The notes under the pieces are model-generated. The model did not search any database. It had not been told where the DNA came from and saw nothing but the letters and a program-made list of their open reading frames with translations. A stretch of 64,000 nucleotides of DNA from an uncultured Anaerolineales bacterium (GTDB lineage: Bacteria; Planctomycetota; Phycisphaerae; FEN-1346), in NCBI GenBank assembly GCA_964526295.1, contig CAZGKW010000007.1, forward strand, positions 5,136 to 69,135. Reading direction: 5' to 3'. Position numbers and translations under genes: made by a program. This document shows, piece by piece, positions 1-64,000 of the stretch. The number at the start of each line of letters is the position of its first letter. The first letter of the stretch is position 1.

Positions 1-1192
1 CGGCCTCGGCGCCCTCGCGGAGGAGGACCCGAACGGCCCGGATGCGGGCGACGGTGGGCCGCTTCGCATCGGCGACGGCCGCGTACAGGAGGTCCTTGGC
101 GGCCTCGCGGTCGTCGAGGGCGTCCCGGACGGCCTCGGCCACGTCGGCGTCGTCGGCGGCCAGGAGGTCCAGGACCGCCTCGTCGGCCTTCGGCCCGCCG
201 ATCTGGAGGATCGCCGCCAAGGCGCTCGACCGGACGAGCCGGGCGGCGTCGCGACGCCGGCGGTCGATCAGGCGGCGCAGCATCGGCTTGGCGGCGTCCG
301 GCGAACGGGTCAGCCACGAGTGGCTCCCCTTTCCGGGCCGCTCGCCGCGGCGGACCAGCTCGGCGTCGAGCATCTGGCGGATGGCGTCGAGGTCGGCCTC
401 CGTAACAGGCCGGCTGGACCGCTCCTCGAAGCCCGCGAGGCGGGCCTTGCTGAGCGGCTCGCGGACCAGCTCGACCAGCGGCCCGACGGCCTGCTCGTCG
501 CCGAGGCGGCCCAGGGCGTCGGCGGCCGAGCGGCGGAGGGCGTCCTCGTCGGCCTTCAGGGCCTCGAGGAGCTTCTCGACGCGGCCGGGGTCGCCGCTTC
601 GGCCGAAGGCGTCCGCGATGGCGGCCCGTTCCTCGGTCGAGCCCTCCGCGAACATCCGGTCCAGCCGCGAGAGGCCGGCCGGACCCAGCCGGCTGAGGGC
701 CTCGATGGCCGCCAGCCGCACGAACGTCACGTCGTCGGTGACGCACTCGGCCAGGGGATCGACCGCCTCGGGCCGGCCGAGCCGCCCCAGGACCTCGCAG
801 GTGGCGAGGCGGACCTCGTCCTCGGGGCTCGAGAGCAGCCTCACGAGCGGCCCGACGTCCTCGACGAGGTCGGGCCGGGCCAGGGCACGGATCGCGCGGA
901 TCCTCAGGTGCACCTGGATGTCGTTGCAGGCGGCGTTAAGGAGGGGCTCGACGACGACCGGGTGGTCGATGCGCGAGAGCGCATCGATGGCGGCGGCCCG
1001 TTCGGGGGGCTCGCCGGCGGCCAACTGGTCGATCCAGGGCCGGGCCGCCAGGACCTGGGGGTCGGCGGGGACCTCGGGCTCCTCGGCGCAGCCCGCGAGG
1101 GCCGCGGTCGCCGCCAGCACGACGGCCGCCACGAGCGGGCGGGTCCCGCATCCCGGCCCCGCCGGCCTATTCCCTCTCGTCGGCGAAGCCAT
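1..1192 (-). CDS. HEAT/PBS-lyase-like repeat lipoprotein (partial; 3' end lies beyond window start)
   Basis: Manual minus-strand translation from ATG at 1192-1190 gives MASPTRGNRPAGPGCGTRPLVAAVVLAATAALAGC (signal peptide + lipobox Cys). This is followed by repeated ~30-aa units of the form ...VRxxAxxALGRLGxPEAVxPL..., which are HEAT/PBS-lyase-like. The frame is open to nt 1 with G/C-rich third positions. It is not in the ORF track because it has no in-window stop. The plus-strand ORFs 42..1859 and 320..1255 are its antisense. It overlaps the exbD stop by about 26 nt. Confidence 0.6.
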   Translation of the reverse strand, partial: MASPTRGNRPAGPGCGTRPLVAAVVLAATAALAGCAEEPEVPADPQVLAARPWIDQLAAGEPPERAAAIDALSRIDHPVVVEPLLNAACNDIQVHLRIRAIRALARPDLVEDVGPLVRLLSSPEDEVRLATCEVLGRLGRPEAVDPLAECVTDDVTFVRLAAIEALSRLGPAGLSRLDRMFAEGSTEERAAIADAFGRSGDPGRVEKLLEALKADEDALRRSAADALGRLGDEQAVGPLVELVREPLSKARLAGFEERSSRPVTEADLDAIRQMLDAELVRRGERPGKGSHSWLTRSPDAAKPMLRRLIDRRRRDAARLVRSSALAAILQIGGPKADEAVLDLLAADDADVAEAVRDALDDREAAKDLLYAAVADAKRPTVARIRAVRVLLREGAEA

Positions 1193-1616
1193 GGCTGCTC
1201 CGCATGTAGACCCGGCGAAGTCCGAACAGCTCCAGGTTGTCCACGACGTCCATGAGGTGATAGTACGGGGTCCGTCGGTCGATGTCGAGGCGGATGGGCA
1301 TGTCGCGGTCCTGTTCGGCGACCGACCGAAGGAACTCCATCATCTCGGCCCGGCCCACCGGGGCCTGGTTGTAGAACTGGTTGTCGTCGTGGATGTAGCG
1401 GTCGCCCTCGTGCGTGACGGTGATGACGATCTCCTTCTGGAGGCGGGTGTCGCGGGCGTGGGCGGCCCGGGGCATCTCGATGGGCAGCACCTTCTGGGGC
1501 TTCTTCAGGCTGGCGGTCACGATGAAGAAGATCAGCAGGATGAACGCCAGGTCCAGGAGGCTGGTCATCTGGACCGCCCCTTCTTCGGAATCATCGTCGC
1601 GGTGGATCAGGGCCAT
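1167..1616 (-). CDS. exbD: ExbD/TolR biopolymer transport protein
   Basis: This is the C-terminal 149 aa of track ORF 1167..3134(-): MALIHRDDDSEEGAVQMTSLLDLAFILLIFFIVTASLKK...VVDNLELFGLRRVYM. It has a single N-terminal TM plus a periplasmic domain, which is the typical ExbD/TolR layout. ATG at 1616-1614. Confidence 0.85.
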   Translation of the reverse strand: MALIHRDDDSEEGAVQMTSLLDLAFILLIFFIVTASLKKPQKVLPIEMPRAAHARDTRLQKEIVITVTHEGDRYIHDDNQFYNQAPVGRAEMMEFLRSVAEQDRDMPIRLDIDRRTPYYHLMDVVDNLELFGLRRVYMRSSHGFADERE

Positions 1617-1666
1617 CTGGGTCCTCCCGGCGGCCCGTCGATTCAGGGCCGTGTTCTGTCCGCCGT

Positions 1667-3256
1667 CTATTCCAGCTCCTTGACCGCCTCGATCAGCTCG
1701 CGGTCCTCGTGGGTCATCAGAATGACGCTGAACCCCGTCGTGCCGGTGGCGTTCTCCAGCTTGAAGAGGAACCGGTTGAAACCTGCCCTCAGGGGCACCG
1801 CCCGGAACCCGTATCGCGTGAACGGGACCCACGGCTGGGTGTCGGGCGGGCTCTGGTAGAGGCGCTGGCCGTTGACCCAGCAGACGCCGTAATCGTCGCT
1901 GGCGAACGAGGCCAGCACGGTCCGGTCCTTGTCCGACCACACCTCGGTGTAGAAGTACCAGATGGCGTAGGCCTCGTTGTCGACCGTGTAGGGCTCGAAC
2001 CGGACGCCCCCTTCGATGAAGTCCGAGCCGATGTGGCGGTACTTCCACCGGAGCTTCCGTCCGCCCTTGCCCTCGTAGACGGCGTCGAGGTCGGGGGTGC
2101 TGTTGGGGGTCTCCGGGGGGTACTTCCGCTCCAGTTCCGAGAGGCGCCGGGTGGCCCCGGGGTGGTGGAAGGGCCCCACCGAGTACCACCGGTCGATGCT
2201 GACCCACTGGGCCCCGAGGGTCACCTCGCCCTCGCCGATGCGGTTGCCCAGGGCGACCTCCGGGTCGATCAACTGCTGGAGGTCCACTTGGCGGAGGAGC
2301 TTCGGGTTCAGGTAGTGGCCGAAGTAGGGCACCGGCGGGGGGACGATGTCGTACTGCTGGCCGAACATGGTCGAGAGGAGGAAGCCGCGGTCCTTCGCCT
2401 GGGCCAGCTCCAGCCACCGCCGGGCCGTGTTCAGCATGTCCTGGGTCTCGAGCCAGGCGTCGACCAGCTCCTGCTTGTACTGCTTGAACGGCTCCCCGAG
2501 CCAGGAGGTGATGCGGGTCGTATCGAGCAGCTCGGCCCGGACGTCGCGCCGCTGGGGCAGGTCCAGGCGGGTGTTCTCCAGGGCCTGGCCCAAGGGGATG
2601 GGGTCCTCGAGCGATTCGGCCAGTTCCAGGGCGTGGAACCGCTGATAGATGGCCCCGATCTCCCGCTCCAACGGCGGGTGCAGCCGGTACAGCTCGACCA
2701 GGCCCATCCCGGAGGTATCCGCGAGGGGCTCGAAGTGAAACCGCGTGGGCTCGACGTCCACGCGGGGGAAGTACTCCGCCTGCGGGTCGGGGTCCTCGGC
2801 GGTGGGCCAGACGCCCAGGCGGACCTTCTCCCGCCGGTCCTCGTCCTCGGCCTTCATCCGGCGGAGCTTGGCCAGCTGGAGGGCGTCGAGCTGGGCCCGG
2901 ATCTCGGTCAGCTCGAACAGCGACTCCTCGAACCGCCGGGTGTAGAGCTTCTTCAGCGTCTGGATGGCCTGGCGGACCTCCCACGGCGCGACCTGGACCT
3001 CGCGTCCCTCCTCGGTCTTGATGAGGAAGTCGTAGACGTAGCGGTTCGACAGGGCGATCGCCACGATCACGTGGACGATGACCGAGACGATGAAGAAGGC
3101 CCGTACGTGCTTCGACTGGACCATCCACCGCCACAGGCGGGGCCGAGGCGACTCGGGAGGCCCTCCGGGGGGTTCGTCCTGCGGCCTGACGCCGGAGGAA
3201 CTCGGCCCCGGCCTTTTGTCGGCCGCGTCGCCCGATTGTCTGGGTTCGTCGCTCAC
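1667..3256 (-). CDS. bitopic membrane protein of unknown function, inserted between exbB and exbD
   Basis: Track ORF 1667..3256(-) of 529 aa. It has a Pro-rich cytoplasmic N-terminus, one TM (AFFIVSVIVHVIVAIAL) and a ~430-aa periplasmic domain. G/C third positions are high. There is an alternative start at the MVQSK codon (~3130). Confidence 0.7.
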   Translation of the reverse strand: MSDEPRQSGDAADKRPGPSSSGVRPQDEPPGGPPESPRPRLWRWMVQSKHVRAFFIVSVIVHVIVAIALSNRYVYDFLIKTEEGREVQVAPWEVRQAIQTLKKLYTRRFEESLFELTEIRAQLDALQLAKLRRMKAEDEDRREKVRLGVWPTAEDPDPQAEYFPRVDVEPTRFHFEPLADTSGMGLVELYRLHPPLEREIGAIYQRFHALELAESLEDPIPLGQALENTRLDLPQRRDVRAELLDTTRITSWLGEPFKQYKQELVDAWLETQDMLNTARRWLELAQAKDRGFLLSTMFGQQYDIVPPPVPYFGHYLNPKLLRQVDLQQLIDPEVALGNRIGEGEVTLGAQWVSIDRWYSVGPFHHPGATRRLSELERKYPPETPNSTPDLDAVYEGKGGRKLRWKYRHIGSDFIEGGVRFEPYTVDNEAYAIWYFYTEVWSDKDRTVLASFASDDYGVCWVNGQRLYQSPPDTQPWVPFTRYGFRAVPLRAGFNRFLFKLENATGTTGFSVILMTHEDRELIEAVKELE

Positions 3257-3302
3257 CGTCGGTCCTGCCCTTCCGGGGGCATCGAGGGGGCTTGCCGGGG
3301 GT

Positions 3303-4061
3303 TCACTCGGTCGCCTGGTCCACGGTCTCGGCCTCTTCGTCTTCCTCCCGCTCGACGAACCAGTCGCGCAGGAGTTCCTGGACCGCCACGTCCAGCTCGT
3401 CGGCGTAGGTGTTCGTGCGGTTGCGGAAGTAGTTCCACAGGGCCAGCGTCACGATGGCCACCAGGAGGCCGAACTGGGTCGTCACGAGGGCCAGCGAGAT
3501 GTTGCCCGCGAAGACCGAGGGGTCGCCCGTCTCGCCGAGGAGTCGGAAGTCCTTGAACGCCCCCAGGACGCCCGTGACCGTCCCGAACAGTCCCAGCAGC
3601 GGCGCGATGGTGGCGGAGGCGAACATGGGCTGGAGCCGCCGCGAATGGACGCTGATGGCCGAGCTCATCATGTCGCCGACCACGGTCCGCATCTGCTCCA
3701 GGTCGACCCGGCGGTTCTCGACCATCAGGAGGATGCCCTGCGCCAGGACGCTGCCGTCCCGCTCGCACCGGGCCACCAGCTCGTCCAGCCGGCCTTGCTG
3801 CCACAGCCGCCGGGCCTCGGAGACGAGCCACATCGGGGCGATGCGCCTCCGCCGCAGCCTCACCAGCCGCTCGATCGTGAACGCGATCGTCACGATGCTG
3901 CAGATGAGGATGAGCCACATCGTCGTGCCGCCGGCCATGAACCAGTTCTTCAACTCGGTCCAGTAGTAGCCGGGGCTGAGTTCCACGGCCAGGGCCTGCG
4001 AGGCCCAGACCGTCATGACCAGGCCGCCGATGAGGACGATCCAGAGCCGCCTTCTTCGCAT
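3303..4061 (-). CDS. exbB: MotA/TolQ/ExbB proton-channel protein
   Basis: 252 aa with 3 TM helices and the conserved ...APLLGLFGTVTGVLGAF...TTQFGLLVAIVTL... core of the MotA/TolQ/ExbB family. Confidence 0.9.
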   Translation of the reverse strand: MRRRRLWIVLIGGLVMTVWASQALAVELSPGYYWTELKNWFMAGGTTMWLILICSIVTIAFTIERLVRLRRRRIAPMWLVSEARRLWQQGRLDELVARCERDGSVLAQGILLMVENRRVDLEQMRTVVGDMMSSAISVHSRRLQPMFASATIAPLLGLFGTVTGVLGAFKDFRLLGETGDPSVFAGNISLALVTTQFGLLVAIVTLALWNYFRNRTNTYADELDVAVQELLRDWFVEREEDEEAETVDQATE

Positions 4062-4332
4062 GCCGTCTCCTTTGCCATGTGGGCCCCGGGCCGGGGCTGC
4101 ATGCAGTTCTAACGACAGGGGGGAGGGGAGGTTCCGCCGGAAAAGGGCCGGACGCCGGCCGCCCCGCGGCGGGTGACAGCACTGCCGTGACTGCCCGCTG
4201 GTCCATCGCGGCCGGCCGGGGACGTCGCCACGCAGGAGTGCGGGTGCCGCGGGACTTGCCCGAAGCGCTTCCCCCTTCTATCTCTGCGGCCGTTGCGGTA
4301 TCCTCCGCCGGGCTCGGGGCGGGGAGGCCCCG

Positions 4333-5235
4333 ATGGCTGACACCTGGGTCGACAAGTTCGGCTACCTCAATGCGAGCCGGCCCCTCCACCCCAACGACGA
4401 CTACTGGCGTTTCCTCGTTCGCGAGGTCTGGCGATTGGACGAGGGCCCCCGCCGCGTGATCGACTTCGGCTGTGGGTTTGGGCGAACCGGCCTGCACCTG
4501 ATGCCGCTGCTTCCGGCCGGGAGCACGTACACCGGTTTCGACCGGTCGCGGCCCCTGCTGGCCAAGGGCAACGAGGTGTCTGCGTCGCTGCCATGCCCGG
4601 CCCGGTTCGTGCAGGGGGACGTGCATGCCGCCCCGTTCGGAGACAGCCGCTTCGACGTGGCCGTTGCCCACACGGTGCTGATGCACGTCGTGTCGCCGGA
4701 GCGCGTCATGGCGGAGATGGTTCGCGTGACCCGGCATGGGGGGACGGTCATCACGTGCGATGCCAGCCGCAACGCCCACAACGCGCTCTTCCACATCCAT
4801 GAGACCCAGGAACAGGACCAGACGCCTCTGTCCCTGTTCCAGGCAATGAACGCCGCCATCAGGAAGCGGACAGGCGTGGACTACAACATCATCGGGATGA
4901 AGACGCCGATCCTGATGCACCTGGCAGGGCTGCGGGACGTGCAGGCCCGGACCAGCGATGCCGTCCGCCTTCTCTTCCCTCCGGTCGACACGCCGGAGAA
5001 GGAGCGGCTTTTCCGGGCAATCTGCGACGATGGTTTCGGGTACTGCCCCACGGACGAGGACGGCATCCGCAAGTGGCAGGCCCGGCTCGTCGAGCAGGGG
5101 GTGAGCGAGTCCGATGCGGCGGCCGAGATCCAGAGAGAGATCGACCGCGACTTCCCGCGAAAGGGGCGGCAGTATCACACCGTTTACGCCGGCGTCCTGA
5201 CGTTCAGCTTCGGGACCGTCCACAAGGACGGGTGA
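4333..5235 (+). CDS. class I SAM-dependent methyltransferase
   Basis: 300 aa. It carries motif I VIDFGCGFGRTG and a later acidic motif, matching the Rossmann-fold methyltransferase signature. Confidence 0.85.
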   Translation: MADTWVDKFGYLNASRPLHPNDDYWRFLVREVWRLDEGPRRVIDFGCGFGRTGLHLMPLLPAGSTYTGFDRSRPLLAKGNEVSASLPCPARFVQGDVHAAPFGDSRFDVAVAHTVLMHVVSPERVMAEMVRVTRHGGTVITCDASRNAHNALFHIHETQEQDQTPLSLFQAMNAAIRKRTGVDYNIIGMKTPILMHLAGLRDVQARTSDAVRLLFPPVDTPEKERLFRAICDDGFGYCPTDEDGIRKWQARLVEQGVSESDAAAEIQREIDRDFPRKGRQYHTVYAGVLTFSFGTVHKDG

Positions 5236-5452
5236 TCCGGCCCATGCCGTAGGGCTTCTCGGCGTTGCGAACGAGGCCGGGGGCCGGCCTCAGGTCTGGA
5301 CGGCGGTTCGCCGAAGGACTCAAGCCACCCACGGGTCGGCGGCCCTCCGGGGCCCGCCGGCTTGTCCCCGATTCCTCCTTGACTGCGGTTAGGGCTTGGT
5401 TACGATTGAATTAGCAGTGCCGTTCTTCGGTATCTGCGTCCTTTCGTTGTGG

Positions 5453-5488
5453 GCGCACCGGACCAGCAGCCGGTGCGTCCTTTTTTCT
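5453..5488 (+). terminator. candidate rho-independent terminator
   Basis: GCGCACCGG-ACCAGCAG-CCGGTGCGTC stem-loop followed by TTTTTTCT on the plus strand. It lies downstream of the methyltransferase gene. Confidence 0.45.
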
Positions 5489-5839
5489 GTGCGGTCCCCG
5501 GGGGCCGCACGTCTTCGCATCCGGGGCGATTACGACTGGAAGGGGACCGGCGGCTTTGTGTTCGACCTGGACCTCACCGACGAGTTCCTGAAGCCCGGAC
5601 GTCACCACACGCCGATGGGGACCGCCGGGGCCCTGCTGGAGCACTACTTCGGGGCCTTGGACGACAAGACCTTCCTGCGGCGCCTCGGCACCCCGGCCGG
5701 CGGAGGAGACGATGTGTTCCAGTGGGCGTCGAACCGCTGGTTGGATGCAAGCGATCACCGCGTTGTCGTGTGGGGATTCGTGGTGGTCAATCCCCCCGCG
5801 CGGCGTGCCAAGGTCGTGTGCCACGGGGTTGCCGAGTGA
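5489..5839 (+). CDS. hypothetical protein (start uncertain)
   Basis: This is the 3' part of track ORF 5396..5839. G/C-rich third positions begin around ...GDYDWKGTGGFVFDLDLTDEF.... An in-frame GTG at 5489 is the first plausible start after the terminator. No family was recognised. Confidence 0.35.
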   Translation: MRSPGAARLRIRGDYDWKGTGGFVFDLDLTDEFLKPGRHHTPMGTAGALLEHYFGALDDKTFLRRLGTPAGGGDDVFQWASNRWLDASDHRVVVWGFVVVNPPARRAKVVCHGVAE

Positions 5840-5935
5840 CGCCGCAATCCGATGGTTCGGAAACCCGTGGCGCCGCCAACGGTGTGCTCGCTGACGCTGC
5901 GGTTTCGCCTCCAGGCACGCCCGGGGGCGCGCCGC

Positions 5936-6907
5936 TCAAGCTGCCTCCTTGAGGATCGCGTCGATCTCGGCCATCTGCTCGGCGCTCAGGGGGCCGTACT
6001 CGGCCGCACCGACGTTCTCCTCCACCTGCTCGACCGTCTTGAAGCCCGGGATGGGGATCGTGACCTCGCTCCGGGCCCAGATCCACCCCAGGGCCGCCTG
6101 GGCCAGGCTCCGGCCGTCCCGCGTCAATACGCCGCGCAGCTTCTCCAGCCGGTCCAGCCACTCGGCCTCGCGGCCCGCCTTGAGGTCCCACCCCGGGGCC
6201 CGGACGTCGTCGTCGGGGAACGTCGTCTCGTGGGTGAACTTGCCCGTCAGGAGTCCCTTCGCCAGGGGCCCCCGGTTGATGCTCGCCAGGTCCTCCTGCT
6301 CACAGAGGGCCAGCGTCTCGGGGTCCCCCTCGAAGAGGCTCAGCCGCTGCTGGATGGCCGTGCAGTGCGGCCCCTGGGCGAACAGGCGGGCCCGGTCCGG
6401 ATCGTCCGTGCTCCAGCCGTACCAGCGGACCTTGCCTTCGGCGACCAGCTCCTCGAGCGTGTCGCGGACCGGGGCGGCCTGCTCGGCGGGGTAGTTGCCC
6501 TGGTGGAACTGGTACAGGTCGATGCGGTCGGTGCCGAGCCGCCGGAGGCTCGCCTCCAGGGCGGGCTTGATCTCCGCCGGACCCTTGTAGGGGCCGGTGA
6601 CGCGCTTCGCCTCCGGGTCGAAGTGGTGCCAGAACTTCGTGGCGATGAGGACCTCGTCGCGGCGGCCGGCGAGGGCCTTGCCCAGGACCTCCTCGCTGTG
6701 GCCGCAGCCGTAGCAGGCGGCCGTGTCGAAGAGCGTGACGCCGAGGTCGAGTGCCCGGTGGAAGGCCCGGACGGACTCCTCGTCGTCGACCCGGCTCCAT
6801 CCGACGGGGCGGCCCTGTTCGTCATTGTAGGGTCCGCCGATGGCCCAGCACCCGAGGCCGAGGGCGGAGGTTTCGATGCCGCTACGCCCGAGAACGCGTG
6901 TCATCAT
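5936..6907 (-). CDS. aldo/keto reductase
   Basis: MMTRVLGRSGIETSALGLGCWAIGG...LIATKF...IDLYQFH..., which are AKR family signatures. The track ORF extends 10 codons further upstream, to 6937. Confidence 0.85.
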   Translation of the reverse strand: MMTRVLGRSGIETSALGLGCWAIGGPYNDEQGRPVGWSRVDDEESVRAFHRALDLGVTLFDTAACYGCGHSEEVLGKALAGRRDEVLIATKFWHHFDPEAKRVTGPYKGPAEIKPALEASLRRLGTDRIDLYQFHQGNYPAEQAAPVRDTLEELVAEGKVRWYGWSTDDPDRARLFAQGPHCTAIQQRLSLFEGDPETLALCEQEDLASINRGPLAKGLLTGKFTHETTFPDDDVRAPGWDLKAGREAEWLDRLEKLRGVLTRDGRSLAQAALGWIWARSEVTIPIPGFKTVEQVEENVGAAEYGPLSAEQMAEIDAILKEAA

Positions 6908-7297
6908 GGTGCGCCGCTCCTTTCGTGTGCGGGTCATTAAGGCTGATGCCGGGGATCCAGCCTAGCGGGTCGGGCGGGCCGTCGCAAGCGGAGCGGCGAA
7001 TCGGGCCGGGCCCGCGTTCGCTGGAGCCCCTCTCCGAGCCGCCCTCCGTGTCATTCCGAACGGGGTCCCGATGTACGCCCGGACGGAGTCGAGGATTCTC
7101 GCCGTGGTCGTTCTTGGTGACGGACGGGGAGATTTCTCCACTCGCCCCGGCTGCGTCGGGACTCGGTCGAAATGACAGGCGCGGGGCGGGCAACGGTTCC
7201 CTCGACGGGCCATGCCTGCTTTTCCCTGTCGCGGCGCCCGCGGCGGAGGCATAATGGCCCGGCACAACCGGCACCACCAGCGAAAGGGAGAGCACAC

Positions 7298-7879
7298 ATG
7301 GCCTTCACGCTCCAGATCGGCGAGCGAGCACCCGACTTCAGCCTGCCCGGCATCGACGGCAAGACGTGGTCGCTGGAGGACTTCGACGACGCCGACGTCC
7401 TCGTCGTCGTGTTCCGATGCAACCACTGCCCCTACGTGATCGGCTCGGAGGAGCGGATCAGTGCGGTCTACGAGGACTACCGGCCCAAGGGCGTCGCCTT
7501 GGTCGGCATCAACTCGAACGAGACCGAGAACCATCCCACGGACGACTTCGACCACATGGTCTCGCACGCCGAGGAGCACGGCATCGCGTACCCCTATCTG
7601 TGGGACGAGTCGCAGGACGTCGCCCGGGCCTACGGGGCCCTCCGGACGCCCCACTTCTACGTCTTCGACCGCGACCGGAAGCTTCGCTACACGGGCCGCC
7701 TGGACGACCAGCCGCGGGACGCCTCGCAGGCGACCACGCAGGAGCTCCGCGGCGCCCTCGACGCCGTGCTCGAGGGGCGCGATCCGCCGGTGCCGCTCAC
7801 GAATCCCATCGGGTGCAACGTGAAGTGGCAGGGCCAGGACGCGCACTGGATGCCGCCCGAGGCCTGCGACCTGGTCTGA
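7298..7879 (+). CDS. thioredoxin-fold thiol-disulfide oxidoreductase (redoxin/TlpA-like)
   Basis: ATG at 7298 is preceded by AAAGGGAGAG. The protein [29 protein letters not shown]...FRCNHCPY contains a CxxC motif, and ...[16 protein letters not shown]... is redoxin-like. The upstream part of track ORF 7172..7879 is 5' leader. Confidence 0.8.
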
Positions 7880-7899
7880 GCGGCGCCGCGAGCGATCGG

Positions 7900-8900
7900 C
7901 GCGGTCGGTCTCCGTGCCGACCGCGCTCGGCGGGCGAGGCAGGTCGTGCCGCCCGGCGCGCTTTCTTTCACGTTTTGCCGCGCGGCGGCCAGGACTTTCC
8001 ATCATTTTGGGGCGCGGCGGCCAGTCTTGGCCGCCGCGTGATTCGCGTTTGGAAGTCCCCTCGCGGCGGGCAGGACTGCGCGGCGCGCTTTCTTTCACAT
8101 TTTGTCGCGCGGCGGGCAGGACTTTCCATCATTTTGCCGCGCGGCGGCCAGTCTTGGCCGCCGCGTGATTCGCGTTTGGAAGCCCCCTCGCGGCGGGCAG
8201 GACTGCCCGCCGCGCCTTCGGTTGGGCTGCCCGCCGCGCTTTCGCTTGGACTGCGCGGCGCGCTTTCTTTCACATTTTGCTGCGCGGCGGCCAGTCTTGG
8301 CCGCCGCGTGATTCGCGTTTGGAAGCCCCCTCGCGGCGGGCAGGACAGCCCGCCGCGCCTTCGGTTGGGCTGCCCGCCGCGCTTTCGGTTGGACTGCCCG
8401 CCGCGCTTTCTTTCACATTTTGCTGCGCGGCGGCCAGTCTTGGCCGCCGCGTGACCCGCGTTTCGAAGTCCCTTCGCGGCGGGCAGGACTGCCCGCCGCG
8501 CTTTCGGTTGGACTGCGCGGCGCGCTTTCGGTTGGACTGCCCGCCGCGTGATTCGCGTTTCGAAGCCCCCTCGCGGCGGGCAGGACTGCCCGCCGCGCCT
8601 TCGGTTGGGCTGCCCGCCGCGCTTTCTTTCACGTTTTGCTGCGCGGCGGCCAGTCTTGGCCGCCGCGTGACCCGCGTTTCGAAGTCCCTTCGCGGCGGGC
8701 AGGACAGCCCGCCGCGCCTTCGGTTGGACTGCCCGCCGCGCTTTCTTTCACGTTTTGCCGCCCGGCGGGCTTTCCTTCACATTTTGCCTCGCGGCGGGCA
8801 GGACAGCCCGCCGCGCTTTCGGTTGGGCTGCCCGCCGCGTGATTCGCGTTTCGAAGTCCCTTCGCGGCGGGCAGGACTGCCCGCCGCGCCGACTCTTGAC
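7900..8900. repeat. complex tandem array of palindrome-containing repeat modules (~1 kb)
   Basis: At least six copies of a ~118-nt module GCGCTTTCTTTCACRTTTTGCYGCGCGGCGGCCAGTCTTGGCCGCCGCGTGAYYCGCGTTTSGAAGYCCCYTCGCGGCGGGCAGGACWGCCCGCCGCG, interleaved with ~26-nt submodules CYTTCGGTTGGRCTGCCCGCCGCG. Two internal hairpins recur: GCGGCGGCCAG/TTGGCCGCCGC and CGCGGCGGGCAG-GA-CTGCCCGCCGCG. Overlapping multi-frame ORFs encode the same MKESAPRSP... peptides, which is an artefact of the repetition. Confidence 0.85.
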
Positions 8901-9202
8901 GGAACCTGCCAGACCTCGCCGCACGCAGGAACCCCCTAAGGACCCCCTGTTTCGAGGTTCGTTGGACCCCCGGTGACCCCCCGGCAGCGCCCCGGTTGCC
9001 TCGCGGTTCTCCCCCTGGCGTCGAAGGCGTCTTGCGCCGGCTGGCGGTCACGGACTCGGCGGCCCCTACCGACGAAGCGGGGCCGTCCCACGGGCAACTC
9101 CTCGGAGAAGTTGAATCCGCTCGCCAAGCCTCGGCGAACCCTACCTGAACGCAAGCACGGGGTAAGACAAGGATAACCGAGGGGTAATCAGGGAGCACGA
9201 CC

Positions 9203-10429
9203 ATGGACGCCTACAGGACAACGAGGACGTTTGGGAGGTTGATCGGGGCGGGTTCGGTGGTTCTGGCGGCCGCCGCGGTGGCCCTTGGGAGCGGTGGATG
9301 CACGCCTGAGTCGCACCAGGCGGGACAGGCAGGATCGAAGGACATCGTCGAGCTGGCGGTGGCGGCCGGCGACTTCGAGACGCTGACGGCTGCGGCCAAG
9401 GCGGCCGGCCTCGTCGACGCGCTCAAGGGGCCCGGGCCGTTCACCGTGTTCGCCCCCACCGACGCCGCTTTCGCGAAGCTGCCCGAGGGCACCGTCGAGT
9501 CGCTCCTGGGGCCCGAGAACCGGGGCAAGCTGGCGGCCATCCTCAAGTACCACGTCGTCCCCGGCCGCGTAACGGCCGCCGACGTGGTGAAGCTCTCCGG
9601 CGCGGCGACCCTGAACGGTCAGCGCATCGAGATCAAGGCCGCCGGCGGCAAGGTCATGGTCGACGGGGCGACCGTCACCAAGACCGACATCTTCGCCTCC
9701 AACGGCGTGATCCACGTGATCGACGCGGTCCTCCTCCCCGCGAGCGACGACATCGTCACGACCGCCGTCAAGGCCGGCAGCTTCAGCACCCTGGCCGCGG
9801 CCCTCAAGGCGGCCGGGCTGATCGACACCCTGAAGGGCGAAGGCCCGTTCACCGTGTTCGCCCCGACCGATACGGCCTTCGCCAGGCTGCCGGCCGGGAC
9901 GGTCGAGTCGCTGCTCGAGCCCGAGAACCGGGAGAAGCTGGCCGCGATCCTCACCTATCACGTGGTGCCGGGCCGGGTCTACGCCGAGGACGCCCTCGCC
10001 GCCAAGAAAGCCGGCACGGTCGGCGGGCCGCCCCTGCGGTTCGCCAGCAAGGGCGGCGCCGTCCGCGTCAACGGGGCGACCGTCGTCCTGGCCGACCTCG
10101 ACGCCTCCAACGGCGTCATCCACGTGATCGACTCGGTCCTGCTGCCGCCCGAAAGGCAGGCCCGGGGCCCGTCGGCCCGCGATGAGATCGTCACGGCCAT
10201 CGGGCACGGCTCCAGGATGTACAACGCCGGCCACCACGCCGCGTGTGCCGATCTGTACGAGAAGACGGCCCTGGAACTGGCCCACGCCCGGCCGTCGGAG
10301 CTGACCGCCGGCATGCGTCAGCACCTGATGGCGAGCGTGGAGCGGAGCCGCGGGATGGATTCCGCCAGCGCCAGGGCCTGGCAGATGAGGCATGCATTGG
10401 ATGCCGCCCTGGCGTCGCTGGGCCGCTAG
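9203..10429 (+). CDS. fasciclin (FAS1) domain lipoprotein, two FAS1 repeats plus C-terminal helical domain
   Basis: Signal peptide plus GSGGC lipobox. Two ~130-aa units contain [21 protein letters not shown]...L..IL.YHVVPG and [14 protein letters not shown], the canonical FAS1 H1/H2 motifs. Confidence 0.85.
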
Positions 10430-10566
10430 GCCCGTTCCCATCGAGCGGCGCCAGGGTCCAGCCGGGCAATGCCCAGGCGACGTCCAGACCGGGACGCTCC
10501 CCGCGTCCCGGTCTCTGCTTCGCTCGCGTTCGCCCCGGATCCCGGCCCGTTCGGCCGGACGAGAAA

Positions 10567-10595
10567 TTGACACACCGTACGCGAAGCTCGACAAT
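10567..10595 (+). promoter_or_regulatory. candidate sigma70-type promoter upstream of ECF sigma gene
   Basis: TTGACA (10567-10572), then a 17-nt spacer, then GACAAT. This sits 24 nt upstream of the GTG start at 10619. Confidence 0.3.
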
Positions 10596-10618
10596 GGCAA
10601 GCGGCACGCACGGGGGCC

Positions 10619-11200
10619 GTGTGCTACGGAGGGGCAGTCATCGTCGCCCAGCCGGCTACCTCGACGCTCCAGCGGATCGCCGACGGCGACGCCGCCGCCG
10701 TCCGCGAGGGCATGGAGCGGTTTGGCGGCCTCGTCTGGTCGCTGGCCCGGCGGCTCCTTGCGAACCCCGTCGACGCCGAGGACGCCGTTCAGGAGATCTT
10801 CATCGACCTCTGGCGAAGTGCCGACCGGTTCGACCCGTCGGCCGGGTCGGAGACGGCGTTCGTGGCGACGATCGCCAGGCGCCGCCTCATCGACCGGCAC
10901 CGCCGCCGCGGGCGGCGCATCGAGACCGTCCCCCTGGACGAGCGGCTGCCTCACCCGGCGAGCGAGACGGCCAATCCCGTCGACGCCCGCGACGAGGCCG
11001 ACCGGGCCCGGGAGCACCTCTCGCGCCTCCGGCTGGACGAGCGGCGGGTCATCGAGCTGTCGGTCTACGAGGGCCTGTCGCAGAGTGAGATCGCCGCCGC
11101 CACCGACCTGCCCCTCGGCACCGTCAAGACCCACGCCCGGCGGGGCCTGGCGAGGCTGCGGCGCCTCGTCGGCGAGGACCCCCCCGACACAGGCGACTGA
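10619..11200 (+). CDS. RNA polymerase ECF-type sigma-70 factor
   Basis: GTG start. Region 2 reads VWSLARRLLANPVDAEDAVQEIFIDLWRSADRFDP, and region 4 reads LSQSEIAAATDLPLGTVKTHARRGLARLR. Confidence 0.85.
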   Translation: MCYGGAVIVAQPATSTLQRIADGDAAAVREGMERFGGLVWSLARRLLANPVDAEDAVQEIFIDLWRSADRFDPSAGSETAFVATIARRRLIDRHRRRGRRIETVPLDERLPHPASETANPVDARDEADRAREHLSRLRLDERRVIELSVYEGLSQSEIAAATDLPLGTVKTHARRGLARLRRLVGEDPPDTGD

Positions 11201-11243
11201 CTCCGGCGGCGGCGCGTCGCCTCGGAGAAAGCGGAGACGACCC

Positions 11244-12326
11244 ATGAGCGAGCCGCGCGTGCTCCTGGCCACGGTCCTTGGCGAGGCGAGCGGGGCCTTG
11301 GCCGCCTATGCCGCCGGCGATCTGCTTGAGCGCCGGCCCGAGGCGGCCGAGGCGTTCGAGGCCGATCCCGCGGCGGGATGGCGAGGGTTTTTGGCCAAGC
11401 GGCTGCGGGACCTGGCGGCCTCGGCGGCCCACGGCGAGGCGGCGCTTTTCGTCTCGCAGGTCCAGTGGGCGGGTGCGGCGTTCGCCGCCCGCGGCGTGGA
11501 CCTGGAGCACCTCCGGGTCGCCCTGGAGGCGGTCGGCGGGGTGCTGGCGGCGGAGCTGCCCGTCCCGGCCCGGCCGCCGGCGGCCGAGTACGTCTCGGCG
11601 GCGCTGGAGGCCCTGGAGGCGGGTCCGCCGGACCTGCCGACGGAACTCTCGCCCGAGACGCCGGACGGCCGGCTCGCCCTGGCGTATATCCTGGCCCTGC
11701 TGGAGGGCGACGCCCGGCGGGCGACGGCCCTCATCTTGGAGGTCGCCGAGGACGGCCGCTCGCCGCCGGACCTGTACCTGAACGTCCTGGCGCCGGCGCT
11801 GCGGGATGTGGGACGGATGTGGCTGGCCGGCGAGGTCAGCATCGGCGAGGAGCACTTCGTCACGGCGACGACGAAGACGGTCATCTGCCGGCTGCTCGCA
11901 CTGGCCGAGTTCGGCCCGCCCAACGGCAAGACCGTGGTGGCGGCCTGCGTCCAGGGAAACCGGCACGACGTCGCCGTCCAGCTCCTGGCGGCCCTGTTCG
12001 AGATGGACGGCTGGCGGGTCGTGGCGCTGGGCGCCGACGCGCCGGTGCCGGACGTCGTCGCGGCGTCGGCCGACTTCGAGGCCGACCTGGTGGTCCTCTC
12101 GGCCGCCCTGACGTCGCAGCTCGGCGTCCTGGAGCGGACCGTCCGGACGGTGAAACGGAACGCCCCGGCGGCCGGGGTGAAGGTCCTGGTGGGCGGGGCC
12201 GTCTTTCGGAAGGTGCCGACGCTGACGGGGCGGCTCGGGGCGGACGCGTGCAGCGACGACGTCGCCGAGGCGGTCCATCTCGGCCGCCGCCTGGTCGGCC
12301 TGCCGACGCACTACGAGGAGGCTTGA
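11244..12326 (+). CDS. cobalamin (B12)-binding domain protein, possible light/B12-responsive partner of the ECF sigma
   Basis: ATG at 11244 after GCGGAGA. The C-terminal half reads ...LAPALRDVGRMWLAGEVSIGEEHFVTATTKTVI... (B12-binding_2 helical bundle), then KTVVAACVQGNRHDVAVQLLAALFEMDGWRVVALGADAPVPDVV (Rossmann B12-binding module). The N-terminal long part of track ORF 10392..12326 is a spurious extension. Confidence 0.7.
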   Translation: MSEPRVLLATVLGEASGALAAYAAGDLLERRPEAAEAFEADPAAGWRGFLAKRLRDLAASAAHGEAALFVSQVQWAGAAFAARGVDLEHLRVALEAVGGVLAAELPVPARPPAAEYVSAALEALEAGPPDLPTELSPETPDGRLALAYILALLEGDARRATALILEVAEDGRSPPDLYLNVLAPALRDVGRMWLAGEVSIGEEHFVTATTKTVICRLLALAEFGPPNGKTVVAACVQGNRHDVAVQLLAALFEMDGWRVVALGADAPVPDVVAASADFEADLVVLSAALTSQLGVLERTVRTVKRNAPAAGVKVLVGGAVFRKVPTLTGRLGADACSDDVAEAVHLGRRLVGLPTHYEEA

Positions 12327-12327
12327 G

Positions 12328-14256
12328 ATGAGAGGACACCCCCCGATGCGGTCGAGATGGCAGAAAAGGCGAGCAGGACGGTGGATCGGGGCAGCGCTTG
12401 TCGCAGCGGCGCTGGCCGCCGGCGGCGATGACGTTCGGGCCGCATCCCCCTGGGACGCCGCCAACGAGGACACCTGGCGGTTCCCGCCCTCGATGAAGGT
12501 CGTCGACGTCAAGGAAGCGTTCGGCGCCGTCGGCGACGGCCGGCACGACGACACGGACGCCCTCAAGCGGGCCTTCGACCAGCGAAACGCATTCGTCTAC
12601 CTCCCGAACGGCACCTACCTGGTGCGGGACCGCATCCAGTACACCCAGGGCCCGAGCATCGGCCCGACCATCCAGGGGGAGAGCCGCGACGGCGTCGTCA
12701 TCAAGCTGGCCGACGATGCTCCCGGCTTCGACGATCCGAAGGACCCCCGGGCGGTCGTCCGGCTGATCCGCGACGGCAAAGTCTCGGCCGACTACTTCAA
12801 GATCAAGCTGCGGAACCTGACCATCGACGCGGGTCGGCACCGCGGGGCGATCGGCCTGATGTTCTACGCCAACAACAACGGGCAGTGCCGCAGCGTCCGC
12901 ATCGTCGGCCGGGGGGCGATCGGCCTGGACCTCTCCTATCAGCTCAACGGGCCGCTCCTGGTGAGCAACGTCGAGATCGACGGGTTCGACGTCGGCATCA
13001 AGGGCGGCTCGGGACCGTACAACTCGCAGACCCTCGAACACGTCGTCCTGAGGAACCAGCGCGAGTGGGGCGTCTACAACGACGGCGAGTGCCTCTCGAT
13101 CCGCGGCTTACGCAGCACGAACACGTGCCCGGCCGTCTTCACCCGCGGCGGCAGCATGGTGCTCATCGATTCGGAGCTGGTCGGCGGGGCGGCCAACAGC
13201 GCGGCCGTTACCTGCGCCGGGCAGCTCTTCGTCCGGGACCTGAAGACGGCCGGGTACGGCCGGGCCATCCAGAGGCACGCCTACGACCGCCGCCGGGGCC
13301 TCGGCCCGGCCGAAGGGTCGCCCGTCCCCGGCGGGACCGTCGCCGAGTGGACCAGCCACCCGCCGGCGAGCGCGTGGAGGGAGCCCGGAATTAAGTCCCT
13401 GAATCTGCCTGTCGAAGAGGCCCCCTACGTCCCGCTGGAGAAGGACTTCGACCGGTGGGTCTGCGTCGACGACTTCGGGGCCGACGGCTCGGACAAACAG
13501 GACGATACGGCCGCCGTCCGGAAGGCGTTCGATCACGCGGTCGTGACCGGCAAGTCGGTGGTCTCGTTCGCCGCGAACGGCCGCTACATCGTGAACGGCG
13601 AGCTGGTCGTCCGCGGGCCGATCGCCCGCCTCCAGGGGGCGAACTCGTACCTGACGACCGGCCGGGGCGAGGCGCTGAGAATCCGCGTCGAGGACGGCCC
13701 GCCGCCGGTGGTCGTCTTCGACCTTCTCGACCGGCCGCTGGGGCGCATCGCGATCACGATCGAGAACGCCTCGTCCCGGACGCTGGTCGTCAACAACTTC
13801 CGCGGCGAGCTGGTCGGGTCCGGCCCGGGCAAGACCTTCCTCGAGGACGCCTGCTCGAACGTCTGGATCACCCATCCGAAGCACCGGTGCTGGGTCCGCC
13901 AGCTCAACTCCGAGCGCCGCGGCGCCCGCGACGGGGTGAACAACCACAACCAGGGCGGCACGTTGTGGGTCCTGAGCCTCAAGACCGAGGGGCAGAACCT
14001 GCTGGTCAAGACGACCGGCGGCGGACGGACCGAGGTCCTCGGCGGATGGGTCTACGTCCTGGGAAAAGAGGTCCCGACGAATCCCATGTTCCAGATCGTC
14101 GATGCGAAGGCCTCGTTCGCCGGCATCGCCCAGTGGCACTACAGGGGCATGACGTACCCCGTCCTCCTGGACGAGACGCAGGGCGGCCAGCACCGGCAGG
14201 TCACGAAGGAGTCGAACGGCGGCCGGGCCTCGTTTACACTCGTGACCTCGAAGTGA
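12328..14256 (+). CDS. secreted right-handed beta-helix protein, pectate-lyase superfamily / GH55-like (two tandem beta-helix modules)
   Basis: Signal peptide. There are two copies of the N-terminal motif ...FGA.GDG..DDT.A...AFD (DGRHDDTDALKRAF and DGSDKQDDTAAVRKAF), which is typical of Pectate_lyase_3/GH55 exo-glycanases. Confidence 0.7.
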   Translation: MRGHPPMRSRWQKRRAGRWIGAALVAAALAAGGDDVRAASPWDAANEDTWRFPPSMKVVDVKEAFGAVGDGRHDDTDALKRAFDQRNAFVYLPNGTYLVRDRIQYTQGPSIGPTIQGESRDGVVIKLADDAPGFDDPKDPRAVVRLIRDGKVSADYFKIKLRNLTIDAGRHRGAIGLMFYANNNGQCRSVRIVGRGAIGLDLSYQLNGPLLVSNVEIDGFDVGIKGGSGPYNSQTLEHVVLRNQREWGVYNDGECLSIRGLRSTNTCPAVFTRGGSMVLIDSELVGGAANSAAVTCAGQLFVRDLKTAGYGRAIQRHAYDRRRGLGPAEGSPVPGGTVAEWTSHPPASAWREPGIKSLNLPVEEAPYVPLEKDFDRWVCVDDFGADGSDKQDDTAAVRKAFDHAVVTGKSVVSFAANGRYIVNGELVVRGPIARLQGANSYLTTGRGEALRIRVEDGPPPVVVFDLLDRPLGRIAITIENASSRTLVVNNFRGELVGSGPGKTFLEDACSNVWITHPKHRCWVRQLNSERRGARDGVNNHNQGGTLWVLSLKTEGQNLLVKTTGGGRTEVLGGWVYVLGKEVPTNPMFQIVDAKASFAGIAQWHYRGMTYPVLLDETQGGQHRQVTKESNGGRASFTLVTSK

Positions 14257-14314
14257 GGGCGACCCGGCGGCGGGGGGCGGCCGGCACGGGACCGATGGGC
14301 GGAAAGGGACACCC

Positions 14315-15259
14315 GTGACGAACTTTCTGGGCCTCGAACCCCCAGATGAGGGCGGCCCGGCGGCGGCGCGGTTCGCCGTCCTGCCCGTCCCATACGAGGC
14401 GACGGTCACGTACGAGCGCGGCACGGCCGACGGGCCCGCCGCCATCCTGCGGGCGTCCGAGCAGGTCGAGTTGTACGACGAAGAGCTGGGCGTCGAGTTT
14501 CCCCGGGGGGGCGTCGCCACGCTGCCGCCGGTGAGCTTCGCCGAGCCCGGCCCCGCCCCCGAAAAAGACACTAAGTGTCTTTTCCTCCGAAGGAGCCCGG
14601 CGGGTGCTCCGCAGAAAAGACACTTAGTGTCTTTTTCGGGGGGTTTGCGGCGGGTCCGGGAGGCGGCGCTGCCCCTGATGGAGGCGGGGCAATTCGTCCT
14701 GGCCCTCGGCGGCGAGCACAGCATCACCGTCCCGCTCGTCGAGGCGGCTGCCGAGGCCTTCGGCCCCTTGAGCGTCCTCCAGATCGACGCCCACGCCGAC
14801 CTCCGCGACACGTACGACGACACGCCGCACTCGCACGCCTGCGTTATGCGGCGGGTCCTGGAGGTGACGGACCGCATGTGCCAGGTGGGCGTCCGGAGCT
14901 ACTCGAAGGAGGAGGCGGACGCGTGCCCCGAGGCGATCGGGCGGCTCATCACGCCGGCCATGATTCGCCGGGACCCGGACTGGATCGACCGGGCCCTCGA
15001 CCTGCTCACCGGGCGGGTCTACGTGACGGTGGACATGGACGGGCTGGACCCGTCTCTCGCCCCGGGCGTCGGGACGCCCGAGCCGGGGGGCCTTTCGTGG
15101 GAGGAGGTGACGGGGCTGCTCAGGCGCGTCGCGAGCGACCGGGAGGTCGTGGCGGCCGACGTGGTGGAGGTCCGGCCCATCCCGCCGCACCACGTGACGG
15201 AGTTCGTCGCGGCTCGCCTGGCGGCGAAGCTGATCGCCTACACCGAAGCGAGGCGGTAA
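14315..15259 (+). CDS. speB: agmatinase/arginase-family ureohydrolase carrying an in-frame 73-nt palindromic insertion
   Basis: GGEHSIT, IDAHADLRDTY, SHA and VDMDGLDPS metal-binding motifs identify the ureohydrolase family. The frame stays open across the inserted element at 14563-14635, which adds ...EKDTKCLFLRRSPAGAPQKRHLVSFSG... Confidence 0.8.
   Translation: MTNFLGLEPPDEGGPAAARFAVLPVPYEATVTYERGTADGPAAILRASEQVELYDEELGVEFPRGGVATLPPVSFAEPGPAPEKDTKCLFLRRSPAGAPQKRHLVSFSGGLRRVREAALPLMEAGQFVLALGGEHSITVPLVEAAAEAFGPLSVLQIDAHADLRDTYDDTPHSHACVMRRVLEVTDRMCQVGVRSYSKEEADACPEAIGRLITPAMIRRDPDWIDRALDLLTGRVYVTVDMDGLDPSLAPGVGTPEPGGLSWEEVTGLLRRVASDREVVAADVVEVRPIPPHHVTEFVAARLAAKLIAYTEARR
14563..14635. repeat. 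MITE-like element: two inverted copies of a 21-bp perfect palindrome flanking a 31-nt structured core
   Basis: AAAAGACACTaAGTGTCTTTT (14563-14583) and AAAAGACACTtAGTGTCTTTT (14615-14635). The spacer CCTCCGAAGGAGCCCGGCGGGTGCTCCGCAG has its own inverted repeats. The element is AT-rich in a GC-rich CDS. A third copy lies at 61335-61362. Confidence 0.7.
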
Positions 15260-15383
15260 CATGGCATAGGCGAGGTGCGGGGACCCGCCCCGCAGAACTC
15301 CTGGGCGCTGCCAAAGCCCACGGGTGGCGCCCCGTGGGCTGCCGTGCCGAATGCGGTCGGTGAGGATGTCCCCCTCGCCCCGC

Positions 15384-15406
15384 CCCTCTCCCGCCAAGTG
15401 AGAGGG
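15384..15406. repeat. GC-rich palindromic element between convergent genes (CCCTCTC-loop-GAGAGGG)
   Basis: CCCTCTCCCGCCAAGTGAGAGGG followed by AGGTGATGG. A near-identical element (CCCTCTCC-CACCA-GGGGAGAGGG then AGGTCATGG) lies at 51251-51273, and a related one at ~21308-21345. Confidence 0.5.
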
Positions 15407-15424
15407 AGGTGATGGGACAGCTTT

Positions 15425-16563
15425 TCAGCGGCTTCTCTTCGGCCCCTCCTTCGCCGCCTTCATGCTCACCAGCATGTCCCCGTCCCACTCGAACCGGAGC
15501 CGCGGCCGGGCCGGGGCCGGGTACCGGTCGAAGGCGTAGCCGGCCAGCAGCGGCAGCGAGACGCTGGGCTCGACCCAGGCCATGGCGAAACGGGCCTGGC
15601 GGTCGATCTTGCCCCACGACTGGGCCTCCCCCAGCGTCGAGCTCGACAGCCCCCCGTCCTGCGTCACCGCCGTCGTCACCTGGATGGCGTAGTCGTGGCC
15701 CCGCTCCTGGTTGAAGATGTAGGCCATGACGATCGAATCGTTGATGTAGTTCTTCGGGACGCCCCCGGCGACGTAGATGGCGGCGGTCTTCCTGCTCGCC
15801 AGGACGATCTGGACCAGCTCGTAGTTGTCGCGGATGGCGTCGATGGCGATCCCTGGGCGGCCCTCCTCCCGGCAGCGGTGGTAGTGGTGCGTCAGGCCGA
15901 TGCCGATCGACGAATCGTTCAGGGCCGGCGAGAACATCGGCACGCCGAGCCGGTGGCACTGGCCGACGATCGAGTCCGGGTCGTCCAGGTGCGAGCCGAG
16001 GAAGTCGAGGTAGGCCCGGCTGGAGGTGTTGCCCGGCTCCAGCTCGTCGGCCACCCGGCCGCACCACGTGTCGGTCTCCCAGAACTTCTCCTCGTCGACA
16101 TAGGTGTCGTAGATGCGGTCGATCCGAAGGTCGCGCAGCTCGACGTCGTCGGCCTCGGGCGTCCCGCGCCAGTGGCGGAAGCCCCGGGCCTGGTAGACGT
16201 CCTGGTAGAAGATGGCGCCGGTCGAGACGACGACGTCGACGTAGCCGCCGACCACGAGGTCTCGGATGACGCGCCTCAGGCCCGCAGCGATCAGCGGCCC
16301 GGCGAGGCCCAGGAAGACCGTCGGGCGGTCGGCGTCCTCGTACATCGCCGAGAGGACCCGGGCGCACGTCCCGACGTTGCGGGCCTGGATCGACATGCCG
16401 GCCATCCCGTCGACGAGGTCGGCGACCGTCATGCCGGGCCGGACGTGGGCGGCCTCGACGGGCCGGGACAGGATGCGGCGCTTCCGCCGCCGCTGGGCCG
16501 GGGGAAGGGGGCCGTAGGGGCCGGCCTCGGCGCCGGATTTCTTGCCGCTGCGCTTGCGTGCCA
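15425..16563 (-). CDS. deoxyhypusine synthase-family protein (homospermidine/deoxyhypusine synthase-like)
   Basis: ATG at 16563-16561 gives MARKRSGKKSG.... The body reads ...AGLRRVIRDLVVGGYVDVVVSTGAIFYQDV... and ...IYVAGGVPKNYINDS..., which is a DHS-like NAD-binding fold. The track ORF 15425..17026 runs on into the next gene's frame. Confidence 0.8.
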
Positions 16564-16581
16564 TGGGGCGGCCTCCCTCGA

Positions 16582-17139
16582 TCAGAGCAAGAACACGGCG
16601 GCGGCGATGGCGGTGGTCCATCGGCCGGTCGGATCGCCCTTGGCCGTCTGGACGCACGCCCGGGTCCGTACGATCTTGCCCGACATGCGATAGACTTCCT
16701 TGCGTTCGTCGTAGGCCTTCTCGGGGTCGAACTCGATGCCGAGGGTCGTGGCGAGCATGGTGGCGGCCATGTCCTCGACGAGGTCGGCGATCCGCCGCCG
16801 CTGCATGCCGAAACCGTGGTGCTCGCTGATGTAACCGTACTGGCTCCCCTCGGCGGGCTGGGCCAGGCCGAGGCCGGCCCCGATGAGCCGCGAGGGCTCG
16901 TCCGTGGCCGCCTCCGCCAGGACGAGGAACGTGATCTGCCCCGGCTGGAGCTGCATCAGGCCGCGGCCCTTGGGGATGACGCGGCAGCCGGGGGGGAGGA
17001 TGCTCGAGACGCGGACCAGGTTGCACTTCTCGATGCCGGCCTTTCGGAGGGCGAGCTCGAAGCTCTGGAGCCGGTTGCGGTGCCGGCCCACGCCTTGGGT
17101 GAAGAAGACCCGTCGAGGAACGAGAGGCTGTCGCTGCAT
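16582..17139 (-). CDS. pdaD: pyruvoyl-dependent arginine decarboxylase
   Basis: MQRQPLVPRRVFFTQGVGRHRNRLQSFELALRKAGIEKCNLVRVSSILPPGC... is the PdaD family signature, including the self-cleaving serine region. ATG at 17139-17137. Confidence 0.8.
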   Translation of the reverse strand: MQRQPLVPRRVFFTQGVGRHRNRLQSFELALRKAGIEKCNLVRVSSILPPGCRVIPKGRGLMQLQPGQITFLVLAEAATDEPSRLIGAGLGLAQPAEGSQYGYISEHHGFGMQRRRIADLVEDMAATMLATTLGIEFDPEKAYDERKEVYRMSGKIVRTRACVQTAKGDPTGRWTTAIAAAVFLL

Positions 17140-17518
17140 CGTTTCGCCCTCCGAATCATCTGAGAGGAAGGGGTTCGGCGCCGCCCCCGGCCGGGCTGGC
17201 GGTCCCCTGGAGATCGGCTGGGATGGCCGATGAGCGGGCCTTTGTAGCATCCGGGCGGGCCGGGAGCAAGCGCCGACTTGCCGCGGCCCGAGGGACAGCC
17301 CGGCCGGTCTCCCGCGAGGCGGCCCGCCGGTCTCGCCGGCCGGCCTTAGAAGACGCCCCCACCGCCGGGCAGGAGAAACTTCCACCGCGACGCGGGCCGC
17401 CACCCGATTCACGCCGTCCCGGCGCGGCCCTATCATGAATGAACGGATGGGGCCCCGCGGCCGGCAGCGTGTGTCGATCCGCTGCCGACCCGGCCCAAGA
17501 CAGGCGGGAGGCCGATCG

Positions 17519-17845
17519 ATGAAGACCATCACGAGAGACGAGCTGAAGCGGAAGATCGAGGAGAACGGCGACTTCGCCCTGGTCGAGGTGCTGGACAAGA
17601 AATATTTCGACAAATACCACCTTCCGGGCGCCATCAACGTGCCCGCCGACGAGCACTTCGAGGAGGCCATCCAGGAGGCCGTGCCGGACAAGGACACCCC
17701 GGTGGTCGTCTACTGCCTGAACACGCAGTGCTCGGCCTCGCCGCGGGCCGCCCGGCAGCTCGACCACCTCGGCTACGCAGAGGTCTACGACTACGAGGCC
17801 GGCAAGGAGGACTGGAAGGAGGCCGGCCTGCCGACCGAGTCCTGA
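17519..17845 (+). CDS. rhodanese-like sulfurtransferase domain protein
   Basis: ATG at 17519 after GGGAGG gives MKTITRDELKRKIEENGDFALVEVLD...VVVYCLNTQCSAS (active-site Cys loop). Confidence 0.8.
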   Translation: MKTITRDELKRKIEENGDFALVEVLDKKYFDKYHLPGAINVPADEHFEEAIQEAVPDKDTPVVVYCLNTQCSASPRAARQLDHLGYAEVYDYEAGKEDWKEAGLPTES

Positions 17846-18022
17846 GCACAGGCATCGCACCATCGTCACCCTGACGCCGACGCCCGGCGCTATTGGTATG
17901 CCGGTGGTTGGCCCGAGGCGCTTGGCACCGACGCCGGGCCTGCCTATACTTGCTTCGTAGTCCGTCCCGCGCGTCGTGTCGGGGCCGGACGCAAGGGGGA
18001 ACGCTCCGGGAAAGGAACGGCG

Positions 18023-19282
18023 ATGGTGCACGTGCGCGGTATGCGGAACTGGGTGAGCGGCATCGGCCTGGCCGGGGCGGCCTTGGCGGCGCTGGCGGCG
18101 ACCGCGGCGGCCGACTGGCCGAAGTACCTCGGCCCGAACGGAAGCGGCGTCGTCACCGATGCCAAGGTCGCCAAGGCGTGGCCCGACGGCGGGCCGCCCG
18201 TCTTCTGGGAGACGGACGTCGGGCCGGGTTTCGGCGGCGCGGCCGTCGTCGACGGTAAGGTCTATCTGCTCGACCGGGTGGGTGAGGAGGGCGACAAGCT
18301 CCGCGTCCTCGACCTCGCCTCCGGGCGCGAGCTGTGGGCGTCCTTTTACGAGGCCCCCGGCAAGGTCGGCCACCACGGTTCCCGCTCGACGCCGACCGTC
18401 GACGCCGGCCGCGTCTACACCGTCGGCCCGTTCGGCCACCTCTACTGCTTCGACACGCGGACTCGCCGGCCCGCCTGGCACGTGGACTTGGCGAAGGACC
18501 TCGGCGCGAAGCGGGGGGGGTGGGCGTTCGCCCAGTCGCCGCTTGTCCACGGCGGCCGCGTCATCGTCTCGATCAAGAGCGCCTCGTGCGGCGCCGCGGC
18601 GTTCGACAAGGCGACCGGCCGGCTCCTGTGGAAGTCCGACCGGATCGGCGGGGCCGACTGCTACACGTCGCCCGCCATCGCCACCGTCGCGGGCGTCGAG
18701 CAGGTCCTCGTCCTCCAGAAAGGGGCGCTCGCCGGGCTCGATCCGGCCGACGGGCGAATCCTCTGGAAGTACGAGGGCTACGCGGGCAAGCGGCCCATCC
18801 CGAACCCGGTCGTCGTCGGCGAGGACCGCATCTTCATCACCTCGGGCTACGGGGCGGGCTGCGCGATGGTCCGCCTCGAGCGCGCGGCGGCGGGCTTCGC
18901 CGTCAAGGAACTCTTCAACGACAAACGCAGCGGCTCGAAGACCTCGCCCGCCCTCTACGCCGACGGGCACATCTACTCGAACACCGAGACCGGCGACGGG
19001 CTCCAGTGCATGACGGCCGACGGCGAGGTCAAGTGGCGGACCGGCCGAAGCCCGAGCTTCCACCTCGGCAGCCTCATCCTGGCCGACGGGGTCCTGTTCG
19101 TCATGGACGGCAAGGGCGGTGTGCTGCACATGGTCGAGGCATCGCCCGAGGGCTACAAGGAGTTCGGCAGGGCCGACGTCCTCGACGGCAAGACGACGTG
19201 GGGGCCGCTCGCCCTTGCCGACGGCAAGCTCCTCGTCCGCGACACATCGACGATGAAGTGCCTCGACGTCGCCGCGAAGTAA
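18023..19282 (+). CDS. PQQ-like beta-propeller repeat protein (BamB-like), secreted
   Basis: Signal peptide. Repeated ...G.VY.....G.L.C.D..TG...W... blades: GRVYTVGPFGHLYCFDTRTRRPAW, ATGRLLWK, ADGRILWKY. Confidence 0.8.
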   Translation: MVHVRGMRNWVSGIGLAGAALAALAATAAADWPKYLGPNGSGVVTDAKVAKAWPDGGPPVFWETDVGPGFGGAAVVDGKVYLLDRVGEEGDKLRVLDLASGRELWASFYEAPGKVGHHGSRSTPTVDAGRVYTVGPFGHLYCFDTRTRRPAWHVDLAKDLGAKRGGWAFAQSPLVHGGRVIVSIKSASCGAAAFDKATGRLLWKSDRIGGADCYTSPAIATVAGVEQVLVLQKGALAGLDPADGRILWKYEGYAGKRPIPNPVVVGEDRIFITSGYGAGCAMVRLERAAAGFAVKELFNDKRSGSKTSPALYADGHIYSNTETGDGLQCMTADGEVKWRTGRSPSFHLGSLILADGVLFVMDGKGGVLHMVEASPEGYKEFGRADVLDGKTTWGPLALADGKLLVRDTSTMKCLDVAAK

Positions 19283-19372
19283 GCCCGCGTACCCGATGCG
19301 GCGGCCCGCGGCGTGGTCATGGCCGGGCCGTGCCGCCGGCCGCAAGCCCACAAGACCCGGAAGGAGGTCGGC

Positions 19373-20518
19373 GTGGAGTATACGCAGCTTGGCAGGACCG
19401 GTGTTCGCGTCTCGCGGCTCGGGTTCGGGGCCATGCGGCTGCCGATGGTCCAGGTCGGAGACGAGCAGTACGTCGACATGGACCGGGCGGTCGAGGCGTT
19501 CCATCGGGCGTTCGAGCTGGGCGTCACCTACGTCGACACGGCGTTCCTCTATTGCTCGCAGCAGAGCGAGTTCGCCGTCGGCCGGGCCCTCCGGGGGCGG
19601 CGCGACCAAGTGGTCCTGACGACCAAGGCGACGAAGCAGCGGATGGCCCGCCAGGGCGACCTCCGACGGATGCTCGACCACCAGCTCCAGCGGCTCGAGG
19701 TCGACTACCTCGACTTCTACCTGTTCCACGGGATCGGCCTGGAGAACTTCCACGAGTTCGACCGCAAAGGCGGGTGGCTCGCCGACATGATGCGGGCCCG
19801 AGACGAGGGCCTCGTCCGCCACGTGGGCTTTTCGTTCCACGACAAGCCTGAGGGCCTCGTGAGGCTCGTCGACCTCGGACACTTCGAGATGCTGACCTGC
19901 CAGTACAACTATCTCGACCGTAAGAACGCCGAGGCGATGGCCTACGCCAGGGAGAGGGGCCTCGGCGTCGTCGTGATGGGCCCGGTGGGCGGGGGACGCC
20001 TGGCCGGCCTGCCGGGGTTCCTCTCCGGCGCCGCCGGGCTCGACACCTCCCATGCCGCCCAGCTCGCCCTGCGGTTCGTCCTGGCGAACCCGAACGTCGA
20101 CGTGGCCCTCTCGGGGATGGGCAGCCGCGAGATGGTCGAGGAGAACGTGGCGGCGGTGGAGGCCGGGCCGCTCTCGGAGGATGAGCACGAGGCCCTCGCC
20201 CGGCTCCTCGAGGAGACGCGCCAGCTCGCCGACCTCTACTGTACCGGCTGCGGCTACTGCATGCCGTGTCCCCAGGGGGTGGACATCCCCGGCCGATTCG
20301 CGGCGATGAACGCCTTCAAGGTCTACCGGATGGAGGACCACGCCCGCCGGAGCTACGCGAACGTCCGCCGCCGGGAGGCGAAGAGCGAAGGGCAGGGCAC
20401 GTGCATCGAGTGCCGCGAGTGCGAGGCCAAGTGCACCCAGGAGATCGCGATCGTCGACCAGCTCCGCGAGACCGATGCCGCCCTGGCCGAGCCGGCCGCC
20501 GCCGCCGCGGCGACGTAG
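19373..20518 (+). CDS. aldo/keto reductase fused to C-terminal 4Fe-4S ferredoxin-like domain
   Basis: GTG at 19373 after AAGGAGG gives VEYTQLGRTGVRVSRLGFGAMRL.... The AKR core is followed by CTGCGYCMPCPQG...CIECRECEAKC Cys clusters. Confidence 0.8.
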   Translation: MEYTQLGRTGVRVSRLGFGAMRLPMVQVGDEQYVDMDRAVEAFHRAFELGVTYVDTAFLYCSQQSEFAVGRALRGRRDQVVLTTKATKQRMARQGDLRRMLDHQLQRLEVDYLDFYLFHGIGLENFHEFDRKGGWLADMMRARDEGLVRHVGFSFHDKPEGLVRLVDLGHFEMLTCQYNYLDRKNAEAMAYARERGLGVVVMGPVGGGRLAGLPGFLSGAAGLDTSHAAQLALRFVLANPNVDVALSGMGSREMVEENVAAVEAGPLSEDEHEALARLLEETRQLADLYCTGCGYCMPCPQGVDIPGRFAAMNAFKVYRMEDHARRSYANVRRREAKSEGQGTCIECRECEAKCTQEIAIVDQLRETDAALAEPAAAAAAT

Positions 20519-20552
20519 GCCGACTTGATACCGTGCGAGGGCCTGCCGGGCG

Positions 20553-21302
20553 TCACCACATGGCCTCCGACAGCTCCCCGTGGCGGTCGATCCAGAGGGA
20601 CGTCTTGTCGGCATCGAGGGCCTTGATCGTCCGGGCGATCGCGCTGCCCGATTCCTCCGGCGCGAGTGTCGCGTTCGGACCGCCCATGTCCGTCCGCACC
20701 CATCCCGGCGAGAGGGCCACCACCGTGATCCCGTCGTCCTTCAGGGCAAAGGCGAGCTGGCGGGTGATCATGTTCAGGGCCGCCTTGCTCGTCCGGTAAT
20801 GGACCATGTCGGGGCCCTTGATGCCCTTCAGGGACCCGGCCCCGGACGAGACGTTGACGATGCGCGGACGGTCGGATTTCCGAAGGAGCGGCAGCATCGC
20901 CCGGGCGACGCGAAGCGGTCCCAGGGCGTTCGTCTCGAACGTCCGCCGCATCTGGTCGAAGTTGATCTCCAGCGGCGAGGCCGGCTCGACCTTCGGGTTG
21001 ATCCCGGCGTTGTTGAGGAGGGCGTCCAGCCGGTCCACCTTGGCGGCTACTTCCTTCGCGGCGGCCGAGGCCGACTCGTCCGAATCGACGTCCAGTTCGA
21101 CGACGTGGACCGTCTCGGGGTGGTCATCGCGGAGGGCCTTGAGATCGCCGGCGTCGTCCGGCCACCGGCACGCCGCCACGACCGTGTCGCCGGCGGCCAC
21201 CAGGGCCCGGGCGACCTCCAGGCCGATGCCGCGGTTTGCTCCCGTCACGAGGACAATCTCCGGCACGGATGGCCCCTTTCGTCGGTTAAGAGGCTGTTTC
21301 AT
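20553..21302 (-). CDS. SDR-family short-chain dehydrogenase/reductase
   Basis: MKQPLNRRKGPSVPEIVLVTGANRGIGLEVAR is a TGxxxGIG cofactor-binding motif. It also has NNAG and Y..SKAA catalytic motifs. The track ORF extends 23 codons further upstream, to 21371. Confidence 0.85.
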   Translation of the reverse strand: MKQPLNRRKGPSVPEIVLVTGANRGIGLEVARALVAAGDTVVAACRWPDDAGDLKALRDDHPETVHVVELDVDSDESASAAAKEVAAKVDRLDALLNNAGINPKVEPASPLEINFDQMRRTFETNALGPLRVARAMLPLLRKSDRPRIVNVSSGAGSLKGIKGPDMVHYRTSKAALNMITRQLAFALKDDGITVVALSPGWVRTDMGGPNATLAPEESGSAIARTIKALDADKTSLWIDRHGELSEAMW

Positions 21303-21489
21303 CGCTTCCCTCTCCCCCTCGCGGGAAAGGGGCGGGGGGAGGGGGCTGAGAGCGACTGAGACAGCCTTCATGCATCTGCGGGACAGGGTTATCCTAGACC
21401 CGTCCGACAGGCGGGGTCAAGCGCGGCCGAATGTGCCAGAGGGCCGGACGAGATCGGCGGCCCGCGAGGCCGGCCGCGGCGGTCTGTGA

Positions 21490-23223
21490 ATGACAGGAGC
21501 GGGCCAGATGATGGCGCGAATGCGTCGGATGGCATCGGGCCTTGCGGCGATCGCCCTGCTGGCGGCCGCATGCGGACCACGCGCCTTGGCGGCGGAGGAG
21601 ACGGTCGTCGGCTATCGCGGCGACGGGACGTGCGTCTTCCCCGGCTCGGACCCGCCCATCGACTGGGACGAGCAGACCGGCCGCAACATCCTGTGGAAGA
21701 CGCCCCTGCCGCACTTCGGCCACAGCAGCCCCATCGTCGTCCGACCGGCCTCCGGCGGCCCGGGCCGGGTGTTCCTCACGTGCGAGCCGGGCTGGAAGCA
21801 CGACTTCCCGCTGCTTCTCTGCCTCGACGCCGACACCGGCCGCATCCTCTGGCAGCGCGAGGTCAACCACCTGCCCGTCGCGCCGGTCTCGGACGCGGAG
21901 CGGGCCGAGATCGCCCGGACTTGGCACGACCTGATGGCCCGGTACCGGCAGGCGTACGGGACCTTTTACGAGTGGCTGCACGGCGACCGTGACGCGGCCC
22001 AGAAGCAGTTTGAGGCCGCCGGCTTCCAGTTCCGCGGCTACAAGGGCGGCGGGTACGGCCAGCTCCGCTCCATGCGGTTCGCCGACGCCGACGCCCACAA
22101 GCACCGGATGAAGACCCTCAAGGCCGCCGGCCTCGAGCTGAACACGTGGCAGCACAACTGCGGCATGGGCACCCACTGCGTCGGCCAGACGTTCGCCACC
22201 CCGGTGAGCGACGGCCGGTTCGTCTACCTCGCCACGTCGTTCCACAGTTTCTCCTGCTGGGACCTGGACGGGGACCTCCGGTGGATGCGGCTGGACCACG
22301 GCGAGTTCAGCCTCCGGGGCAACGACTACTGCAAGAACGCCCGCTCGCCGCTCCTCTATAAGGACCTTTTTATCAGCGACGTCGGCAACATCGTCCGGGC
22401 GTTCGACCGTCGAACCGGCGAGCTGCGGTGGTCGCACAGCTACTTCGGCAGCCACACGATCTTCACACCGGTCGTGATCACGGTCGGCGGGACGGACGTC
22501 CTGCTGTGCGTCGACGCCCACGCCTTTCGCCTGCCCGGCGGCGAACCGCTCGACGTGACCGGCTACCGCCAGTTCGGCGCGAGCGGCGTCGTCAACACCG
22601 ACGAGCCCGACGTCGTCTTCTTCAGCGGCGGCGGGGAGCACGGCGGATGGGAGGGCAAGGGCCAGTGCCCGACGCCCCCGCCCGCCGCCGTCCGGTTCCG
22701 GCTCGAAGGCGACCGCCTCGTCGGGACGCCCCTCTGGTGCGGCATCGACGGCGAGATCGTCCGCGAGCACGTCGGCCTGACGTACTACCGCGGCGAGCTG
22801 TTCCATCCGCAGGGGTTCGTCGTGGACGCCGCGACGGGGAAGCTCCTCCGCGGCAGCCGCGAGAAGCGGGGGCCCCGGGCCGTCCCGCAGACGAGGCACC
22901 TCCTCCTGGTCGCCGGCGACCGGACCTACGGCCTTCGCGAGGGTCGCCGCGGGCGCCACGAGTGGGAGGAGTCGCAGATCGGCATCGCCGAGGTCTACTC
23001 CCTCGACGGCCGAAAGCTGGCCGAGAGCACCCTCACGAACCTGCCCGTCGAGGGCGAGAAACGCGACCAGGTCCGCCAGACCGTCGGCTACGAGAAGTGG
23101 CAGTTCAGCTACGCCTGTCCGTTCACGATCGCCGGCGACCGGCTCTACGTCCGGTGCAACGACTACATCGTCTGCATCGCGGATACGTCCAAGGCCCGGC
23201 GCACTGAGGCGGCGGCGCGGTGA
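21490..23223 (+). CDS. secreted PQQ-like beta-propeller repeat protein
   Basis: Signal peptide (MMARMRRMASGLAAIALLAAAC). Blades such as LLCLDADTGRILWQREV, RAFDRRTGELRWSH and VVDAATGKLLRG are visible. Confidence 0.6.
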   Translation: MTGAGQMMARMRRMASGLAAIALLAAACGPRALAAEETVVGYRGDGTCVFPGSDPPIDWDEQTGRNILWKTPLPHFGHSSPIVVRPASGGPGRVFLTCEPGWKHDFPLLLCLDADTGRILWQREVNHLPVAPVSDAERAEIARTWHDLMARYRQAYGTFYEWLHGDRDAAQKQFEAAGFQFRGYKGGGYGQLRSMRFADADAHKHRMKTLKAAGLELNTWQHNCGMGTHCVGQTFATPVSDGRFVYLATSFHSFSCWDLDGDLRWMRLDHGEFSLRGNDYCKNARSPLLYKDLFISDVGNIVRAFDRRTGELRWSHSYFGSHTIFTPVVITVGGTDVLLCVDAHAFRLPGGEPLDVTGYRQFGASGVVNTDEPDVVFFSGGGEHGGWEGKGQCPTPPPAAVRFRLEGDRLVGTPLWCGIDGEIVREHVGLTYYRGELFHPQGFVVDAATGKLLRGSREKRGPRAVPQTRHLLLVAGDRTYGLREGRRGRHEWEESQIGIAEVYSLDGRKLAESTLTNLPVEGEKRDQVRQTVGYEKWQFSYACPFTIAGDRLYVRCNDYIVCIADTSKARRTEAAAR

Positions 23224-23261
23224 CCGCGCTGCCTGTCAATGACCGAGGAAGGCTTGGCGCT

Positions 23262-24788
23262 ATGACGTCGATGCTTTTCATGGCATGCGTTGCCGCGGTG
23301 CTCCTTGGTGTTGGTGCACGCGCGTCGGCCGCCCCTGCCGCTGTGCCCGCAGCGACAGTCGCGCCCGGGTTTCGCCCCGCCCGGCCGCTCGGCGGCGCCG
23401 CCGAGGACCATCTCGACGTCGCCTACCTCCCCGACCGCGTCGTCGACGCGTGGGAGGACCGGTGGGTCCGCATGAACGTTCACGTGCCGGCCGGCGGCGG
23501 GCCGTTTCCGTGCATCCTGTTCGTCCACGGCGGCGGATACGGCGGGGGCGACAAGGACGGCGGGTACGGGGGCGCCGGGCCCCCGCCGCGGGAGGTCATG
23601 GAGCGGGCCGTCCGCGAGGGCTACGTCGTCGCCAACCTGAACTACATCCTCAACCACGGCGGCCGGGGCTTGCCGCAAATCTGGTGGGACTTTCGCAGCG
23701 CCGTCCGGTTTCTCCGCGGCCGCGCGGCGGCGTACCGGATCGATCCGGGCCGCATCGCCGCGTGGGGCATCTCGGCGGGCGGATGGCTCGCCTCGTCGGC
23801 CTCCTTCTCCACCGCCGACGACCTCCAGCCGACCGAGCTGACGGCCATCGACCTGGACCGTGGGGCCCGGCGGCGGATGCGGATCGGCGTCCCGATGGAC
23901 GCCCCGCGGCCGGTGTATCCGGCCGAGAGCTCGCGCCTGTCGGCCATCGTGGCCGACTTTTGGCAACATGCGGAGCTGCTGGCGCCCGACGATCCGGCCC
24001 TCCTGACGTTCGTCGGCGAAGGCGCGAGGCACAAGAAGGCCGACCTGGTGGCGCAGGGCGGCATCGACTTCACGGCCCTCGTCCTGACGGGCGAGAAGTA
24101 TCGCGCCGCGACCTCCGTTCACGTCCCGAAGTCGACAGCGCCCGCGGTGCCGCTGGACGGGGGAGAGGGTCCGAGCACGCTGGCCGACGAGGCCATGAAG
24201 TGGCTCGCGAAGCGGCTGAAGACGGACCGGCGGAGCGTGCCGCCGGAGTTTCGCCCGAACCGCCGCTTCTTCGCCGACCGCGTCCGGGTGACGCTCGTCC
24301 CGCCCGCGCCCGATGCAGCCATCCACTTCACCATCGACGACACCGCCCCGACGCCCCGCTCACCTCGCAGCGAGGGGCCGATCGGTCTGGCCGAGACGAC
24401 CACGGTCAAGGCCGTCACGGTGCGAAGGGGCGAGCGTCCGTCGGCCGTGGCGTCGGCGACGTTCGTGCGCGGCGGCGGGCCGCCGGCCATCGTCCGGCCC
24501 GAGGGCCTCCGCCTGCCGGACGCCAAGGTGGGCACGCCCTACGAAGTGCAGTTCGCCGCCGAGGAGGCCGACGAGGTCGTGTGGAACCTGACGGGGCACC
24601 TCCAGCCGACCAAGCCGCGGCACGGCCGCGAGGTCGTCAGCCCCGTCGGCCTGGCCCTCGATCGCGGGACGGGCGTCCTGGCCGGTACGCCGACCCGCGC
24701 CGGGGCGTTCACGTTCCAGGTGCAGGCGGCCCGAGGGATTGGCGAGCCCGCCGACGCCCGGACGTACCTGCTCGTCGTCGAACCCTGA
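23262..24788 (+). CDS. secreted alpha/beta-hydrolase (esterase) with C-terminal chitobiase/Ig-like domains
   Basis: Signal peptide MTSMLFMACVAAVLLGVGARASA. The protein has PCILFVHGGGY and the nucleophile elbow GISAGG. The C-terminal ...AIHFTIDDTAPTPRS... is CHB_HEX_C-like. The track ORF starts at an upstream GTG at 23220. Confidence 0.75.
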   Translation: MTSMLFMACVAAVLLGVGARASAAPAAVPAATVAPGFRPARPLGGAAEDHLDVAYLPDRVVDAWEDRWVRMNVHVPAGGGPFPCILFVHGGGYGGGDKDGGYGGAGPPPREVMERAVREGYVVANLNYILNHGGRGLPQIWWDFRSAVRFLRGRAAAYRIDPGRIAAWGISAGGWLASSASFSTADDLQPTELTAIDLDRGARRRMRIGVPMDAPRPVYPAESSRLSAIVADFWQHAELLAPDDPALLTFVGEGARHKKADLVAQGGIDFTALVLTGEKYRAATSVHVPKSTAPAVPLDGGEGPSTLADEAMKWLAKRLKTDRRSVPPEFRPNRRFFADRVRVTLVPPAPDAAIHFTIDDTAPTPRSPRSEGPIGLAETTTVKAVTVRRGERPSAVASATFVRGGGPPAIVRPEGLRLPDAKVGTPYEVQFAAEEADEVVWNLTGHLQPTKPRHGREVVSPVGLALDRGTGVLAGTPTRAGAFTFQVQAARGIGEPADARTYLLVVEP

Positions 24789-24932
24789 CCGGCCCGCCCG
24801 CCGACCCGGCCGCGTTGCGTCCTGACGAGGCGCCGCGAAGCGGGAACACCGTTGCTTTCTCCGCCCCGCGGGGTTAGACGAAGAGGCCGAATCGCGAGCA
24901 GCGGAGTCCATGCAGCCACAGGAGGCGTACCG

Positions 24933-26027
24933 ATGAGGATGAGCGGCAAGGCAATGAGCTGGGTCGTGGCGACCGTCATGGCGGCGACGGTCGCGCTGGC
25001 CTGGACGAGTGCCGAGTGTGCCCCGAAAGGGCCGGCGTACGCCTCGGTCGAGGAGGCCCGCAAGACCGGGCCCGGCTACGACCTCCAGGGCGAGTACGAG
25101 GGCACCGTCGGCGGAGAGAAGATCGGCGTTCAGGTCATCGCCCTCGGCAGCGACCAGTTCCAGGCCGTCTTCCTGCCGGGGGGTCTGCCGGGCGCCGGCT
25201 GGGACGAAAAGACCAAGGTCCTGTGCCAGGGCAAGCTCGACGGCGACACCGTCGCCTTCGGGCCCGCGGCGGGGGATCGCAAGTACATGGCCGGCAAGCC
25301 CGAGGAGTTCAGCGCCACCAAGCAGTTCCCGCCCGAGGGGCAGAAGCCCTACACCGCCACGCTCAAAGACGGCAAACTGAGCGGCAAGACCGACGCCGGG
25401 GAGCCCATCGAGGCGAAGCGCGTCGAGCGGAAGGGCCCTACGCTCGAGATGAAGCCGCCCGCCGGCGCGATCGTCCTGCTCCCTTACGAGGCGGGCCAGC
25501 CCACCTCGCTCGAGGAGTGGACGAACCAGGATTGGGACGTCAAGGGGCACGGCGGTGTCACCGTGACGAAGGGCAGCAACAAGACGAAGAAGACGTTCAG
25601 CGGCCCGTGGCGGATGCACCTGGAGTTCAAGACGCCTTTCCAGCCGACGGCCCGCAGCCAGGGGCGGGGCAACAGCGGCGTCTTTCCGCCGGGGGGACGC
25701 GAGATCCAGGTCCTCGACTCGTTCGGCCTGGAAGGGCTGCCTAACGAGTGCGGAGGCATCTACAAGAGCCATGCCCCCCGAGTGAACATGTGCCTCCCGC
25801 CCCTCCAGTGGCAGACCTACGACGTCTGGTACTACCCGGCGAAGCGGGGCGACGACGGCAAGATCGCCCAGCCCGCCTGGTACAAGGTGGTCCACAACGG
25901 CGTCACCATCCACGAGAAGGTGGACCTGGGCGAGGGCAAGGAAGGCGCCCTGAGCCTCCAGGACCACCGCAACCCGGTTTCGTATCGCAACATCTGGATC
26001 GAGCCGGAGCGGCCCGGCGCGGAATGA
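24933..26027 (+). CDS. DUF1080 / 3-keto-disaccharide hydrolase-family (LamG-like jelly roll) protein
   Basis: ATG at 24933 after AGGAGG, then a signal peptide. The C-terminal region WRMHLEFK...GNSGVF...EIQVLDS...GGIYK...LSLQDHRNPVSYRNIWIE matches DUF1080. Confidence 0.8.
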   Translation: MRMSGKAMSWVVATVMAATVALAWTSAECAPKGPAYASVEEARKTGPGYDLQGEYEGTVGGEKIGVQVIALGSDQFQAVFLPGGLPGAGWDEKTKVLCQGKLDGDTVAFGPAAGDRKYMAGKPEEFSATKQFPPEGQKPYTATLKDGKLSGKTDAGEPIEAKRVERKGPTLEMKPPAGAIVLLPYEAGQPTSLEEWTNQDWDVKGHGGVTVTKGSNKTKKTFSGPWRMHLEFKTPFQPTARSQGRGNSGVFPPGGREIQVLDSFGLEGLPNECGGIYKSHAPRVNMCLPPLQWQTYDVWYYPAKRGDDGKIAQPAWYKVVHNGVTIHEKVDLGEGKEGALSLQDHRNPVSYRNIWIEPERPGAE

Positions 26028-26063
26028 GTGCGGCGGGGTACTGCGCGTGACCAGCGCGGACCG

Positions 26064-26984
26064 CTACGCTTCGCGGAACAGCTCCACGGCGCCGTAGAGG
26101 ACCGCCTCGTCCCACAGGGCCGCCCGGCGGATGGGCACGTCCGCCAAGCCTTCCACATCGATCAGGCGGCGGAACCGTTCCCGGACAGGCTCGACCATCC
26201 ACGCCGGGTCCCGGCACAGGCCTCCGGCGAGGGTCACGACGTCCGGCGCCAGGAGCTCGACGACGAACGCGAGCGCCGCCGCCAGCACGTCCCGGGCCCG
26301 CTCGACCACCCGGACCGCCACCGGGTCGCCCGCCTCCATGGCCGCTACGACGGCCTCCGCGGTCAGGCCCTCGCGGGGCAGACCGGTTTCCTCGCCGCGG
26401 GCCATCCGCTCCAGGGCCCGCTTCACCAGTCCTGTGCCGGAGGCCGTGTCGTTGAGGTTCGGCAGGTCGGGCTCCCCCTGGAAGGCCCCCGGCCGGAAGC
26501 ACCAGATGTCGCCGGCCAGGCCCCGGTGCCCCTGCCATATTCGCCCGTCGACGACGGTCCCCGTCCCGAGGCCCGTGCTGATCGTCATGTAAAAGAGGCC
26601 CCGGCAGCCCCGGCCGCTGCCGTGGAGCGCTTCGCCCAGGGCCCCGGCGTTGGCATCGTTCTCCAGGCGAACCGGGACGCCGAGCCGCTCGCTCAATCGG
26701 GCCGCGAGGGGGAAGTCCCGCCACTCGGGCAGGTTCGGCGGCGCGAGCACGACGCCGTCCGCCTGGCTCAGCGGTCCGGGGCACCCGACACCCACGCCGC
26801 CGAGAGGCGCGGGCAGATTTGCCTCCGCGATGGCGTTGCCGATCAGCCGGGCGGCGGCGTCCGGGTCCCGAGGCGTGGCGGCGCGGAGGAGCGTCTCGAT
26901 CCGCTCGCCGCGGAAGTGCCCGATTTGCGTCTTCGTGCCGCCGATGTCGACGCCGACGATGGTCCCTGGCTGGGCCACGGTCAT
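26064..26984 (-). CDS. ROK-family sugar kinase (glucokinase/N-acetylglucosamine kinase-like)
   Basis: MTVAQPGTIVGVDIGGTKTQ is the N-terminal ATPase motif. ...LENDANAGALGE... and GLGTGTVVDG are ROK signatures. Confidence 0.85.
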   Translation of the reverse strand: MTVAQPGTIVGVDIGGTKTQIGHFRGERIETLLRAATPRDPDAAARLIGNAIAEANLPAPLGGVGVGCPGPLSQADGVVLAPPNLPEWRDFPLAARLSERLGVPVRLENDANAGALGEALHGSGRGCRGLFYMTISTGLGTGTVVDGRIWQGHRGLAGDIWCFRPGAFQGEPDLPNLNDTASGTGLVKRALERMARGEETGLPREGLTAEAVVAAMEAGDPVAVRVVERARDVLAAALAFVVELLAPDVVTLAGGLCRDPAWMVEPVRERFRRLIDVEGLADVPIRRAALWDEAVLYGAVELFREA

Positions 26985-26988
26985 GACC

Positions 26989-27903
26989 TTACTCGCTCAG
27001 GCAGCGGACGCCTTCGGCCGCGGCGGCCGCCGCGAGCCGCTCGACCTCCTCGTCCGGCAGCGGCGCCTCGTATGCTCCGTACGCATACGCTCGTCCGAGG
27101 CGCCGATATTTCGACCGGGCGAGCGGATTGAAGTTGATCAGCTCGACCGGCACCCGCTCGTCGACTTCGCGGACGTACCGGGCGACGGCCCGGACGTTCT
27201 CCTCGGTGGCCGTCACGGCGGGGATGAGCGGCACGCGGACGCGGACGTTCGTCCCGCGCCGGCAAAGCGCCTCGAAGTTCGCCCGGATCGGGTCGCTTGG
27301 GCGGCCGGTCAGCTCCTCGTGCCGCGCCGAGTCGGTCAGCTTCAGGTCGACCAGGAACAGGTCCACCAGGTCGACCAGTGGCTCGACCGTCTCGGGCGCG
27401 GCGAAGAGGCACGTCTCGATGGCCGTGTGCAACCCCTCCTCGCGGCAGAGGCCCAGCACCTCGCGGCTGAAGGCCGCCTGAAACAGCGGGTCGCCGCCCG
27501 AGAGCGTCACGCCCCCGCCGGAGGTCTCGTAGAACACGCGGTCCTTGAGGACCTCCTCGACGACCTCGGCGGCGCCCATCTCGCGGGCGTCGAACTCGAG
27601 CGCCGCCGAGGGGCATTCCCGGACGCACGCGCCGCAGACGGTGCACCGCTCGCGGTGGATGCGGACGGCCGGCTCCCCCTCGGCCTCGCCCGCCGAGAGG
27701 GCGTCCTCGGGGCAGACCTCGATACATCGATGGCACCGGATGCATCGGCCCTCGGTGTACCAGATGCCGATCTCCGGCGCGATGCCCTCCGGGTTCTGGC
27801 ACCACGGGCACGCCAGGGGGCACCCCTTGAGGAACACCGTCGTCCGGATGCCCGGCCCGTCGTGGACCGCGAATCGCTTGATGTCGAACACCGTGCCGCG
27901 CAA
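26989..27903 (-). CDS. glycyl-radical enzyme activating protein (radical SAM, PFL-AE family)
   Basis: CPLACPWC is a CX3CX2C radical SAM motif. An internal ferredoxin-like C-rich insert (CIRCHRCIEVCP...CTVCGACVRECP) is present. It sits immediately downstream of GRE-1. Confidence 0.9.
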   Translation of the reverse strand: MRGTVFDIKRFAVHDGPGIRTTVFLKGCPLACPWCQNPEGIAPEIGIWYTEGRCIRCHRCIEVCPEDALSAGEAEGEPAVRIHRERCTVCGACVRECPSAALEFDAREMGAAEVVEEVLKDRVFYETSGGGVTLSGGDPLFQAAFSREVLGLCREEGLHTAIETCLFAAPETVEPLVDLVDLFLVDLKLTDSARHEELTGRPSDPIRANFEALCRRGTNVRVRVPLIPAVTATEENVRAVARYVREVDERVPVELINFNPLARSKYRRLGRAYAYGAYEAPLPDEEVERLAAAAAAEGVRCLSE

Positions 27904-27906
27904 CGC

Positions 27907-30303
27907 CTACCTCCCGAACGTCGTCCGCGCGATGATCTCGTCCTGGAGCTCCTCGGCCAGCTCCGTGAAGTAGGCCGTGTAGCCCGCGACGCGGACCGTC
28001 AGGTGGCGGTACGCCTCGGGGTCGGCCTTGGCCCGGAGGAGGTCCTCGCGTCGGACGACGTTGAACTGGGCGTGATGGATGCCGAGCCGGACCAGCCCTT
28101 CCAGCAGGGCCGCGAACTTCTCCCGGTCGGCCTCCCGCCGGAAGAACGCCGGCAGGAACTTCATGTTCAGAAGCGTCCCGTTGCTGCCCCAGATCGAGCC
28201 GACCCGGGCGACGCTCTTCAGGACCGCCGTCGGTCCCCGGACGTCCCGCCCGGACATCGGCGAGAGACCTCCGTCCGCCAGGGGCGCCCCGGCCCGGCGG
28301 CCGTCGGGTGTCGCGCCGACGTTGCGGCCCATCGGCACGTGGGCCGAGACCGTGTAGAAGCCGGCGTGGTACGGCCCGCCGCGGGCGTTCTCGTGCGTGG
28401 CGAGCTTCCGGGCGAACGCCTCCGCCCACTTCGCCGCGAGACGGTCGACCCACTCGACGTCGTTGCCGTACTTCGGCACGTGCGCGAGGAGATGCTGCCT
28501 GAGCGGCTCGTCGCCCTCGAAGTCGCGCCGCAGGGCGTCCAGCAAGCGGCCGGGCTCCACGGATCGCTCCTCGAAGACGCACTGCCGGATGGCCGCCAGG
28601 CTGTCGGCCAGGTTCGCCGGCTGGATGCCCTGGACGCCGGAGAGGTTGTACCGGGCGCCGCCGGCGGTCACGTCGACGCCGCGCGCCAGACAATCGTCGA
28701 CCACGCTCGAGAGGAGCGGCGACGGGACGACCTCGGCGTGGGTCCGGTCCACGGCGTCGCAGGCCCGGACCATGATGGGCAGGAAGTAATCGAGCTGGGC
28801 TTCGAGGGCCCGCTCGACGTCCTCGAACGAGCGGTGGTCGGCCAGCGTGCCCGTCCGCGGCCCCAGAGGCTCGCCCGTCAGCAGACATCGACCGTCGTTG
28901 ATGGCCAGCTCCAGGGCCTTGACGAGGTTGAGCATGGCGGCGTCGCTCCAGCCCAGGAAGTTGCCCTGGGCCGACAGCTCGACGCACCCGACCACGCCGT
29001 AGTCCCGGGCGGCGCGCTCCTCGACGCCGCGGGCCATGAGGGCGGGAACCACGCTCTCGTCGTTGAAGACCTGGGGCATGCCGCTCCCGAGGCCGATCAC
29101 GCGGACGACCTCCAGGAGGAACCGCCGCGGCGAGCCCCGATGGAGACGGGCCGAGAGGTTCGGCTGCGGCAGGCCGAGGTGCTCCTGGGCCTTGAGGCAG
29201 AGGTACGAGAGGGCGTTCGTCGCGTCGGTGCCGTCCGGCGTCCGGCCGCCGATCGCGCCGTTGAAACCGATCGGGAAGCCGGCGAAGTAGCGGGCCCCCT
29301 CGGTGCTTCGCATGTAGACGATCGAATTGAACTTCAGGAAGAGGGCTTCGAGGACCTCCAGGGCGCCGGGCAGGTCGAGCCGGCCGCTCGCCAGGTCGGC
29401 CGACAGGCAGGGCTCGAGTGTCTGGTCGATGCGGCCCGGCGAGAAGCTCGACGCGTTCGATTCCATCTGGAGCAGGACGAACAGGAACCAGAGCGACTGG
29501 ACCGCCTCGCGGAAGGTTGCCGGCGGATGGTCGGCCAGCCGGTCGGCGATGCGACCGATCGCCCCGAGGTCCGACCGCTCGGCCTCCGGCCGGTCGGCGC
29601 GGGCCATTTCGTCGGCGAGGCGGGCGTAGCGCCGCATGAAGTCCCGCGACGCCGACAGGGCCGTCACCACCGCGCGGTAGAAGTCGGCCCGCTCGCCGTC
29701 GGCCCCGGCCAGGCGCTGCTCGGCCTCGGCTTGGAGGCCCGCCGGGCCGAGCCGCAGCCACGTCCGGACGTTCGGGATGATGTGTCCCTGGGCGTGGTCC
29801 TTCTGGTTGATCTTGACGACGCGGTCGGCCCGCCGCACGTCCGCATCCAGCCGCTCGGCGACGCGGTCCTCCAGCGTCCGGCCCCGCCAGTAGGGCAGGA
29901 CCTCGGCGCGGAAGCGGCGGACGTCCTCGGCGGAGACGTCGAAGGTGTCCTGGGGCCGGGTCGGGAGCGACTCGATCTCGCGGTCGATCCACTCGACGGC
30001 CGCCTCGGGAAAGACGACGCCCGCCCGGCTCGTCGGCGTCCGGTTGCCGACGATCAGCTCGTCCGGGTCGATGCGGATGGTGATGTGGCGGAGCGTGTGG
30101 GCGAGGGCCTCGGCCCGCTGGACGATCCGCGGGGCCGACTCGTGGCGGCGATAGCTTTCCGTCACGAGCAGGGCCTGCTCGAGGCTGACGACCCGCCGCT
30201 CGGCCAGGAGCTTCTCCCTCAGGCGGCGGATGCGCGGCGTCGGCTCCAGGCCCGCCAGGGCCGCCGGGTCGGCCGCATCCAGTTGGCTCGGTGCGTCGGG
30301 CAT
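27907..30303 (-). CDS. glycyl radical enzyme (PFL-like fold), GRE-1
   Basis: 798 aa. The Cys loop is ...YGVVGCVELSAQG..., and the C-terminal glycyl radical motif is TVRVAGYTAYFTEL. Confidence 0.9.
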   Translation of the reverse strand: MPDAPSQLDAADPAALAGLEPTPRIRRLREKLLAERRVVSLEQALLVTESYRRHESAPRIVQRAEALAHTLRHITIRIDPDELIVGNRTPTSRAGVVFPEAAVEWIDREIESLPTRPQDTFDVSAEDVRRFRAEVLPYWRGRTLEDRVAERLDADVRRADRVVKINQKDHAQGHIIPNVRTWLRLGPAGLQAEAEQRLAGADGERADFYRAVVTALSASRDFMRRYARLADEMARADRPEAERSDLGAIGRIADRLADHPPATFREAVQSLWFLFVLLQMESNASSFSPGRIDQTLEPCLSADLASGRLDLPGALEVLEALFLKFNSIVYMRSTEGARYFAGFPIGFNGAIGGRTPDGTDATNALSYLCLKAQEHLGLPQPNLSARLHRGSPRRFLLEVVRVIGLGSGMPQVFNDESVVPALMARGVEERAARDYGVVGCVELSAQGNFLGWSDAAMLNLVKALELAINDGRCLLTGEPLGPRTGTLADHRSFEDVERALEAQLDYFLPIMVRACDAVDRTHAEVVPSPLLSSVVDDCLARGVDVTAGGARYNLSGVQGIQPANLADSLAAIRQCVFEERSVEPGRLLDALRRDFEGDEPLRQHLLAHVPKYGNDVEWVDRLAAKWAEAFARKLATHENARGGPYHAGFYTVSAHVPMGRNVGATPDGRRAGAPLADGGLSPMSGRDVRGPTAVLKSVARVGSIWGSNGTLLNMKFLPAFFRREADREKFAALLEGLVRLGIHHAQFNVVRREDLLRAKADPEAYRHLTVRVAGYTAYFTELAEELQDEIIARTTFGR

Positions 30304-30368
30304 CGCTCTATCTTACACGGGCGTCGGCCGGGGGAAAGGCCGCCGGGTCGTCGCGAAGCGTCCGCGCG

Positions 30369-31562
30369 TCAGCGGTAACGGTCGACGAAGCCGATCGTCC
30401 GGCCCCGGTCGAAGAACGGGTCCGGGTGCCGCGGGGCCCCGAGGTAGGACGGCTCCTTCTGGCTGACGTTGTTGGCGCAGGTCGTCCCCTCGCCCTCGGC
30501 CAGGACGTCGCCCTCGGTGAAGAAGTTGACGTTGTTTCCGAGGATGACGTTGTTGCGGCACGAGGCGTGCTCGCGGATGCCGTATTCCATCCAGAGCTGG
30601 CCGCCCCAGTTGAAGACGGAGTTGCCGACGACCTGGACGCCCGCGGTCTCGCCCTCCAGGAGGATCCCGATGAGGCGGGCGTCGCGGCGCCCCGAGCCCG
30701 AGTCGATGACGTTGTTGGCGTTGATCGAGCCCCACTTGACGTCCCGCACGACGATGCCGTGCCCCAGGTGCCAGCAAAATATATTACTTGAGATATTGAT
30801 CTCGTGGGCGGTGTCGACGACGACCGCCGCATCGGAGACCTGGAAGCTCCGGCAGCCCGATACGAGGACGCTGTTGCTCGTCGTGTGGATGTGGTAGGCG
30901 GGCCCGGCGCTCTGGTACACCGCGCAGCCGAGGATGTTCAGGACGATGGCGCGTCGGCACTCGATCCCGGCACCGCCCGCGTAGACGACGCAGCCGGAGA
31001 CCAGGTTCGGCACGTAGTTGCCGATGCGTCCCCCGTCGGCCAGGTGGTCGGCGAAAACGCCCGCCTTGCCGTTCTCGGCCAGGCGGCAGCCCCGGACCTC
31101 GCACAGAAACGAGTTATTGCGCATCCACACGCCGTACCCCGCGAAGCCGACGCAGAAGAGGTCCCGCACCTGGCAGTCGCCGCAGTCGTCGAGGACGACG
31201 CCGGCCTCGGCGTCGGCGTTCTCGCCCGCCTTGAGGGCGAGGTCCGAGACGAGCGCCCCCCCGAGCCCCCGGCACAGGATTCCGACGCCGGTGTCGTGCT
31301 CCCGCGCGAGGACCAGCTCGGTGGCCCGTCCGCTGCCGCGGAGCCACACGTTGTCCGCCAGGTGCAGCTCCTTCCGAAGGACGTACCGCCCCTCGTGGAG
31401 GAGGACGGAGCCGCCGGTCTCGGGCAGGCGGTCGACGGCCGCCTGGATGGCCTCCGAGGCGTCCGCCGTCGCGAGGACCTCCCGGCCGCTCGCCCGGTGA
31501 CGGGCCCGGACGGTCCCGTCGTCGAGGTAGACTTCGCAGCCCTGCGAGCTTCCTCCGGTCAT
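30369..31562 (-). CDS. right-handed parallel beta-helix repeat protein
   Basis: Repetitive ...G..I.....N.V..N.. turns with many Gly/Asn/Cys, which is a pectin-lyase-fold signature. The start is taken as the MTGGSSQGCEVYLDDG ATG at 31562; the track ORF extends to 31790. Confidence 0.6.
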   Translation of the reverse strand: MTGGSSQGCEVYLDDGTVRARHRASGREVLATADASEAIQAAVDRLPETGGSVLLHEGRYVLRKELHLADNVWLRGSGRATELVLAREHDTGVGILCRGLGGALVSDLALKAGENADAEAGVVLDDCGDCQVRDLFCVGFAGYGVWMRNNSFLCEVRGCRLAENGKAGVFADHLADGGRIGNYVPNLVSGCVVYAGGAGIECRRAIVLNILGCAVYQSAGPAYHIHTTSNSVLVSGCRSFQVSDAAVVVDTAHEINISSNIFCWHLGHGIVVRDVKWGSINANNVIDSGSGRRDARLIGILLEGETAGVQVVGNSVFNWGGQLWMEYGIREHASCRNNVILGNNVNFFTEGDVLAEGEGTTCANNVSQKEPSYLGAPRHPDPFFDRGRTIGFVDRYR

Positions 31563-31779
31563 GGTCGGTCTCCGGTCTTGCGTCGCGTCGTCTTGCGCCT
31601 CTTGTACTGAGACAGCGCCGGCGTGCAAGCCGAAACCGTCGCGCCGCACGCCCCGTTCCGGGAAAGCACTACCCATGCGGCCGCGGGTCGTATAGTCTGG
31701 GACAGCGTTGCCAGCCCGGCGCGTGTGTACAGGCACCGGCTCATGGCCACGAAGCGCACCAAGCGAAGGAGGTCCCGGC

Positions 31780-32760
31780 ATGGCCGACAAGGTCCGTTAC
31801 GGCGTCATCAGCACGGCCCGCATCGCCCGGAAGTCGCACATCCCCGCCGCCGCCAAGACGACGAACTGCGAGATCGTCGCCATCGCCAGCCGCGACCAGA
31901 GTCGGGCGGAGCACTGGGCGGGCGAGCTGGACATCCCCCGGGCCTATGGTTCCTACGCCGAGCTGCTCGACGATCCGGACGTCGACGCCGTCATCAACGC
32001 CACGCCGAACAGCCTCCATGCCGAGTGGACCGTCCGGGCGGCCGAGGCCGGCAAGCACATCCTGTGCGAGAAGCCGTTCGCGATGACCGTGGAGGAGGCC
32101 GACGGGATGATCGCCGCCGCCCGCGACGGGGGCGTGCTGCTGATGGAGGCGTTCCGCTACCGGTTCCACCCGCAGGTGCCGTTCGTCCGCGAGACGATCG
32201 ATTCGGGCGAGGTCGGCGAGCTGCGCCTGACGCGCGTCGAGCTTCTCTACACGATCCAGGACTGGGCGGGCGACTCGCGCGTCAAGCCGGGGCTCGGCGG
32301 CGGGTGCCTCATGGACGCCGGCTGCTACACCGTCAACCTGACGCGGTTCCTCATGGGGGCCGAGCCGGTCCGCGTGCAGGCGTTCGAGCGGCGCCGGGCC
32401 GAGCCGGCCGTCGACACGACCTTCGCGGGCCTCATGGAGTTCCCCGGCGACCGGCTCGCGTACGTCGCGACGGGCATGGAGGAGCCGTTCCGGTTTACGT
32501 GCGAGGTGATCGGTTCGGAGGGCACGATCCGCGTGGCACACTGTTTCGCGGGCGGGGCGGTGACCGTGGAGTCCGGCGGCCAGGAGAAGGTCCGCGAGTT
32601 CGACGGCATTGACCAGTTCCAGGCCCAACTCGAACACTTCTCCGACTGCATCCTGAGCGGCACGCCGCCGATGTTGCCGGTGGAAGACGCCCGGGGCAAC
32701 ACGGCGGCGCTGGTGGCCCTCCGCCGCGCCGCCGCGGAAGGACGGGCGATTGACGTGTAG
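31780..32760 (+). CDS. Gfo/Idh/MocA-family NAD(P)-dependent oxidoreductase
   Basis: ATG at 31780 after AAGGAGG gives MADKVRYGVISTARIARKSHIPA.... ...EKPFAMTVEEADGM... is the classic EKP motif. Confidence 0.85.
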   Translation: MADKVRYGVISTARIARKSHIPAAAKTTNCEIVAIASRDQSRAEHWAGELDIPRAYGSYAELLDDPDVDAVINATPNSLHAEWTVRAAEAGKHILCEKPFAMTVEEADGMIAAARDGGVLLMEAFRYRFHPQVPFVRETIDSGEVGELRLTRVELLYTIQDWAGDSRVKPGLGGGCLMDAGCYTVNLTRFLMGAEPVRVQAFERRRAEPAVDTTFAGLMEFPGDRLAYVATGMEEPFRFTCEVIGSEGTIRVAHCFAGGAVTVESGGQEKVREFDGIDQFQAQLEHFSDCILSGTPPMLPVEDARGNTAALVALRRAAAEGRAIDV

Positions 32761-32810
32761 CGACGGCGGGGGCGAGCGGCGTTACGTCGAGGCGTGAGGA
32801 AGGGCAGGGG

Positions 32811-35114
32811 ATGGCTAGGACGGTCGAAGTTGCGGAGTTGGTGGGCCGGCCGGACACGCCGCGCGTCGCCGACCTGAGGCTGCGGGTCTGGGAGGCGATG
32901 GAGCGGCCGCCCGTCGCGTGGGATTGCCCCGAGCGGATCGCCGAGGCGCCCATGGCCGAGCCGCTCGCGGTCCGCAAGGCCCGCGCGATCGCCCTGAAGC
33001 TCGCCCACATGCCCACGGACCTGTGGCGGGGGCAGCTCCTGGCCGGGTCGATGACGCTCGAGGAGCCCCGCGTCCACGCCGAGCGGGGCTTCCCGGATTA
33101 CACGACCGAGGCCGAACGGGCCGCGGCGGCCGAGAAGGGCCTCTCGGTCCACTCCGTCTTCGGCCACATCGTGCCGGACTACCCGCGGTTGCTGGCGAAG
33201 GGGCTTCGGGGCATCCTGGCCGACGTCGACGCCCAGCGCCCCTCAGCCGAGTCTCCCGAGGAGACGGCGTTCCTCGATTCGGTCGCCATCGCGCTGAAGG
33301 CGGTGATGGCGTTCGCTTCGCGCCTGGCCGACCGGTGCGATGCCGAGGCCGAGGCGTGCGCCGACGCATCGCGGGCCGCCGAGCTGTCGCAGATGGCCGC
33401 CGACCTGCGGCAGGTGCCCGCCGGGCCCGCCCGGACCTTCGCCCAGGCCCTCCAGTCGGTCTGGCTGCTGCACATGATCTTCCATTCGACGATGAACGGC
33501 AACGCCCTCGGGCGGCTCGACCAGTACGCCTGGCCCTACCTGGAGGCGGACCTGGCGGCGGGCCGCACGTCGTGGACCGAGGCGGCCGAGCGGGTCGACT
33601 GCTTTTGCCTCAAGTTCAACGAGCGGGCCAAGACCACCGAGGAGCAGCGGCCCGATGGCCGCGAGGACGAGCCGATCGACCTCCGGCAGCGGACGCGGCA
33701 CACGACCTCGTCGCAGCTCGGACGCCGCCGCGACCGGCTCGACGCGACGAACCACTGGCTCCAGAACATCGTCGTCGGCGGTCGGACGCCCGGCGGGGGG
33801 GACGGCACGAACTCGCTCTCGCTGCTCCTCCTGGAGAGCTATCGCCGGAACCGGATGACCAACCCGCTGGTGACGGTGCGGCTCCATCGCGGCTCGCCCG
33901 AGGGGCTCGTGCGGCGGGCCGCCGAGGTGCTCAAAGAAGGCGGCGGGATGCCCGCCCTCTTCAACGACGAGGCGCTCGTCCCGGCCCTGGAGCGGATCGG
34001 CATCCCGACGCCCGACGCCCGCGACTATACGAACGACGGCTGCTGGGAGGTGATCGTCCCCGGGCGGACGGACTTCCGGTTCCAGCGCTTAAGCGCGATG
34101 CTGTGCCTGGAGCGGGCCCTCGGCCGCGGGCAGGCCCGGCTGGACGGCTGGCCGATGGGCCCGGACACGGGCGACCCGCGGGCGTTCGAGGCGTTCGAGG
34201 ACATCTGGCGGGCGTTCGAGGCGCAGCTCGATGCGATGATCGCTCGGACCGTCCGGCGGGTCGTCAAGCGGCTGGACGAGCGGTCGACGATCGCCCCGGT
34301 GCCGCTCCTCTCGGCCCTCGTTGATGGGGCGATCGAGTCGCGGCGCGACATGACGGCCGGCGGGGCCCGGTTCCGCATGTTCGGGATGCTCTGCGAAGGG
34401 GCGGCCCACGCCATCGACTCGCTCGTGGCGATCCGGACGGTGGTCTTCGAGGACGAGGCCGCGACGATGGCCGAGCTTTGCGATGCGCTCGAGGCGGACT
34501 TCGAGGGCCGCGAGCCGCTCCGGCGCCGGCTGCGCGCCGCCCCGAAGTACGGCAACGACGACGACCGGGCGGATGCCCTCGGGCGGCGGATGATCGAGGC
34601 GTTCACCGCGTCGGTGGCGCGGCACGCCGAGGCCCACCGCTGGCGGGTGCGGTTCCCGTGCGGCGTGGGGACGTTCTCGTGGTACGTCGGCATCGGCGAG
34701 GGGCTGGGGGCGTCGGCCGACGGTCGCGGCGCGGGCGAGCCGGTCTCGTCGAACTTCTCGCCCGCCCTGGGGCGCGACGTCGAGGGGATCCCCGGGGCGA
34801 TCCTCTCCTACGCGAAGATGCACCAGGCCCATCTGCCGGCCGGCGGACCGCTCGACGTGCGCCTGGCGCGGCGGCTGGTCGAGGGGGAGGCCGGCACGGA
34901 GCGTCTGGCCGCCCTCCTCCGGGGCTTCGTCGACACCGGCGGGGCCATGCTCACCCTCACCGTCGCCGACACCGAGGAGCTTCGGGCCGCCCAGCGGGAA
35001 CCCGAGCGGCACCGGTCGCTCCGCGTCCGGATGGGCGGCTGGAGCGCCTACTTTACGATGCTGAGCCGCGAGCAGCAGGACCATCACATCCGCCGCCAGG
35101 AAGGGCGGGCATGA
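32811..35114 (+). CDS. glycyl radical enzyme (PFL-like fold), GRE-2, with atypical radical-Gly motif
   Basis: 767 aa. The Cys loop is ...YTNDGCWEVIVPG.... The C-terminal RVRMGGWSAYFTML replaces the canonical RVSGYSAxF. It is immediately followed by, and overlaps with, its activase. Confidence 0.85.
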   Translation: MARTVEVAELVGRPDTPRVADLRLRVWEAMERPPVAWDCPERIAEAPMAEPLAVRKARAIALKLAHMPTDLWRGQLLAGSMTLEEPRVHAERGFPDYTTEAERAAAAEKGLSVHSVFGHIVPDYPRLLAKGLRGILADVDAQRPSAESPEETAFLDSVAIALKAVMAFASRLADRCDAEAEACADASRAAELSQMAADLRQVPAGPARTFAQALQSVWLLHMIFHSTMNGNALGRLDQYAWPYLEADLAAGRTSWTEAAERVDCFCLKFNERAKTTEEQRPDGREDEPIDLRQRTRHTTSSQLGRRRDRLDATNHWLQNIVVGGRTPGGGDGTNSLSLLLLESYRRNRMTNPLVTVRLHRGSPEGLVRRAAEVLKEGGGMPALFNDEALVPALERIGIPTPDARDYTNDGCWEVIVPGRTDFRFQRLSAMLCLERALGRGQARLDGWPMGPDTGDPRAFEAFEDIWRAFEAQLDAMIARTVRRVVKRLDERSTIAPVPLLSALVDGAIESRRDMTAGGARFRMFGMLCEGAAHAIDSLVAIRTVVFEDEAATMAELCDALEADFEGREPLRRRLRAAPKYGNDDDRADALGRRMIEAFTASVARHAEAHRWRVRFPCGVGTFSWYVGIGEGLGASADGRGAGEPVSSNFSPALGRDVEGIPGAILSYAKMHQAHLPAGGPLDVRLARRLVEGEAGTERLAALLRGFVDTGGAMLTLTVADTEELRAAQREPERHRSLRVRMGGWSAYFTMLSREQQDHHIRRQEGRA

Positions 35115-36025
35115 CGGCACCGGCGGACCCGCTCGCGCCCCGTGGCCTGGTGTTCGACGTCGACACGTTCGCCGTCCACGACGGGCCGGGCATCCGCCTG
35201 GCGGTCTACCTGAAGGGCTGCCCGCTGGCGTGCCGGTGGTGTCACAGCCCGGAGTCGATCTCGCCACGTCCCGAGGTGCTGTTCCACCGCGACCGGTGCG
35301 TCCTGTGCGGACGGTGCGCCCGTGTCTGTCCGGCGGGCGTCCACACGGTGAGCGAGGCCGGGCACGCGGTGGACCGCGAACAGTGCGAGGTCTGCGGACG
35401 GTGCGTCGAGGCGTGCCCGGCGGGGGCGCTGCGGATCGCGGGACGCGAGGTGACGGCCCGAGAGATCGTCGAGCGGGCCGGGCGGATGCGGCCGTTCTTC
35501 GACCACTCCGGCGGCGGCGTGACGCTGACCGGCGGCGAGGTGACCGCCCAGCCGGAGTTCGCCGAGGCGGTGCTCGACGGGTGCCGCGGGCTCGGCGTGC
35601 ACACGGCGATCGAGACGTGCGGGGCCGCCTCGTGGCCGACGCTGGAGCGGCTGGCCGACCGGGCCGACCTCGTGCTCTATGACCTGAAGCTGATCGACGA
35701 GGCCGACCACCGGGTCTGGACGGGCGGGAGCAACCGGGCCATCCGGGCGAACGCCCGACGGCTGGCCGGTCGCAGCGTCGAGGTCCGCGTGCCGCTCATC
35801 CCCGGCGTCACGGACACCGAGGCGAACCTGCGGGGCCTGTTTGGCTTCTGCCGCGAGGCGGACCTTGAGCGCGTGACGCTGCTGCCGTTCAATCCGTCGG
35901 CGGGGGCGAAGTACGAGTGGCTCGGCCGGCCGTTCGAGGTCGACGCCGAGCCACAGACGGACGAGCAGCTTGGGGGAATCTGCGAGATGGGACGGGCGGC
36001 CGGGCTGGACGTGTCGGTCGGCTGA
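35111..36025 (+). CDS. glycyl-radical enzyme activating protein (radical SAM)
   Basis: ATG at 35111 overlaps the GRE-2 stop as ATGA. It has CPLACRWC (CX3CX2C) and a ferredoxin-like insert CVLCGRCARVCP...CEVCGRCVEACP. The upstream part of track ORF 34478..36025 is spurious. Confidence 0.9.
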   Translation: MTAPADPLAPRGLVFDVDTFAVHDGPGIRLAVYLKGCPLACRWCHSPESISPRPEVLFHRDRCVLCGRCARVCPAGVHTVSEAGHAVDREQCEVCGRCVEACPAGALRIAGREVTAREIVERAGRMRPFFDHSGGGVTLTGGEVTAQPEFAEAVLDGCRGLGVHTAIETCGAASWPTLERLADRADLVLYDLKLIDEADHRVWTGGSNRAIRANARRLAGRSVEVRVPLIPGVTDTEANLRGLFGFCREADLERVTLLPFNPSAGAKYEWLGRPFEVDAEPQTDEQLGGICEMGRAAGLDVSVG

Positions 36026-36095
36026 GAAGTAGCCATGCTGATGGCAGGGGCCCGGACCCGCCCCGCCAATTGCTCAAGACCGGCCCTGGTAGCGG

Positions 36096-37052
36096 TCACA
36101 TCTCGGCCAGCTCGTTTCGCCAGAGCTCCCTCGCCTGCTCGACCACCTCCACGGGCGGATACTTGCCGTCGGCCGCCTCCAGGAGGCCGTCGGCCTGCTG
36201 CGGCGTGTTGATGCCGACGATGACGCTCGCCACCACCGGGTGGGCCAGGGCGAAGCGGATGGCGAACGAGACGAGCGAGTCGCCGATCTGGTCGCGGAAC
36301 GCCTCGACCACCTTGGCCCGCTTGGAGAACTCGGCCGCATGCCTGGGGTCGCTCAGGCGGTGCCCGTCCGGGGCGTCCTCCGGCGAGACGAACCGGTCGG
36401 TCAGGATGCCCTGGTAGAGTGGCCGAATGCACAGGAACCCCATCCCCCGCCGCTGGAGGTCGTCGAACAGGTCGGCCATCTCCATCTCGCACGGGTTGTA
36501 GTAGGCGATGAGGCCGTCGAAGCGTCCCGTCTCGATGGCCGCCCGGCCGCACGGGACCGTGTAGGGGAAGGTGAAGAGGTGGCCGACCTTCCCCTCGTCG
36601 CGCATCGTCTCGAACGTCTGGACGACCTCGGGCAGGACCTGCGCCAGGAGCGGCAGGCGCCGCTCGTCGGTGTTCGGGTCGGACCGCCACATATACTGAA
36701 GGATGGCGATGCGTTCGGCGTGCAGGTCCCTGAGGGCCTCCTCGACCCGGAGGCGGAACTCCGCCGGGTCGAACCGGTCGCCGTCCTGGAAGTCCGGGAC
36801 GGGCACCTTGATGACGTGGTGCAGCTCGCCCCGGCGGGGATGGTCCTTCAGGACCCGCTCGAGCATCCACCGGGTGCCGTACTCGTAGCTGGAGTGGATG
36901 AAGTTGACGCCGCCGTCGAGGACCCGCCGGAGGGCGGCCTCGCCGAGGCGGGACTTCTCGTCGTCGCCGGGGCTCCGAGCGGCGGCCCGCATGGGGCCGA
37001 GACAGATGACGCTCGCTACGATGTCCGTGCCGCCGATCGTGCGGTATTTCAT
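36096..37052 (-). CDS. aldo/keto reductase
   Basis: MKYRTIGGTDIVASVICLGPM... with an AKR-like (alpha/beta)8 pattern. The track ORF adds 6 upstream codons, to 37070. Confidence 0.8.
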   Translation of the reverse strand: MKYRTIGGTDIVASVICLGPMRAAARSPGDDEKSRLGEAALRRVLDGGVNFIHSSYEYGTRWMLERVLKDHPRRGELHHVIKVPVPDFQDGDRFDPAEFRLRVEEALRDLHAERIAILQYMWRSDPNTDERRLPLLAQVLPEVVQTFETMRDEGKVGHLFTFPYTVPCGRAAIETGRFDGLIAYYNPCEMEMADLFDDLQRRGMGFLCIRPLYQGILTDRFVSPEDAPDGHRLSDPRHAAEFSKRAKVVEAFRDQIGDSLVSFAIRFALAHPVVASVIVGINTPQQADGLLEAADGKYPPVEVVEQARELWRNELAEM

Positions 37053-37155
37053 GGGCAGTCCTTTCGTCAACGGTGAGCGGAGCCGGGGCCCCGGCCTGGC
37101 CCTACGGCGTGCTCTTGCACGCCGCGCGAAACTGACACCTTCCGAGCCTGTACCC

Positions 37156-38115
37156 TCAGGCGGTCGCTTCGTCGAGGCGCTGCATCTGGTCGGCCGTCAG
37201 ATCCAGGTCCGCCGCCCCGAGGTCCTCCTCGATCTGGTCCACGCTGCTGCACGAAAAGAGCGGCACGACGGCCGGGTCGCTCTGCATCATCCACGCCAGG
37301 ACGACCTGGTTGGGCGTGGCGCCGGTTTCCTCGGCGACGGCCCGGAGGGCCTCGAGGCGGGCCTCGTTCTCGGCCGTCCGGTAGGGCTCGCCGATCTCCT
37401 TGTCGTCACGGGTGTAGGCCCCCTTCATGAGCGGCGAGTAGGCGACGATTCGGACGTCGCGGCTGCGGCAGGCGTCCATCAGGTCGTCGTTCGCGGGCGG
37501 CCACAGCCTGTAGTCCACGCCCCGCTCGGGCCGCAGGTAGGTGTGCTTCTGCTGGACGGCGACGAAGGCGGCCGAGCCGTTCGCTTCGCTCACTTTGAGG
37601 GCCTCGGCCAGCCGCCACGCCTTGTGGTTGCTGGCGGCGACGAAGCGGACCTTGCCCGCCTTGACGAGCCGGTCGAACGCCTCCAGGGACTCCTCCAGGG
37701 GCGTGGAGCGGTCGTCGTTGTGGGTGTAGTAGAGGTCGATCGTGTCGATGTCGAGCCGCTTCAGGCTTTTCTCGCACTCGGCCTGGATGATGGCGGCCTT
37801 GAGGCCCCGCTCCGGGCCGGGCTCGTCGCCGGTCCCGGTGTAGTCGAAGCCGACCTTCGTGGCGAGGAACAACTGGTCGCGGTTGCCTCGGTCGGCCATC
37901 CATCGGCCGAGAAGCGACTCGCTTTCGCCGCCCACCCCGCCGGGCATCCAGTGGGCGTAGGCGTTGGCCGTATCGAGGAACGTCCCGCCGGCCTCGACGT
38001 AGCGGTCGAGCAGGCGGCGGGAGGTCTCCTCGTCGGTTCGCGTGCCGAACATCATCGTGCCCAGGCAAAGGGCGCTCACGTCGGCTCCCGAACGTCCAAG
38101 CGACAGCGTCTTCAT
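37156..38115 (-). CDS. aldo/keto reductase
   Basis: MKTLSLGRSGADVSALCLGTMMFG...FLDTANAY...LATKVG...IDLYYTHN. Confidence 0.85.
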   Translation of the reverse strand: MKTLSLGRSGADVSALCLGTMMFGTRTDEETSRRLLDRYVEAGGTFLDTANAYAHWMPGGVGGESESLLGRWMADRGNRDQLFLATKVGFDYTGTGDEPGPERGLKAAIIQAECEKSLKRLDIDTIDLYYTHNDDRSTPLEESLEAFDRLVKAGKVRFVAASNHKAWRLAEALKVSEANGSAAFVAVQQKHTYLRPERGVDYRLWPPANDDLMDACRSRDVRIVAYSPLMKGAYTRDDKEIGEPYRTAENEARLEALRAVAEETGATPNQVVLAWMMQSDPAVVPLFSCSSVDQIEEDLGAADLDLTADQMQRLDEATA

Positions 38116-38251
38116 GCGTCTCCTCCTGTAGGTCGAACGATCACACGCATTGGCGCGTCAGCCCGGCGTGTATTCACACCGGGCGAAACAGGCCGTGCGA
38201 GATGGGCCGGGCGAAATGCGCCCGGCGCCGGCATCCCGCTCCTCTTTTCGC

Positions 38252-39244
38252 TCATAAGGCGCCGAGCGCCTCCTGGTCGGCGGCGATCCGGTCGAGCAGG
38301 GCGTGGCGGGCCTCGTCCGGCTCGTAGGCCCCCGCCCGCCGTTCGTAGAACTCGGCCGTCCGGGCCATGGCCTCGCCCAGGCTGAGTCGGCACTCGAACT
38401 CCCCCGCCACGTCCATCACCTTGGTGTTGTCGAACAGGACCGGCCAGGCCTTGTCCCCGAGGAGCGGCCCCTCCCACTTCGGATCGTACCGGATCAGCGT
38501 GTCGGTCGGGACGTGGACGAGCCGGGCCTCTGCCCCGAGGGCCCGGCCCACCTCCTCGTAGATGCGGTTCCAGGTGTAGCTTTCCATGTGGCGGGTGATG
38601 TGGAACGCCTCGCCGAGGGCCCGGTCGTTGCCCAGGAGGCCGACGAAGGGCCGGGCGAAGTCCTCGCTGGGCGTCAGCGTCCAGAGGGCCGTTCCGTCGC
38701 CGTGGACGATGACGGGGCGGCCGTTTCGGATCCGCCAGGCCCAGTCGTCGCCGCCCGCGATCCCGCCGGGGAACCGACGACGGTGCGTGTGGCTGGGCCG
38801 GACGACCGTGACGGGCATCCGCCCGGCGGCATGGGCCTCCATCAGCAGCCTCTCCATCGCCGCCTTCTCCCGGCTGTAGGCCCAGTAGGGGTTTTCGAGG
38901 GGCACCTCCTCGGTGACGACGAGCCGCTCGGGGGGCTTCCGGTAGGCCGAGGCCGTCGAGATGAAGACGTACTGCTCGACGCGACCGCCGAAGACCTCCA
39001 GGTCGCGCTCGACCGTCGCCCGCTTGTAGGCGAGGAACTGGCAGACGACGTCGAAGCCGCCGTCGCCGAGGCGGGCGCAGGCCGCGTCGTCGGCGAGGTC
39101 GCCGGTGATGCGGCGGGCGGCCGCGGGCAGGGGCTCCTCGGTCCGGCCGCGGTTGAAGACGGTCACGTCGTGGCCGGCCCGGAGGGTCTCGACGACGCAA
39201 GGGTGGCTGATCTCGCCCGTCCCGCCGACGTAAAGGACCTTCAT
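38252..39244 (-). CDS. NAD-dependent epimerase/dehydratase (extended SDR)
   Basis: ATG at 39244-39242 gives MKVLYVGGTGEIS, a GxxGxxG motif. ...YSREK... is a YxxxK catalytic motif. The upstream part of track ORF 38252..39826 is spurious. Confidence 0.8.
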   Translation of the reverse strand: MKVLYVGGTGEISHPCVVETLRAGHDVTVFNRGRTEEPLPAAARRITGDLADDAACARLGDGGFDVVCQFLAYKRATVERDLEVFGGRVEQYVFISTASAYRKPPERLVVTEEVPLENPYWAYSREKAAMERLLMEAHAAGRMPVTVVRPSHTHRRRFPGGIAGGDDWAWRIRNGRPVIVHGDGTALWTLTPSEDFARPFVGLLGNDRALGEAFHITRHMESYTWNRIYEEVGRALGAEARLVHVPTDTLIRYDPKWEGPLLGDKAWPVLFDNTKVMDVAGEFECRLSLGEAMARTAEFYERRAGAYEPDEARHALLDRIAADQEALGAL

Positions 39245-39354
39245 GGGGCCTCCTGGCGTTGGTCGCTTCTTCGCGTCCTTGTGCTCCTCGCGCGTCAGCC
39301 CCCGGTGTGTTCGCCGGGGGCCAAATGGGCCTGCCTGAGTGCTCGGGCGCGGCC

Positions 39355-40119
39355 TCAACGGCCCACGTGGCCTTCTTCGATGTCGAGGTCCTCGCGCCGC
39401 TCGATGCGTTCGACGGCCCCGTCGCGCATCCACAGGACCCGGTCGGAGTTGGCCAGCATCTTGTGGTCGTGGGTGGCGGCGATGATCGTCACGCCCTCCT
39501 CGACCGAGAGGCGTTTCAGCAGATCGATGATGTCGGCCCCGGTCTTCAGGTCGAGGTTCCCGGTCGGCTCGTCGGCCAGGATGATGACCGGGTCGTTGAC
39601 AAGGGCCCGGGCGATGGCAACCCGCTGCTGCTGGCCGCCGGAGAGCTCGTCCGGGCGGTGGTCGAGGCGGTCGCCCAGGCCGACCCGCTCGAGGACCCGG
39701 GCGGCGGCCACGGTGGCCGTCCGCGTGTCGGTCCCGGAGAGGACCCGCGGCAGCGCGACGTTCCGCGACGCCGTCAGCGACGGCAGCAGGTTGTAGGACT
39801 GGAAGACGTAGCCGATGTACTGGCACCGGACGTAGGCGAGCTGGCGGCTCGAGAGCTTCGTCAGGTCCATCGGGCCGATGGTCACCGAGCCTGAGCTGGG
39901 CACGTCGAGGGCCCCGATCATGTTGAACAGGGTCGTCTTGCCCGAGCCCGAGGGGCCCATGACCGAGAGGTACTCGCCGCAGAGGATGTCGGCGGAGACG
40001 TCCTTGAGGGCGTGGACGGTCTCGCCGCGGAGGCGATAGACCTTCGAGACGTTGCGGGCGCGGATGAGGACCTCGCCCAGGGCGATGCCGTCGCTTGCGG
40101 TTTCGAGCCCGGCCGTCAT
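39355..40119 (-). CDS. ABC transporter ATP-binding protein (MacB/FtsE/LolD-type)
   Basis: Walker A GPSGSGKTT, signature LSGGQQQRVAIARAL, Walker B ILADEPTGNLD, H-loop ATHD. Confidence 0.9.
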   Translation of the reverse strand: MTAGLETASDGIALGEVLIRARNVSKVYRLRGETVHALKDVSADILCGEYLSVMGPSGSGKTTLFNMIGALDVPSSGSVTIGPMDLTKLSSRQLAYVRCQYIGYVFQSYNLLPSLTASRNVALPRVLSGTDTRTATVAAARVLERVGLGDRLDHRPDELSGGQQQRVAIARALVNDPVIILADEPTGNLDLKTGADIIDLLKRLSVEEGVTIIAATHDHKMLANSDRVLWMRDGAVERIERREDLDIEEGHVGR

Positions 40120-40260
40120 TTGCTTCTTCGGTCTCCTCTGAGCGTGTTCAGGGGAGTCTCGTCAGTTTTTGGCGCGGCGGGTCACCGTGCCCGCCGCGTT
40201 CCGGTGGGCCAGGCGCGGCCGGCACGGAGACCGACCGCGCAGGACCATCCTGGACCCGCC

Positions 40261-42303
40261 TTAGAACGGCAGTTGGAACACGCTTTTCATCAGGAACGTC
40301 ACGCCGATGCTGAACGTTCCGACCAGCCCGACGCCGCACATGAACCCCGCCGCCACGACGGGGATATACTGCCGCCAATTGAGGCCCAGCCGCCGCTGGA
40401 AGTAATACCGGCCGAGCAGGGCCCCGATGAAGTTGGGGATGACCGCGTGGGGCATGGTCTGCCCCAGACCGCGGACGACGCCGTAGACGAGGAACGTCGG
40501 GGCCCCCAGCCGCGTCAGCAGCGTGAACATGAAGGTCCCCAGGACCAGCCCCGCCGCCAGGTAGTCCAGGTTGAACGCCCGCTCGAACAGGGAGTACCCG
40601 CCGAGGGTGGCGCTGTGCATGATGGCCTCGTTCTCGGCGTAGAGGTCCCACATTTTCTGGGCGAACGGGTACTGCGGCCCCGGCACCGGCGCCAGGCCCC
40701 AGATGAAGTTCGCGAACAGCAGGCTCGACAGGATGATGATCGGCGCGAGGATGAGGTCCGACTTCCAGATGCTCGTCACCTTCGTTCCCGTCAGCTCGGC
40801 CTGCCGGAACGACACGGTCTTGACGCCGTAGTTGTGGAGGGGGATGGGCAGGAACCAGACGGCCACCCCCTGGTAGCCCGACAGGATGAACGAGGCCTCC
40901 CGGACGAACGGAATGTTGACCACCTGGCCCGCGATGCCCTCCAGGCGGGCCGTGGCATAGCTGATGAACGGCGTGTAGAGGAAGCCGTAGAAGACCAGGA
41001 CCAAGAGCACGCCCGTGTGGACCCGGCCGTCGGTCAGATAGAGGAGGTAACACGATACGAGGATGTATAGGGCCGTCGAGATGATGTAGGTGATGATGAT
41101 GAAGCGGGTGCGGATGTCGCCCCGGCCGGGCGGCGGGGCGAAGCCCTCCTCCTGGAGCGTGTCCCGCTCCCGGTGCCACCGCCGCAGCTTCACGATGGCC
41201 TGGCAGATGGCCCCGATGCCCACCAGCGCGATCGCCAGCATCAGCCCGATCTGGAAGCTGAAGTAGAAGTCCACCTGGTTCTTGAACAGTGTCGAGATGG
41301 TGTTGTCGGCCCCGGCCTGCCACGCCTCCAGGACGTCCAGCCGATACAGGGCGGGGTTCGCGACCACCGTTACGAGCAGCCCGATGAAGCTGCCCACCAT
41401 CGCCCAGAACGGCAGGACCATGCCGGTGATGAGGTGTCCCAGGTCGAACGAGAGGCCCGTGGCGACGGCGGGCAGGTACTTGCCCGTCTGGGGGGTCCAG
41501 TCGACGAACGGGATGGGCAGCAGGACGATCGGCTTGTCGAGCAGGGCCCCCGTCACGGTCGGAATGCCGATATAGACGGCCCCGAAGACGATGCCGATAA
41601 TCGAGCCGATGGAGAAGACGCGGTATCGCCATCGGGTGGCGGGGCCGGAGGAGGTCTCGTCGGGCGCGCGGTTGGGGTTCTCCTCCTCCTGCTCCTCGCT
41701 GAGCGCCAGCACGCCCTGGGCCTGCAAGGGCGCCAGCGGGAACGGGAGCTTCTCCACGTCGCTTGCCAGGCGGAACAGGCCGTAGCCGAGGATCGTGTTG
41801 TTGAGGCGGCTCATGATCGTCGTGAAGACGATCAGGCCGATCGCCGGGAGCCACTCCCACGTGAAAATCGACCGGTGCGCCAGCACCTCCTGGCTCGGGA
41901 CGAACCAGAACGGGATGTGCTCGGCGATGCCGTGGGCCTCGGCCGCCGTCGACTGGGCGTAGAACTGCTTCCACAGGAGCGAGCCCTTGGGGATGACGGC
42001 GGCCGTGCCGGCCATCGCCGCCGCCGCCAGGTAGAACAGCGTGAAGATCTCGGCCCGTTTGAGGGTCTTGTTCGCCCGCCGGGCCACCTCGATGAACAGG
42101 ATCACCGTGACCCACTGGGCGGCCGGGCCGATCGCCTTGCCCGCCACCAGCGTCATGTAGAGCGCCCCGGGCACCATCACCAGGGCGACGAAGCAGACGC
42201 CGATGAACGACGACCATGTGAAGCCCTCCTCAAACGTGGAGGGGACCTCCAGGAGGCTTCGAAACTCCTGGACTTCCCGGTCGTCGGCGAGTTTTCTGGC
42301 CAT
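40261..42303 (-). CDS. 680-aa polytopic inner-membrane protein of unknown function
   Basis: About 14 predicted hydrophobic helices throughout, G/C-rich third positions, and no recognisable motif. Confidence 0.7.
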   Translation of the reverse strand: MARKLADDREVQEFRSLLEVPSTFEEGFTWSSFIGVCFVALVMVPGALYMTLVAGKAIGPAAQWVTVILFIEVARRANKTLKRAEIFTLFYLAAAAMAGTAAVIPKGSLLWKQFYAQSTAAEAHGIAEHIPFWFVPSQEVLAHRSIFTWEWLPAIGLIVFTTIMSRLNNTILGYGLFRLASDVEKLPFPLAPLQAQGVLALSEEQEEENPNRAPDETSSGPATRWRYRVFSIGSIIGIVFGAVYIGIPTVTGALLDKPIVLLPIPFVDWTPQTGKYLPAVATGLSFDLGHLITGMVLPFWAMVGSFIGLLVTVVANPALYRLDVLEAWQAGADNTISTLFKNQVDFYFSFQIGLMLAIALVGIGAICQAIVKLRRWHRERDTLQEEGFAPPPGRGDIRTRFIIITYIISTALYILVSCYLLYLTDGRVHTGVLLVLVFYGFLYTPFISYATARLEGIAGQVVNIPFVREASFILSGYQGVAVWFLPIPLHNYGVKTVSFRQAELTGTKVTSIWKSDLILAPIIILSSLLFANFIWGLAPVPGPQYPFAQKMWDLYAENEAIMHSATLGGYSLFERAFNLDYLAAGLVLGTFMFTLLTRLGAPTFLVYGVVRGLGQTMPHAVIPNFIGALLGRYYFQRRLGLNWRQYIPVVAAGFMCGVGLVGTFSIGVTFLMKSVFQLPF

Positions 42304-42364
42304 CGGCCGATCCTCAGGCCCGTTCGGGCTTCCCTCGTTCCGCCATCTCCGCGGCGGGGCCCGG

Positions 42365-45300
42365 CTACTCCGCCGTCGCCTCCGCTTCCTCCTCGCCCAA
42401 GGCCGTCAGCGTCGCCATCCGGTACGACTCGACCGTCTCGGGCGTCAGCGTCCGCCACAGGAGGAACTGCCGCCTCAGGTCGTGCAGAAAGACCCGGTTG
42501 GCCCGTTTCCAGTCGGCGGCGGCGCCGCTGAGGCGGTCGGCCTCGACGGTCACCTCCTCGACGCCGGGGACCTCCGACGGGGCGCTCGAGAGCTCGAAGT
42601 GCTGCGTCACCCCCAGGTCGAACGGCGCCAGGGCCAGCTCGGCCTCCAGCGCCAGGCCGTCCGTCTCGCCGACCCGCCGGATGCGGACGTCGCGCGAGGC
42701 GAACACCCCGAGCCCGGCATCGTCGTGCTGGCGAAAATGCTCCGCCAGGTAGCCCACCACCCCGGTAATGTCGTAGGCCGAGACGGTGAAGGGGAACGTC
42801 ATCCGGAGGGTGTCGCCCTCGGGTGGGGGCATCTTCCAGGACCGCTTCAGGCCCGGGTTCGCACTCCGGGAGGCCCGGTAGGCGGGGAAGATCGCCGACG
42901 CCAGGACCGTCGCCATCACGATGCCGATGGCGAACAGGGCGTTGGTGGAGGAGAAGTTGATGTTCGTGGGCTGGATGAGGCCCCGCTCGGCCAGCATCAG
43001 CGTCCCCTGGGCCACGCCCTGGGCGAGGACTTGGCCGGCCATCCCGCCGACGACCGCGTAGACGGCCGCCTCGGCGAAAAACAGGAACCCCACGTCCAGC
43101 GGCGCCAGGCCCAGGGCGCTGAACGAGTAGATCTCCCGCTCCCGGTCGGCGATGCTCCCGAGCATCGTCCCGAAGATGATCAGCCCGCCCAGCAGGACCG
43201 GCACCGCCAGGGCCGCCGCCCCCGTCACCTCCGTCAGCTCCGAGAAGACCAGCCGTACGACGCCTTCCGTGCCGTTGGCCCAGACGGGCAGGGCGGTCTG
43301 CTCGGCCGCCGCCGCGCCGGCCTCCACCCGGTCGGTCTCCTCGGGTGGGTAGACCGTGACGACGTGCAGCCGTCCACCGAGCCGGCGGACGAGGTCGGCC
43401 GAGGCGATGGCCACCTGGTTCGGGCTCAACCGGACGAACTCGCGGGCCAGGACGTCCTCGGACGCCCCCTCTTTCTCCTCCGCCTTGACGGCCGAGGAGG
43501 GGTCGCGGAAGTCGACCGGCAGGGCGCTGCGGCCGTCCAGGTGGTTGAGCCGCTGGAGAAGGCGGTCGTCCAGGACGCCGGCGAACCGGCACCGCTCGCC
43601 CGCCACGAGGATCGGGTCCCCGGCATGGAGGTCCATCTGGTCGCGGAGGATCCGGGGCAGATAGACCCCCCCGCCGGCCAAGGCCGCGCACTTCTCCTCC
43701 AAGGTCTCGCCCTGGAGCAGCTCGGCCATCTGGGGCCACCGCCGCACCTCCTCCGGCGTCACGCCGATGACGCCGTCGACCCACAGGCTGGCCCCCGACG
43801 CCGGTCGGACCACGCCGAAAGCCGGGTCGCCTTCCAGCTTCGGGGCCAGCCACCACTGGCCGGTGACGAGCCCGCCGCCCGGGGCCCGGCGGGAGGCCGG
43901 GGCCGGGTCCTGGCCGGGCAGGTCCGCACCGGGGCGGGGGGCCGCCCCGCCCAGCGCCGCCTCGGGCGAGGCCGGGCCCTCCGAGCCGCCCAGCATCACC
44001 AGGGCGTCGCTGGAGAGGGCCTTGTAGTCGAGCTTCCGCAGGAAGAGGCCGGCGGCGTCGTCGCCGGGCGGCCGCTCGTAGACCTCCCGCACGCCCACCA
44101 GGTTCGCGAGCGAAGCGAAGCACATCACCGTGAAGGTCAGCATGACCACCGTGACGGCCGTCAGGACGGTCCGCAGCGGCCGACGCCGCATCGTCGAGAT
44201 GCCCATGTTGACGGCTGCGATCAGCGTCGAGAGCCGCGACTGCTGCACCCGGTGACGGGCGCTCGACTGGCCCTGCATTGCCCTCAGCTCGGTCTGGAAC
44301 TTGCGGGTCACGATGAAAATGACCACCGACGAGAGGAGGATGATGAGGAACGCCAGGAGAATGACGATCGGCGTGGCGGCGATCTTGAACCCCGGATGCG
44401 TCAGGAACAAGAGGACGAACGTCACCAGGAACAGGGCGGCGAACCCCACCAGCCGCGTGTAGATGCTCGTTGCGCAGACGATGAGACGTTCCATGACGAA
44501 GGCGAACGGGATGGCCAGCAGTAGCAGCAGGACAATCGCCCGGATCAGGTCGTTCATCACGTTCTTGAGCGGCAGGTAGACGTCGCGCGACAGGGCGGCG
44601 CTGCGGCCGAAGCGGGTCGTCCGCAGGGCCGTCGAATCCGCCCGGTGGGCCTCGGTCCTGATGCGCTGGGCCCGCCCGTGGAGCCGTTCCAGGTCGGCCG
44701 CGACGATGCCCCGCGTCCGGAGGATGCTCAGGCGGCCCTCGTTCAGCCGCCACAGGTCCTCGGCGCTCGTGGGGTCGGTCGGCGGCGGCGTCTGGAACGC
44801 CTCGAACGGGAACCCGTCGCCGGTTGCGCGTCGCGTCGGCTCGCCCAGGAACACCGGGCCCTTCGGATGGAAGACCTTGACCGTGCCGGGGAGACCCTCG
44901 AACATGTAGAAGAACGCGAAGTCGTCGCCGTGGCCGAGCAGGCGCCGCTGGATCCTGAACGGGGTGTCCGACCCGCCCGCCAGGACGTGGATTTCCTCGT
45001 CCGTGCCCCACTCGGCCATCAGGGGCCGGCCCACCACCTGGCCCTGGCATCGGAACAGGTTCAGGCGGACCCATTCGGCGCTCTTGCGGGTGTCCTCCTC
45101 GCGGTTCGTGATGGCGGTCGGCCGTCCCCGCGAGTCGAACATCGCCCCCACCACCTGGTACGTCGAGAAGAAGATCTTCTGGATGCCGACCAGTTCAAAG
45201 CGGCCGTCGGCGTTGGCGGCGGCGATGAACGTCGGGTCGAAGAAGGTGAACGAGTCGTCAAGGACGAGCGGGTTGACCCACTTGCGAGGTTCGCCGTTCT

Positions 45301-47512
45301 TCTTGGGCCAGACGGCGATCAGGGCGCCCGCGGCGGGCCGGTTCTCCTCCAGGCTTCCGGTCACCTGGAGACCAGCGAAGTTGCCCGTCGCGGTCTTCTT
45401 GGCATCGTCCCACTGGGAGAACCGCTTCAGCGAGAGGTCCTCGAACGTTCGCCGAAGCGACAGGGCCCGGAGGTCGGCCGCCCGCGCCAGGAGACGGGTC
45501 CCGGCCGCCGCGTGCCGGCGAAGCTCGCGCCACGCCAGCCGGTCCACTGTGTCGGCGGGGTGCCCGTCGCGGGGCCGGCGGTCGTGGCCCGTCATCAGCG
45601 ACACGTTGTAGATGCCGTGCACCCCGGCGACGCGCCCGTCGGAGACGAACCGGCCGGGGGCGTAGCGTCGGCTCTCGGTCGGCTCGCTGAGCGTTTTCGT
45701 GTCGAGGCTCGCGAGCCCGGTCGCGGCCGCATCGGTGGTCTCGGGGGCGCCGAACGACTCGGCCGCCTCGCGAAAGGCCGCCAGGACCTGGGCGTAGTGG
45801 CCGGCCGAGTCGGCGTTCGGGTTGGTGGCGATGTCGTGCAGGGCATCCCGCACGACCACGCCCCAGGTCGGCCCCTCGCCCGAGAGGTTGTAGCCGGTGT
45901 GCAGGACGATCGTCCGGTCCGCCAGCCGGGTCCGCAGCCGGCGGCCCTGCTCGTCGATTCGGACCCGCACGGCCAGCTCGTCGCGTCGGCGGGCGAAACC
46001 CGCGGCCGTCGCCTCGACCAGCTCCGCGTACAGCGCCGGATGGTCCCGGTGTACGAGGACGGTGCCCCCCAGGGCGGCCTCCGGGTCCGCCGCGCCGAAC
46101 AGCCAGCGGAAGGACCGGACCAGGTGGCTCTGTCGCCGCGTCCCGTGCAGGGCCCGGCGGACGGCGTCCCATCGACTCACCATCGCCCTGAGGTCATCGA
46201 CCTCTTGCATCTCAGGCGTCTCGCCCGCGGCCGCTTCCTCCTCGGCCCGGCGGCGAAGCTGCATGAGGCGGACGTTCAAGTCGGCCCGGAGATGGTCGGC
46301 CTGTCGGCTGAGCGCATCCTTGGCCGCGTCGACGTCCCCCGTCTCGACGTTCCACTGGCCCGGCGCCTGGCGGAGCAGCGCCAGGATGCCCTCGACGAAG
46401 GCCTTCTCCTGGCGATGCGCCTCGGCGAGCTTCTCGGCCTGTCCGCTCTCGAGGGTCAGGGCCGTGTAGAACGCCCGGGCCCCCGCGAAGGACCGGGCTT
46501 GGCCGTCCAGGAACGCCACCAGCACGTCCCGCCGGGGCCGGTTCTCCTTCAGCCAGGCCGTTGCTTCCAGCAGGGCCGCCACGTTGGCCGCTCCCCGGGC
46601 CCCCGGCGACAGGCGAGGCACTACGCCGAACGAATCGTAGTTGGCCGACAGGACGACCAGCTCCGGTCCGGGGCTGTCGAAAATGGGGTTGGTGCCCGGC
46701 AGGAAGGCGAACACGTTTCGCCCGGACGTCCGTTTCCACTCGACGTGGCTGACGACGGTCACCTCGGGGTGGTCCCGCCGAAGGTCGACGCCGGCCCGGC
46801 GGGCCTCCTCGGCCGGGGCGTAGAGGCGGACCAGGTTGGCCGGCACGTAGGCGTGCTTGCGGGCCAGGGGGGTGGCTCGATGATCGGCACCGGCGGCGGG
46901 GCCGGGCTGCGCCGCCGGACCGCCCAGGAAGATCACCGCCTTGGCCCCCATCCGGAACGCCCGCTCCCACTGGTCGTCGCAGTCGTACTCCAGTCCGACG
47001 ATGGCCCCTGCGCAGGGGCGGTCTCCGTACTCGGCCAGCGTGCCGCGGCCGGCGTAGAGGTACGGCCCCCTCAGGCCCTCGTCCGGCGTGACGGGCGGCA
47101 TGAGGATGTTCGGGCGGACGGGGAGCAGCTCGACCTTCGCCGCGCCGCCCGGGGCATCCGTGCCCAGGAGCAACTCGCACCGCGCGGGCTGGGTCTGCCA
47201 CAGCGGCACGTCGAGGATGAAGACGTCCTGGGCGGCCGTCAGCGGGGCCTCGGCCGGGGTCGTCTCGCCCGCCGGGGGGGGCACCGCTAGGCCCATAGCT
47301 GCGAGACGCCCCAGGACATAGTCGGCGGCCCGCCGTCCTTCGGACGTGCCCGCCAGACGGTGCGGGTCCCGCGTCAGGGCCTCGAGGTCGGCCCGGAAGG
47401 CCTCCTCCCCGGGCTCGCGGGCGGGGGCCCCGGCCGCGCAGTCGGGGCCCGCGGCGGCCGCGGCCAGCGCCGCCCACCCCGCCAGCGACAACGCGATGAC
47501 CCGAGCACCCAT
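42365..47512 (-). CDS. 1716-aa secreted/membrane fusion protein: PA-domain-containing M28-like (apparently inactive) peptidase domain + large extracytoplasmic region + 4-TM bundle + MacB-type FtsX permease
   Basis: The real start is ATG at 47512 (MGARVIALSLAGWAALAAAAAGPDCAAG, a signal peptide), and it overlaps the stop of the upstream ABC ATPase as ATGA. The upstream 159 codons of track ORF 42365..47989 are antisense of that ATPase. An M28-like block reads VVLSANYDSFG...GARGAANVAALLE...VAFLDGQARSFAGARAFY with the Zn ligands replaced. The C-terminus ...LLGGLIIFGTMLGSIADREREIYSF...IFPAYRASR is an FtsX domain. Confidence 0.75.
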   Translation of the reverse strand: MGARVIALSLAGWAALAAAAAGPDCAAGAPAREPGEEAFRADLEALTRDPHRLAGTSEGRRAADYVLGRLAAMGLAVPPPAGETTPAEAPLTAAQDVFILDVPLWQTQPARCELLLGTDAPGGAAKVELLPVRPNILMPPVTPDEGLRGPYLYAGRGTLAEYGDRPCAGAIVGLEYDCDDQWERAFRMGAKAVIFLGGPAAQPGPAAGADHRATPLARKHAYVPANLVRLYAPAEEARRAGVDLRRDHPEVTVVSHVEWKRTSGRNVFAFLPGTNPIFDSPGPELVVLSANYDSFGVVPRLSPGARGAANVAALLEATAWLKENRPRRDVLVAFLDGQARSFAGARAFYTALTLESGQAEKLAEAHRQEKAFVEGILALLRQAPGQWNVETGDVDAAKDALSRQADHLRADLNVRLMQLRRRAEEEAAAGETPEMQEVDDLRAMVSRWDAVRRALHGTRRQSHLVRSFRWLFGAADPEAALGGTVLVHRDHPALYAELVEATAAGFARRRDELAVRVRIDEQGRRLRTRLADRTIVLHTGYNLSGEGPTWGVVVRDALHDIATNPNADSAGHYAQVLAAFREAAESFGAPETTDAAATGLASLDTKTLSEPTESRRYAPGRFVSDGRVAGVHGIYNVSLMTGHDRRPRDGHPADTVDRLAWRELRRHAAAGTRLLARAADLRALSLRRTFEDLSLKRFSQWDDAKKTATGNFAGLQVTGSLEENRPAAGALIAVWPKKNGEPRKWVNPLVLDDSFTFFDPTFIAAANADGRFELVGIQKIFFSTYQVVGAMFDSRGRPTAITNREEDTRKSAEWVRLNLFRCQGQVVGRPLMAEWGTDEEIHVLAGGSDTPFRIQRRLLGHGDDFAFFYMFEGLPGTVKVFHPKGPVFLGEPTRRATGDGFPFEAFQTPPPTDPTSAEDLWRLNEGRLSILRTRGIVAADLERLHGRAQRIRTEAHRADSTALRTTRFGRSAALSRDVYLPLKNVMNDLIRAIVLLLLLAIPFAFVMERLIVCATSIYTRLVGFAALFLVTFVLLFLTHPGFKIAATPIVILLAFLIILLSSVVIFIVTRKFQTELRAMQGQSSARHRVQQSRLSTLIAAVNMGISTMRRRPLRTVLTAVTVVMLTFTVMCFASLANLVGVREVYERPPGDDAAGLFLRKLDYKALSSDALVMLGGSEGPASPEAALGGAAPRPGADLPGQDPAPASRRAPGGGLVTGQWWLAPKLEGDPAFGVVRPASGASLWVDGVIGVTPEEVRRWPQMAELLQGETLEEKCAALAGGGVYLPRILRDQMDLHAGDPILVAGERCRFAGVLDDRLLQRLNHLDGRSALPVDFRDPSSAVKAEEKEGASEDVLAREFVRLSPNQVAIASADLVRRLGGRLHVVTVYPPEETDRVEAGAAAAEQTALPVWANGTEGVVRLVFSELTEVTGAAALAVPVLLGGLIIFGTMLGSIADREREIYSFSALGLAPLDVGFLFFAEAAVYAVVGGMAGQVLAQGVAQGTLMLAERGLIQPTNINFSSTNALFAIGIVMATVLASAIFPAYRASRSANPGLKRSWKMPPPEGDTLRMTFPFTVSAYDITGVVGYLAEHFRQHDDAGLGVFASRDVRIRRVGETDGLALEAELALAPFDLGVTQHFELSSAPSEVPGVEEVTVEADRLSGAAADWKRANRVFLHDLRRQFLLWRTLTPETVESYRMATLTALGEEEAEATAE

Positions 47513-48375
47513 CACGCCTGCCCCCCGATCCGGCCCACCCGGACCTCGACGTCCTCGCGTCGGTCGACCCGCTCGATCTGGCCGTCGCGGATCCACATCA
47601 TCCGGTCGCAGACGTCGAGCAGGCGATGGTCGTGCGTCGCACAGACGACCGTCACGCCCTGGCTCTCGTTGAGGCGCTGGAGGACCTGGAGGATCTCGGC
47701 CCCGGTTGCCAGGTCCAGGTTGGCGGTCGGCTCGTCCGCCAGGAGGACCTTGGGCTGGTTGCACATGGCCCGGGCGATGGCGACCCGCTGCTGCTGGCCT
47801 CCCGACATCTCCTTCGGCCGATGGGTCCACCGGTCCGCCAGACCCACCAGGTCCAGCAGCTCCATCCCCCGCCGGCGGGCGGCCTCGGGCGCCACCCCGG
47901 CGAAGGCCATTGGCACCGTCACGTTCTCCAGGGCCGTCATGTACCGGATCAGGTTGTAGCCCTGAAAGATGTAGCCGATCTTGCGGCACCGGAGGAAGGC
48001 CAGCTCCTCGGCGCTGAGTTGGGCGACGTCGGTTTCGTCAATGAGGACCCGCCCCTCGGTGGGCGAGTCGAGCGCCCCGATCATGTTGAAGAACGTCGTC
48101 TTGCCCGAGCCCGAGGGGCCGAGGATGGCGATAAACTCGCCCCGGTGGATGACCGCGTTGACCCCGTTCAGGGCGTAGGTGGTCTTCTCGCCCATCTGGT
48201 AGCACTTGACGAGCCGGAGGGTCCGGATGATGACCGGCTCGTCGGTGGATTGCGGTGTCTCGGTCATCTCAGCTTGCGTGAATCCTTGCGCGTCCACAGG
48301 CCCCGGCGAGCTTCCGCTCGCCGCTCGAAAACTTTCGACTCGGGTTCCCGCCTTCGCCAAGGCGACGGCGGGCAA
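47512..48375 (-). CDS. ABC transporter ATP-binding protein (MacB/FtsE/LolD-type)
   Basis: Walker A GPSGSGKTT, signature MSGGQQQRVAIARAM, Walker B LLADEPTANLD, H-loop ATHD. Confidence 0.9.
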   Translation of the reverse strand: MPAVALAKAGTRVESFRAASGSSPGPVDAQGFTQAEMTETPQSTDEPVIIRTLRLVKCYQMGEKTTYALNGVNAVIHRGEFIAILGPSGSGKTTFFNMIGALDSPTEGRVLIDETDVAQLSAEELAFLRCRKIGYIFQGYNLIRYMTALENVTVPMAFAGVAPEAARRRGMELLDLVGLADRWTHRPKEMSGGQQQRVAIARAMCNQPKVLLADEPTANLDLATGAEILQVLQRLNESQGVTVVCATHDHRLLDVCDRMMWIRDGQIERVDRREDVEVRVGRIGGQA

Positions 48376-48420
48376 GCCCGCTTGCCGCTCGAAGACTTCC
48401 GCGGCAGGCTCGAACCGTTT

Positions 48421-49887
48421 TCATTCGATTCGCATCGCTTCCATCGGCGCGAGGCGGGCCGCCGCCCACGCCGGGCCCACCGCTGCCAGCACCGCCAGCA
48501 CCAGGCCCGAGGCGAGGCACGCCGCCGCCCCCACGAACGTCTCCCGCACCGGCAGCACCATCAGGCTGCCGAAGGCGACCGCGCCTCGCAGCATCGCCAG
48601 GGCGTAGCCCAGGATGATCCCCGCGATGGCCCCCACCAGGCCTTGCGTCCCCGACTCGAATAGAAACTGGAGCCGGATGAACCCGTCCATCGCCCCCAGG
48701 CACTTCATCGTGGCGATCTCGGCGAACCGCTCCGCCACCGACATGAACATGGCGTTCGCCACGCCCACCGTGCACACCAGGAACGACAGGCCGATCAGCC
48801 ACTTGACCCAACCGGGGACGGTCAGCAGACCGCCGCCCTCGACCGGGGGCGGCCCTTCGCCCACGGCCGCCGAGAGCCGCGACTGCTCCCGCAGCGACTC
48901 GGCCAGCGCCAGCAGCCGTTGCGGCTCCACACGCGGCCCGGCCGCGTACCGGTTGATCAGCGTCCCCAGAAACGCCGCCTTCTTCCGCGAGTCCAGCCAC
49001 GCGAGCACCCGGCCGTGGGTCACCTCGGTGGCCTTGAGGTCCAGCTCCTTGGCCAGGGCCCGGGCCACGTCGGGCAGCTTGACGGCTTCGGTCAGGCGGA
49101 TCTGCTCCTCGGCCTGCCGCGCCAGGGCCGCCAGCTTCGGCAGGGCCTCCTGGGGCAACTCGAACCCCGCGGCCGCCAGCGTCTCGGCGAAGTCCGGCGG
49201 CGGGTAGGCGAACAGCTCCCGCGGCGACCGGCCCGGATACGCCGCTTCGATACGCCGGATGGCCGCCTCCTGGCCCCGGCGGATCCGCTCGGCCATCGCC
49301 AGGGCCTCGGGGCGGTCTCCCGTCAGCACCGCCCGGAACCGCTCGACGCTACCGAGCGGCGGCTCCAGCCGGAGCTCCTTCAGGTGGGCGAGGAACGCCT
49401 CGAACCGCTGCGCTTCGCTCAGGCGGCCCGCCGCCTCGTGCGGCTCAAGGTCCGCCACCAGGACCGTCCGCGTCGCCACCGGCAGGCCCTCCAGGTAACC
49501 GTAGAGCCGGGCCAGCGACCGGGCGGCCTCGCGGGCCGAGGCGAACTCCGCCTCGGTCGCGCCGCTCCAGGTCCGGTACGCACCCACCCGCGGCCCGTCG
49601 GCCCCCGCCAGGCGCGAGAGGATCGCCGCCGCGTCGTCCGGCACCGTCAGGCGGGTCGTCCACTCGCCCAGGAGCCGGGCATCGCGGAGCTGCCGGTACG
49701 CCGCCAGACGCGTCCGGTTCTCGATCACGCTGTACCCGAGGACGTGGGCGAGGAACGCCACCGCCAGGGCCAGGATCGAGACCGTCACCATCGACCGGAA
49801 CATCCGGTACGACATCCCGGTCAGCGTCAGACCGAAGCACCGGGCCGGCCCGATGCGAACCTGGTTCTTGACCACCAGCGGCTTCAC
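48421..49887 (-). CDS. FtsX-like ABC permease (MacB-type, with ~350-aa extracytoplasmic helical domain)
   Basis: GTG at 49887 (VKPLVVKNQVRIGPARCFGLTLTGMSYRMFRSMVTVSILALAVAF is TM1) overlaps the PqqD-like gene stop. The C-terminal FtsX TM2-4 is ...LSFLVCTVGVANAMFMSVAERFAEIATMKCLGA...AARLAPMEAMR. The upstream low-complexity part of track ORF 48421..50163 is rejected. Confidence 0.75.
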   Translation of the reverse strand: MKPLVVKNQVRIGPARCFGLTLTGMSYRMFRSMVTVSILALAVAFLAHVLGYSVIENRTRLAAYRQLRDARLLGEWTTRLTVPDDAAAILSRLAGADGPRVGAYRTWSGATEAEFASAREAARSLARLYGYLEGLPVATRTVLVADLEPHEAAGRLSEAQRFEAFLAHLKELRLEPPLGSVERFRAVLTGDRPEALAMAERIRRGQEAAIRRIEAAYPGRSPRELFAYPPPDFAETLAAAGFELPQEALPKLAALARQAEEQIRLTEAVKLPDVARALAKELDLKATEVTHGRVLAWLDSRKKAAFLGTLINRYAAGPRVEPQRLLALAESLREQSRLSAAVGEGPPPVEGGGLLTVPGWVKWLIGLSFLVCTVGVANAMFMSVAERFAEIATMKCLGAMDGFIRLQFLFESGTQGLVGAIAGIILGYALAMLRGAVAFGSLMVLPVRETFVGAAACLASGLVLAVLAAVGPAWAAARLAPMEAMRIE

Positions 49888-50324
49888 GTCTCGGCCCCCT
49901 CGGCCGCCGGACCGGCCCCGTCGGTCGGCGTGCCGATCATCACGATCAGCCCCCGCCGGGTCAGGTCGCGGAGGAACTGCATGACGCTGATCCGGGCCTC
50001 CTGGAACGTCAGGTGGTGGGCCCGTGAAAAGCGCTCGATGATCTCTTCGGCGGTCCGCCGCCCGTCGCAGGCCTCCCACACCTCCCGGCCCAGCCGGTCG
50101 AGGCCCACGGCCCGCTCGCGGCTGAACGGCATCACCCACGACAGCGGCGGCCGCATGTACCACCGGCGGACGAGCGGCACGCGAAGGACGATCCCGCCTC
50201 CTCCCGGTCCCCGGCCCGACGGTTGCGGCTCGGCGCGGACCGACTCGTTCGGCACGGGGACGGCGTCGAGCAGGTCGGTCGGCCCCAGCGTCGTCTCGGT
50301 CTCCGGTTGCGTCTTCTTCTTCAT
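49884..50324 (-). CDS. PqqD-family / RiPP-recognition-element-like small protein
   Basis: ATG at 50324 overlaps the upstream stop as ATGA. The C-terminal ~85 aa read ...LDRLGREVWEACDGRRTAEEIIERFSRAHHLTFQEARISVMQFLRDLTRRGLI, matching the PqqD fold signature. It is hidden inside track ORF 49884..51245. Confidence 0.65.
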   Translation of the reverse strand: MKKKTQPETETTLGPTDLLDAVPVPNESVRAEPQPSGRGPGGGGIVLRVPLVRRWYMRPPLSWVMPFSRERAVGLDRLGREVWEACDGRRTAEEIIERFSRAHHLTFQEARISVMQFLRDLTRRGLIVMIGTPTDGAGPAAEGAET

Positions 50325-51205
50325 GTCAGCTCGCGCTCCGCCCCGTCCGGCGCCCCGTCGCAGCAGCGGACGGCGAAGGCCTCCGGCCGCACCAGGTCCT
50401 TCCGCGGGCCCCGCGTCGTCACCAGGAACACTGCGTGGGCCGACGGGCACAGCCACGCCCGGTCGAGCCGCTCCGGCGTCCGCCGCACGAACCGGGCGAC
50501 GGCGTTCGGGGCCTCGTTGCTGCGGCCGTCGCGGGCCTCGTGGGTCCCGTACGTCGTCTCGGACACCTGGCACCGGGCGGGGCCCGTCTGGTTCCTCAGG
50601 AACGCCGCCAGGTCCCCGCCGAACCAGGCGTCGACCGCCCCCAGCCGCCGCACGACCGCCTCCCGCCGCCGGTCCTTGCGGAACGTCATCGACGCATCGG
50701 CCGGCCGGGCCGACACCTCGGCCAGCGGCCACTCGGGCGGGACGCGGATGTCGAGGCCGAAGGCCCGCCACCGACGCGGCGGATCGGCCTCGTCGTCCAC
50801 CTCGAACCCCTCCAGGAGCCGCCGCTCCAGGCCCGTATCGACCGCCTCGGGCCACGAGACCACCATCTCGACCCACCGCTTCAAGGCCGCCAGGTACCGC
50901 CCGGCCCGGGTGATGGTGCCGGCCTCGCCCCGGCGGCGGAAGCCCCGCCAGCCGGCCGTCCGCTCCAGGCGAGTCAGCTTGCAGTCGGGGTCCTCGGCCA
51001 GCTCGTCGGCCCGGTAGTCCGAGAGCGTCCGCTTGACGTCCGGCTCGGCCTCGGCCCGGATCCACGAGACCTGGAGCCGTTGCCGACGTCGGTCCGCCAG
51101 GGCCAGGCTGCCCCGCTCGGCGCCCAGGGCGTGGCGGACGATCTCCCACGCCTCCGGCACCGCCAGGTGCATGCCCAGCCACACGATGTCGCGGGTCGTC
51201 TGCAT
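50321..51205 (-). CDS. hypothetical 294-aa protein (no TM, family not recognised)
   Basis: Track ORF 50321..51205(-). G/C-rich third positions. Its stop is coupled to the PqqD-like ATG. Confidence 0.6.
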   Translation of the reverse strand: MQTTRDIVWLGMHLAVPEAWEIVRHALGAERGSLALADRRRQRLQVSWIRAEAEPDVKRTLSDYRADELAEDPDCKLTRLERTAGWRGFRRRGEAGTITRAGRYLAALKRWVEMVVSWPEAVDTGLERRLLEGFEVDDEADPPRRWRAFGLDIRVPPEWPLAEVSARPADASMTFRKDRRREAVVRRLGAVDAWFGGDLAAFLRNQTGPARCQVSETTYGTHEARDGRSNEAPNAVARFVRRTPERLDRAWLCPSAHAVFLVTTRGPRKDLVRPEAFAVRCCDGAPDGAERELT

Positions 51206-51250
51206 CCGCTTGGCTCGCCAAGGCAGGCCCGCCTGCCCCCCTCACCCCAC

Positions 51251-51273
51251 CCCTCTCCCACCAGGGGAGAGGG
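51251..51273. repeat. GC-rich palindromic intergenic element (copy 2 of CCCTCTCC...GGAGAGGG + AGGTSATGG)
   Basis: CCCTCTCCCACCAGGGGAGAGGG followed by AGGTCATGG. It lies in the 87-nt gap between the 946-aa and 294-aa genes. Confidence 0.5.
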
Positions 51274-51291
51274 AGGTCATGGCATGCCGGC

Positions 51292-54132
51292 TCAGCCCGG
51301 CAACAGGCTGTAGGTCACCGGGGCCTTCCCCGTCAGGGCGAAATAGACGGCCCCGACGATGGCCCATCCGATGGCCGCCAGCAGCTCGCCGGCGATCACG
51401 CCGACCATAAGCGGCTTGATCAACTGGTACCCCTTGGCGCCGCCGAGCTTGACGACGGCGGTCTTGATGGCCCAGCCGAGGAAGAACGAGGCGGCGAGCT
51501 CGAACCCGGGCTTCGTGCCCCAGACGAGAAACATTACCGGATGGATAAACCACCAACTGATACGCAGCCGCGCGATCGAGACCCCCACCACCAGCGCCAG
51601 GCCGAGGCCCACCCAGCCCATGACTTCCGGGTCGAACCGGGCCTCCGCCAGGGCCCCCAGCCCCGACGTGGCCGTCGCCCGGGCCAGGTCGCCTCGGGCC
51701 CGGAGCTCCACGATGTGCTTCTCGATGCTGTTGAAGACCTCCCGCGGCAGCGACACCGTCGCCCACTTGTCCCGGTGGTTGACCCCGAGGTTGTACTGGA
51801 ACCACAACGTTACCAGCAGGGCCGCGACGAAGGCGGCCACCAGCATCACAAGCAGCCAGGGGGCCAGGCGGCGCGGCCGGGCGCCGGCGCCGCTGTGGCC
51901 CATCCGCAGGCCGTTCGCCAGATACGGCATGATGGCTTCCCGCGGGTCGCCCACCAGGATCACGCTGGCCAGGGCCAGCAGGACGTACGCCTGGGGACTG
52001 ATGGCCGAATGCCCCAGCACCGCCACCAGGACGGTCGCCGGCAGCCAGTAAGCCTGGAGGAAGAACGCCCCGGTCTCGACGTTGATCCGCGTGATGATCA
52101 ACAGCGTCAGCATCACCAGCGCGATTGCCAGGATGCTGAGCGGCCAGTCGAGCCCCGCCCGACACAGAAGCAGCACCGCCAGGACCAGGCACACGATCAG
52201 GCCGCGCGCCGCCCACGTGGCATAGGGGGGCGTGTCGCGCCGCCGACTGAGGCCGAAGGCGCTGCCCAGCACGTTCAGGTAATACCGCCGTCCGATGTAA
52301 AGCAGGACGCCCGCCATCCCAAGGTAGGCCCCGAAGACCATCAGGTTCACGTTCTTGGCGTCGAAGTACGGGCTGACCATCGCCGTGCCGCGGGCCACCA
52401 GGATCGTCCCGAACGCCACGTACGCGACGCCCGAGATGCCCAGGCTGAACGAGACCCCCTTGTTCAGGAAGAAGGCGAACGCCACGACGCTGAGGTAGAT
52501 CGTCGGGTTCCAAACGCCCTGCCAGTCGTAGACCTTCTTGGCCGTGGGGAAGAGCTTCTTCAGGGGCGTAAAGTCGACCTGCGTCGGGACCTTGATGAAG
52601 AACGTTTCGTTGTCCCACTTGTTCAGGCCGTTCACGAGGTGCAGCAGGACCAGCGCCAAGAGGCCGTACCAGAAGAGCCGCGACAGAAGGACCGCCGGGG
52701 TCCGGCTTTCCGCGGCGGGGCGCGTCACCTCCTCGACGAACCGGGCGATGGGGTAGGCCAGCAGCTCCCGCTGCGACCACTGGGGGTGGACGATCAGCGT
52801 CAGGCAAAGCGCCGCCGTGCCCACCAGCAGCGCCAGGCCACCCCACAGCTTCAGCGTCGGCCACCATGTCCTCCAGGGCAGGTCCGCCAGGCCGAGGCCG
52901 AATCGCTCCCCGGTGCCGCCCCGCCACCCCTGCTGGAGCGTCTCGACGGCGAAAGGGTCGATCGTCCCGCCGGCCAGCAGGGGGCCCTCGTCCGGGTCGT
53001 ACGGCGCGAGCAGCTCCGGCCAGGCCGCCTCCAACGCGATGCGGTTGATCTCGGCCTCCAGGCGGCCCACCTGGTTCGCCGTGCCGATCCGGTGGTCGAT
53101 CGAGTCGATGCGTTCCTGGAGGAGGCGGATGGGGTTGTCGTAGGCGGCAAGCCGCCCCGTGACGTCGCGAATGCGGGCCTCCAGCGGGGCCATGCGGGCA
53201 TCCAGGGCCTCGATCTCCCGGCGGAGGGCCTCGATCCGGCTCGTCAGGTCGGAGGGGGCCTCGGCCGCCGGGGCCGGTTCGCCGCCGGGGCCCTCGGCCT
53301 TGCGGAGGCGGGCCTGGAGGTCGGCAAGCTGCCGGGCCAAGGCCTCGCGCTGGAGGCGCAGGGGCTCGCGCTCGGCGATGAGGGCCTCCCGCTCGGGCTC
53401 CAGGCGGACCCGGAGGCTCGTCCGCCGGGCTTCCAACTCCCGGAGCCGATCGCCGAGATCCTCGCGCTGCACGGCCAGCTCGGCCCGCTCCTCGAGGAGC
53501 GCCTCGGCGACCTCCGGCAGTCGGTCCCCCAGGGCGGTATAGAACGCCCGGTCCTCGATGACGTTCTCGTTGATGGCCCGCAGGAGGGCGGATTCCTCGG
53601 CGTCCGAGAGGCGGGCGTCGTCGGGCCGCTCGCCCGCGATCCGTCGGGCCCCCTCGGGCAGAAGGGTCCAGACCAGCCGGTCGGTTTCGTCCTCCGCCGC
53701 CTCGGCGGCGGCCAGCCGCTCGACCAGCGCTTCCCAGTCGCGGACGTGGCCCCGGGCGAGGTGAGGAGAGCCGCCCGGCACGTACGACATGATCTGGGCG
53801 TCCTGCCACCCGGTCCGGTTCCGGATGAGCTGGCTGGGCATGGCGAGGTTCGTGGTGAACGTCCGGAAGAACCCCGAGCCGGGCCATCCGCAGGCCGCCA
53901 GGCCGATCGCCGTGATCACGACCAGCTCGGACGACTTCAGCCGCCACCTCGTTCCGACGGCGCCGAGCGTCGGGTTCACCGCCAGCAGCAGGACCACCAG
54001 GACGCCGAAGACCGCGATGGGAAGGAAGTTCCCGATCAGTTGGGTCTGGTTGATGACGGCGTCGTTGAAGTAGGTGACGGCCGAGACGAGGAGGCCGAGC
54101 AGGAGGCCCAGGATGACCGCGCGGAGCGTCAT
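51292..54132 (-). CDS. 946-aa polytopic membrane protein with ~350-aa central coiled-coil
   Basis: ATG at 54132 after GGGAGG gives MTLRAVILGLLLGLLVSAV.... It has ~5 N-terminal TMs, then a long heptad-rich region (...LRELEARRTSLRVRLEPEREALIAEREPLRLQREALARQLADLQARLRK...), then ~12 further TMs. The track ORF is extended to 54333. Confidence 0.7.
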   Translation of the reverse strand: MTLRAVILGLLLGLLVSAVTYFNDAVINQTQLIGNFLPIAVFGVLVVLLLAVNPTLGAVGTRWRLKSSELVVITAIGLAACGWPGSGFFRTFTTNLAMPSQLIRNRTGWQDAQIMSYVPGGSPHLARGHVRDWEALVERLAAAEAAEDETDRLVWTLLPEGARRIAGERPDDARLSDAEESALLRAINENVIEDRAFYTALGDRLPEVAEALLEERAELAVQREDLGDRLRELEARRTSLRVRLEPEREALIAEREPLRLQREALARQLADLQARLRKAEGPGGEPAPAAEAPSDLTSRIEALRREIEALDARMAPLEARIRDVTGRLAAYDNPIRLLQERIDSIDHRIGTANQVGRLEAEINRIALEAAWPELLAPYDPDEGPLLAGGTIDPFAVETLQQGWRGGTGERFGLGLADLPWRTWWPTLKLWGGLALLVGTAALCLTLIVHPQWSQRELLAYPIARFVEEVTRPAAESRTPAVLLSRLFWYGLLALVLLHLVNGLNKWDNETFFIKVPTQVDFTPLKKLFPTAKKVYDWQGVWNPTIYLSVVAFAFFLNKGVSFSLGISGVAYVAFGTILVARGTAMVSPYFDAKNVNLMVFGAYLGMAGVLLYIGRRYYLNVLGSAFGLSRRRDTPPYATWAARGLIVCLVLAVLLLCRAGLDWPLSILAIALVMLTLLIITRINVETGAFFLQAYWLPATVLVAVLGHSAISPQAYVLLALASVILVGDPREAIMPYLANGLRMGHSGAGARPRRLAPWLLVMLVAAFVAALLVTLWFQYNLGVNHRDKWATVSLPREVFNSIEKHIVELRARGDLARATATSGLGALAEARFDPEVMGWVGLGLALVVGVSIARLRISWWFIHPVMFLVWGTKPGFELAASFFLGWAIKTAVVKLGGAKGYQLIKPLMVGVIAGELLAAIGWAIVGAVYFALTGKAPVTYSLLPG

Positions 54133-54329
54133 AGGCGGCTTCTCGATCCTCCCCGGCCCGCCCGGTGCGAAGACACGTGCGAGCGGGGCCGGTTCGCCCC
54201 CGTGATGCCGGCGGACCACGGCCGGGCCCGCCGGGGCGTCGGATTCTAATGGCGCGGCGGGGCGTTGCCAAGACCAAAGACGGACAAGACACAAGGGACA
54301 AGGGTGGACGCCCGTCGGCCCGGCTCGAT

Positions 54330-54722
54330 TCACGTGAACCGATCAGGCGAGAGGGGCGCCGGGTCGAGGAGCGGCCGCTCTCCGACCAGGAGCTGCGCGA
54401 CGAGCCGGCCGGTCGCCGGCGCCTGGCAGATGCCCTTCATGGCGTGCCCCGTCGCGACCAGGAGGTCCTCGCACCGGCCGGTCCGGCCGACGGCCGGCAG
54501 GCCGTCCGGCAGGCACGGCCTGAGGCCCCGCCAGATCTCGACCTTCCGCTCGTCCGGACCTTCGACGGGCGGCCTGGCCGGCTCGCCGGCGTCGCACGCG
54601 TGGTAGGTCGACACGGCCCGCCGCACGGCCGCCACGCGGCGGCGGTCGACCGACTCGTCCAGGCCCGCCAGCTCCAGCGTCCCGGCGAACCGCAAGGCCC
54701 CGCCGAGGGGCGTGACGGCCAC
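54330..54722 (-). pseudogene. C-terminal remnant of FAD-dependent (DAO/ThiO/DadA-type) oxidoreductase lacking its N-terminal two thirds
   Basis: ...LLVATGHAMKGICQAPATGRLVAQLLVGERP...APLSPDRF is the conserved C-terminal FAD-closing region of DAO-family enzymes. No GxGxxG-containing N-terminus exists upstream in any frame. Confidence 0.5.
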
Positions 54723-55097
54723 CTTCGCCTCCGACAGCAGCAGCGGCCGTTCCGGCGCCGGCGCCCGTTCATTCGGACACGTCGTAGTAGAGCGGCGTGC
54801 GGGGCCCCCGGCCGAGGGTCTCCGAGAGCAGGTCGGCCTCGACCTCCGGGTGGGCGTCCATCGGTTCGGCCACCAGGACGTAGCTTCGTCCGACGGGCCG
54901 CCGGGCGATCGGCAGCACGTGCCCGTCCAGCAGCGTCCGGTGGCCCATGAAGATCGTCCTGCCGCGGTACTTGCCCGTCAGGACCTCCTCGACCTCGTAC
55001 TCGTAGATGGTGACGGCGCGGGGGTAGGGGGCGGCCTGGCGGGCGTCGGCCGGGTCCGGGCCGGCGAGACGACGGCCGTACTGGGACGGAACGGACG

Positions 55098-55150
55098 CAA
55101 AACCGGAAAGGTTTTGCGCATTCTGAGGCCGGGGGCCGGTTTTTTCTCCG
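55098..55150 (+). terminator. candidate tandem hairpin plus T-run terminator
   Basis: GCAAAACC-GGAAA-GGTTTTGC, then GGCCGGGGGCCGG, then TTTTTTCT. Confidence 0.3.
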
Positions 55151-55468
55151 TTTCGATTTGCCTCCGGGCGTTTTCTATGCTATATAAAGGGCGCTCGGCC
55201 TTACGGGTCCCCGCCCGCGGCGACCTCTGCCGCCGCCGGCCCTCTCCAACCGGACAAGCCAGATTCGCGGGAATTCCATGCTTGGCCGTCGAGAGCGTCC
55301 GCCACCGCCATCGCCTTTGTTTCGTCCACTGTATCACCCTTTCCACTGACGGCAAGACCCCATCCACGGGGCAACTCGATTCTAGGGGACCATGATCTAG
55401 GGGGCCAAGGAAATTCTGGTGAGGCTTGCGGGATGGGTTTGACAGAAGGAATGAAGATCAGGCGGGGC

Positions 55469-55813
55469 CTAGTTACTGCAGATTTCGGCCACGTTCTCGA
55501 TAAACTTCTCGGGGCTTATATCGGTGCTAATGAAGTCTCGGACAAGGGGGCTATATTGCTGATCTAGGTGCCCCTCGCGGGGCCTGCGGTGCATACATTC
55601 ATAGATCCTATTCAATGTCGAATCCCAAACCTCCCCGTAAGCGTCAATCTCTCCTTTAAGCCGTTCCTTTTCTGCTTCTGTTTCGGCATTTGTGTATTGA
55701 TTGACGAGCGCCTTGTATCGTCCCAGCCTATCGGCCAGCTCGCCCAACGTACACCCATCTGCGTTATCGAGATACCACTTTCTGGCGTTGAATTGGCGAT
55801 TGCCCTTGCCCAT
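55469..55813 (-). CDS. hypothetical 114-aa soluble protein (island gene)
   Basis: Track ORF. No TM and no recognised motif. Low-GC codon usage matches the island. Confidence 0.5.
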   Translation of the reverse strand: MGKGNRQFNARKWYLDNADGCTLGELADRLGRYKALVNQYTNAETEAEKERLKGEIDAYGEVWDSTLNRIYECMHRRPREGHLDQQYSPLVRDFISTDISPEKFIENVAEICSN

Positions 55814-55948
55814 TTGCTCCTCCCCTTCCTCTGCGCCTACGGGTGTGATCGGTTCACTTGCTAGCTCATTCTACAGACTCCCTCACTCAGATTAGACGGC
55901 GCGGTCGGCGTTTTTCCTTGGCCCATCCCGATTCGCGCGGTACTGGCG

Positions 55949-56257
55949 TCATCGTTTCCGAAGTGACGCCAGCCCAAAGCCGACGACAGTTGGGATTGAA
56001 CCCACGACAATAATTACGAGTATGCTATCGATGGTATTTGCTAGCGCGAAGAATAGGAGCGCCGAGAGAATCAGCCCCCCTAGGACGGCAATGGCACCCC
56101 ATCCCGTTGTTGCTTCGGTCTTCTCTCCTGAGATCGGATGCCCACAGTGGGGGCATTGGCAAGCAGATGAACTAACTTGACTGGAGCAAACAGGGCATCT
56201 TATCAGTCCCATTGCAGCCACCTCTTCAGGATCCAAAGATTGTGGCCCGCAACTCAA
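55949..56257 (-). CDS. zinc-ribbon membrane protein (island gene)
   Basis: CPVC...CPHC zinc ribbon, then two TM helices (AIAVLGGLILSALLFFALA / ILVIIVVGSIPTVVGFGLA). The start may be the internal MGLIRCPVC. Confidence 0.55.
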   Translation of the reverse strand: MSCGPQSLDPEEVAAMGLIRCPVCSSQVSSSACQCPHCGHPISGEKTEATTGWGAIAVLGGLILSALLFFALANTIDSILVIIVVGSIPTVVGFGLASLRKR

Positions 56258-56286
56258 GCAGACGGTCGAGACTTAGAGTTGCACGC

Positions 56287-57090
56287 TCAGAGGAACGGGA
56301 CCAACCCGAGGAGGAACGGGATCAGCCCGAGAATGAAGACGCCGACTATGAGCCAAAGTGAACCAACGAAGCCAAGAATTAGTCCGGCCGTGGCTAATCC
56401 CTTCGGTTCGCTGAACATCCCGCAAAAGCTGAGCAGAAGGCCAATGGGTGCAAGGACGCCGCAGGAAAAGAATCCCAGGAGCGAAAAGACGAAACCCGCG
56501 ACCCCCAAAACGTTGCTTCGTGGAGCCTCTATGACAACCACTTGAGACTGGCTTTGCCTTGAAGTTCGGCTGACTTGGCGATAAGGCGCACCCCTGTTGC
56601 TTGGTTGTATATTCGCATTCGTGTGTACATGTGCCGAGGATGGTACAGGAAGCTTCTGTTCGTAAGGTTGAAGGACTTCGCCCTCTATCGCCTGTGTACG
56701 TCCTGCGGTTTCTGTCTTTGCCTTAGCGTCTAGATAAGCCTCAGACTCGCGACGTTTTTGCTCCTGTTCTCTCTTATGTTCTGCTGCGGCTTTGACCTTG
56801 CGCTGTTTTGCTGCTTTTCGTTTCTGTCGATATTCCTTCATTCGCTGTTGCATCTCGGGCCACAGAAGCTGAAACCCAGCGGCTTGGACGATGTTCTGAC
56901 ACTTTGAGCACTGGATATCGTCGCGTCGGTGCTCGTAAGAAACCGTGATCCCGTCGCCACAAACAGGGCACTTAAACCGGACTGGGTGTTTTGCAACCAT
57001 GTCGAATCGCTCTACCTTGACAATCGGAACGGAGCAAATAAGAACTTCATCACTGAGAACGCACGCTTCCCCCCTTCTTCTTCGATTCAA
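56287..57090 (-). CDS. zinc-ribbon membrane protein with Lys/Arg/Glu-rich linker (island gene)
   Basis: CPVCGDG...CSKCQN zinc ribbon, a highly charged KRK-rich linker, and a C-terminal multi-TM segment. The TTG start at 57090 abuts the PEP-CTERM gene stop; an alternative ATG is at 57000. Confidence 0.55.
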   Translation of the reverse strand: MNRRRRGEACVLSDEVLICSVPIVKVERFDMVAKHPVRFKCPVCGDGITVSYEHRRDDIQCSKCQNIVQAAGFQLLWPEMQQRMKEYRQKRKAAKQRKVKAAAEHKREQEQKRRESEAYLDAKAKTETAGRTQAIEGEVLQPYEQKLPVPSSAHVHTNANIQPSNRGAPYRQVSRTSRQSQSQVVVIEAPRSNVLGVAGFVFSLLGFFSCGVLAPIGLLLSFCGMFSEPKGLATAGLILGFVGSLWLIVGVFILGLIPFLLGLVPFL

Positions 57091-57774
57091 TCAGGACTTC
57101 AAACGCTTCCTGCTGTACGATCCCAGAAACCCGAGCCCAATAAGGCCGGAAGCCAACGTTACCGGTTCGGGAATCACGTAACCAGGTTCAAGGTCCACTT
57201 CAATCCTGAGCGTAGCGTAGTCTATGGCCGCATCGTCAGTCAAACGCATGTCGAGTACCCCGTCTTGGAGAAGCGGAAGCCTATCATCCCCCAAGACGTT
57301 CGCGAGGTCGAGCGTCCTCATGCTAGTTCCCGACTCAGGGACGGGGAGCCACCCTAGGTCGCTGAAGGTGTAGTATGGATAGTCCTCAATGGGGTTGTCC
57401 TTGTGAAACACCACCCAGTCGGTGGTCACCAGGCCATCCGTCGCTCGCAAAGCGAAAGTCAGCGTAGCTGCCGTCACTTGCTCTCCTGTCGCAAGCGAAA
57501 ACTCCAGCGTGAACGGCACCAACTGGTTGGCGTGGAGTTCGTCAAAGTCGGACGTTCGAGGAACACGAGGGACTGCAAGCCAAGCTTGCATGCCCGGACT
57601 CAGATATACGTCATCTTCGCTTCCTGCGCCTTCGTAGGTGAACCCGTCAGCGTCGCCCAGCAGGTACTCACGGGTTTCAGGATATGTTATGGCTAGGGCT
57701 GGGACCTGGGCGCAGGCGAAGAAGCCAATCCCACCGGCAACCAAAAAGGCAGCACACTTCCCAAGACATGTCAT
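57091..57774 (-). CDS. PEP-CTERM sorting-signal secreted protein
   Basis: Signal peptide. The C-terminus VIPEPVTLASGLIGLGFLGSYSRKRLKS has the PEP motif, a hydrophobic helix and a basic tail, which is the exosortase substrate signature. Confidence 0.75.
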   Translation of the reverse strand: MTCLGKCAAFLVAGGIGFFACAQVPALAITYPETREYLLGDADGFTYEGAGSEDDVYLSPGMQAWLAVPRVPRTSDFDELHANQLVPFTLEFSLATGEQVTAATLTFALRATDGLVTTDWVVFHKDNPIEDYPYYTFSDLGWLPVPESGTSMRTLDLANVLGDDRLPLLQDGVLDMRLTDDAAIDYATLRIEVDLEPGYVIPEPVTLASGLIGLGFLGSYSRKRLKS

Positions 57775-57888
57775 TCCGCTTCCCCCACTTTTACATTGTC
57801 ATAAACATTCGGCGAACTGGGCAATGTACCTCAAGAACCCGGTTGCGTCAAATAGAAAATGGCGCGCTACTTAGTTCGAGTTGTGCAC

Positions 57889-58425
57889 TTATGCCGCTCG
57901 TGAACAGAGATCCGGCAGGGACTGAAGGGATTTGCGCGAACCCTGGTCCCAGGCCGGGGTCTCCGAAAACCGCTGTCGCAGCGACTGCCGCCGGAGGGTC
58001 GTCAGCAGGTCCGCGAACGCGGCCCGACGCTTCCGGCGGTACCACGGCCGGTGCGGAAAGGACAGATGGCGATGGCCGTCCTGGACGAACCACAGGACGC
58101 TCAGACTGTACAGGAGCGGGGCCGTGGGAGCGGTCCGCTCGACGGCCCGGCGGGTCCAGCCCCGGGGCCCCTCGAAGCCCAGGTGCCCCTTGGCCACGCC
58201 GATGTCATGCTCCTCGCTCACCCACAGCAGCCGGGCCTCGCCCAGGTCGTCCACCAGGTCCGCCCCGTAGTCCCGCGGGACGAAGTTGCCGAACGGTCCG
58301 TTGAACATCGGCCAGGCGGGCGGCCGCGCGCCCTCGGCCGCTGCCGCCATGCCCACTCCCACCAGGGCGATCAGCAGCGTCGCGGCCCGCAGGATCCGAA
58401 GAACACTATTCGCGTTGCCGTGCAT
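57889..58425 (-). pseudogene. partial duplicate of the N-terminal ~100 aa of the downstream PQQ-like lipoprotein, with unrelated tail
   Basis: AWPMFNGPFGNFVPRDYGADLVDDLGEARLLWVSEEHDIGVAKG closely parallels AWPMFNGPCGNFVPLRFDVQLVDDLADARLLWVSEEEDIGIAKG of gene 58406..60067. The remainder is low-complexity. Confidence 0.55.
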
Positions 58426-60067
58426 AAGGTTTGCTCCCGTGAACCTGGTTGTTCGGTGAGTTGCGCAGGTCGTAGCAGACGATCGCCCCCAAGGACGTGC
58501 GCAAGTAGATACGGCCGTCGTAGTAGGGAACCTCGATCGGCACGCCCGAGCCCGTTGCGGCGAAGTGCGGCGCGATCCAGCCGTGCGAGAGACGCTCCAC
58601 CCGGCCGCCGGAGATGTCGAACCAGGACGCCCCGAACTGCCGGTCGTTGTGGACGACGTCGTAGAACGTCATCATGTGGTCCCCGCAGAGCAGGATCTGG
58701 TTGAAGCCGTTCTTCTCCGGCGTCTCCGGAAGCGGGCGTACCTCCTGGAGGACCTCGCCGGTCTCCTCCCCGATGACGAACAGATATCGCTTGTCACGGA
58801 GGCCCTGGCTGTTGCCGAGCCAGACGATGCCGTCCCGGATCACCACCTTCCGGTGCGTGCCGGGGCCCGGGCCGACCTTGAAGTCGTACTTCGCCTCGTC
58901 CGGCAGCTTCCAGGCGAGTTCGGCCCCGCCCAAGTCGAAGCGGTAGGCGCCCCACCGCCCGCCGTAACGCCCATCCGGCGCCGTCTCGGGGTCCGGCCGG
59001 ACGTTCACCAGCACGTGCGAGTCCGACGGGCCGAGGGGGGAGAGCATCGGCCCCAGACCCTCTACCGTCCAGAGCACCTCGCCGGAGCGGGGGTCGATCA
59101 GCCGAAGCTCGCCCCGGCCCGAGTTGGCCAGCAGGTACTCCCGCCCCTCCAAGCGGACGACGGCCGGTGTCGAGAACTTGCTCAGCACCCCGCCGATCTC
59201 CCAGAGGATCTCGCCGTTTTCCGGATCCACGCCGGCCAGGCCGCGCGGGCTGCCCGTAAACGTCGGGCAGATCAGCACGTCGGCGGCCACCACCAGCGAA
59301 CTGAGCCAGCCACTGAGCAGCTGCGCATCGCCGAAGCGCTGCTGCTCCAGCGCAGCCGCCTTGGCTTGTTCGGCCAGCTCGTGCGTGCGGCCGAGGCCCT
59401 GTTCCCAGATCTTCGCGCCGGTCTGCGCATCGTAGCAGTACAGTCGGGCCGTCGTGCCGAGATGGTAGACGCGCCCGTCGTGGTAGACTGGCGAGACGCC
59501 CCAGCCGCCGCGCTTCAGCCCCGGCGTCCGTACGCCCTTGCGCTGCTCGATGGCCTTCCACTTCGTTCGTCCGGTCTCGGCGTCGATCGCCACGACGACG
59601 TCGTGGGCGTCGATCGCCCAGATGTCCCACCACGTCTCCGGGGCCTCGGCCCGCGTGCCCACCGTCCGCAGGGACTCCGGCGAGTATGGCGGACCGACCG
59701 GGCGGAAGAAGGCGACATAGACGGTCCCTTCGGCCACGATCGGGCTGCTCCGCCCGCCGGGGTGGGGACTGGCGCCTTCGGCGACGATCCGTTGCGGGCC
59801 GTACGGCCCCTTGGCGATGCCGATGTCCTCCTCCTCGCTCACCCACAGCAGGCGGGCGTCGGCCAGGTCGTCCACGAGTTGCACGTCGAAGCGGAGCGGG
59901 ACGAAGTTGCCGCAGGGCCCGTTGAACATCGGCCAGGCTGCCCGGGCGGCGTGGGCAGATGTCTCGTCGGCGCCCGCTGCGATCCCAACTGTGCATCCGG
60001 CCACCAGGCCGAGCACGGCAAGTGAACCCGCGCCAAGTAGCCGATTCCATCCGAGATCCGTGCTCAT
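58406..60067 (-). CDS. PQQ-like beta-propeller repeat lipoprotein
   Basis: Signal peptide plus LVAGC lipobox. Propeller blades include AIDAETGRTKWKA, CYDAQTGAKIWEQ, VDPENGEILWE and IDPRSGEVLWT. Confidence 0.8.
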   Translation of the reverse strand: MSTDLGWNRLLGAGSLAVLGLVAGCTVGIAAGADETSAHAARAAWPMFNGPCGNFVPLRFDVQLVDDLADARLLWVSEEEDIGIAKGPYGPQRIVAEGASPHPGGRSSPIVAEGTVYVAFFRPVGPPYSPESLRTVGTRAEAPETWWDIWAIDAHDVVVAIDAETGRTKWKAIEQRKGVRTPGLKRGGWGVSPVYHDGRVYHLGTTARLYCYDAQTGAKIWEQGLGRTHELAEQAKAAALEQQRFGDAQLLSGWLSSLVVAADVLICPTFTGSPRGLAGVDPENGEILWEIGGVLSKFSTPAVVRLEGREYLLANSGRGELRLIDPRSGEVLWTVEGLGPMLSPLGPSDSHVLVNVRPDPETAPDGRYGGRWGAYRFDLGGAELAWKLPDEAKYDFKVGPGPGTHRKVVIRDGIVWLGNSQGLRDKRYLFVIGEETGEVLQEVRPLPETPEKNGFNQILLCGDHMMTFYDVVHNDRQFGASWFDISGGRVERLSHGWIAPHFAATGSGVPIEVPYYDGRIYLRTSLGAIVCYDLRNSPNNQVHGSKPYARQRE

Positions 60068-60284
60068 GGTCCTTCCTTTCCATTAGTGCAGGTCTGCACC
60101 TGTACTCATCGCCACTCTTGTCCAAAACAATCTTGAAACCGCGTGAACGCTTGAAGGTTTCGACGTCTCCCGGAATGGGGTAGCATGGGGATTGGTTAAA
60201 GCCCAAACACCCCATCCAGGAGACGCTTACAGGGTATCAGTGGCCAGTCTGTTGGGTCAAGTCCCAGAAACAAGTCGGCTGGGT

Positions 60285-61319
60285 TCAGGCCGCGGGGACG
60301 AGGTTCCGCACCTCGAAGCCGTCGGCCCGTCGGGCCTGGATGTAGCGATTCAGTTCCTCCCGTTCCAGCGTCGTGAACTTCACGCCGCGCCACCGCTCGC
60401 TCGCCCGCCACAGCGTGGCGAACACGAGTTTCAGGCACTCCTTCTCACCCCGGAAGCGCGGCAGGACCTTCGCCCGGCGCCGCTCCTCCACGAAACTCCG
60501 CTCGCACAGGTTCGTCGTCCGCACCGTCCGGGGGTGCCGGCCCGGCAGCTTCAGGTGGGCCAGGCTGGCCGCCAGGTCGTCCTCCAGGCACCCCGCCGCC
60601 GACGGCAGGTCCCGCGAACGCAGCTCCTCCACCAGGGCCTGGGCCCGCTCCCGCCCCAGCTCGTGGTTCGGGGCCTCCCGCACGTCCACCAGCAGCCGCT
60701 TGATCTCCTCACGCTGAGCCTCCGGCACTTTTTCCAGCACGTTCTTCATCTTGTGCACCCAGCACCGGATCCGCTCCGCCGACGGCCACGTCGCCTCGAT
60801 CGCCGCCAGGCACCCCGGCGCCCCGTCGCTCGTCACGGTCAGCGGCGTCGGCAGGCCCCGCTTGCGGGCCAGGGTGTCGTCGACGGCTAGCCAGACCCCG
60901 GCGGCGGGGTCCAGCAGACGCAGCACGAGGTCCAAGGCGGCCAGACCCAACTCGTCGAGCGACCACCGGGCGGCGGCGAAGACCCGGTGGAACGCCGAGT
61001 GGTGCTTCGTGCCGACGGCCCCGGCCGCCTGGATCATGCCGGTGACCGTCCGCCGACGGGCGAATATCCATCCCGCCAGCACGATGAGGAAACTCTGAAA
61101 GGTCGGCCGGGTCATCACGAAAGAAACCTCACGAACCAGCGTCTCGAACGTCGAGACGAATTCCACAGGCGAGCCCTCCTCCGTTCGGTGCGTTTGCCAC
61201 TCACTGAACCGGCAGGAAGGCTCGTTATTTATTGACAAAACTCCCGGCGCCCCACCACCTTGAAAAGTGCGAAACACGAACTGAGTGTCCTTTTGACAGA
61301 AGCTAAGCCCTTTATCCAC
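60285..61319 (-). mobile_element. chimeric/degenerate transposase ORF: IS256-family C-terminal half fused to an unrelated IS (IS701/IS4-like) N-terminal fragment
   Basis: The C-terminus ...SDGAPGCLAAIEATWPSAERIRCWVHKMKNVLEKVP...TTNLCERSFVEERRRAKV... matches the IS256 (Transposase_mut) catalytic half. The N-terminus ...LAGWIFARRRTVTGMIQAAG...HSAFHRVFAAARWSLDELG...LAVDDTLARKRG resembles a different DDE transposase N-terminus. No intact full-length IS256 N-terminus is present. Confidence 0.65.
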
Positions 61320-61334
61320 ACCGGGTTAGGCGCA

Positions 61335-61362
61335 GAAAAAAGACACTTAGTGTCTTTTTTTT
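61335..61362. terminator. third copy of the AAAAGACACTTAGTGTCTTTT palindrome flanked by A and T runs (bidirectional terminator-like)
   Basis: GCGCAGAAAAAAGACACTTAGTGTCTTTTTTTTCC, with the same 21-bp core as at 14563 and 14615. Confidence 0.5.
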
Positions 61363-61447
61363 CCCGCCTCCGGGCGTTTGTGGCCTGCCGCCTTGGTCTC
61401 GGCCTTCTCGCTCGGCCTCGTGACGAACCGATTACTTGGACAGGCCC

Positions 61448-61558
61448 TTAACGCTATCCTTGCGTGCTGCTAACGGTTTCGCCGCAAAACTCACCGCCAT
61501 CTAACGCGCGGCTAGTGAAACTAGCGCGCTTTTAACTTGCCCTTAACCGAACGCTAAC
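61448..61558 (+). promoter_or_regulatory. six direct YTAAC repeats upstream of the phosphate porin gene (candidate response-regulator/Pho-box-like sites)
   Basis: TTAAC/CTAAC at 61448, 61470, 61501, 61532, 61543 and 61554. The last three are spaced about one helical turn apart. The region is locally AT-richer. Confidence 0.3.
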
Positions 61559-61744
61559 CTTTCGTGGGTAGCGTCACTGCGGGGCGTGACGGATCGGGGG
61601 CCGGCCGAGAGGGGTCGGACGGGCCCGACGGGGGGCCAGGGGGGGTATCAAGGGGCCGCCCCCGGCCCTCCGACGCCGACCCTTCCGCGGCGAAGCAAGG
61701 GGCGAGGCGCCGTCGCCGGCGCCACGGGTGAGAGGAGTACTGCG

Positions 61745-63235
61745 ATGGGGCACCGGGGGTGGCCGGGGGGGTCTGTCGTCATCGTGGTCGTCGTGGTCCT
61801 GGCCGCTTCGGCGAGGGCCGAGCAGCCGGACGGATCGGTGGAGGCCAGGCTCCAGGGGCTCCGTGGCGAGATGGCCGTGCTCCAGGGCCGCATCGACGAG
61901 CTGGAGGCGGAGGCCGAGAGGTCCCGCCGGGTCGACGCCGCCCTCGAGGAGCTGGGTCCGGAGGCCCTGCCGAACGACTTCCGCCTCTACTGGGACAAGG
62001 GCATGCGGGCCAAGACGACCGACGGCCGGCTCAGCATGAAGTTCGGCGGGCGGTTGATGTACGATTGGATCTGGATCGACGACGGGGACTTCGACGAGCG
62101 GGGCGAGGACCTCCTCGACGGGGGAGAGGTCCGGCGGGCCCGGCTCTACTGGGAGGGCACGTTCTGGAAGCGGATCAAATTTAAATGGCAGTACGACTTC
62201 GCCGAGGGCGAGGCTACGGTCAAGGACCTGTACCTGGAGCTGGCGAACCTGCCCGGATCGGGCGACGGCCGGGCCTGGCACCTCCGGGGCGGGCACTTCA
62301 AGGAGCCGTTCAGCCTGAACGAGCTGACCAGCTCGAAGTACATTACCTTCATGGAGCGGGCCCTGCCGAACGCCTTCGTTGCGGGCCGCAACCCCGGCTT
62401 CATGGTCCACGGCCACGCGTTCACCGAGCGGATGACGTTCGCGGCCGGCGTTTTCAAGGACGCCTCGGCCTCCGAGGACTGCGAGGCCGAGCTGGTCGAC
62501 GTCGACGACGACGGCGACATCGACCCGGACGATGCGATCGATTGCGACATCGACCTCCAGCTCGACGACGCCCAGTTCCAGCGGGACGGCGACTACGTCG
62601 GCGCCGCCCGGATGACGTTCCTGCCGTGGTACGACCCGGGCAAGGGCCTGTTCCACGTGGGCGGGTCGTACAGCTTCCGGCCCATGGACGTCCGGTACCG
62701 GTCGCGGCCGGAGGCCCACCTGACGGAGCGGCTGATCGGCACGGCCGTCATTCCCGTCGACGAGGCCCACCTGGTCGGGGCGGAGGGGGCGTTCGCCTAC
62801 GGGCCGCTGCACTGCCAGGGCGAATACGTCTGGGCCGTGACGGACCTCTCGTCGTCGGCCCCGGGGGGCTTCGACGACCCCACCTTCGCCGGCTGGTACG
62901 CCCAGGCGGGCGTCTTCCTGACCGGCGAGAGCCGCCCTTACAAGCCGACGGCCGGCACGTGGGACCGCGTGAAGCCGAAGAAGAGCTACGGCCAGGACGG
63001 CGGCTACGGCGCGGTCGAGCTGGCGGGGCGCTACTCGGTCCTCGACCTGGACGACGCCGACTTCGAGTTCGGCGAGATGCGCAACTGGACGGTGGCACTG
63101 AATTGGTACCTGACGCCGAACGTCGTGGTCAAGTGGAACTACATCCGGACGATGCTCGAGGACCTCGCGGAGATAGACGGTGACGATTCGCCCGAGACGG
63201 ACCTGTTCATGATGCGGCTCCAGGTGGACTTCTAG
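61745..63235 (+). CDS. phosphate-selective porin O/P family outer-membrane protein
   Basis: ATG at 61745 gives MGHRGWPGGSVVIVVVVVLAASARA (signal peptide), then an N-terminal coiled-coil and an OprO/OprP-type beta-barrel (...WHLRGGHFKEPFSLNELTSSKYITFMERA..., with a C-terminal ...MMRLQVDF aromatic terminus). Confidence 0.85.
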   Translation: MGHRGWPGGSVVIVVVVVLAASARAEQPDGSVEARLQGLRGEMAVLQGRIDELEAEAERSRRVDAALEELGPEALPNDFRLYWDKGMRAKTTDGRLSMKFGGRLMYDWIWIDDGDFDERGEDLLDGGEVRRARLYWEGTFWKRIKFKWQYDFAEGEATVKDLYLELANLPGSGDGRAWHLRGGHFKEPFSLNELTSSKYITFMERALPNAFVAGRNPGFMVHGHAFTERMTFAAGVFKDASASEDCEAELVDVDDDGDIDPDDAIDCDIDLQLDDAQFQRDGDYVGAARMTFLPWYDPGKGLFHVGGSYSFRPMDVRYRSRPEAHLTERLIGTAVIPVDEAHLVGAEGAFAYGPLHCQGEYVWAVTDLSSSAPGGFDDPTFAGWYAQAGVFLTGESRPYKPTAGTWDRVKPKKSYGQDGGYGAVELAGRYSVLDLDDADFEFGEMRNWTVALNWYLTPNVVVKWNYIRTMLEDLAEIDGDDSPETDLFMMRLQVDF

Positions 63236-63339
63236 GGGGCCGCTGGGTAGACTCAGGGGCGTCGGATCGCAGGCCCCCGGGGGGGAGAAGGCCGCCGAGC
63301 CTGGGGGTCCGGGAAGCGGAGAGGAAGGGTCGACCGGCG

Positions 63340-64000
63340 ATGTCCATCCATTTCACGCGGGAGCTGTCGAAGCTGAAGCGTCTGAATCTGGCCCTCGGGG
63401 CCCGAGTCGAGGAGGCCATCGCCAAGGCCGTCACGGCCCTGTCGAGCCGCGACACGGTCATGGCCGACGAGGTCATCGAGCAGGACGCCGAGATCGACCG
63501 CCTGGAGGTTGAGGTGGAGGAGGAGTGCCTGAAGCTCCTGGCGCTGTATCAGCCGGTGGCGACGGACATGCGGTTCATCGTCGCGGTCCTGAAAATGAAC
63601 AACGACCTGGAGCGGATGGGCGACCTGGCGGTCAACATCGCCAAGGCCGCCAAACGGGTGGTGTCGAACCCGCCGATCGCCTCGCCGCAGGACTTCACGG
63701 AGATGGCGGTGAAGGTCCGCTCCATGGTCAAGCGGTGCCTGGACGCCCTCGTGAACGGCGACGCCGCCCTCGCCCAGCAGGTCTGTGCCGACGATGACGA
63801 GGTCGATGCCATGCGGCAGACGTTCCGCGAGCAGATCGAGTCGCAGCTTGCGGCCGACGGCGGCGACAACACGTCGGTCCTGGTCTCGCTCTACACGATC
63901 GTCGGGCACCTGGAGCGGCTGGCCGACATGGCGACGAACATCGCCGAGGACGTGATCTACATGGTCCAGGGCCGGATTATCCGCCACGGCGGGGCGACCC
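63340..64000 (+). CDS. phoU: phosphate transport system regulator PhoU (partial, continues beyond window end)
   Basis: ATG at 63340 after GGAGAGGAAGGG gives MSIHFTRELSKLKRLNLALGARVEEAIAKAVTALSSRDTVMADEVIEQDAEIDRLEVEVEEECLKLLALYQPVATDMRFIVAVLKMNNDLERMGD..., the canonical PhoU two-repeat helical protein. It is absent from the ORF track (no in-window stop); track ORF 63253..63987(-) is its antisense. Confidence 0.85.
   Translation, partial: MSIHFTRELSKLKRLNLALGARVEEAIAKAVTALSSRDTVMADEVIEQDAEIDRLEVEVEEECLKLLALYQPVATDMRFIVAVLKMNNDLERMGDLAVNIAKAAKRVVSNPPIASPQDFTEMAVKVRSMVKRCLDALVNGDAALAQQVCADDDEVDAMRQTFREQIESQLAADGGDNTSVLVSLYTIVGHLERLADMATNIAEDVIYMVQGRIIRHGGAT

What the first reader, a model, noticed from the sequence alone, without database searches (positions are those of the whole stretch)
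7900..8900. One-kb intergenic tandem array of hairpin-containing GC-rich modules
Between the redoxin gene and the fasciclin gene lie at least six near-identical ~118-nt modules plus interspersed 26-nt submodules. Each module carries two strong palindromes (GCGGCGGCCAG..TTGGCCGCCGC and CGCGGCGGGCAG-GA-CTGCCCGCCGCG). It is not CRISPR-like, because there are no unique spacers. The array generates several long spurious ORFs in multiple frames. It could be a REP/BIME-type element array, a binding-site array, or a structured RNA locus. Its size and modular complexity are unusual.
Basis: seen in the sequence. Interest (0 to 1): 0.55.

Follow-up and report, generated by a model that had tools for sequence, protein, structure and literature searches.

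The report
Tandem cluster of REP-like palindromes
A 940-base non-coding stretch between two genes is a tandemly amplified cluster of a short GC-rich palindrome that is also scattered between genes in related Planctomycetota genomes; this is a large example, in a little-studied lineage, of an already familiar kind of bacterial repeat (REP/BIME/REPIN cluster).

Summary
Window 7951-8890 is a head-to-tail mosaic of 29 copies of one 12-nt arm (CGCGGCGG[G/C]CAG or its complement), forming 5 H1 and 8 H2 hairpins joined by a few fixed linkers.

It is not coding. GC3 is flat at 0.70 in all six frames, against 0.93-0.95 in the flanking genes. Unit lengths are not multiples of three, and the longest ORF has no homologue among 5.8 billion proteins. 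It matches no Rfam family and has no unique spacers. It is absent upstream of the fasciclin gene in a relative (80% identity).

The hairpins belong to a dispersed family with a GCGCGG stem, found in Phycisphaerae-like MAG contigs. These are almost always intergenic, close to stop codons, and usually occur as inverted doublets with the same 23-24-nt spacing as H1-H2. One MAG carries the whole ~105-nt module once, at 89% identity.

Best reading: a REPIN/BIME-like cluster amplified by unequal recombination or slippage. Membership in the RAYT-mobilised REP family is unproven: there is no GTAG/CGTC tag and no RAYT in the sequence available. The interior copy number rests on one assembly.

Known kind, new member; modest interest.

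The parts
7951..8890 (+). Whole repeat array: a head-to-tail mosaic of 15 F arms (CGCGGCGG[G/C]CAG) and 14 R arms (reverse complement), plus variant arms, joined by fixed linkers. All linkers are in one orientation.
   Evidence: fold z = -13.3; GC at all three codon positions 0.70 in all six frames
8013..8038 (+). H1 hairpin (CGCGGCGGCCAGTCTTGGCCGCCGCG, 11-bp stem, pyrimidine-rich centre), first of 5 copies. The others are at 8140-8165, 8283-8308, 8426-8451 and 8642-8667.
   Evidence: perfect-stem scan
8189..8214 (+). H2 hairpin (CGCGGCGGGCAGGACTGCCCGCCGCG, 12-bp stem, purine-rich centre). It resembles H1 in the opposite orientation. Intact copies are also at 8332-8357, 8475-8500, 8572-8597, 8691-8716, 8790-8815 and 8863-8888. 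A degenerate copy is at 8062-8087.
   Evidence: My hand comparison of the two 26-mers: reverse-complemented H2 differs from H1 at 3 of 26 positions, direct H2 at 5 of 26.
8166..8188 (+). L3 spacer (TGATTCGCGTTTGGAAGCCCCCT, 23 nt) between H1 and H2. Seven copies in four sequence variants, at 8039, 8166, 8309, 8452, 8549, 8668 and 8840. Two of the variants look like recombinants of the other two.
   Evidence: The 23-24-nt spacing matches the dispersed doublets.
8263..8282 (+). L2 linker (CTTTCTTTCACATTTTGC..), T-rich, between one unit and the next H1. Seven copies at 7961, 8088, 8263, 8406, 8622, 8741 and 8770. A related variant, L4 (GACTTTCCATCATTTTG), is at 7993 and 8120.
8200..8267 (+). Run of the 24-nt sub-repeat (R arm CTGCCCGCCGCG plus a 12-nt linker C[C/T]TTCGGTTGG[A/G]). 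These are orphan half-palindromes downstream of H2. Similar runs lie at 8343-8410 and 8486-8626.
   Evidence: period 24, 2.8-5.8 copies
8108..8238 (+). Example of a composite unit predicted to fold as a three-way junction: the orphan F arm (8108-8119) pairs with the orphan R arm (8227-8238), enclosing H1 (extended by TTCCA/TGGAA pairing of L4 with L3) and H2.
   Evidence: DNA fold -62.3 kcal/mol, z = -5.27
7899..7926 (+). Single hairpin of the same family but another subtype (GCGCGGTCGG-TCTCCGTG-CCGACCGCGC), 20 nt after the redoxin stop codon. Terminator-like position.
40173..40198 (-). Another member of the hairpin family elsewhere in the window (CGCGGCGGG-TCACCGTG-CCCGCCGCG), 63 nt downstream of the stop of the minus-strand OPT-transporter gene 40261-42303.
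   Evidence: similar to L006 1144-1174

Best explanation
The array is a non-coding REP/BIME-type cluster: a tandem amplification of a REPIN-like doublet.

Anatomy. The basic unit is two 26-bp GC-rich palindromes of one family in inverted orientation: H1, with centre CAGTCTTG, then H2, with centre CAGGACTG. They are separated by a 23-nt spacer (L3) and followed by a T-rich linker (L2). The same hairpin family (invariant GCGCGG...CCGCGC stem base, variable upper stem and loop) is scattered through intergenic regions of Phycisphaerae-like Planctomycetota genomes. There it lies mostly just downstream of stop codons and mostly as inverted doublets.

How it arose (inferred). One such doublet sat between the redoxin gene and the fasciclin-ECF sigma operon. 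Unequal recombination or replication slippage between the identical 12-nt arms multiplied it head to tail. Three features point to this:
- The linkers were co-duplicated with the hairpins.
- Blocks of 143 and 216 nt are repeated at 87-94% identity.
- The spacer variants look recombinant.
The same process would have produced the runs of orphan half-arms at a 24-nt period.

Likely effects (inferred from what is established for REPs in E. coli, not shown here). A stack of very stable hairpins, each followed by a T-rich tract on the sense strand, would block read-through from the redoxin gene and protect its mRNA 3' end. It would also insulate the downstream operon, whose candidate promoter lies downstream of the array. 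No product of its own is expected.

Not established. Whether the family is mobilised by a RAYT-type transposase is unknown.
For: Not coding:
- GC at codon positions 1/2/3 is 0.70/0.70/0.70 in all six frames, against GC3 of 0.93-0.95 in the flanking genes.
- No ORF in 7880-9202 passes a GC3-based gene call.
- Unit lengths of 143, 97 and 119 nt are not multiples of three.
- The longest array ORF (220 aa) has no homologue.

Dispersed family:
- The exact 24-nt H2 core occurs in 27 stretches of species-representative genomes. Eleven of them are contigs of a single Phycisphaerae MAG.
- The fetched loci L003-L029 hold 79 family hairpins in 170 kb; my arithmetic from the locus lengths and one search counts gives about 51 besides the seed matches.
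- 81 of 84 family hairpins are intergenic, although only 20% of the sequence is. The median distance to a stop codon is 61 nt. Thirteen lie between convergent genes and 4 between divergent genes.

Doublets:
- 47 of 83 hairpins are paired, and 16 of 25 pairs have the same pyrimidine-then-purine orientation as H1-H2. Preferred spacers include 23-24 nt, the H1-H2 spacing.

The module is a discrete unit:
- L008 59-163 carries L2-H1-L3-H2 once, 89% identical over 109 nt.

Lineage dynamics:
- The array is absent upstream of the fasciclin gene in the relative L002 (80% protein identity). L002 still has two family hairpins 21-25 nt after stop codons.
- An orthologous doublet is 86/87 identical between L004 and L029 while the flanks diverge.
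- Hairpins are present or absent at an orthologous intergenic site in L013 and L016.

Precedent:
- Tandem REPIN clusters that include flanking sequence, over 700 bp long (PMC3116915).
Against: - No GTAG or CGTC tag flanks the hairpins: 7 chance-level hits among 83 hairpins, and none in the array.
- No RAYT/Y1 transposase was found in the 64-kb window or in the loci fetched up to then (L001-L149; more than 170 kb). The searches were Pfam on 46 window proteins, tblastn, and phmmer/hmmsearch on all six-frame ORFs. The sequence sampled is a small fraction of any genome.
- Within the window, H1/H2 arms occur only in the array. Only two other family hairpins, of other subtypes, are present. High copy number in the source genome is therefore not shown.
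- No second array with the same 24-nt unit appeared among the 120 metagenome stretches returned by a truncated scan, and the L3-H2 junction pattern gave 0 hits.
- One doublet is conserved more strongly than the neighbouring coding sequence. That could mean selection for a function rather than selfish spread.
- The MAG taxon labels conflict. 'Anaerolineales' contigs are 85-87% identical to Phycisphaerae contigs, so the breadth of distribution is uncertain.
Confidence: 0.72

Rival explanations
1. Selected terminator/insulator array. The hairpins are the lineage's factor-independent terminators or mRNA 3'-end protectors. The array would be kept because it isolates the redoxin transcript from the ECF-sigma-controlled fasciclin operon.
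For: - Family hairpins sit 7-35 nt after many stop codons, including 7899-7926 after the redoxin gene and two in L002.
- On the sense strand each H2 or R arm is followed by a T-rich tract such as CTTTCTTTCACATTTTGC. AT skew is -0.17 in 8001-10000.
- The consensus scan flags two H2 copies as terminator-like.
- One doublet directly after a stop codon is 86/87 identical between two species whose flanks diverge.
Against: - One hairpin would be enough; more than 13 is hard to justify functionally.
- The relative L002 runs the same operon without any array.
- Dispersed copies generally lack a T tract.
- The terminator-like count in the region (5) is not above shuffles (3.0 ± 2.0).
- This reading is compatible with, and secondary to, a REP-cluster origin.
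Confidence: 0.15
2. Protein-binding platform. The array would be a centromere-, iteron- or operator-like site: about 29 copies of a 12-bp site, many of them as perfect 26-bp palindromes suited to a dimeric DNA-binding protein.
For: High density of one 12-nt motif in both orientations. The palindromes are perfect. The stem base GCGCGG is invariant across the family while the upper stem varies, which could reflect protein recognition.
Against: - No ParA/ParB, replication initiator or dedicated regulator is encoded in the window.
- The same hairpins are scattered after stop codons in many unrelated loci.
- The array is absent in the relative L002.
- There are no plasmid or phage matches.
Confidence: 0.06
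3. Structured non-coding RNA gene, or an array of sRNA-like units.
For: Extreme predicted stability (z = -13.3). Weak sub-threshold resemblance to the Pxr sRNA (28.5 bits, E = 0.014).
Against: - The Pxr score is far below the gathering score of 80, and no Rfam family reaches its gathering score in the window.
- No sigma-70-like promoter was found.
- The locus is absent in the relative L002.
- The ensemble is dominated by interchangeable arm pairings; the MFE structure has a frequency of about 0 in the ensemble.
Confidence: 0.04
4. A real repetitive protein is encoded in one of the open frames.
For: Open frames of 220-362 aa cross the array.
Against: - Codon-position GC is flat in all six frames.
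- Repeat units shift the reading frame: 143, 97 and 119 nt.
- No homologue at E <= 0.001 among 5.8 billion protein clusters.
Confidence: 0.01

Closest known systems
Tandemly repeated REPIN / REP clusters of Pseudomonas fluorescens SBW25 (Bertels & Rainey 2011, PMC3116915)
   Same: - The unit is two inverted REPs separated by a short spacer.
[quoted passage not shown]
- The largest cluster there is over 700 bp, and arrays of 12 REPs are described.
- The elements are extragenic.
- In both, most hairpins occur as doublets: 47 of 83 here, 61% in SBW25.
   Different: - No RAYT gene was found nearby or in any sequence available.
- Each REP here is itself a perfect 11-12-bp palindrome.
- The array also holds runs of orphan half-arms at a 24-nt period.
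- The host is a Planctomycetota-like organism rather than a gammaproteobacterium.
E. coli BIMEs (bacterial interspersed mosaic elements)
   Same: A mosaic of one palindromic unit in alternating orientation, joined by a small set of conserved linker motifs. It lies between genes at their 3' ends (definition as given in PMC2817692 and PMC3733652).
   Different: - There is no GTAG tag.
- Alternation is not strict, because extra same-orientation R arms are present.
- Binding of IHF, gyrase or Pol I, which characterises BIME classes, is not testable here.
GTAG- and CGTC-tagged REP superfamilies (Di Nocera et al. 2013, PMC3733652)
   Same: - Short GC-rich stem-loops, frequently as dimers 1-100 bp apart.
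[quoted passage not shown]
- The paper reports such repeats in Planctomycetes.
- A GTAG-tagged doublet with almost the same stem (GTAG-CGCGGTGGGCAGTCCTGCCCACCGCG) exists in metagenome contigs.
   Different: The hairpins of the array, and the 83 dispersed relatives examined, carry neither tag.
Streptococcus pneumoniae BOX elements (recalled from my own knowledge, not checked here)
   Same: A modular intergenic repeat built from a few box types, with a variable number of the middle module and strong predicted secondary structure.
   Different: Unrelated sequence and a low-GC host. BOX modules are not simple perfect palindromes, and BOX elements are not amplified into kilobase tandem arrays.
CRISPR arrays
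   Same: Regularly recurring short palindromic repeats in a non-coding array.
   Different: There are no unique spacers; every interval is one of five recurring linkers. Repeats occur in both orientations. No Cas family appears among the 46 window proteins scanned.

Membership tests
REP (repetitive extragenic palindrome) | Short (20-40 bp) GC-rich imperfect palindrome | tested here: met
   26-30-bp hairpins with 10-14-bp stems
REP (repetitive extragenic palindrome) | Extragenic location, typically at gene 3' ends | tested here: met
   81 of 84 are intergenic against a 20% intergenic fraction. Median distance to a stop codon is 61 nt. Convergent to divergent is 13:4.
REP (repetitive extragenic palindrome) | High copy number dispersed through one genome (about 100 or more) | tested here: inconclusive
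   Eleven contigs of one MAG carry the exact H2 core. Roughly one family hairpin per 3-4 kb in the fetched loci (my arithmetic), but those loci were selected for holding one. In the window there are only 2 outside the array in 63 kb. No complete genome was available.
REP (repetitive extragenic palindrome) | Unpaired GTAG or CGTC tag at one end (the two superfamilies of PMC3733652) | tested here: not met
   The tags appear at chance level next to 83 hairpins, and none of the four tetramers occurs in 7941-8900.
REPIN / RAYT system | Two REPs in inverted orientation separated by a short spacer | tested here: met
   H1 and H2 have inverted centres 23 nt apart. 16 of 25 dispersed pairs have the same orientation, and 23-24 nt is a recurrent spacing.
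REPIN / RAYT system | A cognate RAYT (Y1 HUH transposase) gene flanked by the REPs | tested here: inconclusive
   None in the window (Pfam) or in the loci fetched up to then (tblastn, phmmer, hmmsearch). The method detected a RAYT in the unrelated contig L100, which serves as a positive control. Only a small part of any genome was searched.
BIME | REPs in alternating orientation joined by a limited set of conserved linkers | tested here: met
   H1(Y)-L3-H2(R)-L1/L2 recur. There are 7 L2 and 7 L3 copies, all on one strand. Alternation is imperfect because of the orphan R arms.
BIME | Binding of IHF, DNA gyrase or Pol I | not testable with these tools
   Needs biochemistry.
CRISPR | Direct repeats separated by unique spacers, with cas genes nearby | tested here: not met
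   All intervals are recurring linkers. No Cas Pfam family in the window.
Rfam families (closest match: Pxr sRNA, RF01812) | Score at or above the family's gathering threshold | tested here: not met
   Best score 28.5 bits against a gathering score of 80. No family reaches its gathering score anywhere in the window.
Intrinsic (Rho-independent) terminator | GC-rich hairpin followed by a U tract | tested here: inconclusive
   Two H2 copies and three other sites fit a loose consensus, but the count is not above shuffles (5 against 3.0 ± 2.0). Dispersed copies mostly lack T tracts.
Repetitive protein-coding gene | Codon-position bias, frame-preserving repeats, orthologues | tested here: not met

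The most novel reading that the evidence does not exclude
The GCGCGG-stem hairpin doublets are not RAYT-type selfish DNA. They would instead be a lineage-wide functional signal of Phycisphaerae-like Planctomycetota: for example a tag-less, U-tract-less terminator or 3'-end protector, or the site of an unknown hairpin-binding protein, maintained by selection.

Two observations leave this open. One doublet is 86/87 identical between species whose coding flanks diverge. No GTAG/CGTC tag and no RAYT were found.

On this reading the 940-bp array would be a functional 'super-site', either an insulator or a protein-loading platform, upstream of an operon encoding an ECF sigma factor and a B12-binding-domain protein.
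Probability: 0.15. Interest if true: 0.55.

Novelty: new member of a known kind. Interest (0 to 1): 0.3.

Why it matters
REP/REPIN biology is known almost entirely from Proteobacteria. This locus documents a tag-less palindrome family with a doublet (REPIN-like) organisation in Phycisphaerae-type Planctomycetota, and it shows that family amplified into a ~0.9-kb tandem cluster.

Practical consequences:
- Such arrays break short-read assemblies; two independent assemblies stop at its edges.
- They generate long spurious ORFs.
- They can mark rearrangement sites. The genes upstream of the fasciclin operon differ from those in the nearest relative, starting exactly at the array.

If the family turns out to lack a RAYT, it would be a useful test case for how palindromic repeats persist without a dedicated transposase. 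Otherwise this is an ordinary genome feature.

Tried and rejected
- Coding repeat protein: rejected on flat GC3, frame-shifting units and no homologues.
- CRISPR: rejected, because there are no unique spacers and no cas genes.
- Known RNA family: nothing at gathering score. The weak Pxr, miRNA and M23 hits are GC-hairpin noise.
- Conserved regulatory element of the fasciclin operon: rejected. L002 has the same operon and a conserved promoter-like block, but no array.
- Phage or plasmid origin: no hits.
- Metagenome scan for the L3-H2 junction: 0 hits.
- Metagenome scan for two R arms 8-20 nt apart: at least 120 hits, but almost all are unrelated GC-rich coding or tandem repeats. The one related class is a GTAG-tagged doublet inside a longer inverted-repeat element. 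No array with the same 24-nt unit was seen.
- Looking for other arrays through spurious ORF homologues: nothing.
- RAYT search: negative in the window and in the loci fetched up to then, with positive control L100.
- Identifying the source record: only Logan short contigs were retrievable and no names were given. The taxon was inferred from the best named deoxyhypusine-synthase hits, which are Planctomycetota/Phycisphaerae at 75-77% identity.
- Cross-phylum distribution: not accepted. The 'Anaerolineales' and Phycisphaerae MAG contigs are 85-87% identical, so at least one label is wrong.
- DNA uptake sequence (inverted pairs forming terminators, as in Neisseria; from my own knowledge): rejected, because the arms vary with compensatory changes.
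- Integron attC array: rejected, because there are no cassettes and no integrase.
Full report
**1. What is in the sequence**

The gap between the AhpC/redoxin gene (7298-7879, +; Pfam) and the fasciclin gene (9203-10429, +) is 1323 nt. Its core, 7951-8890, is highly repetitive.
- Tandem Repeats Finder reports overlapping periods of 24, 97, 119, 143 and 216 nt.
- The repeat finder gives seven in-register copies and 111 inverted-repeat pairs.
- Tokenising the sequence shows a mosaic of one 12-nt arm, F = CGCGGCGG[G/C]CAG, and its complement, R = CTG[C/G]CCGCCGCG.
- The arm occurs 29 times between 7981 and 8888. About 4.6 hits at one mismatch or fewer are expected by chance in the whole window, and 0 of 100 shuffles reached 34.

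The arms form two perfect palindromes.
- H1, CGCGGCGGCCAGTCTTGGCCGCCGCG, occurs five times.
- H2, CGCGGCGGGCAGGAC[T/A]GCCCGCCGCG, occurs seven times intact and once degenerate.

Every interval between arms is one of a few recurring linkers.
- L3 (23 nt) lies between H1 and H2; seven copies.
- L2 is a T-rich linker, CTTTCTTTCACATTTTGC; seven copies.
- L4 is a variant of L2.
- L1 (12 nt), together with an R arm, makes the 24-nt sub-repeat.

All linkers lie on the + strand, so the array is strictly head to tail. The array folds far better than shuffles: z = -13.3 for the whole and z = -5.3 for one unit, which is predicted to form a three-way junction.

The '118-nt module' and '26-nt submodule' are approximations of variable 97-143-nt units and a 24-nt sub-repeat.

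Two independent short-read assemblies (Logan) are 100% identical to the window up to 8041 and from 8885 onward, and both stop inside the array. The edges are therefore independently verified, but the interior copy number is not.

**2. It is not a gene and not a known RNA**

- Codon-position GC is 0.70/0.70/0.70 in all six frames of the array. GC3 is 0.93-0.95 in the flanking genes.
- A GC3-based gene caller finds nothing in 7880-9202.
- Units of 143, 97 and 119 nt would shift any reading frame.
- The longest array ORF (220 aa) has no homologue at E <= 0.001 among 5.8 billion protein clusters.
- No Rfam family reaches its gathering score in the window. The best sub-threshold hit is Pxr at 28.5 bits, against a threshold of 80.
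- No sigma-70-like promoter was found. The terminator-like count is not above shuffles.

**3. Context and conservation**

The window encodes ordinary chromosomal genes. There are no Cas, Par, integrase or Y1-transposase families. The best named hits of its deoxyhypusine synthase are Planctomycetota/Phycisphaerae MAG proteins at 75-77% identity.

A relative (L002) has a fasciclin protein 80% identical and the same fasciclin-ECF sigma-B12-binding operon, with many of the same downstream genes. It has different genes upstream and no array. The array therefore sits exactly where the two genomes stop being collinear.

A block, GAAGTTGAATCCGCTC-N9-CGGCGAACCC, about 65-100 nt upstream of the fasciclin start is conserved in both. 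I read it as the operon's promoter, possibly of ECF type; this is an inference. It lies downstream of the array, so the array is neither part of the conserved control region nor required for the operon.

**4. The hairpins belong to a dispersed family**

The exact 24-nt H2 core occurs in 27 stretches of the species-representative genome collection. All are singles, and eleven are on different contigs of one Phycisphaerae MAG (BLK5-1.bin.98). The rest are in MAGs labelled Planctomycetota, Planctomycetaceae, Anaerolineales or Gemmatimonadaceae.

The neighbouring hairpins in those loci share one design.
- The stem base is invariant: (G)CGCGG...CCGCG(C).
- The upper stem varies in a paired fashion. 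This is partly circular, because the scan required pairing.
- A few loop types recur: CAGTCYTG/CARGACTG, TCTCCGYA/TRCGGAGA and TTCCCA/GGGA.

The window has two more members, at 7899-7926 (20 nt after the redoxin stop) and 40173-40198 (63 nt after another stop). L002 has two, 21-25 nt after stop codons.

Statistics outside the array:
- 81 of 84 hairpins are intergenic, against a 20% intergenic fraction.
- The median distance to a stop codon is 61 nt.
- 13 lie between convergent genes and 4 between divergent genes.
- 47 of 83 are in pairs no more than 60 nt apart.
- 16 of 25 pairs have the pyrimidine-centre-then-purine-centre orientation of H1-H2.
- Spacers cluster at -2, 7, 13-14 and 23-24 nt; H1-H2 is 23 nt.

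By my hand comparison, reverse-complemented H2 differs from H1 at 3 of 26 positions and direct H2 at 5 of 26. H1 and H2 are therefore best read as one repeat in inverted orientation, which is the REPIN layout.

One MAG contig (L008 59-163) carries the complete L2-H1-L3-H2 module once, 89% identical over 109 nt. The module is therefore a discrete, dispersed unit.

Between related genomes the hairpins show both kinds of behaviour.
- Persistence: an orthologous doublet is 86/87 identical while the flanks diverge.
- Turnover: hairpins are present in one genome and absent in the other at an orthologous site.

Caution on breadth: 'Anaerolineales' contigs are 85-87% identical to Phycisphaerae contigs. 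At least one label is wrong, and a cross-phylum distribution is not established.

**5. Mechanism**

Shown:
- The anatomy: inverted doublets plus fixed linkers, reiterated head to tail.
- Block duplications: 143-nt units at 94% identity and a 216-nt unit at 87%; 180-nt copies at 91-93%.
- Four L3 variants, two of which combine the differences of the other two.
- A junction where an R arm replaces the 3' arm of H1 (8537-8571).

Inferred: a resident doublet was amplified by unequal recombination or replication slippage between the identical arms, rather than by repeated transposition. The runs of orphan half-arms at a 24-nt period arose in the same way.

Inferred from established REP biology in E. 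coli, recalled from my own knowledge and summarised in PMC3733652: the hairpin stack would stop read-through transcription and 3' exonucleases, insulating the downstream operon.

**6. Comparison with known systems**

The closest precedents are:
- the 'large REP clusters' of reiterated singletons or dimers with flanking DNA (PMC3733652);
- the BIMEs of E. coli.

Membership in the RAYT-mobilised REP family is not established.
- Neither the GTAG nor the CGTC tag is present.
- No RAYT was found in the window or the fetched loci, although the same search found one in an unrelated contig, L100.
- A GTAG-tagged doublet with almost the same stem does exist in other metagenome contigs, inside a longer inverted-repeat element. 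This hints at a link but does not prove one.

**7. Verdict**

It is a new member of a known kind. Its size is at the upper end of the REP clusters described, but it is not exceptional. Interest is modest (0.3).

The most novel reading still open (about 15%) is that this tag-less hairpin family is a selected signal of the lineage rather than RAYT-dependent selfish DNA.

Noticed in passing
window 14560-14646 (inside the arginase-family gene 14315-15259, +); also 61336-61360: An in-frame insertion of about 87 nt (29 aa) inside the arginase-family coding sequence. It is built from two AT-rich hairpins, AAAAGACACT(A/T)AGTGTCTTTT, at 14563-14583 and 14615-14635, in a 70%-GC genome. The orthologue in L002 lacks exactly these residues. 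A third copy of the hairpin lies in an intergenic region at 61336-61360. It looks like a miniature palindromic element tolerated inside a gene.
   Followed up: partly
window ~55400-57900: A low-GC island (GC about 0.55 against 0.70 elsewhere). It holds small ORFs of 102-267 aa that my GC3-based gene call did not pick up, and I did not scan them against Pfam. A Mutator-family transposase fragment (60285-61037) lies about 2.4 kb downstream. Probably horizontally acquired.
   Followed up: no
window ~9107-9141; L002 ~9912-9946: A conserved block, GAAGTTGAATCCGCTC-N9-CGGCGAACCC, lies upstream of the fasciclin gene in both genomes, while the rest of the upstream region is poorly alignable. It is a candidate (possibly ECF-type) promoter of the fasciclin-ECF sigma-B12-binding operon.
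   Followed up: partly
window 48347-48374 and 51237-51275: Two other short intergenic repeats are shared with the MAG loci: TGCCCGCCGTCGCCTTGGCGAAGGCGGG (28/28 identical to L006) and a CCCTCTCCC...GGGAGAGGG hairpin with a GGGGTGAGGG tail (L019, L021, L025). Further small repeat families are therefore present in this lineage.
   Followed up: no
L036, L057, L069, L079, L082, L085, L120, L128, L137, L141, L142, L147 (metagenome contigs): A recurrent element with a central overlapping hairpin doublet, CGCGGTGGGCAGTCCTGCCCACCGCG/CGGCGGGCAAGACTGCCCGCCGCG. In several copies it is preceded by GTAG and embedded in longer inverted flanks (GTAGTCCGTCACA...TGTGACGGACTAC). It is a GTAG-tagged, MITE-like relative of the hairpin family.
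   Followed up: partly
L100 (JABAHS010156388.1) 1-900: A classical RAYT gene flanked on both sides by tandem GTAG-tagged REPs (CCCGTAGGAGCGGCCGTTGGCCGCGAAC). On one side there are four or five direct copies of a 35-nt unit. The family is unrelated to the one studied here; it served as a positive control for the RAYT search.
   Followed up: yes
L013 ~440-620 and L016 ~5300-5560: A conserved, hairpin-rich non-coding block (ggcgtcgcggagcgacgccgaga..agccccggccgcaaggccgggg...gcggaccccggactcgcgtccggggctacc) is shared by two related MAGs within an otherwise divergent intergenic region. It may be a structured RNA; it was not examined further.
   Followed up: no
L003-L029 (genome-contig hits): MAG taxon labels conflict. 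Contigs of 'uncultured Anaerolineales' SRP141376_co1_325 are 85-87% identical over 1-1.7 kb to contigs of the Phycisphaerae MAG BLK5-1.bin.98.
   Followed up: partly

Follow-up and report, generated by a model that had tools for sequence, protein, structure and literature searches.

The agmatinase gene in the window, that is, in the whole 64-kb stretch of DNA analysed here, contains an 87-nt inverted repeat that is inserted in frame into its coding sequence. The AT-rich palindrome that forms the core of its arms recurs at a second locus, where an insertion sequence (IS) has cut through one of the two arms. We think it probable that both loci are copies of a small non-autonomous palindromic repeat restricted to this lineage, with one young copy in the agmatinase gene and an older copy that was disrupted by the IS. 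Three alternative explanations, a one-off copying event, a selected operator or RNA element, and an artefact, each appear less likely than a palindromic repeat element.

The host gene (14315-15259, + strand) encodes an agmatinase/ureohydrolase of 314 aa from the arginase family (PF00491, E = 1.9e-65). The whole inverted-repeat element spans 14556-14642, has no strand of its own and lies 240 nt inside the coding sequence. It consists of two 29-nt arms that are 100% complementary and 29 nt apart, at 14556-14584 (CCCCCGAAAAAGACACTAAGTGTCTTTTC) and 14614-14642, and of a 29-nt GC-rich loop between them. Within the arms lie two exact matches to the 21-nt palindrome, AAAAGACACTAAGTGTCTTTT at 14563-14583 and AAAAGACACTTAGTGTCTTTT at 14615-14635, neither with a strand, and the complementarity of the arms runs 6 nt past the palindrome itself. 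The first-pass annotation had delimited a 73-nt element; since the perfect 29-nt arms extend past the palindromes, we revise this size to 87 nt. It had also described nested inverted repeats in the spacer, and the GC-rich loop indeed holds small hairpins.

The element is predicted to be highly structured. The first palindrome alone forms a hairpin of -8.5 kcal/mol and the second one, together with its flanks, a hairpin of -15.3 kcal/mol, whereas the 87 nt fold as one long hairpin both as RNA (-62.0 kcal/mol, z = -12.3) and as DNA (-39.2 kcal/mol, z = -11.0). The arms are intragenic here, and their U-tracts reach only U4-U5. No direct repeat or target-site duplication is visible in the flanks (...GGCCCCG/CCCCCG... 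and ...CGGGGG/GTTTGCG, with the slash at the element boundary). As the closest orthologue is ~73% identical in DNA, the junctions are not fixed to the base and the inserted length is either 84 or 87 nt.

When comparing the agmatinase to its homologues, we find the inserted segment in the window protein only. In alignments of 12 and 75 sequences, the 74 aligned homologues lack ~28 residues: the stretch V73-R112 comprises 38 residues in the window protein and 10 in the others, which amounts to a net gain of 28 residues (P82-G109, PEKDTKCLFLRRSPAGAPQKRHLVSFSG) and places the insert at residues ~82-109. The segment had initially been estimated at about 25 residues immediately before the GGEHSIT motif; it is instead ~28 residues long and ends 23 residues before GGEHS (G132-S136). 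An identical protein is on record at NCBI. Nearly all of the other 119 of the 120 listed homologues are 282-313 aa long and thus shorter than the 314-aa product, the exceptions being three or four longer proteins with N- or C-terminal extensions (up to 376 aa). Where homologues among those listed are named, they are agmatinases from Planctomycetota and Phycisphaerae MAGs.

The closest relative (P0002, in L032) is 80% identical over the aligned residues and syntenic. The order of fasciclin, B12-binding protein, agmatinase, deoxyhypusine-synthase-like protein and pyruvoyl arginine decarboxylase is common to L032 and the region around the window agmatinase, and the orthologous DNA of L032 does not contain the element. 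Together with the other aligned homologues, this syntenic orthologue bears out that the insertion is lineage-specific. In addition, a pectate-lyase-like gene (PF12708; 12226-14256, + strand) lies between the B12-binding gene and the agmatinase gene in the window. These two genes are adjacent in L032, so the agmatinase neighbourhood had another lineage-specific insertion.

The reading frame of the agmatinase continues through the element, as the first-pass annotation had claimed. Two of the three frames are closed, by a TAA (14572) in the first palindrome and a TAG (14625) in the second, each in a frame that the gene does not use, and the sole open frame is that of the gene. The same holds for each strand of the element: two of three frames are closed, with the TAA lying in the arm whose centre is A and the TAG in the one whose centre is T. 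Because the palindromes of the two arms lie 52 nt apart, start to start, the two stops fall in different frames. Furthermore, the residues that are invariant in the family, catalytic ones included, are all retained (G132-G133-E134-H135, D158, H160, D162, D240, D242 and E285).

The insert peptide itself has no homologue among 1.84 billion representative proteins in an exhaustive HMMER search. Two marginal matches, to a WD40 repeat (GRHLVSGS) and to a zinc-finger repeat (KCEFCG...KRHI), were rejected as chance resemblances. A word-indexed search with the element peptides in four frames was likewise empty; it missed even P0001 and is hence a weak negative. As tests for further in-frame copies of the element, both peptide searches are weak.

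To locate the insert in the protein structure we used an AlphaFold2 model based on 75 sequences (mean pLDDT 90.2, pTM 0.90). Its best Foldseek matches are the agmatinases 3pzl (TM 0.78-0.83), 7lox and 1wog. Residues 81-110, between the strand 67-69 and the helix 107-123, are modelled with a pLDDT of 48-65 and have no secondary structure. In a sequence alignment with PDB 3pzl, the region of the insert comprises 16 residues vs 44 in the query. The low-confidence coil and this alignment gap place the insert in a loop that connects conserved elements of an otherwise normal arginase fold. Since this loop is not packed onto the remainder of the protein in the model, the agmatinase is probably still made, with a disordered appendix of 28 residues.

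We then turn to the palindrome. Exact pattern matching of the 21-mer AAAAGACACTWAGTGTCTTTT yields three sites in the window, one with A as its central base (14563-14583) and two with T (14615-14635 and 61338-61358), which agrees with the three copies reported in the first-pass annotation. The expected number is 0.00 in 100 dinucleotide-preserving shuffles, even when 3 mismatches are allowed. No other A-run/hairpin/T-run structure occurs in the 64 kb, and no other perfect palindrome with arms of ≥9 nt is AT-rich, the remaining long palindromes of the window being rich in GC. The AT content of the arms is 71-76%, in a window of ~70% GC throughout.

The window contains a second palindromic repeat family that is unrelated to the AT-rich element. 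It forms a non-coding array of ~940 bp (7951-8890) between the peroxiredoxin-like and the fasciclin genes, made of composite units of ~143 nt. Two perfect palindromes of 26 nt that are rich in GC, CGCGGCGGCCAGTCTTGGCCGCCGCG and CGCGGCGGGCAGGACTGCCCGCCGCG, are present in it in about nine copies, along with 24-nt sub-repeats.

Amplification and assembly are known to generate perfect long inverted repeats as artefacts, and the insert in the agmatinase gene could in principle stem from a chimeric or foldback read or from an adapter-like sequence. However, the flanks are colinear and in frame on both sides, unlike those of foldback chimeras, and the same 21-mer stands in a different context 47 kb away. 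Moreover, the sequence of the element matches no adapter known to us. An assembly or sequencing artefact thus appears extremely unlikely.

The recurrence of the palindrome at a second locus, which was reported in the first-pass annotation, is borne out at 61338-61358, and here too it is part of a doublet. Two doublet loci are thus present within 64 kb, 47 kb apart. The order at the second locus is IS end, half arm cut at its central CTNAG, 41-nt spacer and intact arm, and the other half of the cut arm is not in the window. None of the three parts of the doublet is assigned a strand. The intact arm (61336-61362, A6-GACACTTAGTGTC-T8) contains the exact 21-mer and resembles a bidirectional terminator, with a U8 tail and a hairpin of -15.6 (+ strand) or -15.4 kcal/mol (- strand). 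The spacer (61295-61335) ends in GCGCAG, as does the spacer at the agmatinase locus. The half arm CTGAGTGTCCTTTT (61281-61294) is the right half of a variant palindrome, AAAAGGACACTNAGTGTCCTTTT, cut at the centre. It is the only other match without mismatches in the window to CTNAGTGTCYTTT, besides the six half-sites of the three intact palindromes. A scan with the 25-nt arm (at least 16 matches, 128 kb of both strands) yielded one further site, at 61270-61294, ~41 nt from the third palindrome. We rejected this site as a degenerate full arm (18/25 matches), as the alignment of the IS copies puts the IS end at 61263-61280 and leaves 61281-61294 as the only arm sequence.

The half arm is abutted by the left end and 5' leader of an IS of the DDE_5 type (PF13546; 61167-61280, - strand). 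We placed the IS end by a minus-strand alignment with L033, L034 and L036, which carry three independent copies of the adjacent transposase gene together with the DNA upstream and were found via P0124, P0128 and P0127. The homology starts at the junction of TNAG and TTCGNNTTTCGCACTTTT and runs into the gene, which in the window means from 61280 downward. This IS end, TTCGNNTTTCGCACTTTT, occurs once in the window, is unlike the arms and interrupts an arm. Searches of plasmids with the IS end (blastn and tblastn) gave no match. The IS in the window is truncated, and its chimeric, truncated transposase frame (60285-61166, - strand) combines a DDE_5 N-terminal part with a Mutator-family (IS256-like) C-terminal part (Pfam: PF13546 at ORF residues 76-160, PF00872 at ORF residues 142-311). 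The frame starts with a GTG at 61166, at the position equivalent to the P0124 ATG.

Several additional observations concern this IS and its surroundings. The frame at 60285-61319 (- strand) can be read as a single 344-aa DDE_5/Mutator fusion and represents rearranged IS remains, not a functional gene. Nearly all 120 listed homologues of the N-terminal part of the transposase are short (74-184 aa), and they are thus fragments or a separate first ORF. The left end TTCGNNTTTCGCACTTTT is shared by four independent DDE_5 IS copies (window 61263-61284; L033 ~185-210; L034 and L036 just upstream of 3001), and in all four it is preceded by TNAG/TAAA after C or G, which suggests a CTNAG-like target or duplication. 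At a distance of 3 kb from the IS fragments lies a low-GC island (55100-58100, 50-58% vs 70%) that is probably horizontally acquired DNA; its small ORFs have no solid Pfam matches and include zinc-ribbon-like and membrane proteins and a weak PEP-CTERM match.

We also looked for an empty site corresponding to the second locus in L032. The porins are orthologous (78% identity), the upstream DNA aligns poorly, and the occurrence of GCGAAAAGGTCTTCCCCGCC in L032 is suggestive only. Upstream of the phosphate-selective porin gene, a motif AAACT(A/C)GC...TAACTTG(C/G)CCTTAA...GCTAAC (window ~61512-61560, L032 ~16510-16560) is kept between the window and L032, and the surrounding intergenic DNA is not conserved. 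This motif has no Rfam match and could be a regulatory site or a small RNA.

The third palindrome copy had previously been likened to a bidirectional terminator. It does have the shape of an intrinsic (Rho-independent) terminator, yet it is one arm of the second doublet, whose other arm was split by the IS. Because nothing ends at 61336-61362 on either strand, the copy terminates no gene, and a consensus terminator scan did not call it.

These results bear on a further explanation, namely that the palindromes are functional cis elements under selection. They would be either the site of a dimeric regulator or an RNA element, for instance a site for RNase III or a weak attenuator/terminator, through which the polyamine genes would be tuned and the porin locus insulated. 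The perfect dyad symmetry, which is typical of operators, the very stable folds, and the U8 tail of the terminator-like third copy would all fit such a function. However, the element is missing from every aligned orthologous agmatinase, including the one of the syntenic relative, and is thus not part of a conserved regulation of the polyamine operon. Furthermore, its position 240 nt inside the coding sequence, the lack of a gene end at the second-locus hairpin, the destruction of one arm by the IS without repair, and the lack of a consensus terminator call or an Rfam family match all argue against a cis element. An operator had been named as a possibility in the first-pass annotation, and nothing positive has emerged in its support. 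Overall, we regard a selected cis element as very unlikely.

When comparing the two loci with each other, we observed that the arm variants differ, as do the spacers. An apparent homology between the spacers failed a shuffle test: the similarity of the 41-nt spacer to the 31-nt one is not above that of shuffles. In addition, the outer CCCCCG/CGGGGG of the agmatinase arms is absent from the second locus. As the spacers are unalike and the outer bases unshared, it is the arm and its layout as a doublet that can be shown to recur, and not an 87-nt consensus.

This difference between the loci would be consistent with a one-off product of DNA repair or replication that involves no transposable element. 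According to this explanation, an ectopic copy of an arm and a spacer would have been made, with a locus like 61281-61362 as one conceivable source, and foldback or template switching would then have produced the perfect palindrome, with 6 nt of host flank copied as well (CGGGGG to CCCCCG). In its favour, the complementarity of the arms is 100% and extends to GC-rich outer bases that are absent from the second locus, the flanks show no target-site duplication, and there are two known loci only, with unrelated spacers. Nevertheless, the doublet architecture is found at two loci independently, with different arm variants and different spacers, and a process that recurs accounts for this more readily than one chance event. 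An ultimate source would also still be needed, since the composition of the arms is foreign to the genome. We thus consider a one-off origin unlikely.

To search for relatives of the repeat, we used the 19-mer core of the palindrome. No high-GC genome contains it in a search of 185,579 species representatives and 241 million metagenome records, collections that do not include the source genome, so no relatives support a family. Exact matches were found in 13 stretches in genome contigs, 18 in metagenome contigs and none in viral contigs. All of them are located in unrelated DNA with a GC content of 24-48% and resemble common terminators, and we thus rejected them as relatives. The element is known from two loci, both within the 64-kb window. 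A full-text literature search for the 13-mer cores gave a single match, a paper on canola CRISPR/Cas9 breeding that appears irrelevant.

Next, we searched the window for an enzyme that could move the repeat. Pfam scans covered 43 of 51 reading frames (GC3-selected frames and frames of the low-GC island), with the frames in 35115-36095, 38158-39354, 50321-54342 and 63184-63999 lying outside the scan. Among the scanned frames there is no transposase besides the chimeric DDE_5/Mutator ORF and no Y1 transposase. None of the scanned transposase frames is flanked by arms on both sides, and this includes the DDE_5/Mutator ORF. Elsewhere in the window, two glycyl-radical enzymes (PFL-like and Gly_radical; 27907-30312, - strand, and 32754-35114, + strand) adjoin a radical-SAM activase (26989-27906) and several aldo/keto reductases in the region 26989-35114. 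Scans of the whole window for Rfam families (at the gathering threshold) and for tRNA/tmRNA genes gave no match.

Four other interpretations of the element were tried and rejected. An attC site is not supported, as chance would account for the one GTTAGGC that the second spacer contains. A CRISPR mini-array would have direct repeats with unique spacers between them, usually close to cas genes, whereas here the complementarity past the palindrome is inverted and the scanned frames of the window contain no cas domains. Translational bypassing would involve an in-frame stop and matched take-off and landing codons, neither of which is present. For an intron or an intein, the element is too small and lacks the motifs.

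The recurrence of the doublet, the insertion relative to the orthologues, the open frame, the retained catalytic residues, the predicted loop and the junction with the IS lead us to infer that the palindromic repeat element has been mobile. Its unit is an AT-rich hairpin composed of an A-run, GACAC, TNA, GTGTC and a T-run, which occurs as doublets 29-41 nt apart; such a doublet can fold in two ways, into a pair of small hairpins or into a single long one. The young copy would have entered the agmatinase at the loop that joins strand 2 to helix 2, and this insertion may have survived because its net length is a multiple of three, it landed in the only frame free of stops and the site is a loop. 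The older copy would have inserted upstream of the porin gene, where one arm was later split at its central CTNAG by the DDE_5 IS. As no target duplication is visible, we suspect by analogy that the moving enzyme is a transposase of the IS200/RAYT type that recognizes single-strand hairpins. In the mRNA of the agmatinase, the 29-bp stem would be an expected substrate of RNase III and may thus lower expression. A much broader proposal is that the element is the first sign of a whole family of palindromic elements that are compatible with coding, in a Planctomycetota-like lineage of high GC content. Like the Rickettsia palindromic elements, they would keep one frame open in either orientation and could thereby colonize loops of housekeeping enzymes, and their 29-bp mRNA stem would allow the cell or the element to control expression of the polyamine pathway through RNase III. 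We regard this proposal as quite doubtful.

If confirmed genome-wide, the element would extend palindromic selfish DNA inside protein-coding genes, which is best known from Rickettsia, to a free-living GC-rich lineage. It would also be a natural test of how well a conserved ureohydrolase tolerates a loop of 28 residues and a perfect 29-bp stem in its mRNA. For annotation, the case calls for caution, as the publicly recorded 314-aa product is an agmatinase plus repeat-derived residues and not a new subfamily.

Lastly, we compared the element to known systems. Bacterial MITEs (such as Correia, ERIC and Nezha) and terminator-like repeats such as SPRITE are small, non-coding elements with terminal inverted repeats. 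They sometimes fuse in frame to ORFs of the host, and their RNA folds into hairpins or structures that resemble terminators (PMC10969869). The element shares with them the terminal inverted repeats, in the form of perfect 29-nt arms, but no target-site duplication is visible and no IS with matching ends occurs in the window. The description of the element as MITE-like in the first-pass annotation thus stands only in part: the perfect inverted repeat supports it, whereas the absence of a target-site duplication, the IS end in the window that is unlike the arms, and the absence, among the scanned frames, of a transposase flanked by arms do not.

REPINs consist of two inverted REP-like hairpins around a spacer and cause no target duplication (PMC3116915, PMC3337134), and REPs carry a GTAG or CGTC tetranucleotide tag at one end (PMC3733652). 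As in REPINs, whose palindromic units are short (20-40 nt), the palindromic unit forms a doublet that is inverted around a spacer and can fold into a long hairpin, and the arms at the second locus are variants of each other. In contrast to REPINs, which are REP doublets moved by RAYT tyrosine transposases, there is no RAYT gene in the scanned reading frames of the window, and the arms and their immediate flanks contain neither GTAG/CTAC nor CGTC/GACG. Furthermore, REPs are extragenic and of high copy number, whereas one of the two loci in the window is inside a coding sequence. The element lacks the tag of REPs and the target duplication of classical MITEs, and the window contains no parent IS with matching ends.

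The Rickettsia palindromic elements (RPEs) are short palindromic repeats found in frame in conserved metabolic genes, where they encode a peptide that is compatible with the structure of the protein (PMC10969869, a review; PMC1779305). The element described here is also inserted in frame in a conserved gene and adds a peptide without destroying the fold. However, RPEs are ~100-150 bp long, comprise ten families, number in the tens of copies and are found in obligate intracellular alpha-proteobacteria that are AT-rich, whereas the window element is 87 nt long, combines AT-rich arms with a Planctomycetota-like genome of 70% GC and is known from two loci; we liken the two by their behaviour and not by their sequence. 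The kind of element is nonetheless already familiar, namely that of palindromic repeats that are able to sit in frame in genes.

Follow-up and report, generated by a model that had tools for sequence, protein, structure and literature searches.

The locus raises the question of whether two oxygen-sensitive glycyl-radical enzymes (GREs), encoded back to back among sugar-related genes, belong to one new anaerobic pathway or to separate systems. In the 64-kb stretch of DNA analysed here (the window), two GRE/activase pairs with intact GREs lie within a span of <10 kb, and all genes named in a preliminary description of the locus were found. We favour, with a probability of roughly 0.6, the reading that two separate GRE modules diverge from a shared spacer, module A serving kinase-dependent anhydroglycolysis and module B being an independent 'DGCWE' system. 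The features concerned are:

24852-26027, plus strand: DUF1080 protein (Pfam)
26064-26984, minus strand: ROK-family sugar kinase, 306 aa (Pfam ROK, 159 bits)
26989-27903, minus strand: AE-1, predicted radical-SAM activase of GRE-1 (TIGR02494, 331 bits)
27907-30303, minus strand: GRE-1, 798 aa (Pfam PFL-like, 651 bits, and Gly_radical)
30369-31562, minus strand: right-handed beta-helix protein, 397 aa (Pfam Beta_helix/NosD)
31563-31779: divergent intergenic region of 217 bp between operons A and B (sequence read)
31780-32760, plus strand: Gfo/Idh/MocA oxidoreductase, 326 aa (Pfam GFO_IDH_MocA and C-terminal domains)
32811-35114, plus strand: GRE-2, 767 aa (Pfam PFL-like, 441 bits, and Gly_radical)
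35111-36025, plus strand: AE-2, predicted radical-SAM activase of GRE-2 (TIGR02494, 297 bits)
36096-37070 and 37156-38115, minus strand: two AKRs (domain searches)

The genes form two divergent operons, each with its own GRE/activase pair: operon A (minus strand; beta-helix gene, GRE-1, AE-1, ROK) and operon B (plus strand; Gfo/Idh/MocA oxidoreductase, GRE-2, AE-2). The proposed co-operonic arrangement of GRE-1/AE-1 with ROK holds, but the gene order is corrected: ROK is last, and the beta-helix gene, previously taken for a mere flank, is the first member of operon A. GRE-1 and AE-1 are separated by 3 nt and the AE-1 stop and ROK start by 4 nt, and GRE-2 and AE-2 do overlap by ATGA, at 35111-35114. 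Start codons were taken from the gene calls made on contig L053, which is identical; that of the Gfo gene is the ATG at 31780, with the ribosome-binding site GAAGGAGG. No sigma-70-like promoter was found in the 217-bp spacer. A PduA query of the window gave no match, in agreement with the reported absence of BMC shell genes.

The two pairs are paralogous only in a loose sense (35% identity between GRE-1 and GRE-2, 47% between AE-1 and AE-2), and the GREs are members of different GRE clades. Among characterised GREs, GRE-1 is nearest to PflD, and GRE-2 clusters with no characterised clade. Adjacency of GRE-1 and GRE-2 was seen in no other genome examined, and in the 133 loci no GRE-1-type gene was found close to a relative of GRE-2. 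Both Cys loops quoted previously are present, and their difference had been taken to imply different chemistry. The C-x-E motif of eliminase/isomerase GREs is present in each loop, so the difference implies no different chemistry class; it marks different clades and substrates.

Judged by its sequence, GRE-1 (His174, Cys440, Glu442, Gly774) is a PflD-type GRE. Among solved structures it matches E. coli PflD best (8YJO, 663 bits), followed by Streptococcus dysgalactiae PflD (8ID0, substrate bound; 622 bits), whereas PD, GDH and CutC score about 550 bits. GRE-1 is placed in a sister clade of PflD because it shares 41-45% identity with the two proven PflDs (about 44% for E. coli, 43% for S. dysgalactiae), which share 61% with each other; identity to YbiW is 38%. 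Among 101 columns that discriminate PflD from YbiW, GRE-1 is in the PflD state at 47 and in the YbiW state at 16, and in the GRE-1 clade as a whole the PflD state is fixed at 35 signature columns and the YbiW state at 4. The PflD-specific motifs INQxDxxQGH, ESNASS, ARYFAGFP, VGCVEL (with the GCVE Cys loop) and YTVSAHVP are common to GRE-1, as is the RVAGY glycine loop. GRE-1 differs from PflD by an extra 16-aa insertion and by an altered stretch following the catalytic Cys (GNFLGWSD in place of GRTYGLHD).

PflD is a 1,5-anhydromannitol-6-phosphate C-O lyase and YbiW a 1,5-anhydroglucitol-6-phosphate C-O lyase (Ma et al. 2024, cited in PMC12441222; PMC13450708), according to section 5.7 of the review PMC13450708 and section 5.1 of PMC12441222, and their 'radical-mediated glycolysis' (anhydroglycolysis) pathway was published in 2024. 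These lyases directly account for the kinase context, so GRE-1 is not new chemistry but chemistry already described in 2024; the earlier view that known GRE substrates do not fit a kinase context arose from a list that omitted PflD and YbiW. Its guess of a phosphorylated sugar derivative is borne out for GRE-1, a PflD-type enzyme with a kinase in its operon, whose substrate is very probably a sugar phosphate made by a kinase.

AE-1 contains Radical_SAM and two ferredoxin-like cluster motifs, with CPLACPWC at residue 28. The ROK protein has no DNA-binding domain, its best solved relatives are glucokinases, and it contains DIGGT and lacks the CxCGxxGCxE zinc motif; it is proposed to be the kinase for the GRE-1 substrate. 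Like PflD, GRE-1 comes with an activase of its own and with a partner that phosphorylates sugars, here a ROK kinase in place of the Frw PTS. E. coli pflD lies with PTS genes, fsaB and gldA, and ybiW with fsaA; the window has no equivalent of fsaB or gldA, and operon A, unlike the PflD locus, contains a beta-helix gene. The beta-helix protein shows no signal peptide in its translation, and so is read as cytoplasmic, and no solved sequence relative was found for it. Its homologues adjoin GRE-1-type genes in L060 (50% identity) and L140, an unrelated GRE in Pontiella sulfatireligans (L141), and elsewhere sulfatases or PUL genes. We propose that it is a putative glycoside-cleaving enzyme feeding GRE-1, the link being drawn from only three GRE-1-type loci.

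The neighbourhoods of the GRE-1 clade (82 loci: 81 relatives and the window's own contig) point in the same direction. The activase follows the GRE in 73 of the 82, and the neighbours include a DeoR regulator (27), ROK (16, the L060 gene being 51% identical to the window's ROK), a 608-aa ASKHA-like protein (13), an FSA/TAL aldolase (13; directly 3′ of the activase in 6 loci) and a sugar ABC transporter (about 16). A YbiW-type GRE (49-74% identity to E. coli YbiW) adjoins the GRE-1-type gene in 7 loci. Because of these ROK/ASKHA, FSA-type, sugar-ABC and YbiW-type neighbours, together with the PflD signatures, GRE-1 is best read as a kinase-dependent member of 'radical-mediated glycolysis', sharing its pathway logic with E. 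coli YbiW (8ID7). Neither an FSA/TAL aldolase, nor a sugar transporter, nor a YbiW-type gene is encoded within the window.

By analogy with PflD and YbiW, from which the ring-opening mechanism is taken over, the proposed sequence would be as follows. A 1,5-anhydrohexitol-type sugar, which the cytoplasmic beta-helix protein may first free from a glycoside, would be phosphorylated by the ROK kinase, which would replace the PTS of E. coli. AE-1 with S-adenosylmethionine would generate the radical on Gly774, which would pass to Cys440; Cys440 would abstract the C2 hydrogen while Glu442 deprotonates the C2 hydroxyl. The ring C1-O5 bond would then break, and hydrogen return would yield a 1-deoxy-ketose 6-phosphate. 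Cleavage of this product to glyceraldehyde 3-phosphate and hydroxyacetone would fall to an aldolase whose gene lies beyond the window.

Counting against this reading of module A are the sister-clade level of identity, the altered post-Cys loop, the lack of an aldolase and transporter in the window, the ROK protein's missing zinc motif, and the small number of GRE-1-type loci (three) behind the beta-helix link. The divergence from proven PflDs, the changed loop and the insertion would also suit a PflD mechanism acting on a different sugar phosphate, such as an anhydro- or deoxy-sugar that the beta-helix protein would cut from a glycan or glycoside, as would the recurrence of this putative glycan-active family with GRE-1-type genes and CUT1-type oligosaccharide importers, and elsewhere with sulfatases and PUL genes. 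If so, the GRE-1 clade would represent a new specificity within GRE isomerases; we regard this as a tentative alternative, since the whole clade retains the PflD signature residues around the active site and the nearby YbiW-type GREs and FSA aldolases suit a two-epimer anhydrohexitol scheme. Far less probable, indeed very improbable, is the model of the preliminary description, in which both GREs would work with DUF1080, Gfo, AKR and kinase in a single new anaerobic pathway that dehydrates or cleaves a phosphorylated or 3-keto sugar. In its favour, these genes lie close together, and the Gfo protein is distantly akin to DgpA and glycoside 3-dehydrogenases. However, none of the 133 relatives of GRE-1 or GRE-2 has a match to DUF1080 or the AKRs beside it, these genes lie on strands opposite to the adjacent operons, Gfo-family matches beside GRE relatives are few (25-34% identity) and vary in position, and a known pathway accounts for GRE-1. 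The model is already weakened by this absent conservation, and because the flanking genes are not conserved beside GRE relatives, the idea of a single 3-keto-sugar pathway fails; for the flanks, this is the outcome that the preliminary description itself had named as refuting a common system. The flanking gene labelled an NAD-epimerase is present (20553-21371) but encodes an SDR with a weak Epimerase match.

GRE-2 (His119, Cys411, Glu413, Gly743) is, from its signatures, a member of an uncharacterised 'DGCWE' GRE branch. CutC is the closest solved GRE by sequence but reaches only 337 bits, and GRE-2 is <=30% identical to any solved GRE. The family comprises 557 proteins (E <= 1e-20), the best 120 of the 557 being 70-78% identical, and the branch occurs in at least 8 phyla at 60-81% identity. 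H119, C411-W412-E413 and G742-G743 are invariant in the family; of the 150 closest representatives of clusters made at 50% identity, 43 have the CWE loop, and these are all metagenomic. Foldseek searches place the AF2 model (pLDDT 81) equidistant from all solved eliminase GREs, with B12-independent glycerol dehydratase (GDH, 1R8W) and 1,2-propanediol dehydratase (5I2A, 9RCO) as top matches (TM about 0.74; 24-27% identity). The radical glycine and the Cys-x-Glu loop are conserved in GRE-2, as is the histidine that serves GDH as general acid (equivalents of His164, Cys433 and Glu435). GRE-2 differs from GDH in Ser282 to Ala, Asp447 to Gln, Tyr339 to Leu, Tyr640 to Gly and Ser642 to Phe, in the Trp of its C-W-E loop and in a conserved insertion at 284-316, and it lacks about 34 residues that precede the GH motif in GRE-1, PflD and YbiW. 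Most likely the enzyme carries out a radical 1,2-elimination at a hydroxylated carbon or opens a ring there, a choice on which only the catalytic residues bear. AE-2 has CPLACRWC at residue 37, and an activase lies directly 3′ of the GRE in 41 of 52 GRE-2-related loci. The Gfo protein (best solved relatives 4had, aldose-aldose oxidoreductase and KijD10; only 121 bits to 1,5-anhydrofructose reductase 2glx and 96 bits to DgpA) shows no orthologous conservation in these 52 loci. None of the sugar genes in the window recurs beside relatives of GRE-2, and its substrate is not linked to them.

One scheme would join the modules, GRE-1 giving hydroxyacetone via an aldolase, an AKR reducing it to 1,2-propanediol, and GRE-2 acting as a diol dehydratase that yields propionaldehyde. 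In its favour, operon B borders operon A and is transcribed away from it, both AKR genes come shortly after AE-2 (one weakly like methylglyoxal reductase YdjG), E. coli pflD pairs with gldA, a propanediol dehydrogenase, and GRE-2 has the catalytic His, Cys and Glu of glycerol dehydratase in a pocket otherwise more hydrophobic (Ala, Leu, Phe, Trp). It is nonetheless unlikely: GRE-2 relatives are not near GRE-1-type genes in any of the 133 loci, Ser282 and Asp447 of GDH are replaced, GRE-2 is as far from propanediol dehydratase as from CutC or IslA, the AKRs are unconserved and on the opposite strand, and the window has no propionaldehyde-handling or microcompartment shell genes. Less improbable, though still doubtful, is a non-sugar substrate, namely a small nitrogen-linked or C2-C3 hydroxy compound (a hydroxy-amino-acid derivative or amine-derived alcohol). 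Among 127 operon-mate proteins of GRE-2 relatives scanned against Pfam, the commonest families are PF12831 FAD oxidoreductase (10), URO-D (9), class-V aminotransferase (7), DAO (4), MBL (4) and AKR (3). The aminotransferase, AGXT-like (395 bits to alanine-glyoxylate aminotransferase 1vjo), is directly upstream of the GRE in 7 loci (Phycisphaerae, Armatimonadota, Hebobacteria), M20 deacylases lie near the GRE in 5-6 loci, and one operon (L139) consists of Aldedh, two amine oxidases, MFS, GRE and AE. Against this, such mates are absent from most GRE-2-type loci, the neighbourhoods are heterogeneous, with enolase-superfamily sugar-acid dehydratases and Gfo genes about equally frequent, and the operon-mate families are probably expanded generally in such genomes. 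CutC, IslA and GRE-2 share the C-x-E loop, but GRE-2 lacks both the sulfonate-type Arg/Gln/Arg triad and the CutC-type Asp: the positions of CutC Asp216 and IslA Gln193 are His, and that of IslA Arg189, four before that His, is Ser (two IslA positions, by our own mapping from the review's numbering).

Taken as an independent system, the GRE-2 branch is an orphan clade worth characterising. Archaeoglobus fulgidus PFL2 (2F3O), a solved GRE without assigned function, scores only 290 bits against GRE-2 and falls outside the CWE branch, but its Cys-loop context (TDGCVE) resembles the NDGCWE of GRE-2, the glycine loop ends in GW in both, and the two are similar in length.

The two glycyl-radical enzyme (GRE) genes lie in divergent operons with a common 217-bp spacer, in a window of about 70% G+C. 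Third-position GC served to pick the genes, which were then checked with Pfam and NCBIfam; the start codons match independent gene calls on the identical 8.7-kb contig (L053 among the loci compared). Operon A consists of a beta-helix protein gene, GRE-1, its radical-SAM activase (AE-1) and a ROK-family kinase, and operon B of a Gfo/Idh/MocA oxidoreductase, GRE-2 and its activase (AE-2):

24852-26027, plus strand, DUF1080 flank, on the strand opposite to neighbouring operon A
26064-26984, minus strand, ROK-family kinase, 4 nt after AE-1
26989-27903, minus strand, AE-1, 3 nt after GRE-1
27907-30303, minus strand, GRE-1, 798 aa, 65 nt after the beta-helix gene
30369-31562, minus strand, beta-helix protein, 397 aa
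31780-32760, plus strand, Gfo/Idh/MocA oxidoreductase, with a strong ribosome-binding site
32811-35114, plus strand, GRE-2, 767 aa, 50 nt after the Gfo/Idh/MocA gene
35111-36025, plus strand, AE-2, ATGA overlap with GRE-2
36096-38115, minus strand, two AKR flanks, on the strand opposite to neighbouring operon B

Both GREs contain the PFL-like barrel (PF02901) and the C-terminal glycine-radical domain (PF01228) in Pfam. GRE-1 has the glycine loop RVAG774Y and the Cys loop GC440VE; the corresponding loops of GRE-2, RMGG743W and GC411WE, are invariant in 55 relatives. The activases match TIGR02494 of NCBIfam (AE-1, 331 bits; AE-2, 297 bits), have ferredoxin-like inserts, and carry the CxxxCxxC motif at residue 28 (AE-1) and residue 37 (AE-2). 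The two intact GRE–activase pairs reported in the preliminary description are thereby confirmed, with their domains, radical glycine, catalytic cysteine and activase motifs. The term paralogous is loose for proteins that are 35% (GREs) and 47% (activases) identical, and the gene order needed a small correction; the rest of that observation stands, as does the reported absence of microcompartment shell genes, since a PduA query (approximate sequence) matched no such gene by tblastn in the window or in any locus compared. A scan for promoters and terminators yielded no useful information, the genome being GC-rich. The ROK kinase (26064-26984) retains the DIGGT motif and lacks the CxCGxxGCxE motif with which ROK proteins canonically bind zinc.

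The best solved matches of GRE-1 are the PflD proteins of E. coli (8yjo, 663 bits) and Streptococcus dysgalactiae (8id0, 622 bits), compared with about 540–555 bits for propanediol dehydratase, glycerol dehydratase and CutC, and 470 bits for YbiW. GRE-1 is 44% identical to E. coli PflD, 43% to S. dysgalactiae PflD and 38% to YbiW, whereas the two proven PflDs are 61% identical to each other, and thus closer than GRE-1 is to either. GRE-1 and PflD have in common the active-site motifs INQxDxxQGH, ESNASS, ARYFAGFP, VGCVEL, YTVSAHVP and LADGGLSP. With signature columns standing in for residue-by-residue PflD substrate contacts, 101 alignment columns discriminate between PflD-type and YbiW-type enzymes; at these, GRE-1 has the PflD state in 47 and the YbiW state in 16, and nine members of its clade are unanimously in the PflD state at 35 and in the YbiW state at 4.

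According to the sections cited, PflD and YbiW open the pyranose-like rings of 1,5-anhydromannitol-6-phosphate and 1,5-anhydroglucitol-6-phosphate, respectively, to yield 1-deoxyfructose-6-phosphate, as described in 2024 (PMC13450708 section 5.7; PMC12441222 section 5.1, citing Ma et al., JACS 2024). The same sources state that an aldolase then cleaves this product to glyceraldehyde-3-phosphate and hydroxyacetone, and that in E. coli the anhydro-sugars are phosphorylated by the PTS (PMC13450708; PMC12441222). In the E. coli genome, gldA-fsaB-ptsA adjoins frwCB-pflD-pflC-frwD, and ybiW-ybiY adjoins fsaA.

The surroundings of GRE-1 relatives were compared in 82 loci, including the window's own contig. 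Closer relatives (55–72% identity) are many, in metagenomes and in Petrocella atlantisensis, and the metagenomes with the closest ones come from varied sources, human gut included. An activase follows the GRE in 73 of the 82 loci; a DeoR regulator occurs in 27, a ROK kinase in 16, a sugar ABC importer in about 16, and an FSA/TAL-type aldolase in 13, directly after the activase in six of them. The loci with ROK take in four of the closest GRE-1 relatives (L055, L056, L058, L060). A YbiW-type GRE, 49–74% identical to E. coli YbiW, adjoins the GRE-1-type gene in seven loci (L054, L067, L072, L086, L095, L103, L116), and the Petrocella locus also has ROK, ABC transporter and FSA genes. This pattern is as predicted by an anhydrohexitol pathway for two epimers, in which a kinase replaces the PTS. 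Within the 64-kb window itself, neither an FSA/TAL aldolase nor an obvious sugar importer was found.

Two features of these loci are recorded in addition. L095 has, between the transporter and the GREs, genes for GMC and Gfo oxidoreductases, an RmlD-like reductase and a ribulose-phosphate-3-epimerase-like protein, which could interconvert anhydro-sugars. A conserved 608-aa protein is encoded directly 3′ of the activase in L054 (the protein at 13342-15168) and in 12 other GRE-1-type loci (13 of 82); it has no Pfam match and contains an ASKHA-like DVGGTD motif, and as judged from that sequence it may be a candidate new sugar kinase of the anhydro-sugar pathway.

GRE-1 is filed here as a predicted PflD-type sugar-phosphate C-O lyase in a clade that is sister to the proven PflDs, because of its similarity to PflD and because the neighbours in its clade fit the anhydrohexitol pathway. 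The earlier proposal of a phosphorylated sugar derivative as substrate is thus supported for GRE-1, both by PflD as the nearest characterised relative and by the ROK kinase in the same operon. As the chemistry has been known since 2024, operon A would represent not a new reaction, but a variant in which a kinase replaces the PTS, with a possible new, glycan-cleaving partner upstream in the operon. GRE-1 would extend the recently found radical anhydro-sugar route, known from Enterobacteria and Firmicutes of the gut, to an environmental bacterium of 70% GC, and operon A helps to pose the question of the natural source of 1,5-anhydrohexitols.

The beta-helix protein, the possible partner, has no signal peptide in its translation, and no solved sequence relative was found. 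In L060, a 50%-identical homologue is encoded after a gene of the GRE-1 type and a ROK kinase gene that has 51% identity to the window's; in L140, two homologues follow a GRE-AE-LacI-SBP-permease-permease array. In Pontiella sulfatireligans (L141; CAAHFH010000001.1) a homologue comes after a clearly distinct GRE, in an operon of MFS_2, GRE, AE, beta-helix, AGE-family epimerase, GH130 and sulfatase genes. Further homologues adjoin sulfatases or sit in a SusD-type locus. The family looks like a putative glycan- or glycoside-active enzyme that is at times coupled to GREs, and the protein of operon A would, by inference only, produce the substrate of GRE-1. The Pontiella GRE (6642-9065 of L141, 807 aa) is about 25% identical to GRE-1, GRE-2, PflD and YbiW, and has the Cys loop LPQGCGEMT (GCGE) and the glycine loop MVRVGGWTARF; it is of a third kind and looks like one more uncharacterised GRE, linked to the breakdown of glycans.

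When the window genes were used as tblastn queries against 52 GRE-2 loci and the 82 GRE-1 loci, only the activase, ROK and the beta-helix gene recurred beside GRE-1 relatives, and DUF1080 and the AKRs never did. Beside GRE-2 relatives only the activase is conserved (41 of 52 loci); no match in the 52 loci was obtained with DUF1080, beta-helix, ROK or the AKR at 36096, and one was obtained with the other AKR. Gfo recurs in both sets only as non-orthologous matches (25–34% identity), with those in the GRE-2 set (5 of 52 loci, 25–32% identity) varying in position. The suggestion that the flanking 'sugar' genes belong to either GRE system was therefore not borne out, as DUF1080 and the AKRs are not conserved and the Gfo matches are not orthologous; DUF1080, the AKRs and Gfo are unsafe as a basis for inferring the substrate of GRE-1 or GRE-2. 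Assignment of the Gfo/Idh/MocA gene as a 1,5-anhydro-D-fructose reductase (AFR; 2GLX, 4KOA) is not favoured, only generic similarity having been found: 4had ranks at 176 bits, aldose-aldose oxidoreductase at 152 bits and AFR eighth at 121 bits, which places the protein in the same broad branch as AFR and not as its orthologue.

It is also conceivable that the two modules are linked, with hydroxyacetone being converted to 1,2-propanediol by an AKR and then to propionaldehyde by GRE-2. Comparison of loci lends this link no support, GRE-1 and GRE-2 being paired in this genome only among 133 loci, and it is considered improbable. GRE-2 is instead read here as a separate system, belonging to a branch of its own.

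For GRE-2, clustering with a single characterised clade was looked for by sequence, NCBIfam and Foldseek, and no clade was favoured. Its best solved sequence match is CutC (337 bits), which aligns well only in the C-terminal 450 residues; scores against all characterised clades lie at 230–340 bits, and every score against NCBIfam equivalogs is far below cut-off. The AlphaFold (AF2) model of GRE-2 (pLDDT 81, pTM 0.85) is about equally similar to every eliminase or isomerase GRE in Foldseek (TM 0.70–0.76, 22–28% identity), with no discriminating structural neighbour. Its relatives number 557 at E ≤ 1e-20, the best 120 of these 557 being 70–78% identical. The family is 64–81% identical across phyla (medians: GRE 72%, activase 60%) and occurs, among species-representative genomes, in MAGs labelled Planctomycetota/Phycisphaerae, Armatimonadota, Chloroflexota and Poribacteria, and also in Latescibacterota, Hebobacteria, Sumerlaeia and others. 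The literature search returned nothing relevant on GREs from these phyla.

Residues invariant in 55 GRE-2 members are G118-H119, N231-A232, D409-G410-C411-W412-E413, F622-S623-W624-Y625, S647-N648-F649-S650-P651 and R738-V739-R740-M741-G742-G743-W744, together with an insertion containing H297, T299-S300-S301-Q302, R307-D308 and N314-H315-W316-L317-Q318-N319. His119 occupies the position of glycerol dehydratase His164, and the Cys loop has the C-x-E motif, as defined for GRE eliminases in section 5.6 of PMC13450708, of the GD, PD, HpfG, HypD, HpyG, HpzG, CutC, IslA/IseG and HpsG eliminases. The residues that are kept therefore indicate that GRE-2 retains the C-x-E eliminase/isomerase apparatus with a general-acid His. 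By sequence alignment only, the substrate pocket differs from that of glycerol dehydratase (Ser282 to Ala, Asp447 to Gln, Tyr339 to Leu, Tyr640 to Gly, Ser642 to Phe), and by pairwise alignment only, the position of CutC Asp216 is His; on the same alignment basis, the known substrate-binding sets (glycerol dehydratase Ser282/Asp447, CutC Asp216, the IslA Arg/Gln/Arg triad) do not occur in GRE-2. Residues 284–316 (window 33660-33758), a family-specific insertion just before the NHWLQN strand, are almost invariant across phyla and have low AlphaFold confidence; they may form a substrate- or partner-binding element.

An exhaustive search identified sister clusters of GRE-2 at 33–46% identity, which have in common with it a shorter N-terminal part, the GH motif, NHWLQN, DGCWE and RVRMGGW, and which vary at pocket positions; a conserved insertion is a further mark of the branch. 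CWE is present in 43 of the 150 nearest cluster representatives (50% identity), all unnamed metagenomic proteins, and the number of 50%-identity clusters in the CWE branch is at least about 40. The branch is large and contains no characterised member.

The neighbours of GRE-2 are heterogeneous: neither clustering them de novo nor counting their Pfam families revealed a single pathway. The census of same-strand operon mates (127 proteins from GRE-2 loci) contained PF12831 FAD oxidoreductases (10 members), URO-D (9), class-V aminotransferases (7), the enolase superfamily (5–6), DAO (4), MBL (4) and AKR (3). In seven loci of several lineages, the gene immediately upstream of the GRE encodes an AGXT-like aminotransferase. 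Gene orders include FADox-FADox-MBL-AKR-aminotransferase-GRE-AE (L024) and Aldedh-amine oxidase-amine oxidase-MFS-GRE-AE (L139), and the remaining loci have unrelated genes. These neighbours hint weakly at small nitrogen-linked or C2–C3 compounds, or at sugar-acid routes, and do not point to the gene context of the window. Aminotransferase-AKR-GRE operons also raised the idea that GRE-2 is a sulfolyase of the isethionate/DHPS type or a phosphonate analogue; this was not retained as the leading idea, since the aminotransferase is AGXT-like and not PhnW/Tpa and the sulfonate triad is absent.

The boldest reading, held tentatively at a probability of about 0.45, is that GRE-2 represents a deep uncharacterised branch with a substrate off the current GRE list, and hence a new, environmentally important anaerobic reaction, and that, separately, the cytoplasmic beta-helix family may be a new enzyme class that provides GREs from more than a single clade with substrates of the anhydro-sugar type. 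GRE-2 is a more useful lead than GRE-1, being a strongly conserved orphan GRE across many phyla; since no substrate is assigned to it, the family is a well-defined target for enzyme discovery, for which the catalytic residues and variable pocket positions are already mapped.

Elsewhere in the window, an arginase/agmatinase-family gene (14246-15259) near a pyruvoyl-dependent arginine decarboxylase gene (16582-17709) looks like a pair for making polyamines, with no connection to the GREs. At 19313-20518, between PQQ_2 beta-propeller genes and an SDR gene, an AKR carries a 4Fe-4S dicluster domain fused at its C-terminus. A low-GC island (55400-61325; 0.55 versus about 0.70) has small zinc-ribbon and membrane ORFs, a PEP-CTERM-type protein (57091-57774), a truncated second copy (57889-58425) of the N-terminal part of the adjacent PQQ_2 protein and a Mutator-family transposase (60285-61325), and is probably a mobile-element insertion. 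Large genes for membrane and transport proteins follow one another on the minus strand at 40261-54342. Among them are an OPT-family transporter, a frame of 1890 codons without a stop that matches FtsX and M28, an ABC ATPase, another FtsX protein, and a DUF6785/DUF6784 protein of 1016 aa.
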